Of a DNA stretch of 64,000 nucleotides, positions 1-64,000 are shown one piece after another. Positions within the stretch are counted from its first letter, which is position 1. Each line of letters begins with the position of its first letter. Both the position numbers and the translations under genes were made by a program. The stretch is from a virus. The notes beneath the pieces were generated by a model. The model worked only from the letters and a program-made list of their open reading frames with translations, did no database searches and was not told the origin of the DNA. Location: the IMG/VR virus record IMGVR_UViG_3300045988_115953; one strand, 5' to 3'.

Positions 1-1038
1 AACGCTGCGTCCAAGTTCATAGAGATGGCGCAGTGGAGTGTTGCTCCTTTTATCAAGAAAGACGAGGACTATATGTTTTCGTTCGTAGCGAAGGGTAGCG
101 GTACTCTCAGTGTGTTCATGTGGAATGGCTCTAATCTAAGCATATTCGCCGAGGACAGCGAAAGCGCCACAACGAAGACCGACGTCGATGGTGCACGTAG
201 CTTCAATCTTACAAGCGACTGGAAGCGTTATTGGGTGCATTGGCGTTCAGAGGGCACGGGATTACCTAACTACGCTCTTATACGCTGCGTGCAAGGCAGC
301 AAGGCGTGGGTGACAATTCCGAAGTTGGAGGTCGGTGCAACGCCTACAGACTGGATAGAGGGCAAGAGTGGCTATGTGGAGGACAGTGGCTTGGTGGCGA
401 AGATACTGCGCACGGGCTTTGACATCGAGAACGGCAAGATAACAGCTACGGCTGGTACGTTTGAGGTGCAGGACAACAGAGGAAACACCACAGCAAGGAT
501 AACGGATGACGGCTTCTTTACGGGTTCGGTGTATGCCACGAACGGCTACTTCGACGGTTTGATAAGAAAACTAAAGCGCGTGATTACGAAGGAGAACTTC
601 TACGAGTACTTCGAGAAGGACACCTACTCCGGCATGAGTGACGCATATAATCCGATATGGGACAAGATAGGCTCGAACTTCGTCATACAATCGACTCCCG
701 AGGATGCAGACGGAGTTGCGATGTATCTACAGCTTGCGCTTCCGACAGCTTACCCTATAACGCATCCGTACACTGACGGACGTTACGAGCGGGCGCGTGA
801 AGTGATAGGCAACACTATCATAATCCGCTGCGAGAACGGCAACGGCATCACACTTTACGGTACGTCGAGGACAGCTCCGAACTGGGACAGCGGCGGTGTG
901 GCAAGCTCTCCCTACACGCTCAAGAGCGGCTATGTGGCTTATCTGACGTGCAAGGTGAAGAATACTGGTAGCAGTTCGGAGGAGAGCGGGTATGAGACGA
1001 TATACTGGGAGAGAGTGGTTAGGAAGGCGCTGCCGTAA
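1..1038 (+). CDS. tail-fibre / receptor-binding protein, C-terminal part (frame open to left window edge; first in-window ATG at 25)
   Basis: No stop in frame 1 from nt 1 to TAA 1036-1038. 337+ aa with G/T/W/Y-rich beta-type composition. First of a run of fibre-like genes that ends in the lysis cassette. Confidence 0.55.
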   Translation, partial: NAASKFIEMAQWSVAPFIKKDEDYMFSFVAKGSGTLSVFMWNGSNLSIFAEDSESATTKTDVDGARSFNLTSDWKRYWVHWRSEGTGLPNYALIRCVQGSKAWVTIPKLEVGATPTDWIEGKSGYVEDSGLVAKILRTGFDIENGKITATAGTFEVQDNRGNTTARITDDGFFTGSVYATNGYFDGLIRKLKRVITKENFYEYFEKDTYSGMSDAYNPIWDKIGSNFVIQSTPEDADGVAMYLQLALPTAYPITHPYTDGRYERAREVIGNTIIIRCENGNGITLYGTSRTAPNWDSGGVASSPYTLKSGYVAYLTCKVKNTGSSSEESGYETIYWERVVRKALP

Positions 1039-1193
1039 TGAGCCTCGCTGAGGCTGCTTGCTCGGCTGGCGAATAATAAATAACAATTACTAATTAATAA
1101 ATAATAAAGACGGATGAAGAACATTGTACGAGGCAATGACTTTACGCTGCGGGTATAGAAAGGACATTGTGTAAAAACATAAAATATTAAGAT

Positions 1194-1796
1194 ATGAAAA
1201 AGATACGTATAGGCAATGACATTAACTTCCGATGGACTGTCAAACGTGGCGGAGAGGCAGAAAGCTTTGAGGGGAAAACTGTCAAGGTTCTGCTGCGTAA
1301 TACGTATGGTCATCGTTGTGATATTGACTGGCATACAGAACCAGGCGGTATCATCGCTGGCACGTGCTACGGCTCTACGCAGCATTACCTTGGAGCGTAC
1401 ACCCTCACATTAGTTGAGAACGATGGCGAACGAGGCATGAACACTGTAGATAAAATTGACGTATGGCAGCTTGTGGCACAGCAGGATAGTTCTGTTATGG
1501 AGATTAAAAATGATTGTGTCGGTTCGTCAGTAGAAACCGTCACGGCTCTCATAGAGTCGGAAATAGGCCTTGGCGGAGCAGCGCAAGTGACAATAGATGT
1601 GGAACTAAACGAGGAGTCATACAACGCCATCGCCAATGCGTCCGTAACAAAGGCTATCAAGGAAGTGCGTAAAGATGTTGACTCTTTGAACTTGGAAATG
1701 AAGGAACTGAAACCACGTGTTGAGACGTTGGAAGAAGCTAAATCAGAAGCAATAGACCTAAAGGGCATTGATGATGCCTTTAACGAGAGCATATAG
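1194..1796 (+). CDS. hypothetical virion/tail-fibre-associated protein
   Basis: 200-aa ORF with a coiled-coil-like C-terminus (LNLEMKELKPRVETLEEAKSEAIDLK), co-oriented between fibre genes. No family recognised. Confidence 0.5.
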   Translation: MKKIRIGNDINFRWTVKRGGEAESFEGKTVKVLLRNTYGHRCDIDWHTEPGGIIAGTCYGSTQHYLGAYTLTLVENDGERGMNTVDKIDVWQLVAQQDSSVMEIKNDCVGSSVETVTALIESEIGLGGAAQVTIDVELNEESYNAIANASVTKAIKEVRKDVDSLNLEMKELKPRVETLEEAKSEAIDLKGIDDAFNESI

Positions 1797-1859
1797 CATT
1801 ACAATGAGATTTTTACAATCTATATATCAATGTTTCATTAATTAATTTTTTTAATAATT

Positions 1860-2939
1860 ATGGCAAAGTATTTAGACGAGAATGGTCTGTCAAGACTCGT
1901 TGTGAAGACCAAAGAGTATGCGGATAATTCTTCCGCAGCAGTGAAGACAGCTGTAGATGGCTATACCGTCAACGGCAAAAAGATCAGCACTAACCCAGTG
2001 ATTACAAAGGCTGATGTGGGCTTGGCTAACGTGGACAACGTTAAGCAGATACCTGCATTGGAGAAGGGTGCGGCGAACGGCGTGGCAACTCTCGGCACTG
2101 ACGGCAAACTTACAGCGGCACAGATGCCGGCAATGAAGACGGTTAACGGTGAGAGCGTCGTGGGTTCTGGTGACATCAAAATAGACCTGTCACTCTACAA
2201 GGTTGTCACTGACCTGCCTACGTCAGACATTGATGCCACGAAGATTTACTTGAAGCTTGCTTCAAGCACAGCTGAAAAGAATGTCTACGCGGAGTATATT
2301 TATACTGGTGACACAACGGCAGCATACGACGCATCAAAGTGGGAAAAATTAGGTGAGGCGCAGACATCAATTACCGTGGATGCAGCATTATCTACATCAT
2401 CGACCAATCCGGTTCAGAACAAGGTTGTCAACTCGGCTATCGAGGGTTTGAAGACATCTGTAGGTAACGTACAGTCTGACCTCAATAGCAAAGTACAGGC
2501 CCTTCAGAGTAAGAATGCGACACAGGACACAGAGATTGCAAAGAAGCTAAACGCGTCAGCATACGTAATAGATGCTGCGCTCAATGCCACTTCAACCAAT
2601 CCAGTTCAGAACAAAGCAGTAAATACTGCGCTCGCCAACAAGTTGGACAAGTCATCCTATGTGGTTGATGCCGCTCTTAGCGCATCATCCGCAAATCCAG
2701 TACAGAATAAGGTTGTGAATACTGCGCTTGGACAGAAGGTAAACACCACCACCTTCAACACCGAAATGGCGAAGAAGCTCGACAAAACCACTAAGGCTTC
2801 GGACACCGTTCTCGGTCTTGTACAGACTGGTCATGTCGCTTCAGACGGTGAGCTGCCGCTGAAGGTGGACTCTGACGGAAAGGGCTACGTGGTAATCGAG
2901 TCAATGTCCACAGAGGATATTGACGCATTGTTCAAGTAG
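1860..2939 (+). CDS. tail fibre protein with NPVQNK repeats
   Basis: 359 aa with three copies of (V/I)DAAL-x4-(T/A)NPVQNK(V/A)VN(S/T)A. The N-terminus MAKYLDENGLSRLV resembles the start of the next gene. Confidence 0.75.
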   Translation: MAKYLDENGLSRLVVKTKEYADNSSAAVKTAVDGYTVNGKKISTNPVITKADVGLANVDNVKQIPALEKGAANGVATLGTDGKLTAAQMPAMKTVNGESVVGSGDIKIDLSLYKVVTDLPTSDIDATKIYLKLASSTAEKNVYAEYIYTGDTTAAYDASKWEKLGEAQTSITVDAALSTSSTNPVQNKVVNSAIEGLKTSVGNVQSDLNSKVQALQSKNATQDTEIAKKLNASAYVIDAALNATSTNPVQNKAVNTALANKLDKSSYVVDAALSASSANPVQNKVVNTALGQKVNTTTFNTEMAKKLDKTTKASDTVLGLVQTGHVASDGELPLKVDSDGKGYVVIESMSTEDIDALFK

Positions 2940-3016
2940 TTAGTTTCAGGAGGGTATGTCAGAATACATCTTTTGGGCATACCCTCACTTACTCAAAACC
3001 TATAAAACGTGTAAGT

Positions 3017-4003
3017 ATGAAATATGTAGATGAAAAAGGAATAAAGCGTGCCGTAAGCAAATTGTTAAGTTTAATAAGTAATTGCGCTACAAAGGACGTG
3101 GCGACATCTGAGAATGCAGGCTTGATGTCATCAATGGATAAAAGTAATCTTGACTTTATCTATGATGCTGACAACCGAAAAATTAAAGCTGCTGCAATCC
3201 CTGGTGAAATGAGAGAAGTTCTTGACTTTTCGGGATTTGTGACTGTAACAGTCTCAATGATGGGTGCAGATTATAATGAGGCAATATACTTCAATACGAA
3301 AACGAATACTTTTGTCGCAAAATCGGGATTATACTATTGCGGAACATGGGTAGGGGCAGAAAAATGGGGAGAAGAACTAATCAATGGTGTCAGCCCCGTT
3401 GCAGGAAAAATATATGTCAATGGAGGAGACATGTACAGATGGGACGGTAAAGCCCTGACTTTGCTCAATCCTTCTTTAACAGTTGATACATCGTTGAGCG
3501 ACACGTCGGTCAACCCAGTACAGAACAAGGTAATATACAATGCTTTAGCAGATAAATCTGCAACGTCGCATACACACACCTTGTCAAGCTTGGGTATGTA
3601 TGTAGAACTGCCCAGTACGACCACAGGCGGATGGGAAATGATAGGCAAAGACTATGCGAAGGGTGTTTGGATAAAGGCAGTGCAAGGAGCCATGAATACT
3701 CCATCTTGGTATGTGCCATTCTCTGCGTCGGGGATAGCGTTTGGTGGTGAAGGAACAAAAGCGGTTATATCTTTATCAAGGTCGTCACCGAAGGTGCGTT
3801 TCGCGGCAGGTGCTTCATCTTCTCCACAATGGTGGCTTGGTTTGAGAGGAAAAAAAGATAAGGAGTATGATCTTAACAATATACCGACAGGGAAAATGGC
3901 AGCGCAGGCAGAATTGTCTTCCTCAGCATCATTGACAACCGTAATAAACGAAGTAAACGCTATTATAAAAGCATTGAAGGCGGCAGGAATAATGAACTCT
4001 TAA
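3017..4003 (+). CDS. tail fibre-like protein (distal / receptor-binding candidate)
   Basis: 328 aa with one copy of the same repeat (VDTSLSDTSVNPVQNKVIYNAL). The N-terminus MKYVDEKGIKRAV parallels that of 1860-2939. Confidence 0.7.
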   Translation: MKYVDEKGIKRAVSKLLSLISNCATKDVATSENAGLMSSMDKSNLDFIYDADNRKIKAAAIPGEMREVLDFSGFVTVTVSMMGADYNEAIYFNTKTNTFVAKSGLYYCGTWVGAEKWGEELINGVSPVAGKIYVNGGDMYRWDGKALTLLNPSLTVDTSLSDTSVNPVQNKVIYNALADKSATSHTHTLSSLGMYVELPSTTTGGWEMIGKDYAKGVWIKAVQGAMNTPSWYVPFSASGIAFGGEGTKAVISLSRSSPKVRFAAGASSSPQWWLGLRGKKDKEYDLNNIPTGKMAAQAELSSSASLTTVINEVNAIIKALKAAGIMNS

Positions 4004-4035
4004 AAAGGGATTTGGCATGGAAAGCTGGCTGGCTG

Positions 4036-4090
4036 ACTGGGAGCTGGGCCTTACTGAGCATACCTAAGCCTCTTTGCGGGGCTGCTTAAT
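4036..4090 (+). repeat. 10-bp-phased RRGCCT array
   Basis: GGGCCT-TACT-GAGCAT-ACCT-AAGCCT-CTTT (4046-4075), then GCGGGGCTGCTTA. Confidence 0.6.
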
Positions 4091-4133
4091 GGGCGCAAAT
4101 AATAAATAATAACTGATAATAATAAATAAGAAG

Positions 4134-4652
4134 ATGACACCTAAGGAATTTTGTAAATGGATGGCTCCTGCGGCTTATAATGCGGACATTTCGCCCGTGT
4201 TTATCATTGCTCAGGCGGCACTGGAGAGCGGATGGGGCAAGAGCGCTATCGGCAAGTATAACGTGTTTGGGATAACGAGAGGCGGGTGGCCTGTGGAGAA
4301 ATGTCTGCTTGTCACAACGCATGAGTATTTCAAGACTAAGACGGTGAGGTTCACGGCGCCGGAGAAGGTGGTGAAGATAGAACATGTGGCTGGCAAGGGT
4401 CTGTATAAGTATACTTGCAAGCGGCTGTTCAGAAACTACGCCACTCTTGGTGAGGCTCTGAGAGACCATGCTGCTGTGCTGAAGAAATCGTGGCCTGAGG
4501 CTTGGGCGTACAGGATGAGTCCTGAGAACTACGTGAAGAAGATACAGGAGGGTCGGAAGAAGTATGCGACGGCTCCGAACTACGTGGAGACGATGGGGAA
4601 GATGTTCGGGACGGTGAGAAAGGCTATGAAGGAGGCTGGACTGAGCTGCTGA
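4134..4652 (+). CDS. endolysin, N-acetylglucosaminidase type (GH73 / FlgJ-like glucosaminidase domain)
   Basis: 172 aa carrying the AQAALESGWGKS motif typical of mannosyl-glycoprotein endo-beta-N-acetylglucosaminidase domains. Followed by holin-like and spanin-like genes. Confidence 0.75.
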   Translation: MTPKEFCKWMAPAAYNADISPVFIIAQAALESGWGKSAIGKYNVFGITRGGWPVEKCLLVTTHEYFKTKTVRFTAPEKVVKIEHVAGKGLYKYTCKRLFRNYATLGEALRDHAAVLKKSWPEAWAYRMSPENYVKKIQEGRKKYATAPNYVETMGKMFGTVRKAMKEAGLSC

Positions 4653-4656
4653 GGGA

Positions 4657-4710
4657 CTGGGCAGCTAAGCCTCACTAAGCCTTTCTGGGCCTCTTTGCTG
4701 AGCTGCTTGG
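4657..4710 (+). repeat. 10-bp-phased RRGCCT array
   Basis: AAGCCT-CACT-AAGCCT-TTCT-GGGCCT-CTTT (4667-4696), then GCTGAGCTGCTTGG. Confidence 0.6.
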
Positions 4711-4781
4711 TTTTTAGGAAGGATTATTCTTTTGCTTGGGATTTTTGTGTTATTTTTGTTAGTATAAAAAAGATTGATTGG

Positions 4782-5258
4782 ATGGTTAATAACTTGACTA
4801 CGGGGACGGGGAAGGCCGTCGTTTTGGGGACAATGGGAGGGGAGGCGCTGTCTGCGCTCTTCGACCTAAGATGGATGTTGGTGCTGATAGTGGTGCTGAT
4901 AGTGGCGGACTTCTGGTTCGGCGTGAGCGAGAGTCTGCATAAACATGAGCATTTCCGCTTTTCGAGAGCGGGCAGAAGAACGTGTAACAAGGCGGTGGAC
5001 TATATCACCTACCTTATATTAGGTTCGGTGCTCGGTCTTGCTATCTTCGAGCCGTTGGGATGGACGAATCATGTGGTGACGGCGGCGGTAGGACTTGGCT
5101 TTGGGTGTGTATGGGAGGTGGACTCGATCGTCGGGCATGTGTGTGAGCTGCACGGCGTGAAGAACAGATTCTCGATAAAGCGCTTCATCATAGCGCTGAT
5201 GAAGAAGAAAGACGAGGACATCGGCGAGGCTGTGGAGGAAGCGATGAAAAAAGAGTGA
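4782..5258 (+). CDS. holin-like membrane protein
   Basis: Start refined to ATG 4782 (MVNNL...). Three hydrophobic helices (LVLIVVLIVADFWFGV, YITYLILGSVLGLAIF, VVTAAVGLGFGCVW) and a charged C-terminal tail. Lies directly after the endolysin. Confidence 0.55.
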   Translation: MVNNLTTGTGKAVVLGTMGGEALSALFDLRWMLVLIVVLIVADFWFGVSESLHKHEHFRFSRAGRRTCNKAVDYITYLILGSVLGLAIFEPLGWTNHVVTAAVGLGFGCVWEVDSIVGHVCELHGVKNRFSIKRFIIALMKKKDEDIGEAVEEAMKKE

Positions 5259-5289
5259 AGGAAGATAAAGTTTTTAAGGAGAAACGGTT

Positions 5290-5835
5290 ATGATGGACGA
5301 ATTATACTGTAAATTTGTAGGAGCGCTGTGGGGGATGTTGCTCTGCCTGATGATCAGTATGCTGGCCGGCTGCGGAGCGAAGAAGCCTGCGGTGCTGACA
5401 AGAACGGACAGCGTGAGGGTGACGAAGGCGGCGAAGGACACTGTGTACTGGGACCGCATAGTGCTGAGATACGTGGAGAGGACGAATACGGACAAGACAG
5501 TGAACAGGGACTCGACGGCTACGACCGTGGACGAAGAGGGAAACGTAAAGAAGACGGAGGCTTGGCACTGGAGGAACAGGTACGTGGAGAACTCGCTGAA
5601 CACGCTAATGAAGGACAGCTTAGAGACGTACAAGGCGATGGTGGACTCGATGGCGAACATTGGCAGAAAAAACAATGACGTGCCTGTGCCGGTGGAGAGA
5701 AAGCTGAGCTGGTGGGAAAGGAACATAGAAAAGCCCATCGCGTCCTGCATCGCTGTCATAATAATAGGCGCTGTGGTTCTGCTGACTCTCAGATATGCGA
5801 GAGGAAGGCTGAAGAGCAGCGGGAAGAAAGAATAA
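5290..5835 (+). CDS. lipoprotein with C-terminal TM helix (unimolecular-spanin-like)
   Basis: N-terminal signal with lipobox MLAG|C, and a C-terminal helix IASCIAVIIIGAVVLLTL followed by a basic tail. Last gene of the lysis cassette. Confidence 0.5.
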   Translation: MMDELYCKFVGALWGMLLCLMISMLAGCGAKKPAVLTRTDSVRVTKAAKDTVYWDRIVLRYVERTNTDKTVNRDSTATTVDEEGNVKKTEAWHWRNRYVENSLNTLMKDSLETYKAMVDSMANIGRKNNDVPVPVERKLSWWERNIEKPIASCIAVIIIGAVVLLTLRYARGRLKSSGKKE

Positions 5836-5924
5836 AAAAAAGGAAATTGTTTGGATTATTAGATATGGTTAATGGCTTTAGTTATTAGTTTTTTAATTTA
5901 AGGTTAATAGATTTGTTTCAGGTG

Positions 5925-5960
5925 AGCCTTGCCCGTCCGTAGAGGATAGGCAAGGCTTTA
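5925..5960 (+). terminator. hairpin terminator after the lysis cassette
   Basis: AGCCTTGCC-N15-GGCAAGGCT (9-bp stem) followed by TTTAAT. Confidence 0.55.
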
Positions 5961-6073
5961 ATAAAATATAAATAATCATAATCTAATGTCTTACTTTCAA
6001 AAATAATTACTAACTTGCGATACCAATCTAAAAAACTAAAAGATACCATTACGTTAAACCAAAATTTCTTATT

Positions 6074-6580
6074 ATGAACGAGGAAGATAAAAAACGTTTC
6101 CTTGCTCTTGTAAAAGGTAAGGACATATCGGAGATTATGTCTTTGTTGGCAGAATCCGGTAATCAGTATTCACGCAGAATACTTCGATTCTTTCGATGGT
6201 TCTGCAAGTGGACTCCATTCTTCATAATGCTAACGCACATGTACGGAATATTCGACTTTAGTCGTAATCAGAAGGAGATGTTCGTGGTGCATAAGGCAAA
6301 CTGGGCGTGCTATGCGTTCATTTATATCATGGTGTATGTGCTGCCGATGGTTATTATTCTCGCATCACGCTTCTTCTGGCTGTGTTGGAAGTATCGCATA
6401 CCGTTCTTCTATTTCTTCGCTGTCAACTCTATACACCTCGTTTACTGGAGTTGGTACACAACGAACGAGATGGTAATGGCGCACTTTGCAATCATGGCGT
6501 TTACGCTGTTGCTGTATGTCTACGGAGCTGTTGACTGGTTCTGTAGTAAGTCGCGCCTCGGCAAAAAGATGTTCAGTTAA
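6074..6580 (+). CDS. multi-pass membrane protein (paralogue of 8879-9286)
   Basis: 168 aa with 4 hydrophobic segments. Shares W(K/V)(Y/W)RIPF(F/L)Y and TLLLY motifs with 8879-9286. Confidence 0.5.
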   Translation: MNEEDKKRFLALVKGKDISEIMSLLAESGNQYSRRILRFFRWFCKWTPFFIMLTHMYGIFDFSRNQKEMFVVHKANWACYAFIYIMVYVLPMVIILASRFFWLCWKYRIPFFYFFAVNSIHLVYWSWYTTNEMVMAHFAIMAFTLLLYVYGAVDWFCSKSRLGKKMFS

Positions 6581-6591
6581 ACAGAAATGCT

Positions 6592-6936
6592 ATGAGAAAG
6601 ATATTTGGCTATAAAATGCTTGGCACGCTGTTGCAGTCGCTTGCTAATTCTTGCTTCAAAGCTGACGAGCAACAGCGCAACGGCGAGAAGGTAACAGCTT
6701 GCGGGATGAGCGATGAAGACATCGAAACGCTCTGTCAAGACATACTTCCGAATATGCTTAACCCGATGATGAGCGCAGAGGAAGTAAAGGACAGATTGGG
6801 CGTGAGCGACGCAACATTAAACAGGATGGTCAAGCGCGGGGACATACCGAACGGAGAATGCAAAAAGCGCGGGCACACACGATACTGGAAGAAGTGGGAC
6901 ATTCTGTGGTTCATAAGAAAGAAGAGAAGCAAGTGA
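6592..6936 (+). CDS. excisionase-type helix-turn-helix DNA-binding protein
   Basis: The C-terminal half (SAEEVKDRLGVSDATLNRMVKRGDIPNG...RYWKKWDILWF) fits the MerR/excisionase-type HTH pattern. Confidence 0.5.
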   Translation: MRKIFGYKMLGTLLQSLANSCFKADEQQRNGEKVTACGMSDEDIETLCQDILPNMLNPMMSAEEVKDRLGVSDATLNRMVKRGDIPNGECKKRGHTRYWKKWDILWFIRKKRSK

Positions 6937-6990
6937 TAGTACCTACTATCACTTTAAGTATCTGACTATCAGTATAATACAAAATCTTTG

Positions 6991-7029
6991 AGCGTGTTAT
7001 GGCTTTATTGGTCGTAACACGCTAATTTT
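6991..7029 (+). terminator. rho-independent terminator
   Basis: AGCGTGTTA-N15-TAACACGCT followed by AATTTT. Confidence 0.55.
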
Positions 7030-7088
7030 GTGCCTGTAACGTTACAGAATAGTGTTAGTTAATATTGAGGATTTAAAAAGATTGTATT

Positions 7089-7820
7089 ATGGAGATGACA
7101 GATGCAAAAGTAGTAGAGAAGAAAATCTACGAAGAGGGGAAGAAGCACGATGAGTATGCTTCTAAAGGTATCGCAGGCACAGGATTGGGTCTTGGCATAG
7201 CTGGTACTGCACTCGGTCTTGGTGCTTGGCTATTTGGCGGTAATCGCAGCGTGTTTGGTTCTCTCGGTGGCAGCAATATGCCTGAGAACGTGAATATCAA
7301 CGCAAACGGCTATGGCGCAAATGCGAATGCTAATCAGCCGACCGCCTTGCAGGTAATGGAGAAGGAATGCGCTGATGAGGTGAAGCTGCTTACCGACATG
7401 TTCGGTTTGAAGCTCGACACCGCTAACAAGTTCTACGCTATGCGTGAGACTGACATCGCAGAGAAGTTCTCTATGTACAAGGGTGCTACAGATGCTATCA
7501 ACGCTGAGAACCGCCGTGCAATGCAGGCTGAGTTCGGTCTTTACAAGTCTCAGATTGATGCGGACTTCGGTCTGTACAAGAATCAGAGAGACCAGTACGA
7601 TGCGTTGCAAGCAAAGTATTGTGACCTCGACAAGAAGGTTGCTATTATGGAAGCCCTCACTCCTTACAAGGAGAAGCTGATGATGGCTTACGTGAACGAG
7701 AAGTGCTGCCGCAAGATTGATGGTGTCCTCGGACTCCAGAGCACTCCTACTGTTACAGTTCTTCCATCCGCAAACTTTTGCGGATGTGCTGCTACATCCA
7801 CTCCCACTACAGGAGCGTAA
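7089..7820 (+). CDS. hypothetical protein with glycine-zipper membrane segment
   Basis: 243 aa containing GIAGTGLGLGIAGTALGLGAWLFGG, then a helical repeat region (FGLYKSQIDADFGLYKNQ). Confidence 0.5.
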   Translation: MEMTDAKVVEKKIYEEGKKHDEYASKGIAGTGLGLGIAGTALGLGAWLFGGNRSVFGSLGGSNMPENVNINANGYGANANANQPTALQVMEKECADEVKLLTDMFGLKLDTANKFYAMRETDIAEKFSMYKGATDAINAENRRAMQAEFGLYKSQIDADFGLYKNQRDQYDALQAKYCDLDKKVAIMEALTPYKEKLMMAYVNEKCCRKIDGVLGLQSTPTVTVLPSANFCGCAATSTPTTGA

Positions 7821-7937
7821 CAAAGCTGTAAGGAAGTCGGTTAGACGGACTAAGAAAAAATGAGTTGGTGAGGGGCGTTTACCCTCGTTGGTGGATGCCC
7901 TCTCACCTCTCTATAACATATCACCAACTTAAAGATA

Positions 7938-8435
7938 TTGATTATGATGAATTTTGGAAACAGCCCATTATTGGATATGGGTACAGGCCAGCAGCAGCCG
8001 CAGATGATGGATGCCGAGCTACAGAAGATGTATGAGGCAATACAGCAGAAGCGAGCATCTATCAATATGCAAGCACAGCAGTCTTCCACCCCTTTATGGG
8101 ATGAGATTGACAAGATTGAAGACAATCTTACAGGCGCACAACGTCAGTACTTGATGCAGAATCAAGAGTACGTTGACAGCTTGCAATATGTGTCTAAGTT
8201 AGTGCAAGACGAGGAATTGCGCATCATACGTCCTCGTATTGAAAGCACTCAGCAAGGACAGGAAGCATTGAAGAAACATCTATCTTTGATGCAAAGACTG
8301 AAAAAAGAGATAGCACAAGCAGAGGAACAAAAATCAGCTATGCTTAACGATTATATGACAAACCATAGTGATAAGACTTGGCAGGAATATCTTGCTATGG
8401 TTCAAGGAACGAAGAAGGGAGGGAACAAGAAATGA
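7938..8435 (+). CDS. hypothetical coiled-coil protein
   Basis: 165-aa Q/E/K-rich ORF whose stop overlaps the next start (ATGA). Confidence 0.5.
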   Translation: MIMMNFGNSPLLDMGTGQQQPQMMDAELQKMYEAIQQKRASINMQAQQSSTPLWDEIDKIEDNLTGAQRQYLMQNQEYVDSLQYVSKLVQDEELRIIRPRIESTQQGQEALKKHLSLMQRLKKEIAQAEEQKSAMLNDYMTNHSDKTWQEYLAMVQGTKKGGNKK

Positions 8436-8863
8436 ACTTACAAAAGCTGAAAGAACGTCTTGCGCCGTCAATAGAAACCTGGATAGACGCAAGAATTGAC
8501 GACATGATAAAAGGCAATCCGTCGCTTGCCATACCTTCTGTGTATATGAAGCGAGCAGCGCACAATATCGTTTGTCGTAACAAGGAAAAATGGGAAGAGA
8601 AAATTGACGATCTATCCCTGTTTGTCGCTGATGAAAATGGAGTTGTTGATGCGGAATCTGTTTTCGAAGACGCGATGCAAATACTGAAAGCGATGGAGAA
8701 AAAGCCTTTTGATATCGGGCTTTTTCATGGCACAATAGGCGAAGGATGTATCTCTATTGATATGCCTGACGGTATTATCTCTGCCTTGTTGTTTGGCAGC
8801 AACAAGAGTATAGCCATTACCACAGATGATATTGCCGAATTAAAGAATATATTAATCATGTAA
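8432..8863 (+). CDS. hypothetical protein
   Basis: Start refined to ATG 8432 (MNLQKLKERL), which overlaps the upstream stop. Confidence 0.5.
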   Translation: MNLQKLKERLAPSIETWIDARIDDMIKGNPSLAIPSVYMKRAAHNIVCRNKEKWEEKIDDLSLFVADENGVVDAESVFEDAMQILKAMEKKPFDIGLFHGTIGEGCISIDMPDGIISALLFGSNKSIAITTDDIAELKNILIM

Positions 8864-8878
8864 GATAAATTTAGCGGT

Positions 8879-9286
8879 ATGAAAACAATACAGACAAATA
8901 CGCTTGCCGAAAAGCTGTTTTGGTTTTACAGAATCGGCATAAGAGTGATACCTATACTCCTTATGGTTTTACACTGGCTGGGTGTGCATTGGTTTCACCA
9001 TAACGCCGCATCAATGGGCTTGGATCTGAACGAGAACGCCGTTTTGGTGGTGTCGTTATACGCATTGGCGTATGTCGTACTGCCTGCCGTTCTGCTGCCG
9101 GCAAGCTTTCTTTTCAAGTTCGGCTGGGTGTGGCGAATACCGTTCCTGTATCTTGCAGGAGTTATTCTGATAAGGTTAGGGCACGGCACGCTGTGTATTT
9201 CCGAAACGACACGGATAGCGGACTATACGCTGATTGTTCTGACGTTGCTGCTGTACGGTCGGGCGTTTACGTTGCAGGATAGATAA
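8879..9286 (+). CDS. multi-pass membrane protein (paralogue of 6074-6580)
   Basis: 135 aa with 4 hydrophobic segments and the shared WRIPFLY / TLLLYG motifs. Confidence 0.5.
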   Translation: MKTIQTNTLAEKLFWFYRIGIRVIPILLMVLHWLGVHWFHHNAASMGLDLNENAVLVVSLYALAYVVLPAVLLPASFLFKFGWVWRIPFLYLAGVILIRLGHGTLCISETTRIADYTLIVLTLLLYGRAFTLQDR

Positions 9287-9295
9287 CAAAAAAAA

Positions 9296-9337
9296 CGCGC
9301 ACGGACAACAAGATGTTACTCCTGCTGCCCGTGCGCG
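9296..9337. terminator. bidirectional hairpin between convergent genes
   Basis: CGCGCACGG-N24-CCGTGCGCG, preceded by an A8 run (a T-run on the minus strand). Confidence 0.55.
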
Positions 9338-9349
9338 GTTGACATCGGT

Positions 9350-10096
9350 CTACTCTCCGAAGTTTTCCGGTCTGTACTCCGGGTTAAGCTGCAACGCATA
9401 CTCTCCTGCGCGGTCGTAGATGCCCTCGTTAGAGAGTTTCGTTATGATATTCTTCGCTGCCTGAACGCTGTCCGCATCGTCGTTGATGTCAATATCCGGC
9501 ATCCCCGGTATCGAGTTGATTACGGACTGCACGGCGTTGTTCCAGTTGTGCTGCAAATCCAGAGCATTGCCTTTGTTGAAGTCCGGGCGCAAGTCTATTC
9601 CTATCCTCTTCTGGATATTGTCAAACAGGTTTCTGAACAGGCTTACCGCAACATCTATCAGCACCATTGCCGCCTCCATACGGGCGATGATTTTGCTCTT
9701 CGGCACATGGTTCTTCAAGAAATAGTTGTCGATGCAGTAATAGAGCGTTTTGACGAGCGGTTTGAGTTCCGCCTCCGACGCGTCAGACAGGTCAAGCCAA
9801 AGCTGATAGCGGTCTGCGAGAACAAAGCGCATCTTCGCATCCCAGGCGTTATATGCGGCAAGAGCCTTGTTGATGCTTTGCTTTGTCTTTTGACGATACA
9901 GCTTCTTGTCCTCTTTAATTGCGCCCAAAGCGTCTATCATAGCTGTCTGGGCAATATTGTACGCCGACCCCATTGTGATGTAATACAGCGAACAATAGCG
10001 GTCAATGCTCTTTAACAATTTCTCTTTCTGCTTTACGCTTGGCGCAATGACATACGGTCGTCTTGGGGTGCGGCTTATTAACTGGCTTGCGTTCAT
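9350..10096 (-). CDS. hypothetical protein
   Basis: Start refined to ATG 10096 (MNASQLISRTP), 248 aa, abuts the upstream stop. Confidence 0.5.
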   Translation of the reverse strand: MNASQLISRTPRRPYVIAPSVKQKEKLLKSIDRYCSLYYITMGSAYNIAQTAMIDALGAIKEDKKLYRQKTKQSINKALAAYNAWDAKMRFVLADRYQLWLDLSDASEAELKPLVKTLYYCIDNYFLKNHVPKSKIIARMEAAMVLIDVAVSLFRNLFDNIQKRIGIDLRPDFNKGNALDLQHNWNNAVQSVINSIPGMPDIDINDDADSVQAAKNIITKLSNEGIYDRAGEYALQLNPEYRPENFGE

Positions 10097-10098
10097 GA

Positions 10099-10434
10099 TT
10101 ATATTGCGTTTGTGATTTGTAAATCGTGCGTCTCGCCTATCACGCCGACAACCGGTATTCCGCAAGCGTCAGCCACACGGCGTTCCATTTCACAGCCTTT
10201 CGAGCACTGCCATCGGTTCGGCACGATGATGCCGTCGCAGCCGAGGAGCAGGCGTAAGTCCTCTTTCATGTGCTCCGTGTGCGGCGCAGAGTCGGACAAA
10301 GGTTTGCTCATAGGATTGACTGCTTTGTAGCCGAGAATTGTCAGTTCTTTCTCGATCCGAGCGAAAAACTTGTGTCGCTCGTTGAGGTTGTAGCCAGTAA
10401 TCGGCGATGATATGTATATTTTCTTTTTGCTCAT
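10099..10434 (-). CDS. DUF4406 / nucleoside 2-deoxyribosyltransferase-like protein
   Basis: MSKKKIYISSPITGYNLNERHKFFARIEKELTILGYKAVNPM fits the DUF4406 N-terminal pattern. Confidence 0.55.
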   Translation of the reverse strand: MSKKKIYISSPITGYNLNERHKFFARIEKELTILGYKAVNPMSKPLSDSAPHTEHMKEDLRLLLGCDGIIVPNRWQCSKGCEMERRVADACGIPVVGVIGETHDLQITNAI

Positions 10435-10479
10435 TTTTGTTTATCAGATTAAAATATTTTCATTGTTATTTGATTTAAT

Positions 10480-10896
10480 TTATAGTGTCTTAACCAATAC
10501 TTTATATTCTTCATCCTCATCCGTGATTTTATAACCATTAGCTATATACCAATCAAGTATCCATTTAGGAGTATCTGAAGGATGATATGTTAGAGCAATA
10601 GTTTTAGCACCTTTTAATTTGCTGTTATATTCGGCGGCTCTTAACATATAATTGCCGCCTTTTCTGCGCCATTGTGGGTCTACCCATAATGCGTATAATA
10701 TACAATCGGCGTTGCATATATTCTCTTTATCTTCCTGTTTAACGGGGAAACAGACTTGCACGCTTCCTCGATACACCTCGTTTGTGATAAGAATATGCAA
10801 GCCGCTCTCCCATGTTTGAAATTGTACCATATCGTTAAGTTTGGTTAACATCGCAACGCTTGAAGCAATACATAGCGCCCACGCGCTCGGTATCAT
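10480..10896 (-). CDS. GNAT-family N-acetyltransferase (N-terminus uncertain)
   Basis: LWVDPQWRRKGGNYMLRAAE acetyl-CoA-binding-type motif. A 37-aa ORF (MNKKVNKISFTWEQ...) starts upstream in another frame, so the 5' end or frame may be disturbed. Confidence 0.5.
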   Translation of the reverse strand: MIPSAWALCIASSVAMLTKLNDMVQFQTWESGLHILITNEVYRGSVQVCFPVKQEDKENICNADCILYALWVDPQWRRKGGNYMLRAAEYNSKLKGAKTIALTYHPSDTPKWILDWYIANGYKITDEDEEYKVLVKTL

Positions 10897-10974
10897 GCGT
10901 GCTACGCTGTTCCCATGTGAAGGAAATTTTATTTACTTTTTTGTTCATAATTCGAGTTTTATTGAAATTGTTTT

Positions 10975-11178
10975 CTACGCGCCAATTCTTATGCGCACGT
11001 ATCGAGTTGTTAGTTCTCTTTTACGATACCACGTACGCACCTCGTACGTAACAAATACGCCGTATGGGAGTGGCCATGTTTCGATTGATGTACTTATCTT
11101 TTTAAACTTTACTTTAGTGCAGCAATACTGCGTCCGAAACATGGTTTTGTAACGCTTCTTTGTTTTTCTAATCTTCAT
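10975..11178 (-). CDS. small basic hypothetical protein
   Basis: 67-aa ORF whose ATG overlaps the stop of 11168-11308. Confidence 0.35.
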   Translation of the reverse strand: MKIRKTKKRYKTMFRTQYCCTKVKFKKISTSIETWPLPYGVFVTYEVRTWYRKRELTTRYVRIRIGA

Positions 11179-11308
11179 CCTCTACCTCCTTCTTAATTGC
11201 TTCGAGCTGCCGTATGATGTTGTCTATCGTCTTGCCGCTGTAATCAACGGCAATTTCTTTCAGCACGGCAATCTGTGCCGTCAGTCTGATATAGTCTGCT
11301 TGTTTCAT
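11168..11308 (-). CDS. small hypothetical protein (46 aa)
   Basis: Hand-translated: MKQADYIRLTAQIAVLKEIAVDYSGKTIDNIIRQLEAIKKEVEDED. Overlaps the next start. Confidence 0.35.
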   Translation of the reverse strand: MKQADYIRLTAQIAVLKEIAVDYSGKTIDNIIRQLEAIKKEVEDED

Positions 11309-11323
11309 TGTTGCTTGTTTTTA

Positions 11324-11455
11324 TTAAATTTTCCGTGTTTCTCCTTTTGAGAGTTTCAAGAGCTGTATAGTTTCGAGCATTGACCTGCTGCTGCCGCAGT
11401 CAAACCCAGCGTCTTTCAGTTTCTTTATGTGCCGATTCTCCTCTTCTTGTGTCAT
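11324..11455 (-). CDS. small hypothetical protein (43 aa)
   Basis: Hand-translated: MTQEEENRHIKKLKDAGFDCGSSRSMLETIQLLKLSKGETRKI. ATGA overlap with the upstream stop. Confidence 0.35.
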   Translation of the reverse strand: MTQEEENRHIKKLKDAGFDCGSSRSMLETIQLLKLSKGETRKI

Positions 11456-11634
11456 TGTTCTCTGCTTTCGAGTTTGTGTTCTTCGTTCCATTCTTCCTGG
11501 AAGTCCGCGAGTTTTCTGATGATACCCATAAAAACGCTAAAATTTATAGGTTCCGTGACTGTCGGATCTGTAATTCTAACGTGTCTCTCATCGTCAGACA
11601 TCCGAACTCTAAATATTATCGTTGTTTCCTGCAT
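11452..11634 (-). CDS. small hypothetical protein
   Basis: 60-aa ORF, coupled to its neighbours by overlapping stop/start codons. Confidence 0.4.
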   Translation of the reverse strand: MQETTIIFRVRMSDDERHVRITDPTVTEPINFSVFMGIIRKLADFQEEWNEEHKLESREQ

Positions 11635-12019
11635 CTTCGCCTCCTTCCTGCTTGTCGTGGATGTTGCCGATAATTATAAACCGAATGTATTTCAGTATCA
11701 CTCCCAAAGGTATATCGTCACACTTTCCTTTTTCCCTTATGGGCCTTAAAGTGAACGCTCCGAGGTCTTCGGACCACTCCACTGCAAAGGTTGAGTTGTT
11801 ATATCTAAGTATATCACCTTCATATACCTCCTTGCCGTCCTTGTCGAGGAAACCGGTATACTGACCGACGGTATCTGGGGCAACGGCAAACGTAAAAACA
11901 GGTCGCTTATCACGGCATGGATTATTTTTTACGAGAGTCTGATTTGCCACATGGGACAGGTCGCCATAATTCCACTCCCCGTCCTCAAGACTCTTGCCCT
12001 TAAACTTGATTGTTCTCAT
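11609..12019 (-). CDS. YopX-family protein
   Basis: MRTIKFKGKSLEDGEWNYGDL...YTGFLDKDGKEVYEGDIL...IIIGNIHD is the typical YopX layout. Confidence 0.7.
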   Translation of the reverse strand: MRTIKFKGKSLEDGEWNYGDLSHVANQTLVKNNPCRDKRPVFTFAVAPDTVGQYTGFLDKDGKEVYEGDILRYNNSTFAVEWSEDLGAFTLRPIREKGKCDDIPLGVILKYIRFIIIGNIHDKQEGGEDAGNNDNI

Positions 12020-12119
12020 TTCTATAAATCCTTTATGTTGTTATTTTGCTTCTAATAATCTCTTCTCGCAAATCACACCGAAGCCTTTAATGGCGCCTTA
12101 CTGGGGCTTTCTGTTGTTT

Positions 12120-12350
12120 TTAGTTTCGGAAGAGCTTTATTCTCGTTACCTTGTTCTTGGCTCTTGGATTATGGCGCCGCCATTCTTCGGCGAGCTGACG
12201 TTCGAGCTGTTCGTGTCGTATGAAGCGGTCTCCGATGGGTATCTGGAAGACAGCCTGATGGACGCTTCCATCTGATAAATGGATGAGTCCGTGTCTGGTG
12301 ATGGTGTGAGTGTATATCATTGTTCTGTTTTTATGCCGAAGGGTGTGCAT
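12120..12350 (-). CDS. hypothetical protein
   Basis: 76-aa ORF, co-oriented. The start may be an internal ATG. Confidence 0.35.
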   Translation of the reverse strand: MHTLRHKNRTMIYTHTITRHGLIHLSDGSVHQAVFQIPIGDRFIRHEQLERQLAEEWRRHNPRAKNKVTRIKLFRN

Positions 12351-12351
12351 C

Positions 12352-12543
12352 TTATTTTTTCTTTTTCTTGAACTTACTGAAGACTTTAAATTTGGCTTTA
12401 CTTATTTCCCTCTTCCACGCCCGGCGTTCGGCACGGGACATACCGTCTTTCTTGATTGAGAATACTTCCTGCATTTCAGAGATGTTTTGACGCTCGTATT
12501 CATCGAGGAAAGGAATCAAATGCGATGGAATATGTTTGTCCAT
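12352..12543 (-). CDS. small basic protein (KKDGMSRAERRAWKR motif)
   Basis: 63 aa. The C-terminal motif recurs in the 34-aa ORF 21376-21480. Confidence 0.45.
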   Translation of the reverse strand: MDKHIPSHLIPFLDEYERQNISEMQEVFSIKKDGMSRAERRAWKREISKAKFKVFSKFKKKKK

Positions 12544-12544
12544 A

Positions 12545-12700
12545 TTATCTTTTTACATATCTATAGGTATCCATTTCTGTTTTGTAATCCATATTACAAC
12601 TCTCATCTCTTGTCCAAGGTAACCTTATAAGTACTTCTTTGGTAGAAGAACAAGGAATGTTAATCCAAATCTTATCTCTTTGCTTTTTCGTCATTCCCAT
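12545..12700 (-). CDS. small hypothetical protein (51 aa)
   Basis: Hand-translated: MGMTKKQRDKIWINIPCSST... Its stop lies 1 nt before the next ATG. Confidence 0.3.
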   Translation of the reverse strand: MGMTKKQRDKIWINIPCSSTKEVLIRLPWTRDESCNMDYKTEMDTYRYVKR

Positions 12701-12711
12701 ATTAACTATAG

Positions 12712-13119
12712 TTAAATTGTTATCTTAATGCCGAAGGGTGTGCCGTCGGCGAATTGAATGTCATCGAATGCAGACTCGAAGTTTTCGCCTTCGTAGCCGC
12801 AGAAGTCGCAGCCTTCGTCGTTGAGAGACATGAAAGACATGTAATTCTTTCTGTTCTTGCTGCTCATGATGCCGAAGGGGGCGTGCTTGAGCATTTCCTG
12901 CCAGTACTCCTCGGCGTTGCGGAAGGGACGGTAGGGAGGCTCGGGCTTGACGCGGTAGTTATTAGGTTCTTCTAAAAGATTATTTACAGGTACCCCTACA
13001 GAATATTCAAGGTCTGACCATTCTTTTATACCCAGACTGGGGTCTCTATACTGAATAATTTTGCCTTCCGCAAAAGCCAGTATCAGAGGAAGGGCTATCT
13101 TTATTTGTTCTCTTGTCAT
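12712..13119 (-). CDS. hypothetical protein
   Basis: 135-aa ORF. No family recognised. Confidence 0.5.
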   Translation of the reverse strand: MTREQIKIALPLILAFAEGKIIQYRDPSLGIKEWSDLEYSVGVPVNNLLEEPNNYRVKPEPPYRPFRNAEEYWQEMLKHAPFGIMSSKNRKNYMSFMSLNDEGCDFCGYEGENFESAFDDIQFADGTPFGIKITI

Positions 13120-13159
13120 AATATCTATTTTTTATACTTTTAATGAGTTTTCGTAGGGA

Positions 13160-13582
13160 TTAAGGTCTATCCAGTTCAAATTTACTATCCAAGCCCAAGC
13201 CAAATAAGAGGTGTTGGAGCTGGTGAACATATTTTAGTTCTATAATACTATCACGATATTCAAAATCAGCGAAATAGAAAAATCTGTCAAACATATCATA
13301 TTGTATATACACTTCATCCTTGTAGTAGAGCAGAGTCCTATTGCTTGATTTACTTTTCTTCCACTTCCCATTCTCCTCCAGTATTTCGGGAGTTAGAGGA
13401 ATAGGCTTTATATCTACAGGTCTTACTTCTATGGAAAAGTAAGCATCGTCATACTCAATATCAGGATTATAGTCATGATGGCATACTTTTATGAAATAAT
13501 TGGTCTTGTAGGTTTCCAAAACCCTTGCCAATTTTCTTCTGAATATAACCCAATCACCTGGGATGTATCTGTCTTTTTTCAT
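13160..13582 (-). CDS. hypothetical protein, paralogue family A
   Basis: Shares PLTPEILEENGKW and YVHQLQHLLFGLG motifs with 18034-18471 and, more loosely, with 13721-14170. Confidence 0.5.
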   Translation of the reverse strand: MKKDRYIPGDWVIFRRKLARVLETYKTNYFIKVCHHDYNPDIEYDDAYFSIEVRPVDIKPIPLTPEILEENGKWKKSKSSNRTLLYYKDEVYIQYDMFDRFFYFADFEYRDSIIELKYVHQLQHLLFGLGLDSKFELDRP

Positions 13583-13720
13583 CCGTTTTACTTTTTAATA
13601 CTTTCTGAGCTATCCTCGCCCCTGTCATAAGGGCAATCAAACATCTGAGGACAAAGACCGCAACCTACAATATGCTTTAGGTCACATTTCTTTCTTGATT
13701 TGTAACTCATAAATTCTTTG

Positions 13721-14170
13721 TTAGACAATTATTTTTATGCTCTCCTTGGTGGCAGCGATGATATTCTGTATCTCGTGAACGAAGGATATCTCGCACAATT
13801 CACATGCGCAATAGAATGCGCTGTAGGCATCGTATTGAAGGTAATGCCAGATTTCCAAACAACTATCTTCATGCTCGTATTGACACCATTCAAAACCATC
13901 TTCATCTATGTGATGTCTGACATTTTCGAAACCGTTCTTTCTGAGAAACTCACTGTTGATAGGAATACCCTCGATGTCATCGCACCAAACACCGTGAGAG
14001 AACTCCCATTCTTCCCTAACGATTTGAAGTAGATCTGCAAGTCCTTTCTTTTCTTCATGTGTCCGCTCGGAGTCTATGGCTACGACCTCACAAAGTGCTC
14101 CTTTGGGAAACATGCAGTTATCACTGCTGACCCTTACATAATTTCCTATTCTTAAATCTTCCGCTTTCAT
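13721..14170 (-). CDS. hypothetical protein, paralogue family A (divergent)
   Basis: Start refined to ATG 14170 (MKAEDLRIGNYVRV). Carries the GIPINSEFLRKNGFE and FVHEIQN motifs. Confidence 0.45.
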   Translation of the reverse strand: MKAEDLRIGNYVRVSSDNCMFPKGALCEVVAIDSERTHEEKKGLADLLQIVREEWEFSHGVWCDDIEGIPINSEFLRKNGFENVRHHIDEDGFEWCQYEHEDSCLEIWHYLQYDAYSAFYCACELCEISFVHEIQNIIAATKESIKIIV

Positions 14171-14192
14171 AGTCTCTGTTCTTCCTTTGTCA

Positions 14193-14492
14193 TTATTGTT
14201 TATTTTTATAATCCGATTCATCGTCAAGTATGTCGTTGAGCCTTTTGTTTTCCTTGCGATACCACTCCGATGTACGCTTTAGCTCTTCGTAACGATTCTT
14301 TCTATCTTGCCATCGGGTGACGGGGGAAAGCAGGAAATCCGTGATTCTTTCTACGAAAATGAAGTATTCGTCGAAAACGAAATTGTCTGTCAGCCCCTTG
14401 AAGATGGCAAATGGGATGTAACCTATGAGCATTATGGTAAGGATAGGGGACAGAAGAATGGCACAGATGATTCTTGTAATGACTTGTTTCAT
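14193..14492 (-). CDS. small membrane protein
   Basis: 99 aa with the N-terminal TM segment ITRIICAILLSPILTIMLIGYIPFAIF. Confidence 0.45.
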   Translation of the reverse strand: MKQVITRIICAILLSPILTIMLIGYIPFAIFKGLTDNFVFDEYFIFVERITDFLLSPVTRWQDRKNRYEELKRTSEWYRKENKRLNDILDDESDYKNKQ

Positions 14493-14508
14493 GTTGTGTT
14501 ACGTTTTG

Positions 14509-14799
14509 TTATTTATCACTTATACGGGCTTTAAGATTTTCGATTTTACACTCATATTGTTTGATTCTTTCCCGTAAGACAAAATTAGAATCGTATTCGC
14601 CGCACCAATAAAGTCCACACTCCAACATGGTGGAAATGTAAAGCTTATAAGCCTCTTGAGTACAGGCATTTAAGGCAAGAATATATTTCTTATTGTGCTG
14701 ATGATACATAAGATACTCCCAAGTCTGAACCTCTCCGTTATAGATCCTTGTTATCGTGCAGCCGGGTGTCAGCTGTGGTATGTCTTTTAATTGCTTCAT
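14509..14799 (-). CDS. hypothetical protein
   Basis: Start refined to ATG 14799 (MKQLKDIPQL). A 10-bp hairpin (CCTCTCCCCA/TGGGGAGAGG, ~14816-14843) sits just upstream. Confidence 0.45.
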   Translation of the reverse strand: MKQLKDIPQLTPGCTITRIYNGEVQTWEYLMYHQHNKKYILALNACTQEAYKLYISTMLECGLYWCGEYDSNFVLRERIKQYECKIENLKARISDK

Positions 14800-14855
14800 G
14801 TTTTCTTGTTTTTGCCTCTCCCCAGAGGATAGTGGGGAGAGGATTGTTAGTTTTT

Positions 14856-15035
14856 CTATTTCGTAAACTCTATCATATATTGCGCAAGCACGGCACTTAC
14901 ATAACATAAAGTCATAAGTATTGCAGCTACAGATGCAACTATAATACTTACCGTTCTTAACTTTGGTGTTTCAGACCAAAATAGTGCGCTAACAATCAGG
15001 AAAACAGTTCCTAAAATTGTCAATAATGTTACCAT
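14856..15035 (-). CDS. small two-TM membrane protein (59 aa)
   Basis: Hand-translated: MVTLLTILGTVFLIVSALFWSETPKLRTVSIIVASVAAILMTLCYVSAVLAQYMIEFTK. Confidence 0.35.
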   Translation of the reverse strand: MVTLLTILGTVFLIVSALFWSETPKLRTVSIIVASVAAILMTLCYVSAVLAQYMIEFTK

Positions 15036-15237
15036 ATTTCTATCTATTTATGCCCGAAGGCGGTTAAACTCCCAACATTCTATCAATAAATCTTTTCACA
15101 ACTTCCACTGCCCTATACTCTTCTACTCTTATCCTTTTTTCGTATCTGTTACAAAGCAAGTTCAATGAACCTCTAAGATTTATTAAATCTTCTTCAGCAA
15201 GCTTATCATTATTCATATCTACACCTCCATTTCTTCT

Positions 15238-15885
15238 TCAATCCGAAAAGCAAACAGGATATGCTGTAACTGGGAGGCATACTGTCTCGAAGTCGTAGAC
15301 GAAGACATAGGGGTTGGAATCCCATGTGCCTTTGCCGCTGATTTTGTCTATCAAGGCAGCGTAGGCTTCTCTTGCGGTTCTGTACGGTGAGTTTGCCAGT
15401 CCTGTGTACCAATATGTTACGCCTTCAAGTCCTACGTCATGCGCCTCCCAAATGCCTTCTGCCAGACAGTCTTTTTCGCTGATGTCTTGCAGACGTTCGA
15501 GGCGAATGTTGGTAATGCGAATATGATGGGGCATAAGGTCTGCACGGACAAACATCTTGTTGGTGCATCCTTTCTCGTATTTGATGCATTCCAAAGGCAT
15601 TCCGTTTTTGCCACAAAGACGGTAAAATTCATCGTTCTTTATCAAATCTTCGTATTTCTGGGCGATGGCTATGGTTTCGCCTATTTTATAGCGGGCGGTT
15701 TTAAACCTGTTGTTGCAAAGCGTAAGCAGAGCCTGCCCATTGTCGAGCTTTTTGAGTTGAAAATCTTCACCATCAAACACAACAAACCCATTTTGCGTAT
15801 AAACGATTCTTCTCGTCTGCGTCTTGCGGCCTTCGAGTACGGCTTGCGTGAGGCCGTAGCGGTCGTTGAACATGATTTTCTTCAT
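15238..15885 (-). CDS. ASCH-domain-like protein
   Basis: The N-terminus MKKIMFNDRYGLTQAVLEGRKTQTRRIV fits the ASCH (PUA-like) pattern seen in phage proteins. Confidence 0.5.
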   Translation of the reverse strand: MKKIMFNDRYGLTQAVLEGRKTQTRRIVYTQNGFVVFDGEDFQLKKLDNGQALLTLCNNRFKTARYKIGETIAIAQKYEDLIKNDEFYRLCGKNGMPLECIKYEKGCTNKMFVRADLMPHHIRITNIRLERLQDISEKDCLAEGIWEAHDVGLEGVTYWYTGLANSPYRTAREAYAALIDKISGKGTWDSNPYVFVYDFETVCLPVTAYPVCFSD

Positions 15886-15900
15886 ATTTCTTTATATCTC

Positions 15901-16167
15901 TTATCTTGTTTCATTTTTGGTTTTATCTAATACTGCCAAAATATCATCACTAACTATTTCGTCTGCATAACGCATAGGAATGTAATCATTTTTATAGCCC
16001 CTCACGGCACAATTATTAACAGTAAGTCTATAATTAATTCTAAAAATTAACTCATGCACATCATCGTCTGATTTACATTTTCGTAACCCATCTTCTATAT
16101 CTCCTCTAAGGAGGCACGGAACATCGTGGGTTTTTATGTAATTTAAAACTATTTCTTTGTAGCTCAT
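15901..16167 (-). CDS. hypothetical protein
   Basis: 88-aa ORF. Confidence 0.45.
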   Translation of the reverse strand: MSYKEIVLNYIKTHDVPCLLRGDIEDGLRKCKSDDDVHELIFRINYRLTVNNCAVRGYKNDYIPMRYADEIVSDDILAVLDKTKNETR

Positions 16168-16323
16168 ATCAATTCATTATGTCACTTTCAAACATCTCTC
16201 TTAAAAATCTCCAGATATACCTTACACGCTATCCGCCACCAATCAAATCCGTATCTCTATATTCTTCAATTTGATTATAGCAAGATCCGCTCTCTGGCAT
16301 TGTTACCGGTTTATTGTGTGTGA

Positions 16324-16509
16324 TTAATGTTTCTTACGATGTGTTTTCTTGTTCTTGTTTTTCTTGTGCCGCTTAGCGACTTGCTTTTTGTAATAAGCCT
16401 CGTTCTTTGTTTTGCGGAATTTACACTTGCCGACATTGAAGTTTTGAAATGACGGTTTAAGATGAAAATAGTAATAGTCTGAGACTATATATGATAATGA
16501 CGAATCCAT
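16324..16509 (-). CDS. small basic hypothetical protein
   Basis: 61 aa with a lysine-rich tail. Confidence 0.35.
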   Translation of the reverse strand: MDSSLSYIVSDYYYFHLKPSFQNFNVGKCKFRKTKNEAYYKKQVAKRHKKNKNKKTHRKKH

Positions 16510-16534
16510 AATTATGTTGATTGTAATTTTGCTA

Positions 16535-16708
16535 CTACCCTTTTAATGTCAGGGCTTCAATGACATTTGAAAAACGGAGACAATATGGGTCCTTGTCTAT
16601 CTTGGGCTTAGAGTTAAGTTTCTTTCCGTCCAGAAAGCATGGCATGCCCATGTAATACGGTATCCCCTGCTTATAAGTTATTTTTTCATATATGTCGTTT
16701 TCTTTCAT
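16535..16708 (-). CDS. small hypothetical protein (57 aa)
   Basis: Hand-translated: MKENDIYEKITYKQGIPYYMGMPCFLDGKKLNSKPKIDKDPYCLRFSNVIEALTLKG. Confidence 0.3.
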   Translation of the reverse strand: MKENDIYEKITYKQGIPYYMGMPCFLDGKKLNSKPKIDKDPYCLRFSNVIEALTLKG

Positions 16709-16807
16709 TGCATTTATTTTAAAGCACCCTGCCCTAAACTATAATAAAGGACAGGGGCCTGTTTGATTCACATAAGCCTTGTTTAGGCTCTTTATAAGAC
16801 AGTTGGA

Positions 16808-17521
16808 TTACTCAAGCGGTCCGTTTATTCCGTAGGCTTGAGGAAGCTTGCGAATTGTGGCAGAGCCGTAGCTGTTCTTGGTGAGGAGGACGAACTGGCG
16901 GACTGTGGTGGCGTCGTTGAGACTGATGCCTTTGTCTTTGCAGAAGCTCTCTCGTCCCATGCGGCACGAGCCGGTGAGAACGTGATGATAAGCGAAGAGG
17001 TCTCGGTTTGGGTAAGGGGTGTCATAGTCGGGGAATTTCTCGCGGAAAGCCTCAATTCGCTCCTCTTCGGTGCTGTTATCGTAGAGTTTTTCTTGCAGGG
17101 ACGTGAAGGCGTCATGCAGAGTGTCACCGTGGGCAAAGTGGTTCTGTTCCTTGACGATGTAGCAGGGGTGTAGGGTAAGGTCGCTATTTAGAATGAAACC
17201 TTGTGCAATGTTGTCGCGAACGGATTTTATAATCGTTGGTACGTCGTCTATTATATAGACCTTGTCACCATTCAGCACCTTTATGCCATCGCCATAGCCA
17301 TAGCCAGAGCCATCGCCATAGCCAGAGCCATAGCCATCGCCATAGCCATCGCCATAGCCATCGCCATCGCCAGAGCCATCGCCATCGCCATAGCCACAGC
17401 CATCGCCATAGCCATCGCCATAGCCATAGCCATCGCCATCGCCAGAGCCATCGCCATCGCCATAGCCACAGCCAGAGCTGACGCTCAAGAATGCTTTGAT
17501 TCGGTCTTCTAACGTCTCCAT
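16808..17521 (-). CDS. protein with ~70-aa G/D/Y/S low-complexity repeat domain
   Basis: Start refined to ATG 17521 (METLEDRIKAF). Residues ~20-90 are (GYGDGDGSGDGDGY)n-like and are encoded by a GCCATAGCCATCGCC-type microsatellite at 17281-17470. The C-terminal ~150 aa is globular. Confidence 0.6.
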   Translation of the reverse strand: METLEDRIKAFLSVSSGCGYGDGDGSGDGDGYGYGDGYGDGCGYGDGDGSGDGDGYGDGYGDGYGSGYGDGSGYGYGDGIKVLNGDKVYIIDDVPTIIKSVRDNIAQGFILNSDLTLHPCYIVKEQNHFAHGDTLHDAFTSLQEKLYDNSTEEERIEAFREKFPDYDTPYPNRDLFAYHHVLTGSCRMGRESFCKDKGISLNDATTVRQFVLLTKNSYGSATIRKLPQAYGINGPLE

Positions 17522-17805
17522 GCTTCTACCTCCTCTATTGACTTGACGGCTTTGTCCGAACAAGTGATGATTTCGATGGCGTCGAGAATGGTGATGCTGT
17601 CTACTGAGACCGTGAACTTACAGCTGTTTGGCCTTGATGTTCCCTCTTGGGCGAGCTGTGAGAGTGACGCTGCTCCTTCCCAGTACCAGATACGTCGGGC
17701 GTTATGCAGCGTGACCTCTCTGCCGTTGTGTGCTACGAGTGTTCCGAACTCTACTCCGCTGCGGTCGCCGCGGATGATTACTTTCTTTCCGATGTTTGTT
17801 TCCAT
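17509..17805 (-). CDS. hypothetical protein
   Basis: 98-aa ORF. The downstream gene's start (17521) lies inside its 3' end. Confidence 0.5.
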   Translation of the reverse strand: METNIGKKVIIRGDRSGVEFGTLVAHNGREVTLHNARRIWYWEGAASLSQLAQEGTSRPNSCKFTVSVDSITILDAIEIITCSDKAVKSIEEVEAWRR

Positions 17806-17832
17806 TGTTTTTGTTTTTATATTGTTTGTGTA

Positions 17833-18024
17833 TTAATGTTTGTTTTTATTTGCGATTAGTATCCTCAACTTACTTAAGCTTTTGAATGGACAATCTTTAG
17901 CAACACTTTCAATGTGTTCACTCTGTCCTTGCAACTCGCAGGAATACATGTCTCCAAAGCCAAATGACCAAACAATGAAGTGTTTGCAATTACATTCCTT
18001 ACAGGTTTTTTCTATCTTATTCAT
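17833..18024 (-). CDS. small Cys-rich protein
   Basis: 63 aa with CKECNC...C...C spacing, possibly a zinc ribbon. Confidence 0.4.
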   Translation of the reverse strand: MNKIEKTCKECNCKHFIVWSFGFGDMYSCELQGQSEHIESVAKDCPFKSLSKLRILIANKNKH

Positions 18025-18033
18025 ATTCGATTT

Positions 18034-18471
18034 TTAAATTTTTAAGTTCGCATCCTCGCCGAGTACCCAGAGGATATGTTGGAGCTGGTGGACGTACTGG
18101 ATTTTATTCCCAAAACGATAAGTTGAGTCGGCTACAACAAGCTCAAATCCTTCTTGTTTTTTATAAATACTTTGTTCTAAGCTTACATAAAAAGCGTCTT
18201 TGCCTTTTGAGTAAATATCGCAAGATGAAGTCGGATCATGTCTCTTATTCCATCCGTTCTTTTCGAGGATTTCGGGAGTAAGGAGGATGCCTTCGATGTG
18301 GTCTCTGATGGTGTACAGGTCTTGTCTACAGTCAGATTCACTGGGGCTGCGGAGACCAATGTAAATTTCAGAGATGTCTATTACTACGAATATGTCGCCT
18401 TGCTTGTATTCGGGAAGGTCTACGGTGATCTGCACGAGGTCGCCGAGACGTAGGTCTTTTTGATGAATCAT
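18034..18471 (-). CDS. hypothetical protein, paralogue family A
   Basis: LLTPEILEKNGWNKR and YVHQLQHILWVLGEDANLKI parallel 13160-13582. Confidence 0.5.
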   Translation of the reverse strand: MIHQKDLRLGDLVQITVDLPEYKQGDIFVVIDISEIYIGLRSPSESDCRQDLYTIRDHIEGILLTPEILEKNGWNKRHDPTSSCDIYSKGKDAFYVSLEQSIYKKQEGFELVVADSTYRFGNKIQYVHQLQHILWVLGEDANLKI

Positions 18472-18497
18472 GTGATGGAATTTTTAGATATATATTT

Positions 18498-18545
18498 AAG
18501 CCTTTCTGGGCCTTATTGAGCCTCTTTATGAGGCTGCTTGCGGGC
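18498..18545 (+). repeat. 10-bp-phased RRGCCT array
   Basis: AAGCCT-TTCT-GGGCCT-TATT-GAGCCT-CTTT (18498-18527), then ATGAGGCTGCTTG. Same orientation even though the flanking genes are on the minus strand. Confidence 0.6.
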
Positions 18546-18924
18546 TGACGCCGTTATCGGGAGAGGTGTTTTCGGGGGTGTCGGGGTCGTTTTTCAGCAT
18601 TTCGTGGCGGAGACCCATGAGCCATGAGCGGAGGTTGATGGTGGGCTTGTGGGTCAGGTTGGCTTCCCGCCATTCAGCGTATTGGTCGTAGGACATGTTG
18701 TACTCAAGGATGAGAACCATCTCGTCTGGGGCGAGAAAGTCGGTGTCTTCGAAATCGCAGAGTCCGCCTGGGGTGTCAAGTATCCAGTGAAATTCACGGG
18801 AATCCTCGAAGAGGCGGTGATTGATGCGTTCGGCGAGTTCGTTGCATACGTTGCTGAACTTTTCGCACAGGGCTAAGTTGGTGCAGTGCTCACGCATGTT
18901 GTCTATGATTTCCTGTTGTTTCAT
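18526..18924 (-). CDS. hypothetical protein
   Basis: 132-aa ORF whose 3' end overlaps an RRGCCT array. Confidence 0.5.
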   Translation of the reverse strand: MKQQEIIDNMREHCTNLALCEKFSNVCNELAERINHRLFEDSREFHWILDTPGGLCDFEDTDFLAPDEMVLILEYNMSYDQYAEWREANLTHKPTINLRSWLMGLRHEMLKNDPDTPENTSPDNGVSPQAAS

Positions 18925-18926
18925 TG

Positions 18927-27181: not shown

Positions 27182-27278
27182 TGGTCGGCAGATAAGGAAT
27201 CGAACCTCACGGACTGGCTGTCAAGGGAATGAGATGGAAAGTGAATGTATTCAGCCTAATCCGCCGCCTGCTCTGCCG
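27182..27278 (-). ncRNA. tRNA-like element 3 (perfect acceptor stem, T arm, encoded CCA; 5-bp stem closing a 31-nt pyrimidine-rich loop)
   Basis: Minus-strand read: CGGCAGA-GCAGGCGGCGGATTA-GGCTG-[AATACATTCACTTTCCATCTCATTCCCTTGA]-CAGCC-AGTCCG-TGAGGTTCGATTCCTTA-TCTGCCG-A-CCA. 97 nt. I could not draw a canonical cloverleaf. Confidence 0.45.
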
Positions 27279-27457
27279 TAAACTGGCGATTCTCACGAAG
27301 GGCCAGACTTAAATAAAATATGACTAAAATTTTTTACCTTGTTTCGCTAAACAAGGATTTGAAGAACGATAAATATCAACTTCTCAAGTTTCTAAAAACT
27401 ACTACTAACCTAACAATCTCAAAATGAGAAAAAATATATGAGTATGATCTGTGCCTT

Positions 27458-27655
27458 CTAATACACTCGGTTTGCTGCGAGGAGCCGGTCGATGTCGCGT
27501 TTGCGATAGAACACGGTCTTTCCGACTTTGGAGTAGGGGAGCTGTCCGTTGGCTCTGAGGCCCTTGAAGAACTCCATCCCGACACCGAGGTATGCCTGCG
27601 CCTCCTTGTTGGATAGCCATATCTTTTCGATGGCTGTGACTGTCGCCTGTTTCAT
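27458..27655 (-). CDS. excisionase-family helix-turn-helix protein
   Basis: 65 aa: LSNKEAQAYLGVGMEFFKGLRANGQLPYSKVGKTVFYRKRDIDRLL fits the excisionase/HTH_17 pattern. Close to attP and the integrase. Confidence 0.6.
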   Translation of the reverse strand: MKQATVTAIEKIWLSNKEAQAYLGVGMEFFKGLRANGQLPYSKVGKTVFYRKRDIDRLLAANRVY

Positions 27656-27703
27656 AATCTTTCTTGTTTTGTTTGGTTTATGTTGTGGCGGCAGTACCGC
27701 CGA

Positions 27704-27877
27704 TTACCATCGCTTGACGTACCCGAGTTCGTGTGCTCGTTTGCGTATGAGGTTCTGGATGTCCGTGTCGGCGTCCCAAAGTAGGGCGCGTCGGACTGTC
27801 GCTACTCCGACTCCGCAGTCTTCTGCCAGCTTGACTTGGCATCCTCGTCGAAGTTTTATGGGTTTTCGCTTTGCCAT
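27704..27877 (-). CDS. Cro-like small HTH regulator (57 aa)
   Basis: Hand-translated: MAKRKPIKLRRGCQVKLAEDCGVGVATVRRALLWDADTDIQNLIRKRAHELGYVKRW. Divergent from the cI-like gene. Confidence 0.45.
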   Translation of the reverse strand: MAKRKPIKLRRGCQVKLAEDCGVGVATVRRALLWDADTDIQNLIRKRAHELGYVKRW

Positions 27878-27883
27878 TTAGAT

Positions 27884-27996
27884 TTATTTCGTTATATTTG
27901 CATATTAAACATATAATGAGCGTTTAGCGAGCTGTTGGGTTTGTTTCGCTTGCGCTCTGTCAACGATTGCAAAGGTAATAATTGCCAACGAAATAA
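27884..27996. promoter_or_regulatory. immunity-switch control region
   Basis: 10-bp inverted repeat TTATTTCGTT (27884-27893) / AACGAAATAA (27987-27996) brackets a plus-strand TATATTTG box (27893-27900) and a minus-strand TACCTTTG box (27970-27977). Both match TAnnTTTG. Confidence 0.4.
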
Positions 27997-28088
27997 CAAT
28001 GTTTTGTAGTTAAAATGTTGTTATTTTTAACTTGTTTTTACCTTTAAGCGTTGTTAGTGGGAAAATAAATACACAAATTAACAATACT

Positions 28089-28610
28089 ATGGAGGCGACG
28101 ATTAACAACACTTCGAAATCGGCAGTTATTTCGAGAATTAACGAATTAAAAGAACACCTTGGCTATTCGCAGGCAAGGTTAGCGGAACGGTGCGGTCTTT
28201 CCAAAAGTAACTTTTGCAAGATGTTAGGCGGTAGCCAAACAATTACAGACCAAACACTACACCGACTTGCAGACGAGTTCGGTGTTAGTTTTAGATGGCT
28301 GCGCAACGGCCTTGGTGAGATGTTTGCCGAGGAGAAAGCCATCGGCAAGGCGCAGTTTGCTGCCTTCAGCCAGATGCTCGACGCGAATACAAGCCCTGTG
28401 TCGCAGAATGTCATCAGCGGCGATAACTATCAAGGCACGCAGACGATAAACGGCACAGAGGGCGAAATAGTGGCATTGAGGCAGAAAGTGGAACTGTTGA
28501 AGTGTCTGCTTGACGAGAAGGACAAATTGCTTGAGGAGAAAGACAAGCTGATAAAAGAAAAAGACAAGCAGATTGACCTTATGCGTATTCTTATCAACGA
28601 CAAGAAGTAA
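28089..28610 (+). CDS. cI-like XRE-family repressor with coiled-coil C-terminus
   Basis: Start refined to ATG 28089 (MEATINN). HTH segment LGYSQARLAERCGLSKSNFCKMLGG, and C-terminal LLDEKDKLLEEKDKLIKEKDKQ. Confidence 0.65.
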   Translation: MEATINNTSKSAVISRINELKEHLGYSQARLAERCGLSKSNFCKMLGGSQTITDQTLHRLADEFGVSFRWLRNGLGEMFAEEKAIGKAQFAAFSQMLDANTSPVSQNVISGDNYQGTQTINGTEGEIVALRQKVELLKCLLDEKDKLLEEKDKLIKEKDKQIDLMRILINDKK

Positions 28611-28690
28611 AATGGTGGTAAAGGTAGTGGACTTTGTAAAATAAAAGACTGTAAACAAGTATTAATTAAGGAGTTACAAAAACAACAAAT

Positions 28691-28751
28691 CGTCTGGAAA
28701 GCGTGTAGGCGTCAAAAGCGTCTCGCAGGTTCGAATCCTGTTCTCTCCGCC
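28691..28751 (+). other. attP core: 3' two-thirds of a tRNA-Ser(GGA)-like gene
   Basis: CTGGAAA anticodon loop, GCGTG stem half, long variable arm (TAGGCGTCAAAAGCGTCTC), T arm GCAGGTTCGAATCCTGT and acceptor 3' strand TCTCTCC-G. No matching 5' acceptor strand or D arm upstream. Confidence 0.7.
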
Positions 28752-28769
28752 TGATAATCAGTGGGTTAC

Positions 28770-28811
28770 GCAATTAAGACGATTCCTGTGGGATCGTCTT
28801 AATTGCGTTTT
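28770..28811 (+). terminator. terminator that would serve the reconstituted tRNA after integration
   Basis: GCAATTAAGACGAT-N9-ATCGTCTTAATTGC (14-bp stem) followed by GTTTT. Confidence 0.6.
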
Positions 28812-28853
28812 AGGCGGTTTGAAATGGTGTTTTTAGGCGGTTTTGAGGGGTTT

Positions 28854-28889
28854 TGGTGGACTTATTGGTGGACTTTTTTAGTGGACTTT
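28854..28889 (+). repeat. arm-type integrase-binding-site candidates
   Basis: Three direct copies of (T/A)GTGGACTT at 28854, 28865 and 28879, with a fourth on the other arm (TAGTGGACTTT, 28625-28635). Also two copies of GTTTTAGGCGGTTT at ~28807 and ~28831. Confidence 0.5.
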
Positions 28890-28908
28890 TAATCAAAAAC
28901 CGATTGTT

Positions 28909-30093
28909 ATGAGGTATTTTATCAGTACTAAGGAGAGTAAAAGGAACGAGAGCGGGATGATTCCCGTATCGGTGGTGTTCCGTCACGAGGGTAGGGAGTT
29001 TGCTGCTTCAACTGGCATAGCGGTGAAGTACGCAATGAACGGCATGGTGTTCTCGGCAGAGGAGCCTAATCTGAAAGCCAAGACAAGGAGGCTTATGTGT
29101 ATCATGGACGAGGTGGATAGGTATGTCCTTGAGCACGTGGATTCGGATTATGAGCGGATGAAGGAGGATTTGCGCTGCATCGTTACGGGCAAGGACCCGA
29201 GGGAAAAGAGGTCGCTTGCAAGTTTTGTGCGTGAGTTTGCCGAACTGAAGAGTGGGAGTACAAGGAAAATATATCTCAGGACGGCGGCGTTGATTGAAGG
29301 CTATGCGCCTGAGGCGACGTTCGGTTCTGTGAACGGCTCGTGGCTTGACGGCTTCGTGCGGTCTATTGGCGAGAATGCAAGCGTGAACTATGCTGCCATC
29401 AACCTGAGGAACATACGTGCGGTGTTTAACTGGGCGATAGACAACGAATGGACATCGTGCTATCCGTTCAGACGCTACAATATAAAGTCGGAGAAGGTGG
29501 CAATCAACAATATCTCGCTGGAGCAGCTGAGGGCGGTGCGTGACTTTCCTCTTGATGACTGGCGTCGGATTTACCGGGACTTATTCATGTTGTCGTTCTA
29601 TCTGTGCGGCATCAATCCTGCGGACTTGCTGCGATTGAAGGCGTCGGATATGAAAAACGGGCGTATTCGCTACAAACGAGCGAAGACAGGGCATTTGTTT
29701 GACATTCCAGTACCGAAGCCCGCTGAGGAGATTATAAGCCGCTGGAGGGGCAGGAAATGGCTTCTATGCCCTCTTGACAACTATTCCGACTACAGGGGCT
29801 TTTATTGTCACTGGAATGCTGCTCTGAAGAAAATCGGCAGTCTGGAGCTTGCCCCTGACAAGTCGGGTGGGTTGCGCAAGAAGGTCTGGTGTCCGATTGT
29901 GGAGGGTCTGACGACGTACACGGCTCGGTATACGTTTGCGAGCATCGCCGCGGAGCTTGAGATTCCGCGTGAGACGATAGCTCTTTGTCTCGGTCATTCG
30001 TGGGCTGATGTGACGAGCCACTACATCGCCTATGACACTAAGCGCATAGATGATGCGGTGGCTCGGATTGTGGCTTACGTGGAGGGGAGCTGA
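28909..30093 (+). CDS. tyrosine recombinase / phage integrase 1
   Basis: 394 aa with a SAM-like N-domain. Catalytic region TARYTFASIAAELEIPRETIALCLGHSWADVTSHYIAY (R...HxxR-type...Y). Adjacent to attP. Confidence 0.85.
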   Translation: MRYFISTKESKRNESGMIPVSVVFRHEGREFAASTGIAVKYAMNGMVFSAEEPNLKAKTRRLMCIMDEVDRYVLEHVDSDYERMKEDLRCIVTGKDPREKRSLASFVREFAELKSGSTRKIYLRTAALIEGYAPEATFGSVNGSWLDGFVRSIGENASVNYAAINLRNIRAVFNWAIDNEWTSCYPFRRYNIKSEKVAINNISLEQLRAVRDFPLDDWRRIYRDLFMLSFYLCGINPADLLRLKASDMKNGRIRYKRAKTGHLFDIPVPKPAEEIISRWRGRKWLLCPLDNYSDYRGFYCHWNAALKKIGSLELAPDKSGGLRKKVWCPIVEGLTTYTARYTFASIAAELEIPRETIALCLGHSWADVTSHYIAYDTKRIDDAVARIVAYVEGS

Positions 30094-30458
30094 GGGTTGT
30101 CAAGCTCGATACTGACGTAGATTTGGCAGAAATCGTAGGCGAACTGCTTGAGTGGCTTGCCTGCGGCTTCTGCCTTTCTTGTTTCCTCGCTGAGGGTTTC
30201 GAGGTCGGGTGGCGGGAGCTGCGGCTGAGGGGTCAGCTGTAAGGCTTCGTCGTCGAAACGGAGTAAGATGCGGATGAACTCGCGTTGGAGGTCGTCGTAG
30301 GATGTGATGTCGCCGGCTGCTGCTGCGTAGAGCGCTTCCATCGCGAGCTTGTCATACTTGCTGCGCAATGCTGCCATCTGCTTGGCTTCCGGCGGAAGCT
30401 GGCTGTGCAGCTCCTCGGCTCTGGCCTTGAGGTTCTGTAGGTGTTCTTCGTTGTCCAT
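30075..30458 (-). CDS. hypothetical helical protein
   Basis: Start refined to ATG 30458 (MDNEEHLQNLKARAEEL). Convergent with integrase 1, with a 19-nt overlap. Confidence 0.45.
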   Translation of the reverse strand: MDNEEHLQNLKARAEELHSQLPPEAKQMAALRSKYDKLAMEALYAAAAGDITSYDDLQREFIRILLRFDDEALQLTPQPQLPPPDLETLSEETRKAEAAGKPLKQFAYDFCQIYVSIELDNPQLPST

Positions 30459-30506
30459 ATCTGTTTTGCTGTTTAAAAAAAATAAAAAAATGACACACAC
30501 GCTTCA

Positions 30507-30740
30507 CAGCTCTCGCGTGCGAGAGTGTGAGTATATAGATGTTATGTATAGCTATTAGGATATATGAATGTATATGAATATATACTAATAGCTATATATA
30601 ATATCTATATATATATAGTGCGATCGCATGCAATCGCATAGGCATAATCGGACGCATTGATAATCAGTGAGTTACGACGATAAAAATACGTCGGAAAATA
30701 CGTCTGATTATGCGATTTATGCGATCGCATTTTTCGCATG
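30507..30740. promoter_or_regulatory. palindrome- and repeat-rich spacer
   Basis: Near-palindrome CACAGCTCTCGCGTGCGAGAGTGTG (~30507-30531), a TA-rich run with TATATGAAT x2, and perfect palindromes TGCGATCGCA (~30619-30628) and ATGCGATCGCAT (~30719-30730) plus extra ATGCGAT half-sites. Confidence 0.4.
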
Positions 30741-30755
30741 TTTTCGGAGGTGTTT

Positions 30756-31790
30756 TTACTGGTCTTCGGGATAGTCTTTTCCGACCGCATGGAGGGCGTT
30801 CATCTCGCGTTCGGCGCGTTCTGCTCCGGGTATCTGGAAGGCTGCGAATGTCTCGGGTGAGAGTCCGATTTCTCCGACGATGTAACGCTGCGTCATGGAG
30901 ATGTTGGGGACGTTGCCTGACATGTGTCCCATGCAGAGGGCTATCTGCTCGATGGGGATGCCTTTGAGCGCGAGGTTGGTGGCGAAGGAGCGGCGACCGG
31001 TGTGTGAGGAGACGAACTCCCACTTGTGTCCTCTCTGCGTGCGTCCTGCGCGGAAGACCTTGGTGATGGTGCCTATTCCGCAGGCTCGGCAGATGTCGCG
31101 TATGTTGTCGTTGTAGCATCTGACGGAGATTTCTCTCGGCTCGGTGGGGGATACGCGTTGCAGATAGATGCGCAGCCACGGATGGATGGGGACCTTGACG
31201 ACGGTCTTGGTCTTGTGCGAGACGTACGAGATGACGCGTCCGTCCTCGCTGATGTTGTCCGGCGAGAGTGTGAGGCAGTCGGAGAGGCGTGCTCCGCACA
31301 GGCATTCGAGCATGAAGATGCGCTTGGCGTGCTTGGCTGCTTTGGTGCGTGGCGTGAACTCGTGGATGCGCCGTATCTCGTCGTCGGTGAGCGCCACGGA
31401 CTGCGACGGGACTTTCTTTGTGCGCAGGACTGTCCCGAAATTGAGTGACGGGACGGGCTTGGAGGAGTTTTCGCGTATGATGGCGTTGACTTCGGCGAAG
31501 ATGGTCTTCGCTGAGTTTGGCGCGTATGATGACGCTATCTCCTCTCGGAAGTCGCGTAGGTTGTCGTCGGTGAGGTCTTCCCACATGGGCGGGCGTCCGA
31601 CTATGCCCTTGAAGATGTTGACCACCTTTACTCGTCCCGGATGTTTCCATATCCAGGCTCCGTAGAAGGTGTGGCGCCAGGGATAGCCGTCGTATGTGGC
31701 GAAATAGCCTTGTCGGATGGCATTGGCGTACTTTTCCTGCTGTTCGGGAGTGAGCATCTCCTGCCAGCGTCTTGTCTTGAGTTGTGTCAT
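30756..31790 (-). CDS. tyrosine recombinase 2
   Basis: 344 aa. C-terminal TGRRSFATNLALKGIPIEQIALCMGHMSGNVPNISMTQRYI carries the R...HxxR-like...Y catalytic pattern. A minus-strand TACCTTTG box at 31831-31838 lies upstream. Confidence 0.8.
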   Translation of the reverse strand: MTQLKTRRWQEMLTPEQQEKYANAIRQGYFATYDGYPWRHTFYGAWIWKHPGRVKVVNIFKGIVGRPPMWEDLTDDNLRDFREEIASSYAPNSAKTIFAEVNAIIRENSSKPVPSLNFGTVLRTKKVPSQSVALTDDEIRRIHEFTPRTKAAKHAKRIFMLECLCGARLSDCLTLSPDNISEDGRVISYVSHKTKTVVKVPIHPWLRIYLQRVSPTEPREISVRCYNDNIRDICRACGIGTITKVFRAGRTQRGHKWEFVSSHTGRRSFATNLALKGIPIEQIALCMGHMSGNVPNISMTQRYIVGEIGLSPETFAAFQIPGAERAEREMNALHAVGKDYPEDQ

Positions 31791-31931
31791 AATATGATGG
31801 ATTAAGACTTCCTCATCTCTTTCCCTTTTGCAAAGGTATAATATTATAATATAATATGGATGGGAAGTGGATGGTTTAACTTGGTTTTAACATTGTGCGC
31901 ATCTGGATGTGCTTTTTGGCATTAAACGGAA

Positions 31932-31972
31932 AATCCGCAATAAGGGACTTTTTGTGTCGGTTATTGCGGATT
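31932..31972 (-). terminator. rho-independent terminator of the lipoprotein gene
   Basis: AATCCGCAATAA-N17-TTATTGCGGATT (12-bp stem), followed on the minus strand by TTTTCCGTTT. Confidence 0.6.
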
Positions 31973-31986
31973 CATTGGGATACGAT

Positions 31987-32586
31987 TTACTGGTTGTAAA
32001 ACAGATTTTTGAGATGATATTTTTCTACGATGCTGTCTTGTAGAGCAACAAAGACAAGCATGGAATAAGTATCGTTTCCCCAACCTGGGGCAGCCTCAGA
32101 CTTGGTTATGGTGAGAGAAACCGTTTTTGTAGGAGATTCCCATGTGTATTCTTGAGATTTCCTCTTAAACAGCTTCTGGTCGTCTTCTTCCGGTGAACCT
32201 ACAGTCATTTTGTACTGGCGGGCAGACATGTACTTGAAGAATTTGGTTACATCGGACTGAAAAGCGTCTTTGTTAGCATAAGGATCGCTGATGTACGACA
32301 AGCTGTTGACACGACCATCCTTATGGCGTATTAAAGCCTGACATTTAAAGGCTATACCTGCAAATGTGTTGTCAGTAAGCAGATAGAAGTTTTCGTAGTC
32401 TATCTCTGGTACTGCCAATCCTTTCTTCACAAGATTAAGGACGGTGTCTCCCATCTGGATTTTTTCATTCAGGTAAAGACTACTGTCTGCTTTTGGGAGG
32501 TTCTCGGCTTTTGATGGATTTCCTTCACAAGAGAATGACAGGGCAACAATGGCGAGCGGAATAAATGGAAGCTTTTTTGATTTCAT
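31987..32586 (-). CDS. lipoprotein (moron candidate)
   Basis: Signal peptide with lipobox (AIVALSFS|C). Has its own terminator. Confidence 0.6.
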   Translation of the reverse strand: MKSKKLPFIPLAIVALSFSCEGNPSKAENLPKADSSLYLNEKIQMGDTVLNLVKKGLAVPEIDYENFYLLTDNTFAGIAFKCQALIRHKDGRVNSLSYISDPYANKDAFQSDVTKFFKYMSARQYKMTVGSPEEDDQKLFKRKSQEYTWESPTKTVSLTITKSEAAPGWGNDTYSMLVFVALQDSIVEKYHLKNLFYNQ

Positions 32587-32708
32587 AATTTTAAGAAGAT
32601 AATTGTTATAAGTGTGGCCTCTGTAATTTCAAGATAGGTTGTTCTTTGCGTGAGACTACAAAATATTTAAGAGAGGAAGTTTGCATAATAGTTGTAAGTG
32701 GCTCAGGT

Positions 32709-32765
32709 GGGCCTTACTGGGCCTATCTGAGCCTCTTTAGGTGATGGGCCTCGCTGGGCCTCTTT
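32709..32765 (+). repeat. 10-bp-phased RRGCCT array (5 units)
   Basis: GGGCCT-TACT-GGGCCT-ATCT-GAGCCT-CTTT ... GGGCCT-CGCT-GGGCCT-CTTT. Confidence 0.6.
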
Positions 32766-33132
32766 ATCTGATGTGGTCGGCTATGCGGAGGACCTTGTGC
32801 TTGCGGTGGAGGTCGGCAATCTCGTCGCGGAGCTGTTCGATCGTGCGCTTCAATCCGGCGTTTGCGGCGTCCCTGCGCTCGATTTCGGCATGGAGGTTCT
32901 TGACGGTGTCTTGTAGCTTGCCGATGCGGTAATTGAGCATATTGTTATCGCTCTTCGCTTTTTCTGCCTGTCTTTGTAACTCGGCTTCGCCTGTATTGCT
33001 CTTTCGGAGGGTGTCGTTCTCTTTGCGAAGCATGCAGATGAGGTCGAGGAGCTTCTGATAGTTGCGTAGGATGTGGAGCATCTGATGCTCGAATGGTACG
33101 TCTTCGTTGATTTTTCTTTGTGGTCTATACAT
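32764..33132 (-). CDS. coiled-coil protein
   Basis: 122 aa with heptad-like, Q/E/K/L-rich sequence. Confidence 0.5.
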   Translation of the reverse strand: MYRPQRKINEDVPFEHQMLHILRNYQKLLDLICMLRKENDTLRKSNTGEAELQRQAEKAKSDNNMLNYRIGKLQDTVKNLHAEIERRDAANAGLKRTIEQLRDEIADLHRKHKVLRIADHIR

Positions 33133-33417
33133 ATTATAATGTCTTTAAAGTCGGTTTTTCTCTTCTTGTGTGATGGTTCCGCCTCTTGTCGGTAGGCAGT
33201 CGAGGACGATGCCTTTGTAGGACTTGGCGTGATGGGCTTCGAGGATGTCGGCTTCCGCATGATCGTCCAGCATGCACATAGCAATTCCTTACCTTGTTTC
33301 GGCTTTAAGGTCAGAACGACCCACGGATAGAGGAAGCTGTCGGCGTCTGTGATGGTATACATTTGTTAAAACTGTTAATGTTTGTGAATGGGTATTGCAT
33401 ATTGGTTTTTTAATGAC

Positions 33418-33425
33418 TACATTTG
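33418..33425 (+). promoter_or_regulatory. candidate -7 box for the repeat-mimic RNA
   Basis: TACATTTG matches the Bacteroidota TAnnTTTG motif, 18 nt before unit U1. Confidence 0.35.
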
Positions 33426-33442
33426 CAATGTCTTCGGAGGGG

Positions 33443-33504
33443 CTATTTAAATCGTACCTTTATGGAATCGCGATTTTTTAATTGTACTTTTATGGAATTG
33501 AAAT
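33443..33504 (+). CRISPR. two tandem solitary repeat units U1/U2 resembling 30-nt type I-B/III-family CRISPR repeats
   Basis: U2 (33475-33504) is TTTTTAATTGTACTTTTATGGAATTGAAAT. Compare the GTTTTAATT...TATGG...AATTGAAAT repeat family, which has an ATTGAAAT 5'-handle. U1 (33443-33474, CTATTTAAATCGTACCTTTATGGAATCGCGAT) is 23/30 identical to U2 but has a changed 3' end. There is no spacer between them. Confidence 0.5.
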
Positions 33505-33518
33505 AAAAGACACCCTCC

Positions 33519-33552
33519 GTTGACTGTCAGCCTTCGGGCTGTGGATTGAAAC
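33519..33552 (+). CRISPR. solitary type I-C-like CRISPR repeat unit (U3)
   Basis: GTTGACTGTCAGCCTTCGGGCTGTGGATTGAAAC: a 5-bp stem with a TTCG loop, followed by TGGATTGAAAC. That 11-mer is identical to the 5' handle of type I-C repeats such as GTCGCGCCCCGCACGGGCGCGTGGATTGAAAC. Confidence 0.7.
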
Positions 33553-33585
33553 GCTCACAAAGAGCTAATTTCTACTATCGTAGAT
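33553..33585 (+). CRISPR. solitary type V-A (Cas12a)-like repeat unit (U4)
   Basis: GCTCACAAAGAGCTAATTTCTACTATCGTAGAT ends in AATTTCTAC-TATC-GTAGAT. This is the canonical Cas12a crRNA handle (AAUUUCUAC-loop-GUAGAU). Confidence 0.7.
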
Positions 33586-33606
33586 TCGAGACCAATGGTC
33601 TTTCGC

Positions 33607-33631
33607 AGCCCGGCTTAGGTCGGGCTTTTTT
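33607..33631 (+). terminator. rho-independent terminator of the repeat-mimic RNA
   Basis: AGCCCG-GCTTAGGT-CGGGCT followed by TTTTTT. The T-run is on the plus strand only. Confidence 0.6.
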
Positions 33632-33788
33632 ATTTCTGATTCCTCCAAATCTCGTAATCATCCCAAGACTCAAAGCCAAGATAACCATCTACGACTGCCA
33701 CAACTTTAGAAGCCCAAGGCATCGCATCAATGGCTTTCTTCCTCCAATAGCTTGTATGTTTTTGACATTCATAAAAACCTGTTTTCAT
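33630..33788 (-). CDS. 52-aa hypothetical protein (below ORF-track cutoff)
   Basis: Hand-translated: MKTGFYECQKHTSYWRKKAIDAMPWASKVVAVVDGYLGFESWDDYEIWRNQK. Convergent with the repeat-mimic RNA. Confidence 0.4.
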   Translation of the reverse strand: MKTGFYECQKHTSYWRKKAIDAMPWASKVVAVVDGYLGFESWDDYEIWRNQK

Positions 33789-33832
33789 ATATTTGACTTA
33801 CCGTGATGTCGAGGGCTGAATAAGTTATAATA

Positions 33833-34261
33833 TTATTTATATGTCATTGCTCTTTCTTTTGTAACGTCACGAGCGAGAACCTTCGCTCCATCACAGAAGT
33901 CCTGATTAAACAGAAAATCCTCTTCTTCGTCAGAGAGAGCCGGAACACACTCGCAGTTGTCAGACATCGGAGACGTCTTGTAATATTCTTCTCCTTTTAT
34001 AGTCACAACATCGTCACTCTTGTATAAGTCCGCATCTTCGGGATTTACCGATGAGCAAAGCACATACACAGGGTTGTCTTTGAAATCTCTCTCATATAAA
34101 ACCGTGCCGTTAGGAATAAACACCATGAGATCGTTGTCATACTTGAAAAAACACTTCTCGGCACCTCCGTCAAAATACCTTGCCGGTACAATCCGACAGT
34201 TCGGTACAACATGGATGTTCTTACCCAAGTCTTCGATTATCGTATATAATTCGTTCTCCAT
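33833..34261 (-). CDS. hypothetical acidic protein
   Basis: 142-aa ORF preceded by the conserved 5'-UTR hairpin shared with the next cassette. Confidence 0.5.
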   Translation of the reverse strand: MENELYTIIEDLGKNIHVVPNCRIVPARYFDGGAEKCFFKYDNDLMVFIPNGTVLYERDFKDNPVYVLCSSVNPEDADLYKSDDVVTIKGEEYYKTSPMSDNCECVPALSDEEEDFLFNQDFCDGAKVLARDVTKERAMTYK

Positions 34262-34335
34262 ATAATCCCGCTTGCCGTGTTGCGGTAGGGCTTGGTTAAT
34301 GGTGCCAGGGCGAGCCTGGCGGTTTTAGGCGGGGA

Positions 34336-34878
34336 TTATAGTTTATGGTAATTACGAAGATGCCCGCTTGGTGCTCCGTACTGGAATCGAGTGACTTGTT
34401 CGCCTCTACATTCAATAGGGCTGTCGAGCGTGATTGTGGTGGCTGTCTTGCCGTCACAGTCGTACTGGTTGCAGGTGTAGCCGATGGTCATGGAAGGAAG
34501 CTGCCACACGCCCCAGTTGATATCGTTGAGATAGCGGAGGAGGATGCGGATGTTGCCAATCGTGGATTCGACAGTTTCTCCTGTAAATACTGCGAGGTAT
34601 TCTTCCTCGTGCCGTTTCTTGTTTGCGAGTGCTAATTGCCGGGAGTGTTGTCTGTCTTGCTCGTTACGAAGAAGCAGCTGCTTGCGGTCTTCTGCGAACT
34701 GCTCGTCGGTGACATCCTTACACTTCGCGAGGATGGCATCAATGCCGCCCTGCGAGACGATGAAGGAGCCGGCGTTTTCCAGTGGCTTCATAGTTGATGC
34801 CTTGGTGATGAGCAATGTTCCGTCGGGATTCTGCTCGACAAGGAAGCTCTTCTTGCTTGTGAAATACATTTTCTTCAT
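34336..34878 (-). CDS. hypothetical protein
   Basis: Start refined to ATG 34878 (MKKMYFTSKKSF). Same conserved 5'-UTR hairpin. Confidence 0.5.
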   Translation of the reverse strand: MKKMYFTSKKSFLVEQNPDGTLLITKASTMKPLENAGSFIVSQGGIDAILAKCKDVTDEQFAEDRKQLLLRNEQDRQHSRQLALANKKRHEEEYLAVFTGETVESTIGNIRILLRYLNDINWGVWQLPSMTIGYTCNQYDCDGKTATTITLDSPIECRGEQVTRFQYGAPSGHLRNYHKL

Positions 34879-34946
34879 AATTATTCCGTTTGCCGTGTTA
34901 CGGGAGGGCTTGGTTATATAGGGCCTCCGAAGAGGCTGTTTTAGGG

Positions 34947-35546
34947 TTAGACGAGGGTGACGGTGTAGGCGTGGTGTGGCAGCTGTTTGTATTGACCAAA
35001 CCATGTCTTATATTTGCGCGAAACGATGAAGCCGAGCATCTTGAGAAGACCGATGGCATTGGTGGCGTATGGCTCGTCTATGACGATGAATGGGGAGTCA
35101 GAAGAATCGGCGCCAATAACGTCTTTTATAAATTTAGGGTAAGGGTACTCGTTTATAATTTGTTCATACCTCTCTTCGTCGCAATATTCTTCTTCTGCCC
35201 AAATACAGGTAGCATCTGTCCTTACATAGTCTCTCCACCATTCCCGGTGCATTTCATAATATTTGACGATTTCTCCATCCTCGTTTTCTTCCTCTTTCCA
35301 AATCTCTTTGTTGACTATCTCAATATAACGCGTGACTACGGGGACAGTGGAAATGAAAAGGGGGGCTTTGGGGGCGTTATTGTAATCAAGAAAACGCATT
35401 GTTCTGATTGTGAGCTTTGCTGACACGTCATTGTCGCGGAAGAACTCGACCACCGCGTTCTGGAATGCAGACGTGTCGAAGGGTGGGGCTTTGAAGCCTT
35501 TCTCTTTAAGGATGTCCTGTGCCCGGACTAATTTGGTTACTGACAT
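34947..35546 (-). CDS. hypothetical protein
   Basis: 199-aa ORF with a CAATTATG start context. Confidence 0.5.
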   Translation of the reverse strand: MSVTKLVRAQDILKEKGFKAPPFDTSAFQNAVVEFFRDNDVSAKLTIRTMRFLDYNNAPKAPLFISTVPVVTRYIEIVNKEIWKEEENEDGEIVKYYEMHREWWRDYVRTDATCIWAEEEYCDEERYEQIINEYPYPKFIKDVIGADSSDSPFIVIDEPYATNAIGLLKMLGFIVSRKYKTWFGQYKQLPHHAYTVTLV

Positions 35547-36229
35547 AATTGTTTTATTGTTTGGTTGATAGCGGCGAAGGAGGAGATGTGTGTGCCTCGC
35601 TACACCTCTTCAGGCTGGCTGTGCTAAGATTGTGAATACAAAGGTAGTGATTTTGCGGTTATCGGGCAGTCTTTTGGTGATGTTTTTTTTCAAGGAAAAG
35701 CGGACACGCTCTGAGGATGTGTTGCATTTCTGTAAGTGAATGATCGAAGACCGTTCTGAGAAACAGATCTATACCGGCAGATGCTGCTGGTAAAGATCTG
35801 TTGATGCAAACAGTCTGGAGTGAATGAATCCTCCTTGCGTGTCCTGCGGGATGCAATTCCCGTGGTGCGGACTTCTCATGAGTGGCGGCACATGGCTGTA
35901 GGTGTGTGATGTATCCAGAACGTGTGCGGGATGTGTGAGGCGGATGCCGCCTTGAACATCCCGCATTAAAGCTCTGGATGCTGAACGGGATTCTTTTGAA
36001 GAACGCTTCCCTGTGCTTGGGATGGTTGAGAGGCTGAGCCTTGCTGAGCCTATCTGAGGGGCGGCTGTGATGTCTTGGCACGTGTCTGTAGGTGAATGAT
36101 GTTGCCTGCGTAGCAGAAGGCAGCGGTCCCAGTGGGTAACACTCGGGACCGTGCCTTCTTGCTATTGCCGGTAGCTGAATGTGACATCCTTGCTGCGCGA
36201 TGCCCTGTGCCGGGCTGGTGATGCGGCTC
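35547..36229. ncRNA. ORF-free structured segment downstream of the RT (three box+hairpin modules A-C)
   Basis: 683 nt with only out-of-context ORFs. Conserved boxes at 35730-35744, 35896-35910 and 36086-36100, each adjacent to a long composite hairpin (e.g. AGAAGGCACGGTCCC/GGGACCG-C-TGCCTTCT at ~36109-36153). Strand of any transcript unknown. Confidence 0.4.
36026..36061 (+). repeat. 10-bp-phased RRGCCT array
   Basis: GAGGCT-GAGCCT-TGCT-GAGCCT-ATCT-GAGGGG, inside the RT-downstream ORF-free segment. Confidence 0.5.
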
Positions 36230-37495
36230 TTAGAGGTTGGCTACGAGGGTGTCGTAGGCGGCTTTGCTGGTAAGCAGGGCCTTGCGTGCGCAGCCTAATG
36301 TGAGATAGCCGGTGATGATGGGGGCGGTCTTGCTGCGGTTGGCGGTGACGTTTCGTCCTCGTCCCCGCTGTATGCAGCCGACCTGCTGATTCTTGACGAA
36401 CCCTATGCCTCCTATCTTTCGCTTGCCCGTCTTGACGGCTCGGAGGCAGTCCATGACGAACGTGTTGAGCGTATAGACGTCCTCTTCGGCGTTGATGATG
36501 GGCAGGACCTGCGTGGACCATGAATGTCCTTCGTACCCCTTGTAGAGATAGCGGTTGACGGAGTTTATGGCTTTTTGCAGGGTGACGTCACGCTTCTTGA
36601 CTGTGCGCTTCTCGATTTCCTTCTGGAATGTCTTGATGCGCGTGGACGAGAGCGAGATGCTGCTGCCCTTGATGGAGAATCCGAGGAACTTGAACCAATG
36701 GTCAGCGTCGAGGAATTCTACCTTCTTGGGATTGAGCTTCATCTGCATCTTCGCCAGCTCCTCCTCCATGATGCGCTTGGCTTCCTGCCAGTCCTCGCCC
36801 ACGAAGATGGCGTCGTCCGAATAACGGCAGTAGACGCCGCGCAGACGGGACAGGCGCTCGTCAATGTGATAGAGGACCACGTCGGCAAGCCATGAGGCTA
36901 CGCTGCATCCCTGCTTGAGCGACTGGTATCTCTCGGAGAGAGTGCCGTCGGTATCGAAATAGAGATTGCAGTGGTAGTAAGCGCGTAGGACGTCTATCAG
37001 AGCGGAATGACCGTGACGAAGCTCTACCTGATCGAACGCCCAGTCGATGTACGACAGGAGCACCGTATCGAAATACTTGGACAGGTCGGACTTGAAGCCT
37101 CCGATGCGTCCTTTCGCGAAGGATATATGTCGGGATATGTTCTGTACGACGCGTCCGCATCCGATGCCCTTCTGATATGATGTGCAGCAGGGATGGACCA
37201 TTTCGGGTGTCAGCTCGAAGAGGAGGTCGTTGGCAATGGAGAGGAGTATGCGGTCGGCAGGCTCGTTGATGTAGACGGTGCGGAATTCTCCGTTGTCCTT
37301 CGGTATGAGAGCCGTGTGAGGTGGCATTATCCTGTACTTGCCGTCGCGTATCTTCTGATACATCAAGGCACGTGCCTCGGGTGTGGTGAGCTGATAGAGC
37401 GTGGCTTTGTTGATGTCCTTGTCGAGTCCTTTCTGTATGGCGTACTGCCAACGCTCGGACTGGAAGGCCATCTGTAAGATTTTGTCTTCTTTCAT
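36230..37495 (-). CDS. reverse transcriptase (orphan; class not assignable by eye)
   Basis: 421 aa with RT motifs: IPKDNGEFRTV (1), ADRILLSIANDLL (2), GFKSDLSKYFDTV (3/A), LKQGCSVASWLADVVL (4/B), YCRYSDDAIFVG (5/C, YxDD), LNPKKVEFL (6), FKFLGFSI (7). Has a ~135-aa C-terminal extension. Confidence 0.85.
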   Translation of the reverse strand: MKEDKILQMAFQSERWQYAIQKGLDKDINKATLYQLTTPEARALMYQKIRDGKYRIMPPHTALIPKDNGEFRTVYINEPADRILLSIANDLLFELTPEMVHPCCTSYQKGIGCGRVVQNISRHISFAKGRIGGFKSDLSKYFDTVLLSYIDWAFDQVELRHGHSALIDVLRAYYHCNLYFDTDGTLSERYQSLKQGCSVASWLADVVLYHIDERLSRLRGVYCRYSDDAIFVGEDWQEAKRIMEEELAKMQMKLNPKKVEFLDADHWFKFLGFSIKGSSISLSSTRIKTFQKEIEKRTVKKRDVTLQKAINSVNRYLYKGYEGHSWSTQVLPIINAEEDVYTLNTFVMDCLRAVKTGKRKIGGIGFVKNQQVGCIQRGRGRNVTANRSKTAPIITGYLTLGCARKALLTSKAAYDTLVANL

Positions 37496-37556
37496 AATTC
37501 TTTGGATTTTATGGTTAATAGAGCGTGAAACATAATGTTTTACGCAGTTTTTGGCG

Positions 37557-37883
37557 GTGAGGCTCAGAGGAGCGGTGCCTGGATATAAACGGATGATCTG
37601 GTACTGTCATCTGTAGTGACGTCGCCGGGATGATATGGCCGGCGACGTCCCGATTGTGACAGTGCCGATGAATGTTCTTCTGCCTCCTCACGGGAAGGAC
37701 GACAAATCCTTTGCGGTGCAGCCGTGGGCTTGGAGTCTGGCTGTAGGCGAATGATCTGACGACTGCGGTTCGAGGTCAGGACCCAGCCACGGTAATCGAC
37801 CTGGCTGGTTCCTGAGTCTCAGAGAGCAGCGTGTGAACGATGCACACCCACTGCACGGCGGTGACTTTCGGGGTGATGACGAA
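37557..37883. ncRNA. ORF-free structured segment occupying one gene slot upstream of the RT (module D plus nested hairpin)
   Basis: 327 nt between a canonical boundary hairpin (GCGTGAAAC/GTTTTACGC, ~37523-37545) and the stop of 37884-38897. Nested hairpin at 37600-37666 (outer GGTACTGTCA/TGACAGTGCC, inner GACGTCGCCGG/CCGGCGACGTC). Box at 37741-37755. Confidence 0.4.
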
Positions 37884-38897
37884 CTATCGGTCAGCCCACT
37901 CGTCAATCTTGGCGCTCACGGACATTTCAGAGTCGGCGATGAGCTGCTTGAGCACGCCCAGCAAGCGCCATCCCTCATCTGCGCGGGCATACTCGGCAGT
38001 CTTGCTTTCGAGATAATCAATAGTCTTGGTTGTGTGCATCGTGCTGTGAGGACCCTGCTTGAAGCGTGCTCCGTGGAACAGGACCATGTTGCGCATGGTG
38101 AAGTAAGCACCGGAACCCTTGTAGGCGTTGATGAACGCCTCGGACTGCTTGGTGTCGGCAGGGAGACGCTTCATAAGCTTGTTGAACTTGACAACAAGAC
38201 GATAGAGACGTTCTCCGTTGACGTCATTCATTGCAAGGGCAAGGTCGCGGAAAGGGCTGTAAAGCTTGGACTCCAAGTCAGAGACGAAGATATTCTCTCT
38301 GCTAAGACGCACGTAGGGCTTGCCCTTGCAAGTGTGAGTGCCTTGGCGCAACAGCTTTTCGATGTAAGAGCGGAGCTTCTGAACATAGTCGAACACCATG
38401 TATGAAGCTACCCTGCCGTTGAACCAAAGGGCACGCTGCTCGTAGCAGACCTTGTCCTTGTGCTTGAGCATCTTGTACTGGTCGAGCAGTTCCTTCTCAA
38501 GCATGCGCCACTGATAGGCGTAGCCCTTGTCCTGCAAGAGGGCGTTGAAGGAGACGTTCTGATGCTCCATGCGGTCGAGCATGTGGAACATCTGTGACAT
38601 TACCCAACGGCGGTAGAGCGTGTAGTTGCGGATGTGACCTCCTCCTGCGATGCTCGCGAAGACGGGATCGTCGTCCGTAACCTGTACGGGGACTCCGTCA
38701 ACGACCTTGACGACCATCTCCTCTCCCATGGGAAAGTAGTTGGAAACGTCTACGCCTGCTGTCTTGAGAGCTGCGATGCGTGCTGCCGCTGACTTTGCCT
38801 TTGGGGCTGTTGTGTTCTGCGACTGTGCCTGTGTGTCGGCGTTAGCTACCTCTGTCATTGTGAACTCACCTGAAATGATAAGATTTCTCTTTTTCAT
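37884..38897 (-). CDS. hypothetical protein
   Basis: 337-aa ORF with a GAATTATG start context. No family recognised. Confidence 0.55.
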   Translation of the reverse strand: MKKRNLIISGEFTMTEVANADTQAQSQNTTAPKAKSAAARIAALKTAGVDVSNYFPMGEEMVVKVVDGVPVQVTDDDPVFASIAGGGHIRNYTLYRRWVMSQMFHMLDRMEHQNVSFNALLQDKGYAYQWRMLEKELLDQYKMLKHKDKVCYEQRALWFNGRVASYMVFDYVQKLRSYIEKLLRQGTHTCKGKPYVRLSRENIFVSDLESKLYSPFRDLALAMNDVNGERLYRLVVKFNKLMKRLPADTKQSEAFINAYKGSGAYFTMRNMVLFHGARFKQGPHSTMHTTKTIDYLESKTAEYARADEGWRLLGVLKQLIADSEMSVSAKIDEWADR

Positions 38898-38995
38898 AAT
38901 TCAAAGATTTAAAATTGTTAATAATGTTGGTTGATTGGTGGGCGAGGGGATGCCTCGTCCTGTTTTTGGGGGTGAGAATGGCAGGGGGATAGGAT

Positions 38996-39035
38996 TGGCC
39001 TCACTGGGCCTGCCTAAGCCTTACTAAGCCTTTTG
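38996..39035 (+). repeat. 10-bp-phased RRGCCT array (4 units)
   Basis: TGGCCT-CACT-GGGCCT-GCCT-AAGCCT-TACT-AAGCCT-TTTG. Confidence 0.6.
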
Positions 39036-39043
39036 GGGTGTCC

Positions 39044-39499
39044 TTAATCTTCTTTTGACTTTGGCTCTACCCATTGTCGGAGGATGATGAGGTCCTTGTC
39101 GTTCGGGGACTGCCAAAACCAGCTGCCCCACTTGCTTTGCCATTGGAGCTGTCCGTCAAACAACATGAGAAGGACGAAGACTTCGAGCTGGCAGCGTGCC
39201 ACTTCGCGAGAAACACCGTAGAGCATATCGTGGTCAGAGAGGTCTTTCTCAGGGAGAGCCTTGAAATAGCTGCGTCGGTGTGACTCGGACCGCTCAGAGG
39301 GGATGGAGTGCTTGTACTGCTGGTAATACCTTTCGATTTCGCGGAGCATAACGGACCCGTTGAGAGGGAGGATGTTGACATCGTCGAGACTGACAAACTC
39401 TCTGTCCAGACGGAGTGTGCGCTTCTCGAAATTGACGGTGAAACGTGAGCCGAGTTCTACGGCTTGTGAGACGTTAAGCATAAATTGCGTGTGTGTCAT
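39044..39499 (-). CDS. hypothetical protein
   Basis: Start refined to ATG 39499 (MTHTQFMLNV), with an AGAATTATG context. Confidence 0.5.
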   Translation of the reverse strand: MTHTQFMLNVSQAVELGSRFTVNFEKRTLRLDREFVSLDDVNILPLNGSVMLREIERYYQQYKHSIPSERSESHRRSYFKALPEKDLSDHDMLYGVSREVARCQLEVFVLLMLFDGQLQWQSKWGSWFWQSPNDKDLIILRQWVEPKSKED

Positions 39500-39532
39500 A
39501 ATTCTTGATGTTTTGGTTTGTTGGCGGTACAC

Positions 39533-39866
39533 TCAAAGGGAATGTCGCATGGCTATATGACGTTGATGTTATCCCGTGTGAAGCACGCGGAGATGTCTGA
39601 GTGATAGCTTCAGACATCTCGCGTATCTCGTACGGGGGAACCAAATAATCCCTCCTTGTGTACCCATTCAGGCTGCGATACCTATTGCTGGCTCATAATC
39701 ATGTCTTGATGGTTGATGATGTGGCGTGACGAAGACTTGGCGCATTACTGTAGGTCGTTGATGTATCCAGCGGTAGACTCATCCGGGTAGTGTCCCGGAT
39801 GAGACGCTGGAGACTGAATCCTGTCTTCGCTCACGCCTGTTTTAGGCTGCGCTACCTTGGCTTAGG
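39533..39866. ncRNA. ORF-free structured segment occupying one gene slot (module E)
   Basis: 334 nt. Contains an 11-bp hairpin GAGATGTCTGA/TCAGACATCTC (39590-39620), a box at 39736-39763, and a nested hairpin at 39767-39810 (CCAGCG...CATCCGGG/CCCGGATG...CGCTGG). Confidence 0.4.
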
Positions 39867-40088
39867 TTATAACTGCTGCCATTTGGTTGTGCCGTTGGCC
39901 TCCTCTGTGCGGTAGTAATCTTGGTCTTCTTCGACTTCGATGCAGTTGTCTACATAATCGTCACTTGTCAGCACGATGTCGTTTTTGAGATAAGCATCTC
40001 TTACACGCTGTACAGCTTCTGCTTCGCTGTCGGCATTCACACTTACCACCTTGTTGAGAAACTCGGTGATTGATACATAATACTTCAT
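39867..40088 (-). CDS. small acidic hypothetical protein
   Basis: Start refined to ATG 40088 (MKYYVSITEFL), 73 aa. Confidence 0.45.
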   Translation of the reverse strand: MKYYVSITEFLNKVVSVNADSEAEAVQRVRDAYLKNDIVLTSDDYVDNCIEVEEDQDYYRTEEANGTTKWQQL

Positions 40089-40165
40089 ATTTGTTTTTTT
40101 ATTTGGTTGAACTTGCAGAGGGATTACTCCCTCGGTTTTTAGGCTGCAACACTCGGCTGCAATTT

Positions 40166-40846
40166 TTAAAGTTGGGCAGGGCTTACTGTCCGCACGCTGT
40201 AATAAGGTGTATTGAAGGGGTATTTGACCTCGTTGACGCAATACATCACGGAGGGCGTGCTCATAGTGAGCGTGTCTTGACAAATGACATTGGCGTTCAT
40301 GCCGTGAGCCATGAGATTGAGGGCGCACATCTTGCAGGCTATGGGGTCAACGTCTTGTGCAATGTATCGGAAACGGCGTCCTGCCGAATGGTCGAGGCTG
40401 CTCTTCTCCATATAATGAGCGAGAAGAAGGCGACCGCTGCCAGAGGCGCAGTCGTTGACTATACCGCTCTGCTTTTCGTTCAACGAAGATATGCGTGACA
40501 TGATGTCGGCTACGCTTGGCGGTGTGAAAAACTGTCCTGTATGGGACGCCTTGCCACGTGTGAGATACAACTCCTCGTAGAGTATGCCGAACACGTCAAG
40601 CCACTTGCCTTGCTCCATAGCTGTAGCAACGTCTGTGAGCCACAGGGTAGCGAGACCGGCAAATTCGGGACACTTTTGTGTGCAGTCAAGAAGATGCTGA
40701 TGATAGGTGTCGGGACCGGACTGGAAAGCCTTTACGCTGAAAAACTCGAGCAGATAGTCGAGAAAATCGTTAAGGGCCAACTCGTGAGGACGATGATTCA
40801 TTTCTGCCTGTGCAGAAATGATTTCGATGTACTTTTTCTTTTCCAT
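40166..40846 (-). CDS. N6-adenine DNA-methyltransferase-like SAM-binding domain protein (apparently truncated before the NPPY/F motif)
   Basis: TGQFFTPPSVADIM (motif X-like), NDCASGSGRLL (motif I) and CKMCALNLMAHGM fit HsdM/N6_Mtase. The ORF ends ~25 aa later and no NPP(Y/F) is seen. Confidence 0.55.
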   Translation of the reverse strand: MEKKKYIEIISAQAEMNHRPHELALNDFLDYLLEFFSVKAFQSGPDTYHQHLLDCTQKCPEFAGLATLWLTDVATAMEQGKWLDVFGILYEELYLTRGKASHTGQFFTPPSVADIMSRISSLNEKQSGIVNDCASGSGRLLLAHYMEKSSLDHSAGRRFRYIAQDVDPIACKMCALNLMAHGMNANVICQDTLTMSTPSVMYCVNEVKYPFNTPYYSVRTVSPAQL

Positions 40847-40922
40847 AATTCTTGTTTTTTAATGGTTGATGGTGCCACGCACAAAGGCGTGGCGGTTTTC
40901 AGGCTGCTCCGTAAGTCCTTTT

Positions 40923-41912
40923 TTAGGCTGTTTCGGAATCGACGTAGCTGCGTGCCGTATCGTAAATCTCGGCAATCTGTTTTTTATCAAGACGATAGTA
41001 GCCCTTAATATTGTCCGAAAATTCTTCGAGCGTAAGCTTCGGGTCGTTATAGAGGGACTCGCAACAATATTCGAGACACTCGTCGTAATCCCAACACGTG
41101 CAGTAACGCTCCCAATAGTTGTCGCTGCCATAGCTGGCACAGCCGCATTCTTCGTCAGGTTCGTAAGGATAGACGGACGTGCAATGCTCGATAAGGTGGC
41201 AGACAAAGCTGTAACACTTCTGGACATCCTCGATAACTGTGAACTCATGGTCGGTGTGCGGTTCGTAATAACCGCAGGACATATTGATACACGATACGGT
41301 GACGCCATTGCTGCGCAATGCCTCGACATCGGTCATAAGACCCGTGCTGACGGCATATCCGTAGCTTGTGCAGTCGGCATCCTTGATGAACTCGTCCGAA
41401 CAGATACTGTCAAAGGAAATACTTGTGACCATATCGCTGTTGCCGCGACGGTCGATCTGAGCACAGAAGCGACAATCGCTGAAGAAGCTGATGTCGGCGG
41501 CACTTGAGCCTACGCATCCAATCTCTTCGCCCACGAAGAACGCACACTTGAGAACGTCGTAACGCTCAAGGCATTGCAGGGCGATGAATATGCCGTTCTT
41601 GTCGTCGGCACCGAGACCGCACTGCTTGCGGACTTTTGGCGAGTAGCCGAAGATGACTCCTTGGCTCTCAACGCACACGAAGTCCTTGGGGTGAAGATGC
41701 TGCACCTGATCCATGTGTGCGCACAGGCAAGGATAGCTCTCTGCCTCGCCTTTGGTGACGAAGAGATTGCCGTACTCGTCCTGTGTGACAATGGCTGAGG
41801 GAACAGTTTTCTTGATGTGTTTCTTGATGAAACGACGCATGCGCTTTTCTTCGTCACTTGGCGAGAATACGCAATAAAGACTCTTGAGCAGGTCAAAATT
41901 CAATTCTTTCAT
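40923..41912 (-). CDS. M42/M20-type metallopeptidase-like protein with Cys/Tyr/acidic C-terminal extension
   Basis: Metal-ligand-like motifs CAHMDQV, GADDKNG and GEEIGCVGS. The last ~90 aa are rich in C, Y, D and E. Confidence 0.5.
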   Translation of the reverse strand: MKELNFDLLKSLYCVFSPSDEEKRMRRFIKKHIKKTVPSAIVTQDEYGNLFVTKGEAESYPCLCAHMDQVQHLHPKDFVCVESQGVIFGYSPKVRKQCGLGADDKNGIFIALQCLERYDVLKCAFFVGEEIGCVGSSAADISFFSDCRFCAQIDRRGNSDMVTSISFDSICSDEFIKDADCTSYGYAVSTGLMTDVEALRSNGVTVSCINMSCGYYEPHTDHEFTVIEDVQKCYSFVCHLIEHCTSVYPYEPDEECGCASYGSDNYWERYCTCWDYDECLEYCCESLYNDPKLTLEEFSDNIKGYYRLDKKQIAEIYDTARSYVDSETA

Positions 41913-41984
41913 AATTCTATTGTTTTTAAATCTAAATTGGTTGTACTTGGAAGGCAGGAGGAGGAAGGTCCTCCCGCCTTGGTT

Positions 41985-43622
41985 TTAGGCTACAACATGC
42001 TCTTGTTGTTTTCTGTACTCGGCTTCGGCTTTGTCGGCGCACTCCTCGGAGCAATAGTCTTCGCCGGTGATGTCTGAATAGCACTCGCTGTCATAATCGC
42101 CAGGATACCACTCGCCGCATTCGGCGCATTTGGAGTCTTTTTCGCTGTCAAGCCATGAATCGGCGATGCTGCTCCATACGGCATTGTCCTCATGGATATA
42201 TCCGTCATGGTAATCAGACCATTTGCAGTCTGATTCGAGCTGATATTCGCCGTCAATGTCCTCTACGCAGTCGTCAAGGAGGCGATATTCCTCCTCTTTT
42301 TCCACGTAGCAGCATTCGTCGTCAAGCAGATAAGCGTCCTCGTAGTCAGACCAGTTCCATTGGTAGTCTCCGCTTGCGCGACTTCCGTTGATCTGGATGC
42401 GTCTACCATGATATATGGCGTTTTCGCTTTGGCTGCTATACATCCAATCTTCGTAGTAGTCGTCGTAAGTACTATCGCCTTCAGGAATAATGCACTCGTT
42501 CCACTCTGAATAATTGCCATCCAGCTCGAAATATTCATCCGTGGAATCGAGTTCGTAATCGTAATACGCAGAAGAGTTGTTGCAGGACGTGTTGTCGTTG
42601 TAGTCGTAATAGACGAACGAATCCTGATAACTGAGAACGTCGTTGTGTTCGAGATTACACTCAATATAGAGAGAAAGGTCGTGCATTGACTCACCGTTGT
42701 TTCGAACAAAGTTCCTATTGTCGTGACAACTGGCACCGACACGCTTGTAGCCGTCAATCTCGCCTGCCTTGATGAGCTTGTCAACAAGTATCTGCTTGAG
42801 GACATCGTCTTGACCGGAAGAGTATTGACGCTCGGCGAGGCGGTAATGATTGTTGTTCTCGTCCCATACGTCAGTATAGACAATGCAACGGGCGACAATC
42901 ATATCGTCTTCGTCGGTGATGTAGGCAGCCTTGGCTTTTATGGCGTCACGATAGAAGGTGTGATGTCCTTTGTCTGTCATGCAGCTTCCAAAGTCGCCAA
43001 GACAGCGGTCACTATCATAGATAGCCTCGAAATCGTCGTCAACATGCAGGGTGTAATCGTTGCTGACACGCTGTTCTGCATAGACCTGCCAATCACGTGC
43101 GAACTCTTCGCCTATCCAGCGTTTGAGCTGTTCGGGCATATATTCGCGCGGGATGCGGTTTTCCTCGATACATCTGGAAATAAGCTTGCCTGCCTTCATC
43201 TTGAAGATTCTTCCACGCTCTATATTCTTGTAACGTATAGACTTGACGTCTCCGTCGGTGCATACACCGCGTAGGGTGTCAAGACTTAGTGTAGTGGAAT
43301 AGAGAGTGTAGGGGAAATCTTTGTCAAAACTAAGGATGTACAATGTGTCTTCGCTATCGGGGTCATGGAGTGCAATGTCGCTTACCATGTGCTTAGCAAA
43401 GTTCTTCAGGTCGTCCATGTTGGTGGCGCGGAGGTAGTCGCAGTTGTCAGTCAACCTGTCATCCTGTTCCTTGAAACCGAGCCACCAGTGGAAGAGCTTT
43501 CTGTTCTTGAGGCAAGCCAAGAGAATCTTGTTCTTGCGTGACACAACGCCGTTGCCGTGCTTTACGACACCAAACAACTGCTTGAACTCGTCGTAATTCT
43601 TGAAACTCTTAATGTAAATCAT
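41985..43622 (-). CDS. large hypothetical protein with extremely acidic D/E/Y-rich C-terminal half
   Basis: 545 aa. From residue ~330 onward the sequence is dominated by D, E, Y, S and C (e.g. YYDYELDSTDEYFELDGNYSEW). Confidence 0.55.
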   Translation of the reverse strand: MIYIKSFKNYDEFKQLFGVVKHGNGVVSRKNKILLACLKNRKLFHWWLGFKEQDDRLTDNCDYLRATNMDDLKNFAKHMVSDIALHDPDSEDTLYILSFDKDFPYTLYSTTLSLDTLRGVCTDGDVKSIRYKNIERGRIFKMKAGKLISRCIEENRIPREYMPEQLKRWIGEEFARDWQVYAEQRVSNDYTLHVDDDFEAIYDSDRCLGDFGSCMTDKGHHTFYRDAIKAKAAYITDEDDMIVARCIVYTDVWDENNNHYRLAERQYSSGQDDVLKQILVDKLIKAGEIDGYKRVGASCHDNRNFVRNNGESMHDLSLYIECNLEHNDVLSYQDSFVYYDYNDNTSCNNSSAYYDYELDSTDEYFELDGNYSEWNECIIPEGDSTYDDYYEDWMYSSQSENAIYHGRRIQINGSRASGDYQWNWSDYEDAYLLDDECCYVEKEEEYRLLDDCVEDIDGEYQLESDCKWSDYHDGYIHEDNAVWSSIADSWLDSEKDSKCAECGEWYPGDYDSECYSDITGEDYCSEECADKAEAEYRKQQEHVVA

Positions 43623-43758
43623 ATTCTATTGTTTTTAAATGGTTGATAATAGAAATCCCCACTCTCATTGTTGAGGGTGGGGATTGAGTTTCAGGCGATA
43701 AGTTTTCTTAGTACACTCTCCTTTTCGGGTGTGTCACACTTTTTGGATTTGTTTAGAC

Positions 43759-44130
43759 TTAATAACCACGATACAGGATTCTTTTGACAAGCGGATACTC
43801 GTAATCTCCGTTCTGCGCTACGCAATAGGTAAAGCTTGGCTTGTTGTTCCAAAGCTCGACCCACAGACGGGAAAGTATACCGCGGCTGAGTATTCTATTA
43901 TACTTCATGTTGTAGAATACTGTGTCGTACTTTCTTTTCTGGCAGCACAGTGCACGGCAGAATCCGTCAGACAGCTCACGTAGGGCGTCGTCGGTAAGCT
44001 CAAAATCAATCCACTCGCCGGACTTGCGGTCGTATACTTTCCGCTTGCTCAGAAAATCGTCCATTGTAAACTGCTTCTTGTCGTACGCTCTAAGCAGCCC
44101 GGCAAGAGTCTTGTAAGTTCTTTTCTTCAT
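43759..44130 (-). CDS. hypothetical protein
   Basis: Start refined to ATG 44130 (MKKRTYKTLAGLL). Confidence 0.5.
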   Translation of the reverse strand: MKKRTYKTLAGLLRAYDKKQFTMDDFLSKRKVYDRKSGEWIDFELTDDALRELSDGFCRALCCQKRKYDTVFYNMKYNRILSRGILSRLWVELWNNKPSFTYCVAQNGDYEYPLVKRILYRGY

Positions 44131-44195
44131 AATCGTATGTTGGTTGGTAATGTTCCTGTGTGTTATCCACACAGGATGATTCGGGCAGCAATGTG

Positions 44196-44378
44196 CTAAT
44201 CGTGATAAGCTATGCTCACGATTTCGATTATGGCACGATGGAAGTCACGCTCCGCGCGTGGGTCTTCGTAACCGGTCATGCGGTTGTTGTGCATCTTACG
44301 GGCTGCAATCTTGGCTCTACTGATTTCTGCGAGCAGTGTACGCTCGAAATTCTTGTCGCATTTTCTGTCTCTAAGCAT
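44196..44378 (-). CDS. small hypothetical protein
   Basis: 60-aa ORF with a GAATTATG context. Confidence 0.4.
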   Translation of the reverse strand: MLRDRKCDKNFERTLLAEISRAKIAARKMHNNRMTGYEDPRAERDFHRAIIEIVSIAYHD

Positions 44379-44438
44379 AATTCAAATTGGTTTTTATGGT
44401 TTGTGTGTGCCTCCGAGGATGGAGGCTTTTCAGGTCGG

Positions 44439-44801
44439 TTACTTTTCGTCCGTGTTGTACTCGAAGATGATATTGCCAGAGCACGTATAATTGAAGTACA
44501 AGACGATGGTGTTCAGCTTTGTGTTAGCATCAAGGGAATTTTCGTTGACACCGGTGCGGACGATTTCGAGCCATTGGCTAATCCGCGACTTTATGTCCGA
44601 GCTGAGAGGATGGTCCAGGACTTCGAAGTGTACGACATTTGAGCCGTATATGTACTTCATCTTGACAACGTGATGATGGACAAATCCTATCAGCACGCCG
44701 TGTCCGTCGCAGCAATACGTGTTATCGTCGAAAAGATCGTCGAAGAGAACGTCGCTGCATAGGTCTTTCTCGTTGATGGGGCAGGGGATGTGTATTTTCA
44801 T
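44439..44801 (-). CDS. hypothetical protein
   Basis: Start refined to ATG 44801 (MKIHIPCPINEKDL). Confidence 0.5.
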   Translation of the reverse strand: MKIHIPCPINEKDLCSDVLFDDLFDDNTYCCDGHGVLIGFVHHHVVKMKYIYGSNVVHFEVLDHPLSSDIKSRISQWLEIVRTGVNENSLDANTKLNTIVLYFNYTCSGNIIFEYNTDEK

Positions 44802-44870
44802 AATCCGTAATGTTTTAAGTGGTTGATAATTGTTAAGGATGCTACTTGCTGACAAATAGCATCATTATAT

Positions 44871-45119
44871 TCAGGCGATGCGGTAAGCGGAAACGACATG
44901 GTCGTAAAAACCACGCGCGGTGTCTTCATCCATGAGAGGAGAGTCTACGAGTGCATGGCCGATTTTGTCATTGATACACACGCTGTATCTGTCTCCCCAC
45001 GTCCACTTGATAATCTTCACGGTGTACTGATAGTTGGATTTCTCGTCTATCACGTCACAAGCGAGCAATGGGTCGTTCGTTAGGATTTCATCTAACTCAT
45101 TCCTTTCCTTTTCTGTCAT
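44871..45119 (-). CDS. hypothetical protein
   Basis: 82-aa ORF with an AGAATTATG context. Confidence 0.5.
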   Translation of the reverse strand: MTEKERNELDEILTNDPLLACDVIDEKSNYQYTVKIIKWTWGDRYSVCINDKIGHALVDSPLMDEDTARGFYDHVVSAYRIA

Positions 45120-45210
45120 AATTCTTGCGGTTTTGGTTTGTGCGTGATGGAGAATTTCATCCCCATCGTTTTAGGCTTTACAAACAGGAGGTGTTGCCCG
45201 TACTAAAGAG

Positions 45211-45672
45211 TTACTTTTGCGGCGTTGTCAGCTGGTCGCAGATTGCGATGCGCTGACTGGCGCGGATAAGCTTCGGAAGGTACTTGTCGAGGCTGTCGTA
45301 AGGAAAGCCTGTCATCTTGTTGAGTTCCTTTGTATGCCTGTTTATGAGTGGAGTACCGAGGATTTCGGCTGCTTTGACCGCATCCTCATTGTAACACTCG
45401 TAATAATCGCCTACACGGAAAAGCAACAGGCAGTCGGGATGCTTCTTCCTAATCTCTGCCCATTTTTTGTAGGGTGTCGGTTTCTCGGGCTGCGGAACGT
45501 ACGACTCCTCTGTGTGAGAAATCGCTTCTCCGCACATGTAGTAGATGTCGCTCGAACGGTAGCCGAGAGTTTCGTAGAGATAGTATTCTATCTGCTCTGT
45601 CTCCCACTCGTCGGGACAGCCTTTGATTGTTCGGACGGTACCTGTCTGATAATCCATAATTGTTATTTCCAT
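45211..45672 (-). CDS. stand-alone MutS-domain-I-like (mismatch-binding domain) protein
   Basis: Residues ~70-150 (WAEIRKKHPDCLLLFRVGDYYECYNEDAVKAAEILGTPL...MTGFPYDSLDKYLPKLIRASQRIAICDQL) parallel the E. coli MutS N-terminus ([36 protein letters not shown]...[29 protein letters not shown]). No connector, clamp or ATPase domains. Confidence 0.65.
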   Translation of the reverse strand: MEITIMDYQTGTVRTIKGCPDEWETEQIEYYLYETLGYRSSDIYYMCGEAISHTEESYVPQPEKPTPYKKWAEIRKKHPDCLLLFRVGDYYECYNEDAVKAAEILGTPLINRHTKELNKMTGFPYDSLDKYLPKLIRASQRIAICDQLTTPQK

Positions 45673-45735
45673 AATTCTTGATGTTTTGGTTCGTAGAAAT
45701 CCTTACTCTTACGGGTAAGGATTGTTTTGGGCTTG

Positions 45736-45975
45736 TTAGTGTTTGTCGAACATGAGCATGTCTACCATTCTGTAGAATGTGTATCCGTCAACTTGGTTGT
45801 AGATGAATCCGATGAAACGACGGCGGGATTCCATGTTCAATGAGCGGTAATAACTCTTGAAATCGGAATAGTTCCCGTTTATCCATGCCTCCCAAATAAG
45901 GCACATCATTTCCATCTCGTTGTGTACTTCGTAGTACTTTGCCTGCTGGAGCAGCGTCTTGCTTCTTCTTGTCAT
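45736..45975 (-). CDS. hypothetical protein
   Basis: Start refined to ATG 45975 (MTRRSKTLLQQAKYY). Confidence 0.45.
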   Translation of the reverse strand: MTRRSKTLLQQAKYYEVHNEMEMMCLIWEAWINGNYSDFKSYYRSLNMESRRRFIGFIYNQVDGYTFYRMVDMLMFDKH

Positions 45976-46027
45976 AATTCTTTGTTTGTTGGTTCGTAGT
46001 GGGGAGGCTGGCTCCCCTTGGTTTAGG

Positions 46028-46192
46028 CTATCTGCCGAAGTATTTGCGCTCGAAATCTTCATAACTCTCGCAGTTGAAGACAATCGCAACGCATTTCAAA
46101 CCACGGGCAATTAAACTCTGTTTGACTTCTTTTGTAAGTTGTTCGCCTGTGTACACCTCAAAAGGAGGGAACACGAAATAATCCTGTGTCAT
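46028..46192 (-). CDS. small hypothetical protein
   Basis: Start refined to ATG 46192 (MTQDYFVFPPFEV), 54 aa. Confidence 0.4.
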   Translation of the reverse strand: MTQDYFVFPPFEVYTGEQLTKEVKQSLIARGLKCVAIVFNCESYEDFERKYFGR

Positions 46193-46248
46193 AATAATTC
46201 TGTTTTGGTTAATAGACCCCACAATCGTGGGGATTTTTAGGCTGTGGC

Positions 46249-46542
46249 TTACTTGCCGGCTTTCTCGTTCACGTAGGCTACAAGACGCTCGAACTTTGCG
46301 TCGTTTTCTTCTGTGCTGTAGAACGGATTGAATGAGAAATACTCATTGTAAGTGAGGGAATCTACGCCTTTTTTGTCCTTATTGTAGCCAACGCAAACGC
46401 CGATTTGGGCAGATATGCAGGGATCTACCACAATAGATATGCCCAGATGCTTGTCAAAAAATGTTCTTCTCTGCATCTCCTGTATTTTTGGGAGGATTAC
46501 TTTGGCTATCCTCTCAGACTCTGTAAGCTTTTTCTTTTCCAT
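46249..46542 (-). CDS. hypothetical protein
   Basis: Start refined to ATG 46542 (MEKKKLTESERIAK). Confidence 0.5.
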   Translation of the reverse strand: MEKKKLTESERIAKVILPKIQEMQRRTFFDKHLGISIVVDPCISAQIGVCVGYNKDKKGVDSLTYNEYFSFNPFYSTEENDAKFERLVAYVNEKAGK

Positions 46543-46606
46543 AATTCTAATTTTATTGGTTGTCTTGAGCCGTGACACGCACAATAATAGTGCTGCCACG
46601 GCATTT

Positions 46607-46741
46607 TCAGGCGATGAAGGCTACAGTGAGGAATTTTCCGTCATAACCAAGAAATTCAACGTGTGTATACATTTCCTGCATCTTTGCGAAAACTCTTTCC
46701 ATAAACACAGCACCTTTGCACTCAATTCTTCTTGTACTCAT
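46607..46741 (-). CDS. 44-aa hypothetical protein (below ORF-track cutoff)
   Basis: Hand-translated: MSTRRIECKGAVFMERVFAKMQEMYTHVEFLGYDGKFLTVAFIA. Has canonical cassette boundaries on both sides. Confidence 0.4.
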   Translation of the reverse strand: MSTRRIECKGAVFMERVFAKMQEMYTHVEFLGYDGKFLTVAFIA

Positions 46742-46771
46742 AATTCTGTAATTTTATTTGGTTAACTGGAA

Positions 46772-46789
46772 GGTAGCCAAACGGCTACC
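46772..46789. repeat. cassette-boundary hairpin GGTAGCC-AAAC-GGCTACC
   Basis: Exact reverse complement of the hairpin at 48045-48062 (GGTAGCC-GTTT-GGCTACC), inside otherwise co-oriented flanks (CTGGAA...CCCTTTT). Confidence 0.6.
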
Positions 46790-46798
46790 CTTTTTAGA

Positions 46799-47122
46799 CT
46801 AACCTCGTTTTTCGAGGGCTACACTGACGAAATAAGGAAGACTCTCACATTTTACCTCGTTCCATTCGCAGTTAACAACGGCACTCACATACTTGCTCTC
46901 CTGCTTGTGAATAAGACGGGTAATTGTACTTCTGCTTATAGTGGAAGATTTTTCCACCTCAAAACTGGCGTGAGCCATATTTCCGTCCTGTGAAAAATCA
47001 ACAAGTCCCTGTCTTCTCGCTACTGCGACAATTCCGTGAAAAGCGTTGATAAAAACGTATTTCTCGCCATCAAAATACACGTCGATGCGTGTGTGATTTT
47101 CTTGCGTCTTAAAGTATTCCAT
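46799..47122 (-). CDS. hypothetical protein
   Basis: 107-aa ORF with an AGAATTATG context. Confidence 0.5.
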   Translation of the reverse strand: MEYFKTQENHTRIDVYFDGEKYVFINAFHGIVAVARRQGLVDFSQDGNMAHASFEVEKSSTISRSTITRLIHKQESKYVSAVVNCEWNEVKCESLPYFVSVALEKRG

Positions 47123-47184
47123 AATTCTAATTTTAGTTGTTAATGATGTGCGGACGCATCATTTGTGATACGTCCATTTTAGGC

Positions 47185-47361
47185 TTAGAAACAGCGCGGA
47201 CGGGAGAAATGACGCTCTATCTCCTTCGCCTTTCTGTCTGCTTTCGCAGCTCTCCGTGAATACTCGCGCTCGTCAAGGTGTCTTCTCTCACACTCAGCTG
47301 AAATAACTCTCTTGTAGCTTGCCACAATCGCAGCAAGAAACATTCTGTCTCCGTTTGTCAT
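47185..47361 (-). CDS. small hypothetical protein
   Basis: Start refined to ATG 47361 (MTNGDRMFLAAIV), 58 aa. Confidence 0.4.
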   Translation of the reverse strand: MTNGDRMFLAAIVASYKRVISAECERRHLDEREYSRRAAKADRKAKEIERHFSRPRCF

Positions 47362-47419
47362 AATTCTTTTTGTTTTGGTTAATAGAGCCACCCAAATAAG
47401 AGTGGCGTTTTGGCGTGAA

Positions 47420-47686
47420 CTATTCGCTGACATTGAAGAAAAGAACTTCTTCTTTTTCGTTGATAATCAGATGTAAGTCAGGAGAGAGCTTGTCAATTAT
47501 ATTCATCCTTTCATGGTTCCATTTGTAGACCGCTATCCACACTCCCACAGGAAGCGTGTGACTTTCTCTCGTTCCGTAGAACTCTTTTGTGTCCACAGGG
47601 CTGACGTGCCAATAGATGTTCCACTGACCATTGTCAAGTCCTTCACATCTGATCGCGTCAATCAATAAAAATGTCTTGTACTTCAT
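47420..47686 (-). CDS. hypothetical protein
   Basis: 88-aa ORF. Confidence 0.5.
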   Translation of the reverse strand: MKYKTFLLIDAIRCEGLDNGQWNIYWHVSPVDTKEFYGTRESHTLPVGVWIAVYKWNHERMNIIDKLSPDLHLIINEKEEVLFFNVSE

Positions 47687-47707
47687 AATCCTTTGTCTTT
47701 AAAGGTT

Positions 47708-47992
47708 TAATTATCGTACTACCCCAAAACAGGGTAGCAATTAAGGCTCAATACTTTCCAAGCACAATTTTCGTACTGCTCAGGATTCTGAACTCGGCTT
47801 GAGGAGGATCTTTTCCAAGCGCTCATTCTCACGCACGAAATTCTTGAAGAATCCGTTGCCAATTTTCGTACTGCTCCAGAAATAGAGCAGAAACAACATG
47901 TAAAGGATTCCAAGCACACTGATTATCGTACTGCTTAAAATAAGCAGACACGGAACAAGCTGAAGGTTTCCAAGCACAATTATCGTACTGCT
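47708..47992. repeat. iteron-like direct repeats CCAAGCACAATTATCGTACTGCT (4 good copies + partials, ~57-bp spacing)
   Basis: Copies at 47758-47780, 47859-47875 (3' half), 47910-47935 and 47970-47992. Partials at ~47708-47722 and ~47815. Confidence 0.6.
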
Positions 47993-48016
47993 ACGTAAAA
48001 TCTGTCTCTTTGTCAT
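47780..48016 (-). CDS. small hydrophobic protein built over a DNA tandem repeat
   Basis: 78 aa with the reiterated peptide SSTII(S)VLG(N/I)L. The underlying 23-nt DNA repeat continues past the stop in another frame. Confidence 0.4.
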   Translation of the reverse strand: MTKRQILRSSTIIVLGNLQLVPCLLILSSTIISVLGILYMLFLLYFWSSTKIGNGFFKNFVRENERLEKILLKPSSES

Positions 48017-48075
48017 AATTCTGAATTTTAATGGTTTACTGGAAGGTAGCCGTTTGGCTACCCTTTTGAGGCGGA

Positions 48076-48255
48076 TTAGAAATACCTGTCACGCAGGTAT
48101 AACACATAGTTCTTGAATCTACTTATATATGGGTCACGGGCTGCAAAACAATGGTTAGCAAAATCCGCACGTGTCAAAAATCCCATGTTGTAGACTTCAA
48201 TGGCGTGCTCAATCTCTGAGTACATAGCCCATAAATTTACATTCGTTGTTTCCAT
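48076..48255 (-). CDS. small hypothetical protein
   Basis: Start refined to ATG 48255 (METTNVNLWAMY), 59 aa. Confidence 0.45.
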   Translation of the reverse strand: METTNVNLWAMYSEIEHAIEVYNMGFLTRADFANHCFAARDPYISRFKNYVLYLRDRYF

Positions 48256-48280
48256 AATTCTTTTAGGTTTGGTTTGTAGA

Positions 48281-48296
48281 CCCCACAATCGTGGGG
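48281..48296. repeat. cassette-boundary hairpin CCCCAC-AATC-GTGGGG
   Basis: The 24-nt block AGACCCCACAATCGTGGGGATTTT is repeated identically at ~46214-46237. Confidence 0.6.
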
Positions 48297-48303
48297 ATTT
48301 TTC

Positions 48304-48525
48304 TTAGGCTATACGGAGAGGTTTCGCGTACGTTCTGCATACATCAAACGCAGGATGCTCAGGCGTACGCTCTGACGTGTCGAATAATCGTACTTCCACA
48401 TATCCCATGTCCCTGGCATCTGTGAAATAATTCCAAGCGTCATGGAAATTGTCAAAACCCATGTAATGTACGTGCGGATGCTCACCGTATGTGACACAAT
48501 AGCTCTCTTTGTAATATTTGCTCAT
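48304..48525 (-). CDS. hypothetical protein (first gene of the minus-strand cassette array)
   Basis: 73-aa ORF with an AGAATTATG context. Confidence 0.5.
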   Translation of the reverse strand: MSKYYKESYCVTYGEHPHVHYMGFDNFHDAWNYFTDARDMGYVEVRLFDTSERTPEHPAFDVCRTYAKPLRIA

Positions 48526-48559
48526 AATTCTTTGATTTTGTTGGTGAACATTGGTAGAG

Positions 48560-49235
48560 CAGCCACAAGGACCGCTCTAATTTGCCTTAGGACGTGCATC
48601 TTGGCACCGTGTTTGTCAAAATATTACTCCGAGTAACCAGCTCGTCGAGTTACGGCTTGCGCCGCACGGCTCACGCCCTACCACGTAACGCAGTGGCAGC
48701 GTCAGTTTTCTTTGCAGTTATACTAAAAAACTGCATAGTGTTTTAGATGTCTCCACATCGGTATGTTAGTTGTTGCAGAGCCGTAACGTATGAAACATAC
48801 GTTCATGTAGGTTGCTCACTCTATCCACCACGATAGAGGTCGATTTCTCACGAATCTCACGTGAACGCTCTTAAAACGTAGAATATGAATTATGAATTAT
48901 TTGATTTGTCCCGCTGCTCTCACGCCGAGCACGTTCTGCGAACCTTCGGTATTGCCGTTCGTAATTCCGCTCTTCTTGCTTCGCTGCCTTCAGTCATCGC
49001 TGCTTTCCCTTACGTCTTGTCAACTGCTAAGTTCCAGAGCTAAGGGCTTTTCGTGGTGGTGGATGTCTTTTCCACAAGTCACGGAAAACCCTGTCGGACA
49101 AATTGCCCAACCTGTGCCTGTGCGAGGAACAAACAAGAGAGTTTGTGTCGCTGAAACAATGGTTAACGGAATTTCAAACGGCTTTCCTAATGGTCGCTGC
49201 CGTCAGTGTTCCCAATAGGGAACGTATGATTATAG
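48560..49235. ncRNA. ~0.7-kb ORF-poor, helix-rich region: candidate large structured RNA or long leader
   Basis: The only ORF (48892-49218) has implausible low-complexity composition. Local helices: AACGTATG/CATACGTT (48785-48803), CTCTAT/ATAGAG (48819-48838), ACAAAC/GTTTGT (49129-49146). Possible long-range pair GGCAGCG (48695-48701) / CGCTGCC (49195-49201). Bordered by tRNA-like element 4. Confidence 0.35.
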
Positions 49236-49282
49236 TCACACATAAGGGATTCGAACCCTTACAATAGCGTTCCAAATGTGTG
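49236..49282 (-). ncRNA. tRNA-like element 4 (acceptor stem + T arm minihelix)
   Basis: Minus-strand read: CACACAT-TTGGAACGCTATTGT-AAGGGTTCGAATCCCTT-ATGTGTG-A. It has a 7-bp acceptor stem and a canonical T arm, with only a 15-nt linker in place of the D and anticodon arms. Confidence 0.45.
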
Positions 49283-49291
49283 GACACAAAA

Positions 49292-49323
49292 AAGGTAGCC
49301 ACTTTTGGTGTGGCTACCTTTTC
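49292..49323. terminator. bidirectional rho-independent terminator
   Basis: AAGGTAGCCAC-TTTTGGT-GTGGCTACCTT, flanked by A6 upstream and T4 downstream. Terminates 49344-49907 on the minus strand. Confidence 0.65.
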
Positions 49324-49343
49324 CTGTGTGGTGTAATGTTCTC

Positions 49344-49907
49344 TTACTTGCTTTCTTCTAATTCAGCCTCAAGTTGTTTCGCCTCCGCCATAGCAGCAGC
49401 AGCGGCGGCACGTGCGGCGGCTAATCTTTCAGCCTTAGAACGGCGTGCGGTTGTTTTGGCGTCCGCTTGTTCCTTTGCTTTCTGATAGTCTTCTATCATG
49501 CCACACATAACGCTTGCCAATTTTGCGATTGATGTTATATCCACGCTTTCAGACTCTAAAGAGCCTAATCTGCCGTTAGTGTGTGTCCAGTCCACAAAAT
49601 TAGTGGACATTCCACGCATATGCGCTACATTTTGGGCGGCAAACGACAACGCAGTGTTGGCGAACGCTGCGAACTCGTTATCTTGCCATAATGCGTAATT
49701 AACGGCATTGTCAAAAGCGGCTTTTGCCTTCTGATATGCCACATATAACAAATGAAGTGAATCATACGATGAAATTCTTTTGTCGTCGTCCTTTGCTGAT
49801 TCTGCAATTACCTGTGTGCGTAACTCGTTACATACGGCAACGTTGGACGTTACCACATTGCTCTCATTCAGGATGCTCTGAATTTCTTTTACTGAATACT
49901 TAACCAT
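49344..49907 (-). CDS. hypothetical helical protein with Ala-rich coiled-coil tail
   Basis: 187-aa ORF with its own terminator. Confidence 0.55.
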   Translation of the reverse strand: MVKYSVKEIQSILNESNVVTSNVAVCNELRTQVIAESAKDDDKRISSYDSLHLLYVAYQKAKAAFDNAVNYALWQDNEFAAFANTALSFAAQNVAHMRGMSTNFVDWTHTNGRLGSLESESVDITSIAKLASVMCGMIEDYQKAKEQADAKTTARRSKAERLAAARAAAAAAMAEAKQLEAELEESK

Positions 49908-51138
49908 GTTGTTGTATTGTTATGTTATACCGCATTGTTTCCTGTGTGTGCGGTGCGGTATGTGCCGTATACACACAGGGACGTAAGCCACGGCACACAT
50001 AGTGTGTGCCTAACCTTTGACTGCTGTCACCCTATAAAAAGCAAATATCATACCTATAAATATTGAATTAACATTTTTAACAATTAGCCAACTCGCTGAT
50101 ATATAGTAAGTTAGCAAAAAATTGATATGAATAAATATTCATCAAGTGTATAAAGACTGACAAAGTGACAAAATTAACTTAAAATACCTTAATTGTCAGT
50201 GACAAAGTGGCAGTTGTTAGAAAAGTTTAACTTTCGTGGAACATTACAATATGAATAAATATTCAGTCAGAGAAAATAATATAATGATGTAATGTGTTGT
50301 AAACCAACGAGTTACAAAAAATAATAATATGATGGAGCGTGAAACATTGAAATTGTTACAAATTGGCGTTTTAACAAATATTATACCATATAATATGGAC
50401 AAAATGACCCCCACCCCCCCCGACGGCGGACGCTTGGCGCTTTGTAGTCACTTCACCTGAAAATTTTTTCTTTTTTTCTAACTTACTGACAATTAACACC
50501 TTATATTTGTCTTTCTGGTCTTTTAGTAGGGCATAAATAGTGAATATTAATACTTGATGTTAATTCATTGTGAATGACTGTGAACGACTGTTAACCTGTA
50601 TATATATACATATTGGGTTTCGGGTTTTTGTTTGGGGTCGTATGGTCGGGTGTCGGGAACATTGTTATGATGCGTTTTGTAATGATGCAGCTTATCTTGC
50701 ATCGTATGGAGGGAATTATGCAGCAAATTATGTTGTTTTATCGGTATAGTGCAGTATTGAAGGATAATTATTACGTATCTTTGTGTGTGCGTGTATGTAG
50801 GGTATAGGGATTTAAGCAGAATAGCTGCACCTACCCGACATATAGGGAGAAAAAGCTGCATCGGATGCTGCATAAGTCTTGTTGGGAACTGCATAGCTTG
50901 GAACGGCTTTGCGTGAACAATGTAAAAAGGCTTGCCAGTAGGTCTTATGACGTATGGTGATAGGTCTTATTGCGGGGACAAAGTTAGCGATTTGTCTTTT
51001 GCTGTGCAATAGTCTTGCTGGATAGTCTGGTGTGGTTTGAATGTTAAAGTTTTTAACTTTTGCATTTTGTGGCATGGCTGCTATGCGGTTGTGAAGAGAT
51101 GGAGGAGATATGGGTACCGTTCAAAGAAAGGAGTAACA
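49908..51138. promoter_or_regulatory. 1.2-kb AT-rich divergent control region (candidate early promoters/operators and/or origin)
   Basis: No credible ORF. Palindrome TGAATAAATATTCA at 50128-50141 and 50252-50265 (17-nt identical context), TGACAAAGTG at 50158-50167 and 50200-50209, a C5AC8 tract at 50408-50421, GACTGT x2, TCGGG x3 and a (G)CTGCAT-rich stretch at 50690-50900. Confidence 0.45.
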
Positions 51139-51489
51139 ATGATTGAGAAAGAAGATATTAAGATAGGTTTAGAGTTCATTCTTCCGATCAGATTGAGAGA
51201 ATACGAAGAAGAGGTGGCAAGATTTCGTCATCGTCAAATAATGGGCGAAGACTGTCCTGTATTACCGAGGTACAGGACAGATTTAGAGACTCTTGAAGGA
51301 TTTAAAATCATTGCAACCTTAGGTCGTCCTTTTTTTAAGGTTGTAGATAGTCCGAGAGAGTATTTTAAGACCTCCTCTAAACCTCATCATTTAGGATCCT
51401 TTGTAAGAGTAACTTGTGACGAGATTGAAAATAAGGTATTTTACCTTTCAACTAAAGATATTGAGGGGCGTGGTGAGACATTAATATAG
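51139..51489 (+). CDS. hypothetical protein, paralogue family B
   Basis: Start refined to ATG 51139 (MIEKEDIKIGLEF), preceded by AAAGGAGTAACA. Confidence 0.5.
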   Translation: MIEKEDIKIGLEFILPIRLREYEEEVARFRHRQIMGEDCPVLPRYRTDLETLEGFKIIATLGRPFFKVVDSPREYFKTSSKPHHLGSFVRVTCDEIENKVFYLSTKDIEGRGETLI

Positions 51490-51521
51490 AAAAAGGTTGA
51501 ATCAAAGAAAGGAGAGTAACA

Positions 51522-51689
51522 ATGATTAACAGAGAGGACATTAAGAAGGGCTTGAAGTTTAGGATGCCCAACGATATAATCAGGAGGAAGTATCAAGTAG
51601 CGAGCTTTCGAGGTGCTACGGATATGTGTGAGTCTATCCAGTATCTGACAACGCTGAAAACTCCGCACGGAGACAAAAAAACTATGTGA
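51522..51689 (+). CDS. 55-aa N-terminal fragment of a family-B paralogue (reading frame breaks at an A7 run)
   Basis: MINREDIKKGLKFRMPNDIIRRKYQVASFR... parallels 51139-51489. Ends ...GACAAAAAAACTATGTGA. Homology to the paralogue continues in the -1 frame (ORF 51686-52315). Confidence 0.4.
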   Translation: MINREDIKKGLKFRMPNDIIRRKYQVASFRGATDMCESIQYLTTLKTPHGDKKTM

Positions 51690-52315
51690 CACCCAAAGTG
51701 CCGCTTTTCGAGGTGTGCGGCGGTCCGAAACTGATAAGCTCCGCCGATAAGAAAGACCCGCATTGCGCATGGTTCGGCGAGTACATCAAGGTGCGCAGCG
51801 ATGCGCTCGGGAAGAAACCGCTCTACATATCCCTGTACGACGTGATGCAACACGGAAGACGTGCCATCGACGCTGATTTCTACCCTATTTTCAGTACGGA
51901 GAACCCGAAGAACAACTGGGCGTACAACACCTTTTTTGCCGGCAGTCGTAGCGGCTGTAAAAGATTCCGTATGGAGTATTACGGATTTACCTCTGACCCA
52001 GTTGGCGTTCTTGCAAAGCCTTCCGCGTTTACTAAGCAGCCAACTGGAGATGCCGATGCCTTCCGAGACATTACCAACGGCATGTACGACACCTTCAAGG
52101 CTAAAAGTTCCGATTACGGCAATAGTTTCTCGGAATTGTTTGCGGAGTGCGGCATGACATACGCCTACGGACACATGGCAGAGAAGTTGAAGCGCGTGAA
52201 GTCACTGATGTCTGACGAGGCGAAGGTGAAGGGCGAGAGTATGAGAGACTCATTGCTTGACCTCGCCAACTACGCGGTTCTTACAATCATGGAACTTGAC
52301 AAAACAAAGAAATAA
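51686..52315 (+). CDS. family-B C-terminal part fused to a DUF1599/MazG-like all-alpha domain (tentative)
   Basis: GTG 51686 overlaps the upstream stop. The N-terminal KVPLFEVCGGPKLIS...YISLYDV aligns with GRPFFKVVDSPREYF...YLSTKDI of 51139-51489. The C-terminal SSDYGNSFSE...HMAEKLKRVKSLM...DSLLDLANYAVL fits the DUF1599 pattern. Confidence 0.5.
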   Translation: MTPKVPLFEVCGGPKLISSADKKDPHCAWFGEYIKVRSDALGKKPLYISLYDVMQHGRRAIDADFYPIFSTENPKNNWAYNTFFAGSRSGCKRFRMEYYGFTSDPVGVLAKPSAFTKQPTGDADAFRDITNGMYDTFKAKSSDYGNSFSELFAECGMTYAYGHMAEKLKRVKSLMSDEAKVKGESMRDSLLDLANYAVLTIMELDKTKK

Positions 52316-52337
52316 TTGCAACTTTAAATCTAATAAT

Positions 52338-53114
52338 ATGCAAGAGATTGTATTTAGGAGTAGCGACAATCAGGCGCTGACAACGAGTGCGATTGTTGCG
52401 GAGAAGTTTGGCAAGGAGCATAGCGACGTTCTTAAAGCCATAAAAAGTTTATTTACGACAGGGGAAAAATCCCTTTTCGTTGAGAACCAGCAACTTGCGA
52501 AGATGTTTGCCCTTACGGAGGTGGAACAGCCGATGCCTGTTGGTGGCGGTGTGAAGAAGCTGCCTCTCTACGTGATGAACCGGGACGGCTTTACTCTCTT
52601 GGCTATGGGCTTTACTGGGGCGAAGGCTTTGGCTTTCAAGCTGGAGTACATGAATGCCTTTAACGCTATGGAACAGCAGATACGTCAGAGCAGCGGAGTC
52701 CCTCAGTCGTTCGCTCAGGCTCTTATGCTTGCTGCCAAGCAGCAGGAGATGATAGAGGCTCAGCAGAAGCAGCTTGAGGTGCAGCAGCCTAAGGTGGAGT
52801 TCTTTGATGCTGTCGCTGAGAGCAAGACTGCGATTGAGATGAAGCTTATCGCGAACACTCTGCACTTCAAGAATGTCGGCAGGAACAAGCTGTTCTGCAT
52901 CTTGCGTGAGCAGGGCATTCTCAACGGCGGCAACGTGCCTTACCAGAGATACATAGACTGCGGTTATTTCAGGACCATCGAGCAGAAGTATACGGTTCCG
53001 AGCGGCGAGACGAGGATCAACATCAAGACTCTCGTGTATCAGCGTGGCTTGGACTATATCCGCAAGATGCTGAAGCGTCTCGGATATGTGGAGGCTGAAG
53101 GTAGTTTATTTTAA
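52338..53114 (+). CDS. Rha-family regulator with KilAC-type antirepressor C-domain
   Basis: Start refined to ATG 52338 (MQEIVFRSSDNQALTTSAIVAEKFGKEHSDVLKAI, Rha-like). The C-terminal half (AESKTAIEMKLIANTL...GRNKLFCILREQGIL...PYQRYIDCGYF) is KilAC-like. Confidence 0.65.
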   Translation: MQEIVFRSSDNQALTTSAIVAEKFGKEHSDVLKAIKSLFTTGEKSLFVENQQLAKMFALTEVEQPMPVGGGVKKLPLYVMNRDGFTLLAMGFTGAKALAFKLEYMNAFNAMEQQIRQSSGVPQSFAQALMLAAKQQEMIEAQQKQLEVQQPKVEFFDAVAESKTAIEMKLIANTLHFKNVGRNKLFCILREQGILNGGNVPYQRYIDCGYFRTIEQKYTVPSGETRINIKTLVYQRGLDYIRKMLKRLGYVEAEGSLF

Positions 53115-53136
53115 TCATTAATCAATTATAGAGAAT

Positions 53137-53688
53137 ATGAATACTAAGAACATTATCCTTGCATCGGCTTTGCTGGTGTTTGCCATCATCATCGGTACGT
53201 TGGTGGCGGGTTATTTCAGTTACAACAACCGCGAGATTTCGCTTCGTCAGCAGGCTGAGGCTCAGCGCGGCAAGATTGAGGGCGTGCATGACAAGATGTG
53301 GAAGATCATCCAGCAGAAGGCTCAGGTGACTGACGAGTACAAGGGGACTTTCGAGAAGATTTATCCGCAGCTCATCGCCGGTCGTTACCAGAACGACAAG
53401 GGTACGATGATGAAATGGATAAAGGAGAGCAACCCTAACTTCGACGTGTCGCTATATCGTGACCTCATGCAGTCGATAGAGATACAGCGCTCGGAGTTTC
53501 AGACCGCCCAGGAGCGTATGCTTGACATCATCCGTGAACATGAGACGCTCACCCGTACTTATCCTGCGCGTTGGTTCGTGTCTAACACGATGCCTATAGA
53601 GTATAAGGTGATTTCGTCGTCGCGCTCGAAGGAGGTGATGATTGAGGGCGAGGACAACGACGTGGATTTGTTCGGCAATAAGAAGTAG
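53137..53688 (+). CDS. LemA-like membrane-anchored protein (tentative)
   Basis: 183 aa with an N-terminal TM helix followed by a helical domain. The resemblance to LemA is loose. Confidence 0.4.
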   Translation: MNTKNIILASALLVFAIIIGTLVAGYFSYNNREISLRQQAEAQRGKIEGVHDKMWKIIQQKAQVTDEYKGTFEKIYPQLIAGRYQNDKGTMMKWIKESNPNFDVSLYRDLMQSIEIQRSEFQTAQERMLDIIREHETLTRTYPARWFVSNTMPIEYKVISSSRSKEVMIEGEDNDVDLFGNKK

Positions 53689-53692
53689 GCTT

Positions 53693-54790
53693 ATGGAGGT
53701 CCTTGTCTTTCTTCTTCCTTTCTTCGTGTCGGCTTTCCTGCTGATATTCTTCCGTGAGCAGACGACGTGGTGGGAGCACGCTGTGCTTATCGTCCCTTCG
53801 CTGCTTGTGGGCGTAGGTCTGCTGTGGACATTCAAGCGTGCCGAGTCGAGTGATACGGAGTATCTTGGCAGCTATGTCACGAAGATACGCTATTATGAGC
53901 CGTGGAACGAGCTTGTCGCACACACCCGTACCTATACAGACTCAAAGGGCAACACTCATACCAAGACCTACTACGTGACAGAGGAGCATTCTGAGAAATG
54001 GGCTTATTCCGACCATTCCGGACGTGAGCGTGACTGCTCAAATGACGTCTTCTCTGCTATGAAAGAGCGTTTGGCTGCTTCTCCTGTCTTCGTGGACATG
54101 CACCGTGACTATGACACCCGCGACGGCGACGCTTACGATTATCCGTGGGACGGTCGTGACGTTACTCTATATCCTGTGACCCGCGAGCACGAATACGAGA
54201 ACAAGGTGAAGGCTTCGCGCTCGGTGTTCAAGTTTGAGGATATCAGCAAGGAGGATGCTCGTCGTATCGGGCTGTATGACTACCCTGAGATATGGCTGCG
54301 CGACCAATGCCCTATACTCGGGGCCAAGTTTTCCGCCCGTCAGGAGCGTGCCGTCCGTGTGCTCAATGCGCGATACGGACCTCAGAAACAGTTTCGTCTG
54401 TATCTGCTGTTCTTCCGTGACAAGCCGATATCCATTGTGGAGAAGCAGCGCTCGTACTGGCAGGGTGGCAACAAGAACGAGCTTGTGGTGTGCGTGGGGC
54501 TTGACAGGAACAACCGCGTGACATGGAGTGACGCTTTCTCCTGGTGTGACTCGCCGGTGCTTGCCGTGAAGAGCCGTGACTGGTTTATGAGCAATCGTCT
54601 TGACCTCTGCGCCTTTGTCTCCTATATAGAGCCTATCGTGCAGAAGGAATGGAAGCGCAAGGACTTCTCTGACTTCAAGTATGTGTCGGTGGAGTTGAGC
54701 GACGGGCAGTACTGGACCATCGTCTTCCTCATGCTCCTGCTGAATGTGGGACTGAGCGTGTGGATTGTAGGTAACAACTATAGGAATTAG
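53693..54790 (+). CDS. membrane protein
   Basis: Start refined to ATG 53693 (MEVLVFLLPFF). Two N-terminal TM helices and one C-terminal TM helix around a ~270-aa soluble domain. Confidence 0.5.
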   Translation: MEVLVFLLPFFVSAFLLIFFREQTTWWEHAVLIVPSLLVGVGLLWTFKRAESSDTEYLGSYVTKIRYYEPWNELVAHTRTYTDSKGNTHTKTYYVTEEHSEKWAYSDHSGRERDCSNDVFSAMKERLAASPVFVDMHRDYDTRDGDAYDYPWDGRDVTLYPVTREHEYENKVKASRSVFKFEDISKEDARRIGLYDYPEIWLRDQCPILGAKFSARQERAVRVLNARYGPQKQFRLYLLFFRDKPISIVEKQRSYWQGGNKNELVVCVGLDRNNRVTWSDAFSWCDSPVLAVKSRDWFMSNRLDLCAFVSYIEPIVQKEWKRKDFSDFKYVSVELSDGQYWTIVFLMLLLNVGLSVWIVGNNYRN

Positions 54791-54794
54791 CGTT

Positions 54795-55022
54795 ATGAGT
54801 AAAGGGAAGTATCGTAACAAGGCGCCGTTTTCCACATTCCGTCCTGATCCTCGCCATTGGACTCGCAAGGGCAGTTCTTGGAAGCAGAAGGTAGGGTATG
54901 ATACGGAGGATGATGCTTGGGAGTTTCTGAATCAGAATCCGAAGCTGAAGGCACTTGGCTGGCATCCTTACTTGTGCAGGGTTTGCTCTATGTATCATAT
55001 AGGTAGATTACATAATAAATAG
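54795..55022 (+). CDS. small hypothetical protein
   Basis: 75-aa ORF. Confidence 0.45.
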   Translation: MSKGKYRNKAPFSTFRPDPRHWTRKGSSWKQKVGYDTEDDAWEFLNQNPKLKALGWHPYLCRVCSMYHIGRLHNK

Positions 55023-55029
55023 TTGAGAT

Positions 55030-55440
55030 ATGAAGAATTATAGATTTATCGTAAGCCTGAGCGCTTTTGAAGTGTCAGGTAGTATTGAGAAAGAAAAAGA
55101 AGTGAAAGATATACAGCTACGACTGCTTTCGGACAAGGCAGGTATGACTGGATTGTGCAAGGCTGGAGTTATGCGGTATTGTTGTAACGACTACCATCGC
55201 CATCATGATGAGTATCAGGATTTCTTCTTTCAGGCAGAGAATGCCATCGAAGCATTAGAAGTGGGTCTTGACCACTATAAGAAACAGGATTTGGAGAAAA
55301 TGAATAGTATGAGTGTAGATCTTATGTTTGTGGATGATTCTGTGTCCTACGAGCATGCGAAGCAAATGAGCGAAAGTGTGGCTAAGGCTTGTATAGACGA
55401 ATATTACCAGAACGAGTTTAAACGTCAAGGTTTGCAGTAG
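55030..55440 (+). CDS. hypothetical protein
   Basis: 136-aa ORF. Confidence 0.5.
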   Translation: MKNYRFIVSLSAFEVSGSIEKEKEVKDIQLRLLSDKAGMTGLCKAGVMRYCCNDYHRHHDEYQDFFFQAENAIEALEVGLDHYKKQDLEKMNSMSVDLMFVDDSVSYEHAKQMSESVAKACIDEYYQNEFKRQGLQ

Positions 55441-55444
55441 TTGT

Positions 55445-55849
55445 ATGAAGAAGAAAGGATATTACGAATACGACCCTGTTATCTATCCGAGAATGATATG
55501 TGTCTCTATTGGTATGAACCAAGAGGATGCCAACAAGTGTTTTGAAGGTAGAAATGGCGAGGTTTTGAAAGTTGATTTCTCCAATTCTGACGCAATAACC
55601 TACGATGAAGTTAGGGAAAAGGCGAATAAGAAGCTTTGTTCATTTATTAATTTTGCAAGCAAGGATTCTATGAGGATGGGGATTTGTTGTCACGAGGCTT
55701 CTCATGCCTGCGATGCCATCGAGGATGCTATTGGTATGGAGCACGGCGGCGAACCTTCTGCCTATCTGATTGGTTGGATTGCGTCTTGCATCAACAAGGC
55801 TCGTTTGGGTATTGGTAATTTCGTTGAACTAAAAGATAAGGAGGAATAG
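55445..55849 (+). CDS. small HExxH-motif protein (putative Zn-metallopeptidase-like)
   Basis: 134 aa. CCHEASHACDAIED contains HEASH. Confidence 0.4.
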   Translation: MKKKGYYEYDPVIYPRMICVSIGMNQEDANKCFEGRNGEVLKVDFSNSDAITYDEVREKANKKLCSFINFASKDSMRMGICCHEASHACDAIEDAIGMEHGGEPSAYLIGWIASCINKARLGIGNFVELKDKEE

Positions 55850-55852
55850 CTT

Positions 55853-56251
55853 ATGATAGAGAAGTCAAAGATAAAAAAAGGATTGATATTTTGGAAAAAC
55901 TGCGAGTCTGTTATACGAATTCCCAATAGTAATATCTATATAAAATCTCCCGCGGGTTTGATGCAAATAGAAGAATTTGTAAACAACGACCTTGTTACAT
56001 GTTCTTTTTATTGCAAAGAGTTGTTTGGCGCTCAAGTTGTTGTTGCTTCTGATTACATTAAGAAATACGCAACAGAAATTGTGCTTGATAATGCTGACAG
56101 ACAGGAGATGATAGATTTGCATAACTCTATCGCTTTTGAAAAGCTTATTAATCATGATTGGTCTGCAAAAGTTCCTGACAGTCTAAAAAGGCGTGTAAGC
56201 AACTTTCTTTGCCGTGATTTCTATCAAAAATACAACTTAAAGGAGGAATAG
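55853..56251 (+). CDS. hypothetical protein
   Basis: 132-aa ORF preceded by AAGGAGGAATAGCTTATG, the same 18-mer as the next gene. Confidence 0.5.
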   Translation: MIEKSKIKKGLIFWKNCESVIRIPNSNIYIKSPAGLMQIEEFVNNDLVTCSFYCKELFGAQVVVASDYIKKYATEIVLDNADRQEMIDLHNSIAFEKLINHDWSAKVPDSLKRRVSNFLCRDFYQKYNLKEE

Positions 56252-56254
56252 CTT

Positions 56255-56665
56255 ATGTATTTAGGATTTAGTAACATTTGTGACATTGATGTGCTAAAAG
56301 GGAAAACACTCGTTAATGTCGAGAGATGCTTCTATGACTCAAACGATGCTTTGCTTTTCAAAACCGCTGATGGAGAAATTTACATTATGACGCACGACCA
56401 AGAGTGTTGCGAGAATGTATCTATAGATGATATTTGCGGCGATTTTGCTGATTTACTGAATGAGGAAATGCTGACAGCGGAAGAGTTAAATGACGACTAT
56501 CCTGTAGATGAAGAATGTATTGAAGCTACTTATACTTGGACATTTTATCATTTAGCAACGTTCCATGGAGATGTCACTATTCGATGGTTTGGAACAAGTA
56601 ACGGCTATTACTCCGAGAGTGCGGGATTGTACAAAATTAGTGAGGAAGATTATAATGATTTGTAG
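56255..56665 (+). CDS. hypothetical acidic protein
   Basis: 136-aa ORF preceded by AAGGAGGAATAGCTTATG. Confidence 0.5.
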   Translation: MYLGFSNICDIDVLKGKTLVNVERCFYDSNDALLFKTADGEIYIMTHDQECCENVSIDDICGDFADLLNEEMLTAEELNDDYPVDEECIEATYTWTFYHLATFHGDVTIRWFGTSNGYYSESAGLYKISEEDYNDL

Positions 56666-56719
56666 CAAGTGGCACGTAGGGAGGGCGCATAAGAAACAAC
56701 AAACATAAAGAACAGAGAT

Positions 56720-56977
56720 ATGGCAAGAAAGAAGGATTATAGCAAGGAGCGTATGGCTCTTTATGACAAGTTCGTGGAGGTGTTTAACGAGACGGACGGG
56801 GCGATGCCTGGCGACGAGATATTGTCGGCTATTGCGGACTTCGCGGGTGTTACTGTGGCGTATGTGTCACGGGCGGTGGGGCTTGACCAGGAGAAGGTGC
56901 TGTTCGCTTTCTTTGACCTGTTGGTAGGGGCAGCACAGAAGGCGAAAGAGGAATGCGGAGAGGAGAAGGGAAGCTGA
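56720..56977 (+). CDS. hypothetical protein
   Basis: 85-aa ORF. Confidence 0.5.
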   Translation: MARKKDYSKERMALYDKFVEVFNETDGAMPGDEILSAIADFAGVTVAYVSRAVGLDQEKVLFAFFDLLVGAAQKAKEECGEEKGS

Positions 56978-57123
56978 TGAAGTGCAGGGACTGTGTTATG
57001 TTTCGGGAGGAGGACGCTGACAGTCCTCCTGCCTGTTGGAGAGGCGAGAAGGAGGAGTTTGCGAGAGGTGATGATGAGGCTTGCGACCGCTACCGACCGC
57101 TGAAATTCGCTTACAAAAGCTGA
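56977..57123 (+). CDS. 48-aa Cys-containing peptide
   Basis: Hand-translated: MKCRDCVMFREEDADSPPACWRGEKEEFARGDDEACDRYRPLKFAYKS. ATGA overlap with the upstream stop. Confidence 0.35.
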   Translation: MKCRDCVMFREEDADSPPACWRGEKEEFARGDDEACDRYRPLKFAYKS

Positions 57124-57150
57124 AAATCGCTTACAAAAGCTTACAAAAAA
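57101..57150 (+). repeat. 20-bp tandem repeat TGAAA(T/A)TCGCTTACAAAAGC x2 + partial
   Basis: Units at 57101-57120 and 57121-57140, with a partial TTACAAAAAA at 57141-57150. Upstream of the resolvase gene. Confidence 0.6.
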
Positions 57151-57184
57151 AGGAATAAGATAACTATAAAAATAAATATTACGT

Positions 57185-57640
57185 ATGGAGAAGAGATATA
57201 TAGGGATTGACCCTGGGGTGCATGGGGGCATTGCAGTGCTTTCGGCTGACGGATCGGTTGTAGAGGTGGTGAAGATGCCGGGGACTGCTCGTGACTTGCT
57301 GGACTTTCTTCGTCGTTATAAGGACGATAGTGCCTGCGTGTTGGAGAGGGTCGGCGGTATGCCGGGTAACGGCGCTCATGCGATGTTTAACTTCGGTAAG
57401 GGTTTCGGCCATCTTCAGATGGCGCTTCTGGCGTTGGAGATTCCTACTGAGGACGTTACCCCTAACAAGTGGGAGAAGGCGTTCCAGATGGGCAGCTCGG
57501 GGAAGTTCACGAAGAGAGAATGGAAGAATCTGCTGAAGGCTAAGGCTCAGCAGCTGTTTCCGAAGCTCGGCAGAAAGGTGACGCTTGACACGTGCGATGC
57601 GCTGCTGATAGCGGAGTATGGCAGGAGGTTAGGGCTGTGA
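57185..57640 (+). CDS. RuvC-like Holliday-junction resolvase
   Basis: YIGIDPGVHGGIAVL N-terminal catalytic motif, and a C-terminal DTCDALLIAEYG acidic motif. 151 aa. Confidence 0.7.
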   Translation: MEKRYIGIDPGVHGGIAVLSADGSVVEVVKMPGTARDLLDFLRRYKDDSACVLERVGGMPGNGAHAMFNFGKGFGHLQMALLALEIPTEDVTPNKWEKAFQMGSSGKFTKREWKNLLKAKAQQLFPKLGRKVTLDTCDALLIAEYGRRLGL

Positions 57641-57693
57641 GGGCTGCTTGGTGATGATTAATTATTGTTAAATGTTATAAAAGGATTATTGTT

Positions 57694-58191
57694 ATGATAG
57701 ATTTTGGTAAGAAGGTTTATTCGGGTAATTTCCTGATTATGAAGAAGGTTAAGACTTTGAGTAAGAAGGAGATGGCTCGGCTCCGTGAAATGAACGGGAC
57801 GAATAAGGAGCTGTGTAAGAAGTTGAGCCGTTCGGGGCTTCCCTATATCCGCGTGGAGACTATCGGCGGCGACTGGGCTGTGGAGTTTATGCTTGGCACT
57901 ACTGCCTATGACGCCATCGAGGCGCTTGACGTGAAGAAGGACTGGCGTGGAGACTGGAGAGTGACCGGCGTTGACGGCGAGAACTCGAAGTTAGTGTTTA
58001 CGAGCATGTATATGGACACTTCTGTGGTGGGTGACGAGCAGTATCAGGCAGACAAGTGCAAGGCTCTGACGGAGTATCTGAAGCGTGCCGGAGAGAAAGC
58101 CGTGGACAAGATGGAGGAAACTTACGGGCCTTTGGACGTACTTGGCAACAATGACGAGCCGGGAAAGGAGGTCAGCGATGGCAAAGAGTAG
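57694..58191 (+). CDS. hypothetical protein
   Basis: 165-aa ORF. The next gene's ATG (58178) lies 14 nt upstream of the end of this ORF. Confidence 0.5.
   Translation: MIDFGKKVYSGNFLIMKKVKTLSKKEMARLREMNGTNKELCKKLSRSGLPYIRVETIGGDWAVEFMLGTTAYDAIEALDVKKDWRGDWRVTGVDGENSKLVFTSMYMDTSVVGDEQYQADKCKALTEYLKRAGEKAVDKMEETYGPLDVLGNNDEPGKEVSDGKE

Positions 58192-64000: not shown

Follow-up and report, generated by a model that had tools for sequence, protein, structure and literature searches.

We describe a locus at positions 33418-33632 (plus strand) of IMG/VR record IMGVR_UViG_3300045988_115953, where look-alikes of CRISPR repeats from three CRISPR types (I-B, I-C and V-A) follow each other without spacers. 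We interpret it, with a probability of about two in three, as a phage gene for a small structured RNA that works as a multivalent RNA anti-CRISPR of the Racr type. Racrs (RacrIF1, RacrIC1, RacrVA1-3) are RNA anti-CRISPRs described as solitary repeat units (Camara-Wilpert et al. 2023, PMC10651486). The units of the locus match repeats of real arrays, their assembly recurs in other genomes with covarying hairpins, and spacers of the same CRISPR types target the phage lineage. The RNA would be expected to be transcribed, to be bound by Cas proteins and to inhibit the systems whose repeats it imitates. Below, the window means the whole stretch of 64,000 nucleotides that was analysed.

Position, boundaries and fold of the locus

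The locus is housed in a 267-nt gap between minus-strand ORFs, to which it is antisense, and forms a stand-alone unit with its own promoter box and intrinsic terminator. A plus-strand unit of about 200 nt, lying between a TAnnTTTG-type box and a terminator found on that strand only, had been proposed in the initial annotation, and both limits were confirmed (33418-33632). From the -7 box onwards, the parts are arranged in the order P0 5' strand, U1, U2, A-rich linker, P0 3' strand, I-C-like unit, V-A unit, tail hairpin and terminator:

33394-33425, plus strand: putative Bacteroidetes-type promoter, with a weak -33-like ATTG (33394-33397), a 20-nt spacer and the -7 box TACATTTG (33418-33425)
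33430-33441, plus strand: closing stem P0, 5' strand, GTCTTCGGAGGG (GTC-TT-CGGAGGG), pairing with 33513-33524
33445-33474, plus strand: U1, degenerate I-B repeat mimic, ATTTAAATCGTACCTTTATGGAATCGCGAT, with a spoiled 3' handle
33475-33504, plus strand: U2, I-B (PGING-variant) repeat mimic, TTTTTAATTGTACTTTTATGGAATTGAAAT, with an intact handle ATTGAAAT
33513-33524, plus strand: closing stem P0, 3' strand, CCCTCCGTTGAC (CCCTCCG-TT-GAC)
33526-33552, plus strand: I-C repeat mimic, GTCAGCCTTCGGGCTGTGGATTGAAAC, made of GT, a 5-bp stem (33528-33532/33537-33541, CAGCC/GGCTG), a UUCG loop and the 11-nt handle TGGATTGAAAC (33542-33552)
33553-33585, plus strand: V-A (Cas12a) repeat mimic, GCTCACAAAGAGCTAATTTCTACTATCGTAGAT, with a 5' mini-hairpin P2 (GCTC 33553-33556/GAGC 33562-33565) and the handle AATTTCTACTATCGTAGAT (33567-33585)
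33586-33606, plus strand: P4 tail hairpin region, GAGACC (33588-33593) with GGTCTT (33597-33602)
33607-33632, plus strand: intrinsic terminator, stem 33607-33626 of 8 bp with 6 G-C pairs, then a T run

The TAnnTTTG box stands at an equal upstream distance in the relatives displayed with their upstream flank and in the leaders of true host I-B arrays, and transcription of the locus probably starts from this Bacteroidetes-type promoter. A sigma-70 promoter scan gave no match at the locus, as expected for Bacteroidetes. At the opposite end, a strong terminator was predicted on the plus strand only. The 215-nt RNA folds with z = -5.4 relative to shuffles, and its long-range stem P0 (GTCTTCGGAGGG with CCCTCCGTTGAC), which was absent from the initial annotation, encloses U1 and U2. 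The 5' strand of this closing stem resembles a host I-B leader.

The V-A handle pattern and the 30-nt I-B consensus (at most 3 mismatches) each matched once in the 64 kb for 0.00 matches expected. The 12-nt I-C handle matched once for 0.29 expected, which is weak evidence alone, but the match adjoins the other motifs. The earlier statement that the units have no spacers between them and no second copies, and that the 64 kb hold no cas genes, also stood, the last point for the ORFs screened: all motifs are single-copy, a tandem-repeat scan of the 64 kb displayed no array-like pattern and thus no CRISPR array, and no cas gene was present among the approximately 30 ORFs screened in the window. 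Arrays and mini-arrays hold like repeats with spacers of about 25-40 nt, whereas U1 and U2 abut and the other units lie 0-21 nt apart. Rfam, searched at the gathering threshold and with E up to 10, returned neither CRISPR-DR nor any other family, only terminator-driven noise.

Identity of the repeat-like units

U1 and U2 belong to a family of 30-nt repeats, GTTTTAAT(C/T)GTACCTTTATGGAATTGAAAT. Scanning metagenome contigs with the U2 core retrieved at least 120 loci and, among the matches listed, the majority were true arrays of up to 120 repeats with the consensus GTTTTAATCGTACCTTTATGGAATTGAAAT or GTTTTAATTGTACCTTTATGGAATTGAAAT. These arrays adjoin a cas6-cas5p-cas8c/csp2-cas7/csp1-cas3-cas4-cas1b operon, which NCBIfam labels 'type I-PGING' and whose Cas1 is Cas1b; in front of some arrays the operon is a variant whose large and Cas7 subunits are divergent. 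In the listed rows of the SRU tables of the Racr paper (PMC10651486), this repeat family is given as type I-B. Given its 30-nt repeat ending in ATTGAAAT/C and its arrays beside cas6, cas5p, csp2, csp1, cas3, cas4 and cas1b, we assign it to type I-B, PGING variant.

U2, likened earlier to the repeats of type I-B/III systems, is identical at 28/30 positions to the array repeat GTTTTAATTGTACCTTTATGGAATTGAAAT found beside these operons, and its equivalent in the relatives L032, L035 and L038 at 29/30. For U1, the repeat-like nature was upheld (25/30 identity to GTTTTAATCGTACCTTTATGGAATTGAAAT), the best 30-nt register being 33445-33474. U1 and U2 form a direct repeat (87% over 23 nt), and U1 is confined to the close lineage of the window and to L178.

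The I-C-like unit was compared with GTCGCACCCTACGTGGGTGCGTGGATTGAAAC, a repeat present in 58 copies in the gut contig L192, where the array adjoins cas3-cas5c-cas8c-cas7c-cas4-cas1c, i.e. a verified I-C locus. Both share GT, a stem-loop closed by C...G and an identical 11-nt tag, and the mimic is shorter (27 nt versus 32 nt for the true repeat). The features of I-C repeats, i.e. a GTC... start, a G+C-rich hairpin, the 11-nt 3' tag UGGAUUGAAAC and arrays beside cas5c, cas8c and cas7c, are thereby recovered in this reference, with the mimic as a shortened version. The stem, UUCG loop and 11-nt handle annotated earlier were borne out by this match, the I-C-like unit being placed at 33526-33552. 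At least nine different sequences of the I-C stem occur across variants, with compensatory changes in 4 pairs. In most relatives the handle is non-canonical (ATTTAAAC, ATTCAAAC), which makes the competence of the mimic for Cas5c uncertain.

The V-A unit had been annotated as ending in a Cas12a handle, and its last 20 nt are indeed identical (20/20) to those of GTCTATAAGGACTTGATAATTTCTACTATCGTAGAT, the repeat present in 36 copies beside cas12a-cas4-cas1 in the Prevotella MAG L043. It displays the V-A pattern, i.e. AAUUUCUAC, a 4-5 nt loop and GUAGAU at the 3' end, known from arrays beside cas12a. A scan of GTDB genomes with AATTTCTACTATYGTAGAT retrieved at least 120 loci; among the V-A-handle matches listed, about 70 were true 36-nt V-A arrays, many of them in Bacteroidales. 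A 5' hairpin of at least 4 bp was found in 23 of 60 true V-A repeats for 6.4 expected, and the mimic therefore copies the layout of the whole repeat, beyond the handle. Its P2 stem covaries (GCTC/GAGC, GAGC/GCTC, GTTC/GAAC, GAACT/AGTTC), with at least six P2 stems across variants. With each unit matched to repeats of known cas context, the earlier proposal that mimics of three CRISPR types are concatenated here was substantiated.

The tail hairpin and the guide hypothesis

The 21-nt 3' tail had been suggested to act as a Cas12a 'spacer'. The analysis gave this no support, since the tail forms a covarying hairpin and has no PAM-flanked target in the loci sampled: of 29 tail variants, 23 fold into P4, whose stem occurs in at least 12 sequences and lies at 0-9 nt from the V-A handle, and no PAM-flanked match to the tail was found in 800 kb of V-A host loci.

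A broader version of the guide idea comes from Cracr RNAs and arrays (Liu et al., bioRxiv 10.1101/2024.10.29.618823). Like the present locus, these are crRNA-like genes of viruses, each bounded by a promoter and a terminator of its own, and may hold several units per transcript, and the V-A Cracr consists of a single repeat, a short tail and a terminator. The units and the sequence following them could likewise form short guides that direct the Cas proteins of the host against a cas or toxin promoter, which would thereby be repressed. The single V-A repeat, about 20 nt and terminator reproduce the CracrVA1 layout. Moreover, a sister subfamily (L003, L005, L011, L022, L025) has two I-C units with a 20-nt spacer-like stretch between them; its V-A tail, 24 nt long and unstructured, matches 18 nt of L073 at a distance of about 400 nt from a V-A array.

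For the family of the window we nevertheless consider this explanation unlikely; in the L003 subfamily a guide role may apply. In the former, compensatory changes preserve the tail as a hairpin while its sequence is not conserved, and its variable distance from the handle is unlike that of a fixed-register seed. Cracrs need a spacer-like guide against a cas or creT promoter, and none was found in the sampled loci: the 9-nt seeds of 28 tails match at chance level in 800 kb of V-A loci, where no match of the window's own tail is flanked by a TTTV PAM or extends further than 10 nt, and the stretches following the I-B and I-C handles are likewise at chance in 650 kb and 62 kb of host loci, respectively (few loci sampled). 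No promoter match (at least 9 PAM-proximal matches) rose above chance in these three sets. Finally, published Cracr arrays 'always target ... the same type' (10.1101/2024.10.29.618823), whereas the locus mixes I-B, I-C and V-A in one unit. Cracrs were reported in the same work from Pseudomonadota, Bacillota and Actinomycetota, with no Bacteroidota.

Recurrence, covariation and module turnover

The composite was found at a minimum of 110 viral, metagenomic and genomic loci, its carriers including 34 + 39 + 4 IMG/VR contigs, about 20 human-gut metagenome contigs and two genome contigs. The 34 contigs were retrieved with a pattern made of the I-C handle linked to that of V-A, the 39 further ones with a pattern of the closing stem around the I-B unit, and the close relatives of the window with the U2 pattern. 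One of the two genome contigs is the Segatella copri HDE04 chromosome (NZ_CP152346.1), where the locus (L110) is accompanied by a ParA-like gene and ORFans and no prophage was recognised around it.

The I-B, I-C and V-A modules occur in the same order at 31 of 38 new viral loci; five of the others have no recognisable I-C handle, one has no recognisable V-A handle and one has neither. In a second family, there is no I-B unit and the I-C unit directly follows the promoter. Relatives that are 93-98% identical to the window over 21.6-33.6 kb yet differ in their modules: the V-A unit is missing from L035 and L214, and L038 and L271 have an altered V-A handle loop and no P4. The I-C unit is missing from L272 and L293.

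In an alignment of 21 members, 97.1% of the cells expected to pair do so, versus 31-44% when the partners are slid, and compensatory changes affect 9 pairs (41 cells). The covariation score was 0.187 versus 0.100 in shuffles, and none of 500 shuffles reached the observed score. Five hairpins are kept through compensatory changes, and P1, P2 and P4 display many alternative stem sequences. For P0, RNAalifold and pair counts over 21 relatives gave 9 pairs, with 98-100% of cells paired and one compensatory pair. The formal pair count of P4 covers the outer 4 pairs only, because the MAFFT alignment misplaces the inner ones, and the remainder is taken from per-sequence folds.

This pattern, as read from the alignments, is that of an RNA under selection for its fold with a fast turnover of modules, and the look at conservation in related phages that had been suggested reveals structure-preserving covariation over the loci counted above. 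The module differences between close relatives look like the signature of an arms race, and we counted them in favour of the decoy reading. We regard the feature as real, widespread and selected; its function we infer.

Some copies are clearly degraded (I-C unit lost in L303 and L316, V-A handle truncated in L292, point mutation in L306). These copies and the leader-like 5' strand of P0, a hint that sequence was acquired from a host array, would fit a decaying remnant of array ends taken up from hosts, or else a small RNA of another role that borrows Cas RNases for its processing, in either case with no anti-CRISPR effect. We judge this quite unlikely: dozens of diverged phages have three repeat types from separate host loci joined in one common order, the unit is equipped with a promoter and a terminator of its own, the compensatory changes speak for selection on the RNA, and spacers show that these very systems attack the phage.

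Phage context, host and spacer targeting

The window encodes a portal protein, a primase, an anti-repressor, two integrase-family proteins, a YqaJ recombinase and a methylase, and by this gene content it is temperate-phage or mobile-element DNA. The integrase genes lie 1.6 kb and 3.3 kb from the locus, and phage genes flank it on both sides. The locus thus has the mobile-element setting of Racrs, outside an array and away from cas genes among the ORFs screened. Neither the locus nor the 20 kb around it matched the GenBank phage collection in near or distant search modes. Four flanking proteins had no PDB relative and no informative Pfam or PHROG match; as no neighbouring protein resembles a solved Acr, the usual acr-racr linkage was not seen. 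The host is most plausibly a gut Prevotella/Segatella, as suggested by the one S. copri locus, a spacer of a Prevotella MAG and the promoter type. A reverse transcriptase gene near the locus was considered as part of a DGR and rejected, no template/variable repeat pair being present in the window.

The 3332 spacers extracted from the retrieved arrays were compared with the window, which gave the following protospacers:

4548-4584, minus strand: I-B protospacer, 37/37, spacer of the true I-B array L182, CCA PAM
48462-48496: I-B protospacer, 35/35
5055-5089: I-B protospacer, 34/35
16860-16894: I-B protospacer, 34/35
28373-28405: I-B protospacer, 31/33
34268-34292: I-B protospacer, 25/25 in the window and 32/32 in L032
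4752-4778: I-B protospacer, 25/27
9765-9799: weak I-C protospacer, 31/35, spacer of L191, non-canonical TTG flank

At least six I-B spacers, from at least five arrays, match the window, and of the six matches readable to the spacer start, five have a CCA PAM and one a CCG PAM. In L032, a relative 97% identical to the window, 30/31 positions directly after a TTTA PAM are matched by a V-A spacer of the Prevotella MAG L043. As a control, the reversed window gave 0 matches of at least 25 nt versus 11 on the real one. The three imitated CRISPR types therefore carry memories of this phage lineage. Cognate types are documented in this way for I-B, I-C and V-A array by array, not within one host genome.

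One locus points to yet another possibility. In L260, a phage-type flank, the promoter and the first unit run straight into an I-B array of about 25 repeats, and repeat-like sequences mediating prophage integration into CRISPR arrays are noted in the Racr paper (PMC10651486). The units could accordingly be recombination or attachment sites, for integration into host arrays, exchange with them or the seeding of a phage-borne array, and not decoys. This is highly improbable in our view, as the window locus is internal, with phage genes on both sides and the integrase genes at the distances given above, and only one such junction was seen among at least 110 loci. A DNA site would also leave the promoter, the terminator and the covarying RNA hairpins unexplained, as well as the spacer-less fusion of I-C and V-A units.

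Proposed mode of action

According to the preferred reading, i.e. an RNA decoy, the transcript would be delimited by a Bacteroidetes-type promoter and a terminator that both belong to the locus. The RNA would offer, without spacers, an intact and a crippled copy of the I-B repeat looped by the closing stem, a minimal I-C repeat reduced to the hairpin and 11-nt handle, and a full V-A repeat followed by a blocking hairpin (P4) and the terminator. By analogy, the cognate binders would be Cas6 for I-B, Cas5c for I-C and Cas12a for V-A, each module being bound and probably cut. The handles would then be followed by the closing stem (I-B), P2 (I-C) or P4 and the terminator (V-A), and, the flanking RNA being short or tied up in hairpins, the products would lack a usable guide. 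Such guide-less products would therefore compete with real crRNAs and trap Cas subunits in dead-end complexes. The roles ascribed here to the closing stem and P4 are guesses.

A single transcript could in this manner lower immunity from all three systems, to the benefit of the infecting phage and of the prophage in lysogens with matching spacers. The prophage may be shielded from self-targeting spacers in particular, given that the element lies near integrase genes among small ORFs. The most detailed picture, which in our opinion could equally well hold or fail, is that of a phage RNA of about 200 nt acting as a tri-specific decoy that disables I-B, I-C and V-A systems in Segatella/Prevotella, with exchangeable modules swapped, lost or degraded along with host repertoires and two accessory structures without a described counterpart (the stem looping the I-B units and the hairpin blocking the Cas12a guide), and which may derive from, and still recombine with, host array leaders, as in L260.

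Relation to known systems

Anti-CRISPR protein operons can combine inhibitors of several CRISPR types. The locus would resemble them as a compact multi-type disarming locus and would differ from them in that one RNA of about 200 nt takes the place of protein genes. Arrays of Prevotella/Segatella and other Bacteroidales hosts (I-B/PGING, I-C, V-A) are the source of the mimicked sequences, and their I-B leaders share the -7 box. Unlike them, the locus has no spacers, has its units single (or in 1.5 copies) with three types adjacent, is without cas genes and belongs to a phage genome.

No description of a mixed-type CRISPR-mimic RNA was found in the literature searched, where Racrs are solitary and Cracr arrays single-subtype, in line with the earlier remark that such a decoy did not seem to have been described. 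Racrs themselves being already known, what appears new is the joining of look-alikes of three CRISPR types in one RNA. If our reading is true, phages can solve the problem of multiple CRISPR systems with one tiny gene, which packs mimics from both CRISPR classes into 200 nt. It would help to account for the persistence of temperate phages in Prevotella/Segatella that carry spacers against them, and would provide a ready-made modular design for the joint shut-off of Cas12a and type I tools. Segatella/Prevotella are among the most abundant bacteria of the human gut. Whole-repeat identity searches probably miss the I-C and V-A units, because their likeness lies mainly in handle and fold, and searches that discard hits beside other repeats probably under-count such elements.

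The closest relatives are the Racrs, with which the locus shares phage-encoded repeat look-alikes outside arrays, without cas genes and matching host CRISPR types. Inhibition of I-C and V-A systems was demonstrated experimentally for RacrIC1 and RacrVA1-3, while Cas6f binds and cleaves RacrIF1, on which a dead-end filament of Cas7f is nucleated (PMC10651486). The resemblance to repeats reported above (28/30 for I-B; the 20/20 handle and 5' hairpin for V-A; GT, stem-loop and 11-nt handle for I-C) is of the Racr kind. Racr units are however defined as solitary, and repeat-associated hits were filtered out (PMC10651486), whereas four units of three types are contiguous here, on a single structured RNA that also has a closing stem and a putative blocking hairpin. 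No experimental test of an I-B Racr was found in the literature searched. The composite is not mentioned in the Racr paper (PMC10651486), and its IMG/VR contigs are not among the listed rows of the SRU tables of that paper, which were built on an older IMG/VR release. The SRU candidates of the same tables include I-B units that share 28-29 nt with the I-B modules of relatives of the window (TTTTAATCGTACCTTTATGGAATTGAAA, CTTTTAATCGTACCATTATGGAATTGAAA; PMC10651486) and, as these 28-29-nt strings are identical, the I-B modules of the relatives are very likely already among the listed candidates.

Host I-B leaders and adjacent I-C and I-B repeats

Host I-B leaders were compared with the promoter region of the phage element over the 110 nt located 5' of the first repeat in seven host loci (L167, L168, L172, L186, L190, L210 and L249). 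These leaders form one family, in which GTCTTCGGGG lies 24-32 nt before the first repeat and which has the -7 box TATCTTTGCACC in common with the phage element. The 5' strand of the closing stem, which encloses the two I-B units of the element, may have descended from a host leader.

In five other host loci (L170, L191, L192, L199 and L221), a true I-C array ends in a repeat 6 nt after which an I-B-type repeat begins; next come a spacer of 35 nt and a second, degenerate repeat of I-B type. Some gut bacteria thus naturally have I-C and I-B repeats side by side.

Arrays beside phage-type sequence or on a putatively viral contig

At L260:5990-7650, a phage-type upstream flank, the promoter and a first I-B unit (GTCTTCGGAGGC + TTTTTAATCGTACC...) lead into an I-B array that comprises about 25 repeats of three variants, and no closing stem, I-C module or V-A module follows this first unit. 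The junction may have arisen by recombination of a prophage into a host array or by mis-assembly, or the array may be carried by a phage.

True arrays of the same 30-nt I-B repeat were also present on IMGVR_UViG_3300045988_163480 (L036, L037 and L039). This contig of 237 kb, catalogued as viral, carries divergent cas7- and cas8-like genes and represents either host DNA or a very large phage equipped with an I-B-like system of its own.

Variation of the I-C and V-A modules among relatives

Among the relatives of the element in L110, L177, L194, L202 and L281-L318, most display a non-canonical I-C handle (GTGGATTTAAAC, GTGGATTCAAAC or GTAAATTCAAAC), with the I-C hairpin retained. Such handles could imitate a variant of the I-C repeat that has gone unseen, or could result from a deliberate defect or from decay.

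A sister subfamily (L003, L005, L011, L017, L022 and L025) harbours a pair of I-C units with 20 nt of spacer-like sequence between them, a short V-A unit devoid of its 5' mini-hairpin P2, and an unstructured 24-nt tail preceding the terminator. This layout resembles that of Cracr, i.e. crRNA-like viral RNAs with a guide against a cas or creT promoter. In a Bacteroidales MAG, the tail has an 18-nt match (L073:816-833) that lies some 400 nt away from a V-A array; no TTTV PAM accompanies this match.

Genomic surroundings of the element

The following genes and sites were considered in the window:

26805-26868, minus strand: tRNA-like Rfam match (37.1 bits)
28909-30093, plus strand: integrase-family gene
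30756-31790, minus strand: integrase-family gene
36230-37495, minus strand: reverse transcriptase gene (RVT_1, E = 3.6e-17)

ARAGORN called no tRNA at the tRNA-like site, from which the two integrase-family genes are 2-4 kb away. This site may be an attachment site or an element boundary; given the spacer matches found on both sides of it, both sides look mobile.

The reverse transcriptase gene is 2.6 kb away from the element, and in L032, L008 and L233 homologous regions likewise lie close to the element. As the 64-kb window yielded no template/variable repeat pair, a DGR is not apparent.

Other repeats and ORFs were the following:

17285-17478: 12/24-nt tandem repeat (16 and 8 copies), within an ORF
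47860-47992: 60-nt repeat (2.3 copies)
46194-46797 and 48013-48302: further partial copies of the 60-nt repeat
32850-33362, minus strand: 170-aa ORF

The 170-aa ORF overlaps, in a different frame, a 122-aa coiled-coil ORF and a 44-aa ORF, and is probably not a gene because its product is of low complexity. A second TACATTTG box, at 33358, overlaps its ATG.

What the first reader, a model, noticed from the sequence alone, without database searches (positions are those of the whole stretch)
35547..37883. Orphan reverse transcriptase embedded in ORF-free, hairpin-dense flanks inside a phage accessory-gene array
The 421-aa ORF 36230-37495 has all RT motifs (IPKDNGEFRTV, SDLSKYFDTV, QGCSVASWLAD, YCRYSDDAIFV, LNPKKVEFL, FKFLGFSI) and an unassigned ~135-aa C-terminal extension. 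No Cas1, Avd, endonuclease, maturase-X signature or recognisable effector is adjacent.

Its flanks are among the longest ORF-free stretches in the array:
- Upstream, 37557-37883 (327 nt) occupies exactly one 'gene slot' between two canonical cassette boundaries. It contains a 10+11-bp nested hairpin (37600-37666) and two further hairpins.
- Downstream, 35547-36229 (683 nt) holds three long composite hairpins of 15-20 bp.

An RT plus an upstream structured ncRNA is the layout of retrons and of DRT2/DRT9-type defence RTs. Here, however, the gene sits in a phage, has several RNA-like modules on both sides, and a further module lies one gene away (39533-39866).
Basis: partly seen in the sequence, partly recalled or inferred. 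Interest (0 to 1): 0.85.

Follow-up and report, generated by a model that had tools for sequence, protein, structure and literature searches.

The report
Phage UG27 reverse transcriptase RNA-array module
The "orphan" reverse transcriptase is a complete copy of the already-described UG27 system of gut Bacteroidales phages, with its two usual partner proteins next door and its hairpin-rich flanks forming a seven-unit array of one conserved folded RNA module whose function is still unknown.

Summary
The 421-aa ORF (36230-37495, minus) matches PADLOC RT_UG27 end to end (E 7e-211), C-terminal extension included. The two upstream genes match the UG27-associated models RTas337 (E 3e-99) and RTas346 (E 5e-50). 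They accompany the RT in 77 of 80 related viral loci.

The ORF-free flanks are not generic boundaries. They hold seven copies (3+2+2) of one ~165-nt unit found nowhere else in the window. Each unit has a long-range closing helix, a ~67-nt three-tier hairpin, a conserved single-stranded tail (ATCA-N6-TAnAG-NN-AnGCGCC) and a pseudoknot.

In relatives the same units form a tandem array of usually 8-9 copies (638 tails on the RT strand, 0 on the other). The array is supported by compensatory changes and by 69 unrelated hairpin sequence families. It persists down to 55% RT identity, including cultured Bacteroides phage BS-TP1 and Bacteroidales prophages.

Mestre et al. (2022) described UG27, its two partners and a "three stem-loop" ncRNA. 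A 2026 preprint I could not open probably covers the array.

Verdict: a new, gene-order-permuted member of a known but mechanistically unsolved system. The units most likely serve as RT scaffold/template RNAs (inferred, not shown).

The parts
36230..37495 (-). UG27-class reverse transcriptase (421 aa, YSDD active site)
   Evidence: ORF. Pfam RVT_1 E 3.6e-17. PADLOC RT_UG27 E 6.9e-211, residues 3-421 on model 2-420/420. 358 relatives in viral contigs.
37884..38897 (-). RTas337 partner protein (337 aa; cluster 337 of Mestre et al.), fold and function unknown
   Evidence: PADLOC RTas337 E 2.8e-99. Syntenic with the RT in 77/80 loci. 705 homologs, none named. No Pfam or PHROG hit. AF2 pLDDT 80, with no Foldseek hit at E<=0.001 in PDB or BFVD.
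39044..39532 (-). RTas346 partner protein (ORF 162 aa from GTG; homologs of ~147-152 aa suggest the real start is the ATG at 39499), fold and function unknown
   Evidence: PADLOC RTas346 E 5e-50, model 7-147/147. Syntenic in 77/80 loci. 187 homologs. AF2 pLDDT 82.7, no PDB fold match.
39867..40088 (-). Small DpnD/PcfM-like protein (73 aa) that precedes the module in most loci
   Evidence: Pfam PF14207 E 2e-15. Its homolog precedes the module in 73/80 loci in both gene orders.
39722..39852 (-). RNA unit 1: hairpin 39767-39810; tail 39739-39762; pseudoknot partners GCGCA (39848-39852) / TGCGC (39740-39744); closing helix 39823-39838 / 39722-39737
   Evidence: PWM 27.7 bits. Element coordinates and duplex dG -24.2.
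39525..39678 (-). RNA unit 2: hairpin 39573-39636; tail 39544-39567; pseudoknot TCGCA (39674-39678) / TGCGA (39545-39549); closing helix GGTACAC-aagg-AGGGA / TCCCT-ttga-GTGTACC, 12/12 bp. Its 3' strand runs into the annotated GTG start of the p162 ORF.
   Evidence: PWM 28.1 bits.
37712..37860 (-). RNA unit 3: hairpin 37762-37830; tail 37732-37755; closing helix 37841-37860 / 37712-37730. It corresponds in position to the single unit that follows RTas337 in the canonical layout.
   Evidence: PWM 17.2 bits. Duplex dG -21.4. Layout.
37553..37692 (-). RNA unit 4: hairpin 37600-37666; tail 37574-37597; closing helix 37675-37692 / 37553-37572. Present here and in L002 but absent from L001 and L003, whose RTs are 99% identical.
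   Evidence: PWM 19.7 bits.
36056..36207 (-). RNA unit 5: hairpin 36105-36171; tail 36077-36100, which starts 130 nt after the RT stop as in the canonical layout; closing helix 36182-36207 / 36056-36075
   Evidence: PWM 22.9 bits.
35863..36016 (-). RNA unit 6: hairpin 35913-35979; tail 35887-35910; pseudoknot GCACA (36012-36016) / TGTGC (35888-35892); weakest closing helix of the seven (dG -10.9)
   Evidence: PWM 26.8 bits.
35699..35856 (-). RNA unit 7: hairpin 35748-35816; tail 35721-35744; pseudoknot TTGCA (35852-35856, loop of a small hairpin) / TGCAA (35722-35726); closing helix GACACGC-aagg-AGGAT / ATCCT-caga-GCGTGTC, 12/12 bp, followed by a U-run
   Evidence: PWM 25.1 bits.
35639..35646 (-). 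Bacteroidetes-type -7 promoter box (TACCTTTG) ~100 nt upstream of the next gene (p199). It marks the end of the module and is not part of the ncRNA.
   Evidence: It is the only TAnnTTTG on this strand between 33 and 41 kb. This is a consensus match only.

Best explanation
The region 35699-40088 is one UG27 module of a temperate Bacteroidales phage.

Components:
- a Class-2 UG/Abi reverse transcriptase;
- its two canonical partner proteins, RTas337 and RTas346;
- a small DpnD/PcfM-like protein;
- seven copies of a ~165-nt structured RNA unit on the same strand.

In most relatives the order is RT, 8 units, RTas346, RTas337, 1 unit. Here the same parts are permuted to 2 units, RTas346, RTas337, 2 units, RT, 3 units. 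That permutation is why the RT looks 'embedded' in hairpins.

Each unit has four elements:
- a long-range closing helix (about 7 bp, then an AAGG/yUGA internal loop, then 5 bp);
- a ~67-nt three-tier hairpin with a hypervariable distal stem;
- a conserved single-stranded tail, AUCA-N6-UAnAG-NN-AnGCGCC, starting 0-5 nt after the hairpin;
- a 5-bp pseudoknot between tail positions 19-23 and an upstream linker segment, often the loop of a small hairpin.

Shown here: class membership, the partner genes, the array, its strand specificity, its conservation and its covariation.

Inferred:
- The genes and units are co-transcribed.
- Each unit binds the RT as scaffold and/or template for cDNA synthesis, as the cognate ncRNAs do in related Class-2 systems (DRT2, DRT9, DRT10) and in retrons.
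- RTas337 and RTas346 act as RNP components or effectors.

The benefit to the phage is not determined. It could be counter-defence, exclusion of competing phages, or a life-cycle role.
For: Class and partners:
- RT_UG27 E 6.9e-211, full length.
- RTas337 E 2.8e-99 and RTas346 E 5e-50.
- Synteny in 77/80 viral loci and in Bacteroidales genomes.
- Published description of UG27 with clusters 337/346 and a stem-loop ncRNA in gut phages (PMC9226505).

Array:
- The exact tail core occurs 4 times vs 0 expected, and all 7 copies lie inside the module.
- The PWM at >=14 bits gives 638 hits on the RT strand and 0 on the other across 80 loci.
- Most loci carry 8-9 units, with median spacing 163 nt.
- The array persists to 55% RT identity and in cultured phage BS-TP1.

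Structure:
- The hairpin has a median span of 69 nt and ~26 bp, ending 0-5 nt before the tail. Mean MFE is -43.2 vs -28.5 kcal/mol for shuffles.
- 650 units fall into 69 sequence clusters that share this geometry.
- 12 of 24 pairs (unit 6) and 6 of 26 pairs (unit 3) show double compensatory changes.
- Pseudoknot: the exact reverse complement of tail 19-23 is in the unit's own linker in 70% of families vs 10% of controls. For +27 to +31 the figures are 51% vs 7%.
- The crossing order A, B, hairpin, A', B' is shown.
- Closing helix: own tail 9.88/12 bp vs 7.73 for controls, p = 2e-25, using 17 different helix sequences.
- G.U cells outnumber A.C cells in the hairpin stems on the RT strand.

Co-transcription: there is no Bacteroidetes -7 box on this strand inside the module, and one sits just after unit 7.

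Phage context: portal protein, primase and two integrases.
Against: - No expression, processing, RT-binding or cDNA data exist for this locus, and none could be generated here. The template/scaffold role is by analogy only.
- Mestre et al. found no defence-island enrichment for UG27 and left its function open.
- The partner proteins have no detectable fold or family relatives, so nothing points to an effector activity.
- Three window units (3, 4, 6) fit the rigid 7+4+5 closing-helix geometry poorly (8/12), though flexible duplexes exist.
- The G.U vs A.C asymmetry is partly built into RNAalifold, and the RT strand is A/C-rich. Strand assignment therefore rests mainly on the strand-specific tail and on co-orientation with the RT.
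- The promoter inference rests on a consensus match.
Confidence: 0.6

Rival explanations
1. The hairpins are ordinary phage intergenic elements (terminators, RNase III processing sites or 'cassette boundaries') and only happen to surround the RT.
For: - The genes in this part of the window form a long co-oriented array with short spacers.
- Unit 7's closing helix is followed by a U-run.
- The last 150 nt of the downstream flank does look like a plain promoter/leader.
Against: - The tail motif occurs only inside the module in 64 kb.
- It follows the RT in every lineage examined with RT identity of 55% or more, with 638 vs 0 strand bias.
- Units stand in tandem with no genes between them in most loci.
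- They carry a conserved pseudoknot and a closing helix that a terminator or RNase III site would not need.
Confidence: 0.03
2. The units are DNA-level recombination sites (attC-like single-strand hairpins or homologous-recombination modules) that shuffle genes in and out. The RT would be one cargo gene.
For: - RTas346/RTas337 and the RT sit at different unit boundaries in different lineages.
- Unit 4 is gained or lost between phages with 99%-identical RT.
- Two tyrosine recombinase genes lie ~5 kb away.
Against: - The only genes ever found between units are the three module genes themselves, not varied cargo.
- The set {RT, RTas337, RTas346, units} is conserved as a whole.
- G.U pairs are tolerated on the RT strand.
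- A long-range pseudoknot with covariation fits a folded RNA better than an attC-type site.
- The permutations need only occasional homologous recombination between repeated tails.
Confidence: 0.07
3. The module is a retron-like multicopy-ssDNA producer. The outer closing helix acts as a1/a2, a G in the conserved 5' internal loop (AAGG) primes, and each hypervariable hairpin is an msd-like template. The phage would then make 7-9 different hairpin ssDNAs.
For: - The geometry resembles a retron: a flanking inverted repeat encloses a long hairpin whose sequence is hypervariable while its pairing is kept.
- That pattern is the classical one for msd regions (own knowledge).
- The RT gives weak hits to retron RT models.
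Against: - The RT is not in the retron clade (retron models E 1e-13 vs UG27 7e-211).
- The characterised UG/Abi RTs I know of are protein-primed or use other priming (own knowledge).
- No msr-like element was defined here.
- No product data exist.
Confidence: 0.15
4. The module is a telomerase/DRT10-like repeat synthesiser. The hairpin is a template-boundary element, the tail (AUCA-N6-UAnAG) is a short template copied repeatedly, and the pseudoknot plus closing helix form the catalytic-core scaffold.
For: - The order closing helix > boundary hairpin > conserved single strand > pseudoknot resembles the telomerase RNA core (own knowledge).
- UG17/DRT10 scores among the nearest classes to this RT in PADLOC (E 1.8e-24). 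The abstracts listed describe it as a Class-2 system making protein-primed tandem-repeat DNA.
Against: - The tail has no internal direct repeat for realignment.
- The middle 6 nt differ between units and even between orthologs.
- This model does not explain why 7-9 units, or why the hairpin stem is hypervariable.
- It is purely an analogy.
Confidence: 0.12

Closest known systems
UG27 systems (Class 2 UG/Abi RTs) of human-gut phages, Mestre et al. 2022 (PMC9226505)
   Same: - Same RT class, with a full-length HMM match.
- Same two partner families (clusters 337 and 346, i.e. PADLOC RTas337 and RTas346).
- Same habitat: phages and prophages of Bacteroidales, with some Firmicutes.
- A long structured non-coding region next to the RT.
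   Different: - The gene order is permuted. The partners lie upstream of the RT and the non-coding units are split 2+2+3, instead of RT, array, partners.
- The paper's main text describes one putative ncRNA 'with three long stem-loops'. I find a tandem array of 7-9 copies of one unit with a conserved tail, a closing helix and a pseudoknot.
- A September 2026 preprint that I could not open probably reports this. Its term counts are UG27 74, array 27, pseudoknot 12.
DRT9 (UG28) and DRT10 (UG17) RT-ncRNA defence systems
   Same: - Related Class-2 UG/Abi RTs. They are the next-best PADLOC models after UG26: Drt9 E 8e-25 and UG17 E 1.8e-24.
- Each depends on a cognate structured ncRNA encoded beside the RT.
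   Different: - Those are bacterial anti-phage systems with a single ncRNA upstream of the RT. DRT10 also has a SLATT effector.
- Here the system is phage-borne, has 7-9 RNA units mostly downstream of the RT, and has two unrelated partner proteins.
- UG27 shows no defence-island enrichment.
Retrons (msr-msd ncRNA + RT + effector)
   Same: - An RT plus adjacent structured RNA.
- A flanking inverted repeat encloses a long hairpin whose sequence varies while its pairing is kept.
- Accessory proteins are encoded alongside.
   Different: - The RT is outside the retron clade.
- There are many units per locus instead of one.
- No msr or branching-G context is established.
- No msDNA has been shown.
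DRT2 (UG2) rolling-circle 'neo' gene synthesis
   Same: - A Class-2 UG RT with a neighbouring ncRNA.
- The template domain is closed by a helix.
   Different: - NCBIfam Drt2 scores 43 bits against a cutoff of 390.
- The helix-closed domain has no length constraint modulo 3 (13/21/11).
- It almost never has a stop-free frame as a concatemer: 5 of 45 on one strand and 2 of 45 on the other.

Membership tests
UG27 system (Mestre et al. 2022) | RT matches the UG27 profile over its full length | tested here: met
   PADLOC RT_UG27 E 6.9e-211, 698.6 bits, residues 3-421 on model 2-420/420. The next-best model is RT_UG26 at 112.8 bits.
UG27 system (Mestre et al. 2022) | Associated protein cluster 337 encoded alongside | tested here: met
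   ORF 37884-38897 matches PADLOC RTas337, E 2.8e-99, model 18-315/316. Syntenic in 77/80 loci.
UG27 system (Mestre et al. 2022) | Associated protein cluster 346 encoded alongside | tested here: met
   ORF 39044-39532 matches PADLOC RTas346, E 5e-50, model 7-147/147. Syntenic in 77/80 loci.
UG27 system (Mestre et al. 2022) | Structured non-coding region with long stem-loops next to the RT | tested here: met
   Three units lie directly 3' of the RT, with the first tail 130 nt after the stop codon as in relatives. There are 7 units in all. Covariation is shown in relatives.
UG27 system (Mestre et al. 2022) | Located in a phage or prophage of gut Bacteroidetes/Firmicutes | tested here: met
   - The window has a portal protein, a primase and integrases.
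- Relatives occur in IMG/VR contigs, in Bacteroides phage BS-TP1 and in Bacteroidales chromosomes.
Retron | RT belongs to the retron RT clade | tested here: not met
   The best retron models score RT_Ec107-like E 1.6e-13 (48.7 bits) and NCBIfam retron_St85 46.4 bits against a cutoff of 235.
Retron | Single msr-msd ncRNA with a1/a2 repeats and a branching G; msDNA produced | not testable with these tools
   A closing inverted repeat and an msd-like hairpin exist in each unit. There are 7-9 units, no msr was defined, and product detection needs experiments.
DRT9 (UG28) / DRT10 (UG17) | RT matches the Drt9 or UG17 profile as best hit | tested here: not met
   Drt9 scores 85.6 bits and RT_UG17 84.4 bits, against 698.6 bits for UG27.
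DRT2 (UG2) | RT passes the Drt2 model; the ncRNA template yields a stop-free concatemeric ORF | tested here: not met
   - NCBIfam Drt2 scores 43.4 bits against a cutoff of 390.
- Domain length modulo 3 is unconstrained, and stop-free frames occur in 5/45 and 2/45 units.
Group II intron | RT/maturase passes the family cutoff; intron RNA domains present | tested here: not met
   - TIGR04416 scores 97.5 bits against a cutoff of 300.
- No Rfam group II intron hit, or any other family hit, in 30-45 kb at E<=1.
Diversity-generating retroelement (DGR) | Avd accessory gene and a TR/VR repeat pair | tested here: inconclusive
   - No Avd or other Pfam domain in the adjacent ORFs.
- The hairpin segments have no 11-mer matches elsewhere in the window beyond chance.
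- A dedicated TR/VR search with adenine-specific mismatches was not run.

The most novel reading that the evidence does not exclude
The array is a phage-encoded 'multi-template' RT factory. Each of the 7-9 units directs synthesis of its own hairpin-forming cDNA or DNA repeat. The distal stems evolve faster than synonymous sites (66% vs 83% identity) while keeping their pairing. On this reading they are specificity determinants in an arms race, for example decoys or inhibitors aimed at host or rival-phage nucleic-acid-sensing defences. That would make UG27 the first RT-based counter-defence, or inter-phage weapon, that uses an array of diversifying RNA templates together with two proteins of new fold.
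Probability: 0.15. Interest if true: 0.85.

Novelty: new member of a known kind. Interest (0 to 1): 0.42.

Why it matters
UG27 is one of the few UG/Abi reverse transcriptase classes that lives mainly in phages rather than in bacterial defence islands. Its function is unknown, and no structure or product has been reported in the literature I could read.

This locus adds three things:
- A clear anatomy. One ~165-nt RNA module is repeated 7-9 times, with a conserved tail, a closing helix, a pseudoknot and a fast-evolving hairpin stem.
- Evidence that genes and units can be permuted without the set being lost.
- Tractable experimental systems: cultured Bacteroides phage BS-TP1, and prophages in isolate genomes such as Segatella copri HDD04 and Alistipes putredinis DSM 17216.

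If the units are RT templates, the system would extend the DRT2/DRT9/DRT10/retron theme to the phage side of the conflict. As a scan finding, however, it mostly re-discovers a published system.

Tried and rejected
- **Rfam:** nothing relevant in 30-45 kb at E<=1.
- **Megablast of the region against deposited phages:** no match.
- **blastn of the flanks against 80 related loci:** only the three near-identical phages match. Comparison therefore had to go through the tail PWM and the structure.
- **Phage-wide cassette boundary:** rejected.
- **DRT2-like endless ORF in the helix-closed domain:** rejected.
- **Antisense or guide role of the hairpin arms against the phage's own 64 kb:** no matches beyond chance.
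- **Function of the partner proteins:** no result from Pfam, PHROGs, PDB profile search, or Foldseek against PDB and BFVD.
- **First loose test of tail-linker complementarity (7-mer scoring):** only weak separation. The exact 5-mer window scan then resolved two sharp helices.
- **MFE comparison of the two strands:** uninformative because the RT strand is A/C-rich.
- **The 2026 preprint that mentions UG27 74 times:** could not be opened under three id forms. Only term counts were obtained.
- **Covariance model of the unit:** not built, because the PWM already recovered the units with no opposite-strand hits at >=14 bits.
Full report
**1. Observation**

The 421-aa ORF at 36230-37495 (minus strand) is present with the stated motifs. 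Pfam sees only RVT_1, at residues 64-275.

The three ORF-poor spacers on the RT strand fold far better than dinucleotide shuffles:
- 35547-36229: z = -9.0.
- 37496-37883: z = -4.4.
- 39533-39866: z = -5.5.

There are three small corrections:
- The upstream spacer is 388 nt, not 327 nt.
- The 'further module' is two genes away, not one.
- The last ~150 nt of the downstream flank holds no structured unit. It does hold the only Bacteroidetes-type -7 box on that strand between 33 and 41 kb, about 100 nt before the next gene.

**2. The RT is not an orphan**

PADLOC's RT_UG27 model matches residues 3-421 over model positions 2-420 of 420 (E 6.9e-211). The runners-up are UG26 (E 4e-33), Drt9/UG28 (8e-25) and UG17 (2e-24). 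Retron and CRISPR-associated RT models score far lower.

NCBIfam models for group II intron RT, retron St85 and Drt2/3a/4 all fall far below their cutoffs. The 'unassigned' C-terminal extension is therefore part of the UG27 family model.

The two genes immediately upstream match PADLOC's RT-associated models:
- RTas337: 37884-38897, E 2.8e-99.
- RTas346: 39044-39532, E 5e-50.

Mestre et al. (PMC9226505) defined UG27 as a Class-2 UG/Abi RT that:
- is found mostly in human-gut phages of Bacteroidetes and Firmicutes;
- is associated with clusters 337 and 346;
- has a putative ncRNA 'with three long stem-loops' in the neighbouring intergenic region;
- shows no defence-island enrichment and has no assigned function.

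**3. Context**

The window is a temperate phage: it has a portal protein, a primase and two tyrosine integrases.

The RT has 358 relatives in IMG/VR contigs. In 77 of the 80 loci fetched, both partner genes accompany the RT on the same strand. A small DpnD/PcfM-like gene (39867-40088; Pfam PF14207, E 2e-15) precedes the module in 73 of them.

Homologs at 41-75% identity lie in Bacteroidales genomes. These include the complete Segatella copri HDD04 chromosome, Alistipes putredinis DSM 17216, Bacteroides graminisolvens and B. neonati. A Faecalimonas (Firmicutes) bin also carries one, as expected for prophages.

A cultured phage, Bacteroides phage BS-TP1 (host B. salyersiae BG8), carries a 65%-identical RT annotated as 'tail protein'. 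A 1.35-kb unannotated gap follows it, then the two partner genes.

**4. What the flanks are**

Every long hairpin in the three spacers is followed within 2-6 nt by the same motif, ATCAyyCrCCTACAGnnAtGyGCC.
- The exact core occurs 4 times against 0 expected.
- All seven convincing copies lie on the RT strand between 35721 and 39762.
- Two weaker PWM hits elsewhere have neither the hairpin nor the long-range partners.

So this is a module-specific repeat, not a phage-wide boundary.

A PWM of the 24-nt tail finds 638 copies on the RT strand and none on the other strand at >=14 bits across the 80 viral loci. Most loci carry 8-9 copies at a median spacing of 163 nt.

The dominant layout is p73, RT, 8 units, RTas346, RTas337, 1 unit (35 of 80 loci). 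The window has p73, 2 units, RTas346, RTas337, 2 units, RT, 3 units, and its three near-identical relatives L001-L003 show essentially this order.

As in the canonical layout, the first tail after the RT begins about 130 nt past the stop codon.

The array persists in every lineage examined down to 55% RT identity. In BS-TP1 the tail has a spacer one nucleotide longer. In several lineages the partner genes sit at other unit boundaries. The set is conserved, but its order is not.

**5. Structure of a unit**

*Hairpin.* The hairpin 5' of the tail has a median span of 69 nt and ~26 bp, and ends 0-5 nt before the tail. Mean MFE is -43.2 kcal/mol against -28.5 for shuffles.

*Sequence families.* The 650 units fall into 69 blastn clusters that are position-specific: unit k resembles unit k of related phages. 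Across cluster representatives, only the tail carries positional sequence information. Many unrelated sequences therefore adopt the same geometry.

*Covariation.* Alignments of orthologous units show double compensatory changes in 12 of 24 pairs (unit 6) and 6 of 26 pairs (unit 3). G.U is tolerated and A.C is rare.

*Long-range helices.* Two emerged from a scan across families.
- Tail positions 19-23 have an exact reverse complement in the unit's own linker in 70% of families, against 10% of mismatched controls.
- Positions +27 to +31 do so in 51%, against 7%.
- Their partners lie at about -110 (often the loop of a small hairpin) and about -88. The order is A, B, hairpin, A', B', which is a pseudoknot topology.
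- Helix B continues across an AAGG/yUGA-type internal loop into a further ~7 bp.
- In a composite 12-bp test, a unit's own tail pairs 9.88/12 against 7.73 for controls (p = 2e-25). Twenty-seven of 69 families reach >=11 bp against 0.7% of controls, using 17 different helix sequences.

*Window units.* All seven have a closing duplex of -10.9 to -27.5 kcal/mol. Units 2 and 7 fit the rigid consensus geometry perfectly (12/12), while units 1, 3, 4 and 6 score 8/12. Four of the seven (units 1, 2, 6 and 7) have an exact pseudoknot partner.

**6. Evolutionary pattern**

Among 29 orthologous copies of unit 6, mean pairwise identities are:
- scaffold elements: 90-94%;
- RT gene: 92%;
- RT third-codon positions: 83%;
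- distal hairpin stem: 66%, with pairing maintained.

The stem therefore changes faster than near-neutral sites. This indicates diversifying selection or stem swapping.

Unit 4 is present in the window and in L002. It is absent from L001 and L003, whose RTs are 99% identical.

**7. Partner proteins**

RTas337 and RTas346 have hundreds of unnamed homologs and no Pfam or PHROG family.

Their AlphaFold models are confident (pLDDT 80 and 82.7). RTas337 has no Foldseek match at E<=0.001 in PDB or BFVD, and RTas346 has none in PDB. PDB profile searches found nothing significant.

The closest solved RT by sequence is a group II intron RT (E 8.5e-13). A 499-aa 'RNA-dependent DNA polymerase' chain (9ioa), possibly a DRT-type RT, scores only 4.6e-5.

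**8. Mechanism**

Shown here:
- A conserved set of RT, two partners and 7-9 co-oriented structured units.
- Structure under selection.
- No internal Bacteroidetes-type promoter box on the module's strand.

Inferred:
- The module is transcribed as one RNA.
- Each unit folds into the closing-helix, hairpin, tail and pseudoknot module.
- Each unit binds the RT as scaffold and/or template for cDNA synthesis.

The inference rests on the behaviour of the related Class-2 systems (DRT2, DRT9, DRT10) and of retrons. The first part comes from the abstracts listed and, and the rest from my own knowledge.

Two concrete geometries are compatible with the anatomy:
- **Retron-like.** The outer helix acts as a1/a2, and the hypervariable hairpin is an msd-like template.
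- **Telomerase/DRT10-like.** The hairpin is a template boundary, the tail is the template, and the pseudoknot plus closing helix form the core.

A DRT2-like endless ORF is excluded. The hairpin arms have no targets elsewhere in the window beyond chance.

My estimates:
- UG27 membership with a structured RNA array: about 0.95.
- The units being RT scaffold/template RNAs: about 0.55-0.6.
- Any particular product model: 0.15 or less.

The biological role remains open. It could be counter-defence, exclusion of rival phages, or a life-cycle function.

**9. Novelty**

The family, its phage habitat, its partners and the presence of a stem-loop ncRNA were published in 2022.

The main text of that paper does not describe the tandem-array architecture, the conserved tail, the pseudoknot, the permuted gene orders or the fast-evolving distal stems.

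A September 2026 preprint that I could not open contains UG27 74 times, 'repeat' 39, 'array' 27, 'pseudoknot' 12 and 'covariation' 10. It probably reports at least the array.

I therefore file the locus as a new, gene-order-permuted member of a known kind. Interest is moderate because the system's mechanism and role are unsolved and tractable hosts exist.

Noticed in passing
L081 (PQ571274.1, Bacteroides phage BS-TP1) 5995-7257 and 7258-8606: The UG27 RT of this cultured phage is annotated as 'tail protein' (gp79). The 1.35-kb stretch after it is unannotated, yet it holds 8 tails (ATCG-N7-TAmAG) spaced 141-180 nt apart (most 160-180). This is a ready experimental system.
   Followed up: partly
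window 37553-37692 (unit 4) vs L001 and L003: One whole RNA unit is present in the window and in L002 but absent from two phages whose RT is 99% identical. Units are therefore gained or lost as modules.
   Followed up: partly
A5 alignment (unit 6 of 29 viral loci), columns 92-124: The distal stem of the long hairpin has 66% mean pairwise identity. The RT's third-codon positions have 83% and the RNA scaffold 90-94%. Base-pairing is kept, so the stem evolves faster than near-neutral sites.
   Followed up: partly
L090, L094, L100, L102, L103, L106 (genome-contig loci): The RTas346 and RTas337 genes sit at different positions within the unit array in different lineages, apparently always at unit boundaries. 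This suggests recombination between repeated tails.
   Followed up: partly
window 28909-30093 (+) and 30756-31790 (-): Two tyrosine-integrase-like genes (PHROG 1, E 4e-27 and 5e-22) in opposite orientations, about 5 kb from the module. The phage is probably temperate.
   Followed up: no
window 40166-40846 (-): A 226-aa ORF with an N6 DNA methylase domain that covers only the first ~120 of 311 profile positions. It overlaps the long version of the p73 ORF and may be a truncated or split methyltransferase. Its homolog lies upstream of the module in a few order-A loci.
   Followed up: no
L109 (Bacteroidaceae MAG, RT 41% identical): A distant UG27-like RT is followed directly by an RTas346-like gene, with no recognisable tail motifs. 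This may be a diverged lineage with a different RNA or none.
   Followed up: no
window 39525-39541 vs ORF start 39532: The 3' strand of unit 2's closing helix overlaps the annotated GTG start of the RTas346 ORF. Homologs are ~147-152 aa long, so the real start is probably the ATG at 39499 and the overlap is an ORF-calling artefact.
   Followed up: partly
window 30533-30610 and 32679-32746 (+): Weak miRNA-family Rfam hits (E 0.09-0.5, far below the gathering scores). They mark hairpins in other spacers of the gene array and are most likely chance matches.
   Followed up: no

Follow-up and report, generated by a model that had tools for sequence, protein, structure and literature searches.

UG27 is a group of Class 2 UG/Abi reverse transcriptases (RTs) from gut phages of Bacteroidetes and Firmicutes. 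According to the main text of Mestre et al. (2022, Nucleic Acids Res, PMC9226505), UG27 is not enriched in defense islands, and its non-coding RNA (ncRNA), located between the RT and the following gene, is predicted to form three long stem-loops. The 2022 work is a prediction, and we found no demonstrated function of the UG27 ncRNA in the accessible literature. A preprint of September 2026 (10.64898/2026.09.22.753630) seems to overlap our findings: its abstract contains "DNA hairpin," and its full-text index has 74 occurrences of UG27, 33 of hairpin, and 24 of cDNA. A common logic of Class 2 systems has been set out in a 2026 preprint, i.e., a short single-stranded template, framing stem-loops anchored at their bases, and A-B-A' microhomology.

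We analyzed a 64,000-nt stretch of viral DNA (IMG/VR record IMGVR_UViG_3300045988_115953; hereafter, the window). All genes of the region lie on the minus strand, in the order RTas346-RTas337-RT-p199 (Table 1), and hence the intergenic stretches are most likely co-transcribed. The RT_UG27 profile of PADLOC covers residues 3–421 of the 421-residue RT, and the runner-up, UG26, scores 112.8 bits. Both UG27 signature accessory genes, RTas337 and RTas346, adjoin the RT on the same strand; their AF2 models gave no fold match in the PDB. The gene for p199 follows a stretch with three hairpins (35748–36171) after the RT stop codon, and homologs of p199 occupy the same position in several UG27 loci. 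From its position only, p199 is possibly the "cluster 336" neighbor of Mestre et al. None of the tested neighboring genes of the RT matched a Pfam family. The close relatives of the window are all IMG/VR viral contigs of 47–167 kb, one of which is the isolated Bacteroides phage BS-TP1.

Table 1. Genes, boxes, and hairpins of the UG27 cluster in the window (PWM, score against the box position weight matrix; R1, model built from other lineages; z, folding z-score)
Feature	Position	Strand	Sequence	Details
p199, 199-aa gene downstream of the three-module stretch	34947..35546	-		no family match
Box 1	35720..35744	-	ATCATTCACTTACAGAAATGCAACA	core pattern with 1 mismatch; PWM 25.7 bits; R1 E=0.0018
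Hairpin 1	35748..35816	-		9 bp basal stem, 5x5 internal loop, inner stem, triloop; inverted repeat I1; RNA z=-8.2; DNA z=-5.2
5' flank element (example)	35821..35836	-	AAGGAGGATTCATTCA	purine-rich run then ATTYA, directly before the stem; read from the sequence
Box 2	35884..35910	-	ATCACACACCTACAGCCATGTGCCGCC	core pattern match; PWM 26.9 bits; R1 E=0.00084
Hairpin 2	35913..35979	-		inverted repeat I2; RNA z=-9.2; DNA z=-7.6
Box 3	36074..36100	-	ATCATTCACCTACAGACACGTGCCAAG	exact pattern match; PWM 24.4 bits; R1 E=0.0064
Hairpin 3	36105..36171	-		inverted repeats I3/I5; RNA z=-6.3; DNA z=-5.7
Reverse transcriptase, UG27 group, 421 aa	36230..37495	-		PADLOC RT_UG27 698.6 bits, E=7e-211; Pfam RVT_1
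Box 4b, degenerate	37573..37597	-	ATCATCCGTTTATATCCAGGCACCG	PWM 18.4 bits; R1 E=0.09; abuts hairpin 4b
Hairpin 4b	37600..37666	-		inverted repeats I10/I16; RNA z=-7.6; DNA z=-6.7
Box 4, 3' half degenerate	37729..37755	-	ATCATTCGCCTACAGCCAGACTCCAAG	core pattern match; PWM 16.9 bits; R1 E=0.27, weakest of the seven
Hairpin 4	37759..37832	-		inverted repeat I7; RNA z=-4.1; DNA z=-4.5
RTas337, UG27-associated, 337 aa	37884..38897	-		PADLOC E=3e-99; AF2 pLDDT 79
RTas346, UG27-associated, 151 aa	39044..39499	-		PADLOC E=4e-50; AF2 pLDDT 89
Box 5b	39543..39567	-	ATCAACGTCATATAGCCATGCGACA	PWM 31.2 bits; R1 E=0.00023, best R1 match of the window
Hairpin 5b	39573..39636	-		inverted repeat I9; RNA z=-6.6; DNA z=-5.9
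Box 5	39736..39762	-	ATCAACGACCTACAGTAATGCGCCAAG	core pattern match; PWM 32.4 bits; R1 E=0.00031
Hairpin 5	39763..39814	-		inverted repeats I13/I18; RNA z=-6.4; DNA z=-7.6

The intergenic segments of this cluster carry a repeated module that reads, on the minus strand, as a purine-rich flank, a long hairpin, and a conserved box that always begins 1–5 nt past the stem. A first-pass annotation of the window had listed five boxes in this region, and our scan of the whole 64 kb with the core pattern CTGTAGGYGWWTGAT (up to 2 mismatches) agreed with it, returning five matches, all on the plus strand (35730, 35896, 36086, 37741, and 39748). The remaining matches had 3 mismatches each, which is chance level. 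The CTTGGCRC half of the box is intact in copies 3–5 and degenerate in copies 1–2. A partial copy had also been proposed at 48596–48626; it has only GGTGCCAAG in common with the box, lacks the ATC and TAYAG parts, and was picked up neither by the box PWM nor by the calibrated model. Meanwhile, two degenerate boxes had been overlooked (4b and 5b), each of which abuts its own long hairpin. With these two added to the five and the 48.6-kb copy excluded, the window holds seven modules, all of them intergenic and within the RT gene cluster. The generalized box on the minus strand is ATCR-N6/7-TAHAG-N2-AYG-YGCC (~25 nt), with invariant positions (ATC, TA-A, and A-G) and free positions between them.

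All seven boxes abut a hairpin, as had been described; the order is the reverse of the one described, because the strand that is certainly transcribed, given the genes, is the minus strand, on which the box lies 3' of the hairpin. The hairpins are 50–75 nt long in the window, with a median of 71 nt across related loci. Their folding z-scores range from -4.1 to -9.2 for RNA of the minus strand and from -4.5 to -7.6 for DNA of the plus strand. The seven hairpins have no sequence in common with one another, nor with any other part of the window. The two-stem layout noticed earlier (outer and inner) is seen as a ~9 bp basal stem, an internal loop, and an inner stem. Similar 5' flanks can be read ahead of most modules in the window and in the related loci L007, L081, L010, and L060. 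The stretch after the RT is not the only one with modules; the gaps between genes ahead of the RT and ahead of RTas346 have them too, and some modules are 44–78 nt ahead of a start codon. The modules belong to the non-coding stretches of the operon and are not demonstrably separate RNA genes, one of the options that had been suggested.

We counted the generalized box in 80 UG27 loci plus the window: 502 copies are in sense and 0 in antisense orientation. A locus typically has 7–9 modules, mostly in a tandem array directly past the RT stop codon, and an array of this size spans 1.2 kb without an intervening gene. The arrays keep the orientation of the RT across two different gene orders, and the box is confined to UG27 clusters; the rest of the 64-kb window and the flanks of the 80 loci have no copy. 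It is kept in lineages with RTs that are 60–65% identical (Bacteroides phage BS-TP1, MT835776, and L110). A model built from other lineages only, with the lineage of the window excluded (R1), had the seven modules as its top seven matches in the window, all on the minus strand. An unbiased two-box pattern scan of all IMG/VR contigs (2.9 million viral contigs) matched 47 stretches, 46 of which have UG27 genes. In 596 Gb of genomes, arrays were found only in the 2 matches that have a UG27 RT; the other five matches are close to the number expected by chance (about 4, estimated by hand). Hence, the arrays were found only beside UG27 RT genes, always co-oriented with them, which bears out the proposed link to the RT over chance repeats.

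Of the 80-nt stretches upstream of boxes, 88% would rank among the best-folding 1% of random stretches drawn from the same loci. In an alignment of the orthologs of one hairpin, paired cells amount to 95.1% versus 81.8% after shuffling, and the covariation score is 0.316 versus 0.102 for shuffled alignments, a value reached in 0 of 500 shuffles; the hairpins thus show compensatory changes. Pairwise identity is 0.81–0.85 for boxes and linkers, 0.79 for third codon positions of the RT, and 0.63 for hairpin cores, which are hypervariable and occur as discrete alleles. The box is no more complementary to its own flanks than to the flanks of unrelated modules. The earlier picture of a variable structured module with a single-stranded box beside it therefore holds: the box is free of excess pairing with its flanks, and the hairpins vary yet covary. 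Wobble pairs within helices are rare, and equally so on the two strands (6.2% sense and 5.5% antisense versus 14.3% in shuffles), so the complement folds equally well. The wobble test singles out no RNA strand (13 G-U versus 11 A-C among covarying pairs), and neither do 1x1 mismatches (80 G-T versus 101 A-C). On average, the antisense strand folds 2.9 kcal/mol better. The sense strand has few G residues at its unpaired positions, which could mean that the antisense molecule is the one selected.

We suggest that the modules are the units of the UG27 ncRNA and that the RT docks on the box and the hairpin base and copies the hairpin, a joint reading to which we give somewhat better than an even chance. 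In this view, every module probably serves the RT both as a docking site and as a template, from which a DNA hairpin is made. The steps that we infer are transcription, RT binding, priming at the box, and a DNA-hairpin product. The UG27 RT, possibly together with RTas337/346, would use the conserved box, together with the hairpin base, as its docking site; DNA synthesis would start 3' of the hairpin and then run through it; and every module would have its own single-stranded DNA hairpin as product, of the same polarity as the plus strand of the window. As for the biological role, counter-defense or another phage function would be our guess. A more elaborate version, which we put forward tentatively and consider doubtful, is a library of cassettes: the RT would turn 7–9 modules into 7–9 different single-stranded DNA hairpins in a retron-like array, with the box as a common RT handle and the hairpins as decoys or inhibitors of host factors. 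If so, the discrete alleles with their fast turnover would reflect an arms race, and each DNA (or RNA) hairpin would be sequence-specific for a host factor.

Copying of the hairpin would depart from what is known of Class 2 RTs, whose template is not a hairpin but a short single strand between framing stem-loops, and this speaks against it. The hairpins might instead be scaffolds that anchor the RT, with the box as the template, perhaps copied repeatedly, as in DRT2/DRT3/DRT9/DRT10. The nearest characterized PADLOC relatives of this RT (UG26, Drt9, and UG17/DRT10) point that way, the Class 2 logic of the 2026 preprint fits, and the box, itself single-stranded, lies directly against a stem. However, the boxes show no excess of A-B-A' direct repeats (mean longest repeat of 3.47 versus 3.64 in a column-shuffle null, with 1,820 of 2,000 shuffles at least as high), and no stem-loop at a fixed distance past the box was seen in the modules viewed by eye, the downstream stem-loops viewed in L007 standing at variable distances. 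The conserved positions are scattered among free ones, a pattern more suggestive of a recognition site than of a template, and box copying would leave the avoidance of wobble pairs on both hairpin strands unexplained. We consider it unlikely. Symmetric Watson-Crick pairing is also expected of a purely DNA-level element, for example hairpins extruded from single-stranded DNA or as cruciforms for replication, packaging, or recombination, in the manner of attC sites. The almost pure Watson-Crick pairing on both strands, the cores that behave as discrete exchangeable alleles between conserved flanks, and the significance of the hairpins under DNA energy parameters all suit such an element. An origin or a packaging site would hardly be expected to occur in UG27 clusters only and always oriented with the RT, in two gene orders, as the modules do, and no module lies elsewhere in the 64-kb window. 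In attC, the conserved sequences are the paired stem ends and core sites, which work with an integrase, whereas the conserved box here is outside the stem. Action in DNA is thus quite improbable in our view.

Very improbable, we think, is a functional plus strand, the orientation in which the modules were originally described, with the box as promoter or leader and a structured antisense RNA after it. The plus strand does fold slightly better, its unpaired positions are C-poor, a composition that resembles the loops of structured RNAs, and terminator-like hairpins with T-runs occur on this strand in the same intergenic regions. But no sigma-70-type promoter overlapping the boxes was found, a sigma-54 spacing fails on reading the sequence (TA stands where the -12 GC is expected), and the Bacteroides-type TAnnTTTG element was not seen by eye next to the box that was checked. 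No T-run follows the hairpins on the plus strand, and 7–9 antisense promoters would be needed within one operon. Ordinary mRNA punctuation (processing, stability, or attenuation) unrelated to reverse transcription would account for modules that lie between genes, some of them shortly before a start codon, and intergenic hairpins do occur at other genes of these phages. Those hairpins are short and lack the box, however; the box is found nowhere but in UG27 clusters across the window and the flanks of the 80 loci, and gene-free arrays of 7–9 modules do not fit punctuation, which we rate as extremely improbable.

The locus resembles the UG27 ncRNA of Mestre et al. in its RT group, its accessory clusters 337 and 346, and its phage context, and the three-stem-loop region corresponds to 35547–36229 here, with boxes 1–3. 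It differs in that their main text has one region with three stem-loops, whereas the window and its relatives have 7–9 modules per locus, with a conserved 3' box, a 5' flank, and hypervariable cores, also in further intergenic gaps. A link to tRNA-like elements, proposed earlier for the window, was not found, and ARAGORN returned no matches. A group II intron was rejected, as no Rfam intron model matched even at E<=1 and TIGR04416 scores 97.5 bits versus a cutoff of 300, and Rfam 15 gave only a chance-level match to Ocean-VII in 35400–40000 (16 bits versus a gathering score of 53.5). With the ncRNAs of DRT2/DRT3/DRT9/DRT10, the modules share the RT class, a structured ncRNA beside the RT on the same strand, and stem-loops with possible RT-anchoring bases that adjoin a single-stranded segment. 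DRT systems have one ncRNA unit per RT (in DRT10, two templates on one pseudo-symmetric ncRNA), A-B-A' microhomology, and a role in bacterial defense, whereas the UG27 array has 7–9 units, no A-B-A' signal, and is phage-borne. Like the template RNA of diversity-generating retroelements (DGRs), the modules have a conserved segment, a possible RT start, 3' of the putative template; a DGR was rejected, with no TR/VR pair in 20 kb around the RT (28000–48000 has no direct repeats >38 nt, and none is TR/VR-like). Integron attC sites likewise form hairpin arrays in one orientation, conserved in shape and free in sequence; the UG27 modules differ from them in having an RT as partner and a box that lies outside the stem. 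The RT itself is not that of a retron: the best retron profiles score 46–49 bits versus 698.6 bits for UG27, and it falls outside the retron clade. Nor were a1/a2 inverted repeats found around the module, as pairing of the box with its own flanks does not exceed that with the flanks of unrelated modules; UG27 has many units per RT where a retron has one, and its conserved element is 3' of the hairpin. Even so, the closest analog for the possible function of a module is the retron msr-msd, in which an RT likewise lies beside an ncRNA with a long, sequence-variable hairpin, and this hairpin is copied into a DNA hairpin.

We searched the 64-kb window for the box's 15-nt core at a tolerance of two mismatches. 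Five matches were found, all on the plus strand, and the remaining matches carried three mismatches each, which is chance level. A long inverted repeat adjoins every one of the five copies, and the box and hairpin repeats described in the first-pass annotation are real. The CTTGGCRC half, upstream on the plus strand, is clear in three of the five copies and degenerate in the other two. On the minus strand, a module reads as a purine-rich flank ending in ATTYA, a hairpin, 1-5 nt, and then ATCATTCACCTACAG-N4-GYGCCAAG. Two further hairpins that had seemed to be box-less possess a degenerate box in this reading; hence, the window contains seven modules. Their hairpins are each built from a basal stem of ~9 bp and an inner stem with an internal loop between them, in keeping with the earlier description of an outer plus an inner stem; folding z-scores lie between -4.1 and -9.2 for minus-strand RNA and between -4.5 and -7.6 for plus-strand DNA. 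In sequence, the seven hairpins resemble neither one another, again as first described, nor anything else in the window, and matches that would make them copies or complements of other phage parts were not beyond chance. The partial copy proposed at 48596-48626 has only GGTGCCAAG in common with the box and was dropped from the set. Pairing of the box with its own upstream or downstream flank showed no excess over the flanks of unrelated modules. Because of this lack of complementarity, the box is most likely single-stranded.

Features of the window, with coordinates and strand
Feature	Position	Strand	Remark
Box-core matches	35730, 35896, 36086, 37741, 39748	+
Hairpins with a degenerate box	37600-37666, 39573-39636	-
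Seven modules		-	three after RT; two between RTas337 and RT; two upstream of RTas346
RT, 421 aa	36230-37495	-	full-length UG27 profile match, 698.6 bits
Two genes upstream of RT		-	match RTas337 and RTas346 (UG27-associated clusters)
DpnD/PcfM-like small protein and 226-aa N6-adenine methylase fragment	39867-40846	-	directly upstream of UG27 cluster
10-nt tandem repeat	32708-32768, 36035-36058, 38995-39028		intergenic; + TGRGCCTNNC, minus AGGCTCAGCA-like
Strong terminator-like hairpins with T-runs	37523-37545, 38940-38960, 40118-40133	+	immediately upstream of minus-strand start codons
ACAAACCAAAACATCAAGAATTATG-like motif	before start codons at 39499, 37495, 40846, 45119, among others	-	conserved before start codons of many genes
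Rfam tRNA	26805-26868	-	37 bits; not called by ARAGORN
T-arm-like sequence GGTTCGAATCC	~49240-49256	-	in another ORF-free stretch (48.55-49.33 kb)

To follow the box beyond the window, we compared 80 IMG/VR phage loci encoding RTs that are 71-99% identical. The literal box is present only in the three 99% relatives, and the 72-74% lineage has a generalised box, ATCA-N6-TAYAG-N4-GYGCC. A position weight matrix refined on generalised boxes from the relatives gave 502 sense versus 0 antisense matches in the 80 loci and the window. Typically, a locus has seven to nine modules, mostly in a tandem array (period ~160-190 nt) that starts right after the RT stop codon, with two more modules beyond RTas337; array coordinates differ from one locus to the next. 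At 60-65% RT identity, the box takes the form ATCG-N7-TAMAG in BS-TP1, an isolated Bacteroides phage, and ATCR-N6-TAAAG in MT835776. BS-TP1 (L081, PQ571274.1; 4995-7606) has eight modules in a 1.35-kb unannotated gap after the RT; its UG27 RT is annotated as a "tail protein". Among 71 representative boxes, ATC and a T are invariant and A, A, A, and G nearly so, which gives the pattern ATC-N7-TA-N-A-N3-A-N-G.

When all viral contigs were scanned without bias for the two-box pattern, 47 stretches came back, 46 of which have a UG27 RT, RTas337, RTas346, or a homologue of the 199-aa neighbour of the window's RT in the DNA examined around the match; in the remaining stretch, the match sits at the edge. 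This co-occurrence of arrays with UG27 genes upholds the proposed link between modules and RT. In 596 Gb of bacterial and archaeal genomes, the two-box scan gave seven matches, where ~4 are estimated by chance from the specificity of the pattern. Only two of these, on Segatella/Prevotella MAG contigs, have an RT and 6-9 modules, and the other five have neither RT nor array. A calibrated sequence model of the modules, built only from lineages other than that of the window, returned the seven modules as its top seven matches in the window (all minus strand, E 2e-4 to 0.27), with nothing below E=0.9 elsewhere in it. Rfam contains no family for these modules. The box-hairpin feature is real and strongly non-random.

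The hairpins are maintained as structures. Of the 80-nt stretches preceding boxes, 88% fold better than the first percentile of random stretches from the same loci. One orthologous module is represented by 32 distinct sequences; double compensatory changes are seen in 8 of its 18 pairs, and 95.1% of cells are paired versus 81.8% after shuffling. Its covariation score was 0.316 versus 0.102 in shuffled alignments (0/500 shuffles reached 0.316), and slid controls gave at most 0.117. Conservation rises and falls periodically along the array, with boxes and linkers about as well conserved as the RT gene and hairpin cores much less so; mean pairwise identities are 0.96 at RT codon positions 1+2, 0.79 at position 3, 0.81 in boxes, 0.85 in linkers, and 0.63 in cores. 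Hairpin-core divergences are bimodal (L004-L080, arrays ~6264-7450), indicating discrete alleles between conserved boxes and linkers; the divergence numbers are possibly exaggerated by misalignment, while allele replacement is directly visible in the alignment. A-T transversions are in excess in these cores (21% versus 7%; L004-L080).

All genes around the modules are on the minus strand, and since the modules lie inside this co-oriented cluster, their sense RNA is presumably made. Wobble pairs, 1x1 mismatches, and loop types did not assign the RNA strand. Helix-interior wobble pairs are rare and equal between strands (6.2% versus 5.5%; 14.3% in shuffles), 1x1 mismatches are G-T in 80 cases versus A-C in 101, and intermediate states in covarying pairs are G-U in 13 versus A-C in 11; no GNRA or UNCG tetraloop is enriched, so neither strand is marked. 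In all loci and the window, the antisense strand folds ~2.9 kcal/mol better on average, and G is scarce among the unpaired hairpin bases of the RT-sense strand (G 11-13%, C 23-28%). These asymmetries favour an antisense molecule, if either, the composition being ambiguous, and may stem from selection acting on the complement (cDNA). The symmetric, wobble-free pairing can be explained by a need for both the RNA and its complement to fold, as expected if a DNA hairpin is made from a hairpin RNA template.

The modules are very probably units of the UG27 ncRNA. We suggest that the RT, perhaps with RTas337 and RTas346, would recognise, in the operon's transcript, the conserved box together with the base of the hairpin next to it, start synthesis 3' of that hairpin, and copy it, so that each module would yield one DNA hairpin. 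We lean slightly towards this scheme as a whole, from docking on the box to DNA hairpins; for the hairpins as RT templates, taken separately, we come close to, and stop short of, calling it probable. The leading alternative, in which the RT would copy the box and the hairpins would serve as scaffolds, we consider unlikely: many boxes look like GCTAC-A-GCTAC by eye, but a column-shuffle test shows no excess of A-B-A' repeats in boxes. Modules acting purely at the DNA level would also explain the symmetric pairing, and we give this a small probability. A smaller one still goes to a plus-strand promoter or RNA; the antisense folding advantage and the G-poor sense-strand loops would suit a plus-strand molecule, whereas a sigma-54 promoter fails at the box, where the GG-N10-GC spacing is wrong and TA is read at -12. 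That the modules are ordinary mRNA punctuation ranks last and is very improbable.

A tRNA-like 3' end (UUCA ... GCCA) was also rejected for the box, as UUCA is not conserved across lineages, CCA is only partly so, and ARAGORN and Rfam were negative. The Rfam tRNA and the T-arm-like sequence fit the tRNA-like elements mentioned in the first-pass annotation; no link from these to the box was found. A 140-aa ORF across modules 1-2 is not considered coding, since its frame is not kept and relatives differ by 10-/21-nt indels in the decamer repeat. This repeat, in the linker after box 3, varies between ~1 and 4 copies among the window and its 99% relatives.

AF2 models of RTas337 (pLDDT 79) and RTas346 (pLDDT 89) were good, with no Foldseek PDB match at E<1, no PDB sequence match, and no Pfam, NCBIfam, or PHROG annotation; neither predicted fold nor sequence appears to offer a functional clue. 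The C-terminal ~60 residues of some RTas337 homologues (P0018 and P0025) match Pfam DUF5906 at the borderline (27.8 bits versus a cutoff of 27.6), and the window's own RTas337 has no such match. The DpnD/PcfM-like gene and methylase fragment suggest an early or anti-restriction gene block. On the gene strand, the T-run hairpins read as an A-tract and then a hairpin; candidate roles are as antisense insulators or as another type of terminator. In one related locus (L007), most small genes upstream of the RT have a hairpin without a following T-run after the stop codon. In this phage group, the ACAAACCAAAACATCAAGAATTATG-like motif probably serves translation initiation or is a promoter-proximal signal.

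The definition of the unit (flank, hairpin, and 25-nt box), the invariant box positions, and the expected cDNA polarity are concrete handles for experiments, for which BS-TP1 on Bacteroides salyersiae BG8 is a usable isolated phage-host pair with eight modules. If the hairpins are copied into DNA, the system would amount to a relative of retrons that phages encode and that uses multiple templates. The value of the finding is reduced by the existing prediction of the ncRNA, from 2022, and by a preprint of September 2026 that seems to deal with hairpins and cDNA of UG27. In that preprint (10.64898/2026.09.22.753630, dated 2026-09-24), "DNA hairpin" is in the abstract, and term counts are UG27 74, "UG27 ncRNA" 11, hairpin 33, cDNA 24, and ssDNA 5; judged by these, it probably covers much of our findings, including the DNA-hairpin product. 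The text of this preprint aside, we found no report in the literature of a UG27 role or nucleic-acid product.

The system lacks a defining feature of retrons, of DGRs, and of group II introns. Characterised Class 2 systems are reported in a 2026 preprint to use a short template, single-stranded and set between stem-loops, with A-B-A' microhomology; the boxes here have no excess of A-B-A' repeats. Mestre et al. 2022 (PMC9226505), who defined UG27 as belonging to the Class 2 UG/Abi RTs, found it with clusters 337 and 346 in 1,447 dereplicated human-gut phage genomes; it is among the UG/Abi groups that are not enriched in defence islands. In the main text of that paper, we found no shared 3' box, 5' flank, or count of 7-9 modules, and no modules in other cluster gaps, hypervariable cores, or strand-symmetric pairing. 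The paper predicted, without experimental test, a conserved UG27 ncRNA whose three long stem-loops lie in the gap from the RT to the following gene, and the region of boxes 1-3 is this ncRNA. The modules of the window belong to this UG27-associated kind of ncRNA, to which we add anatomical detail.
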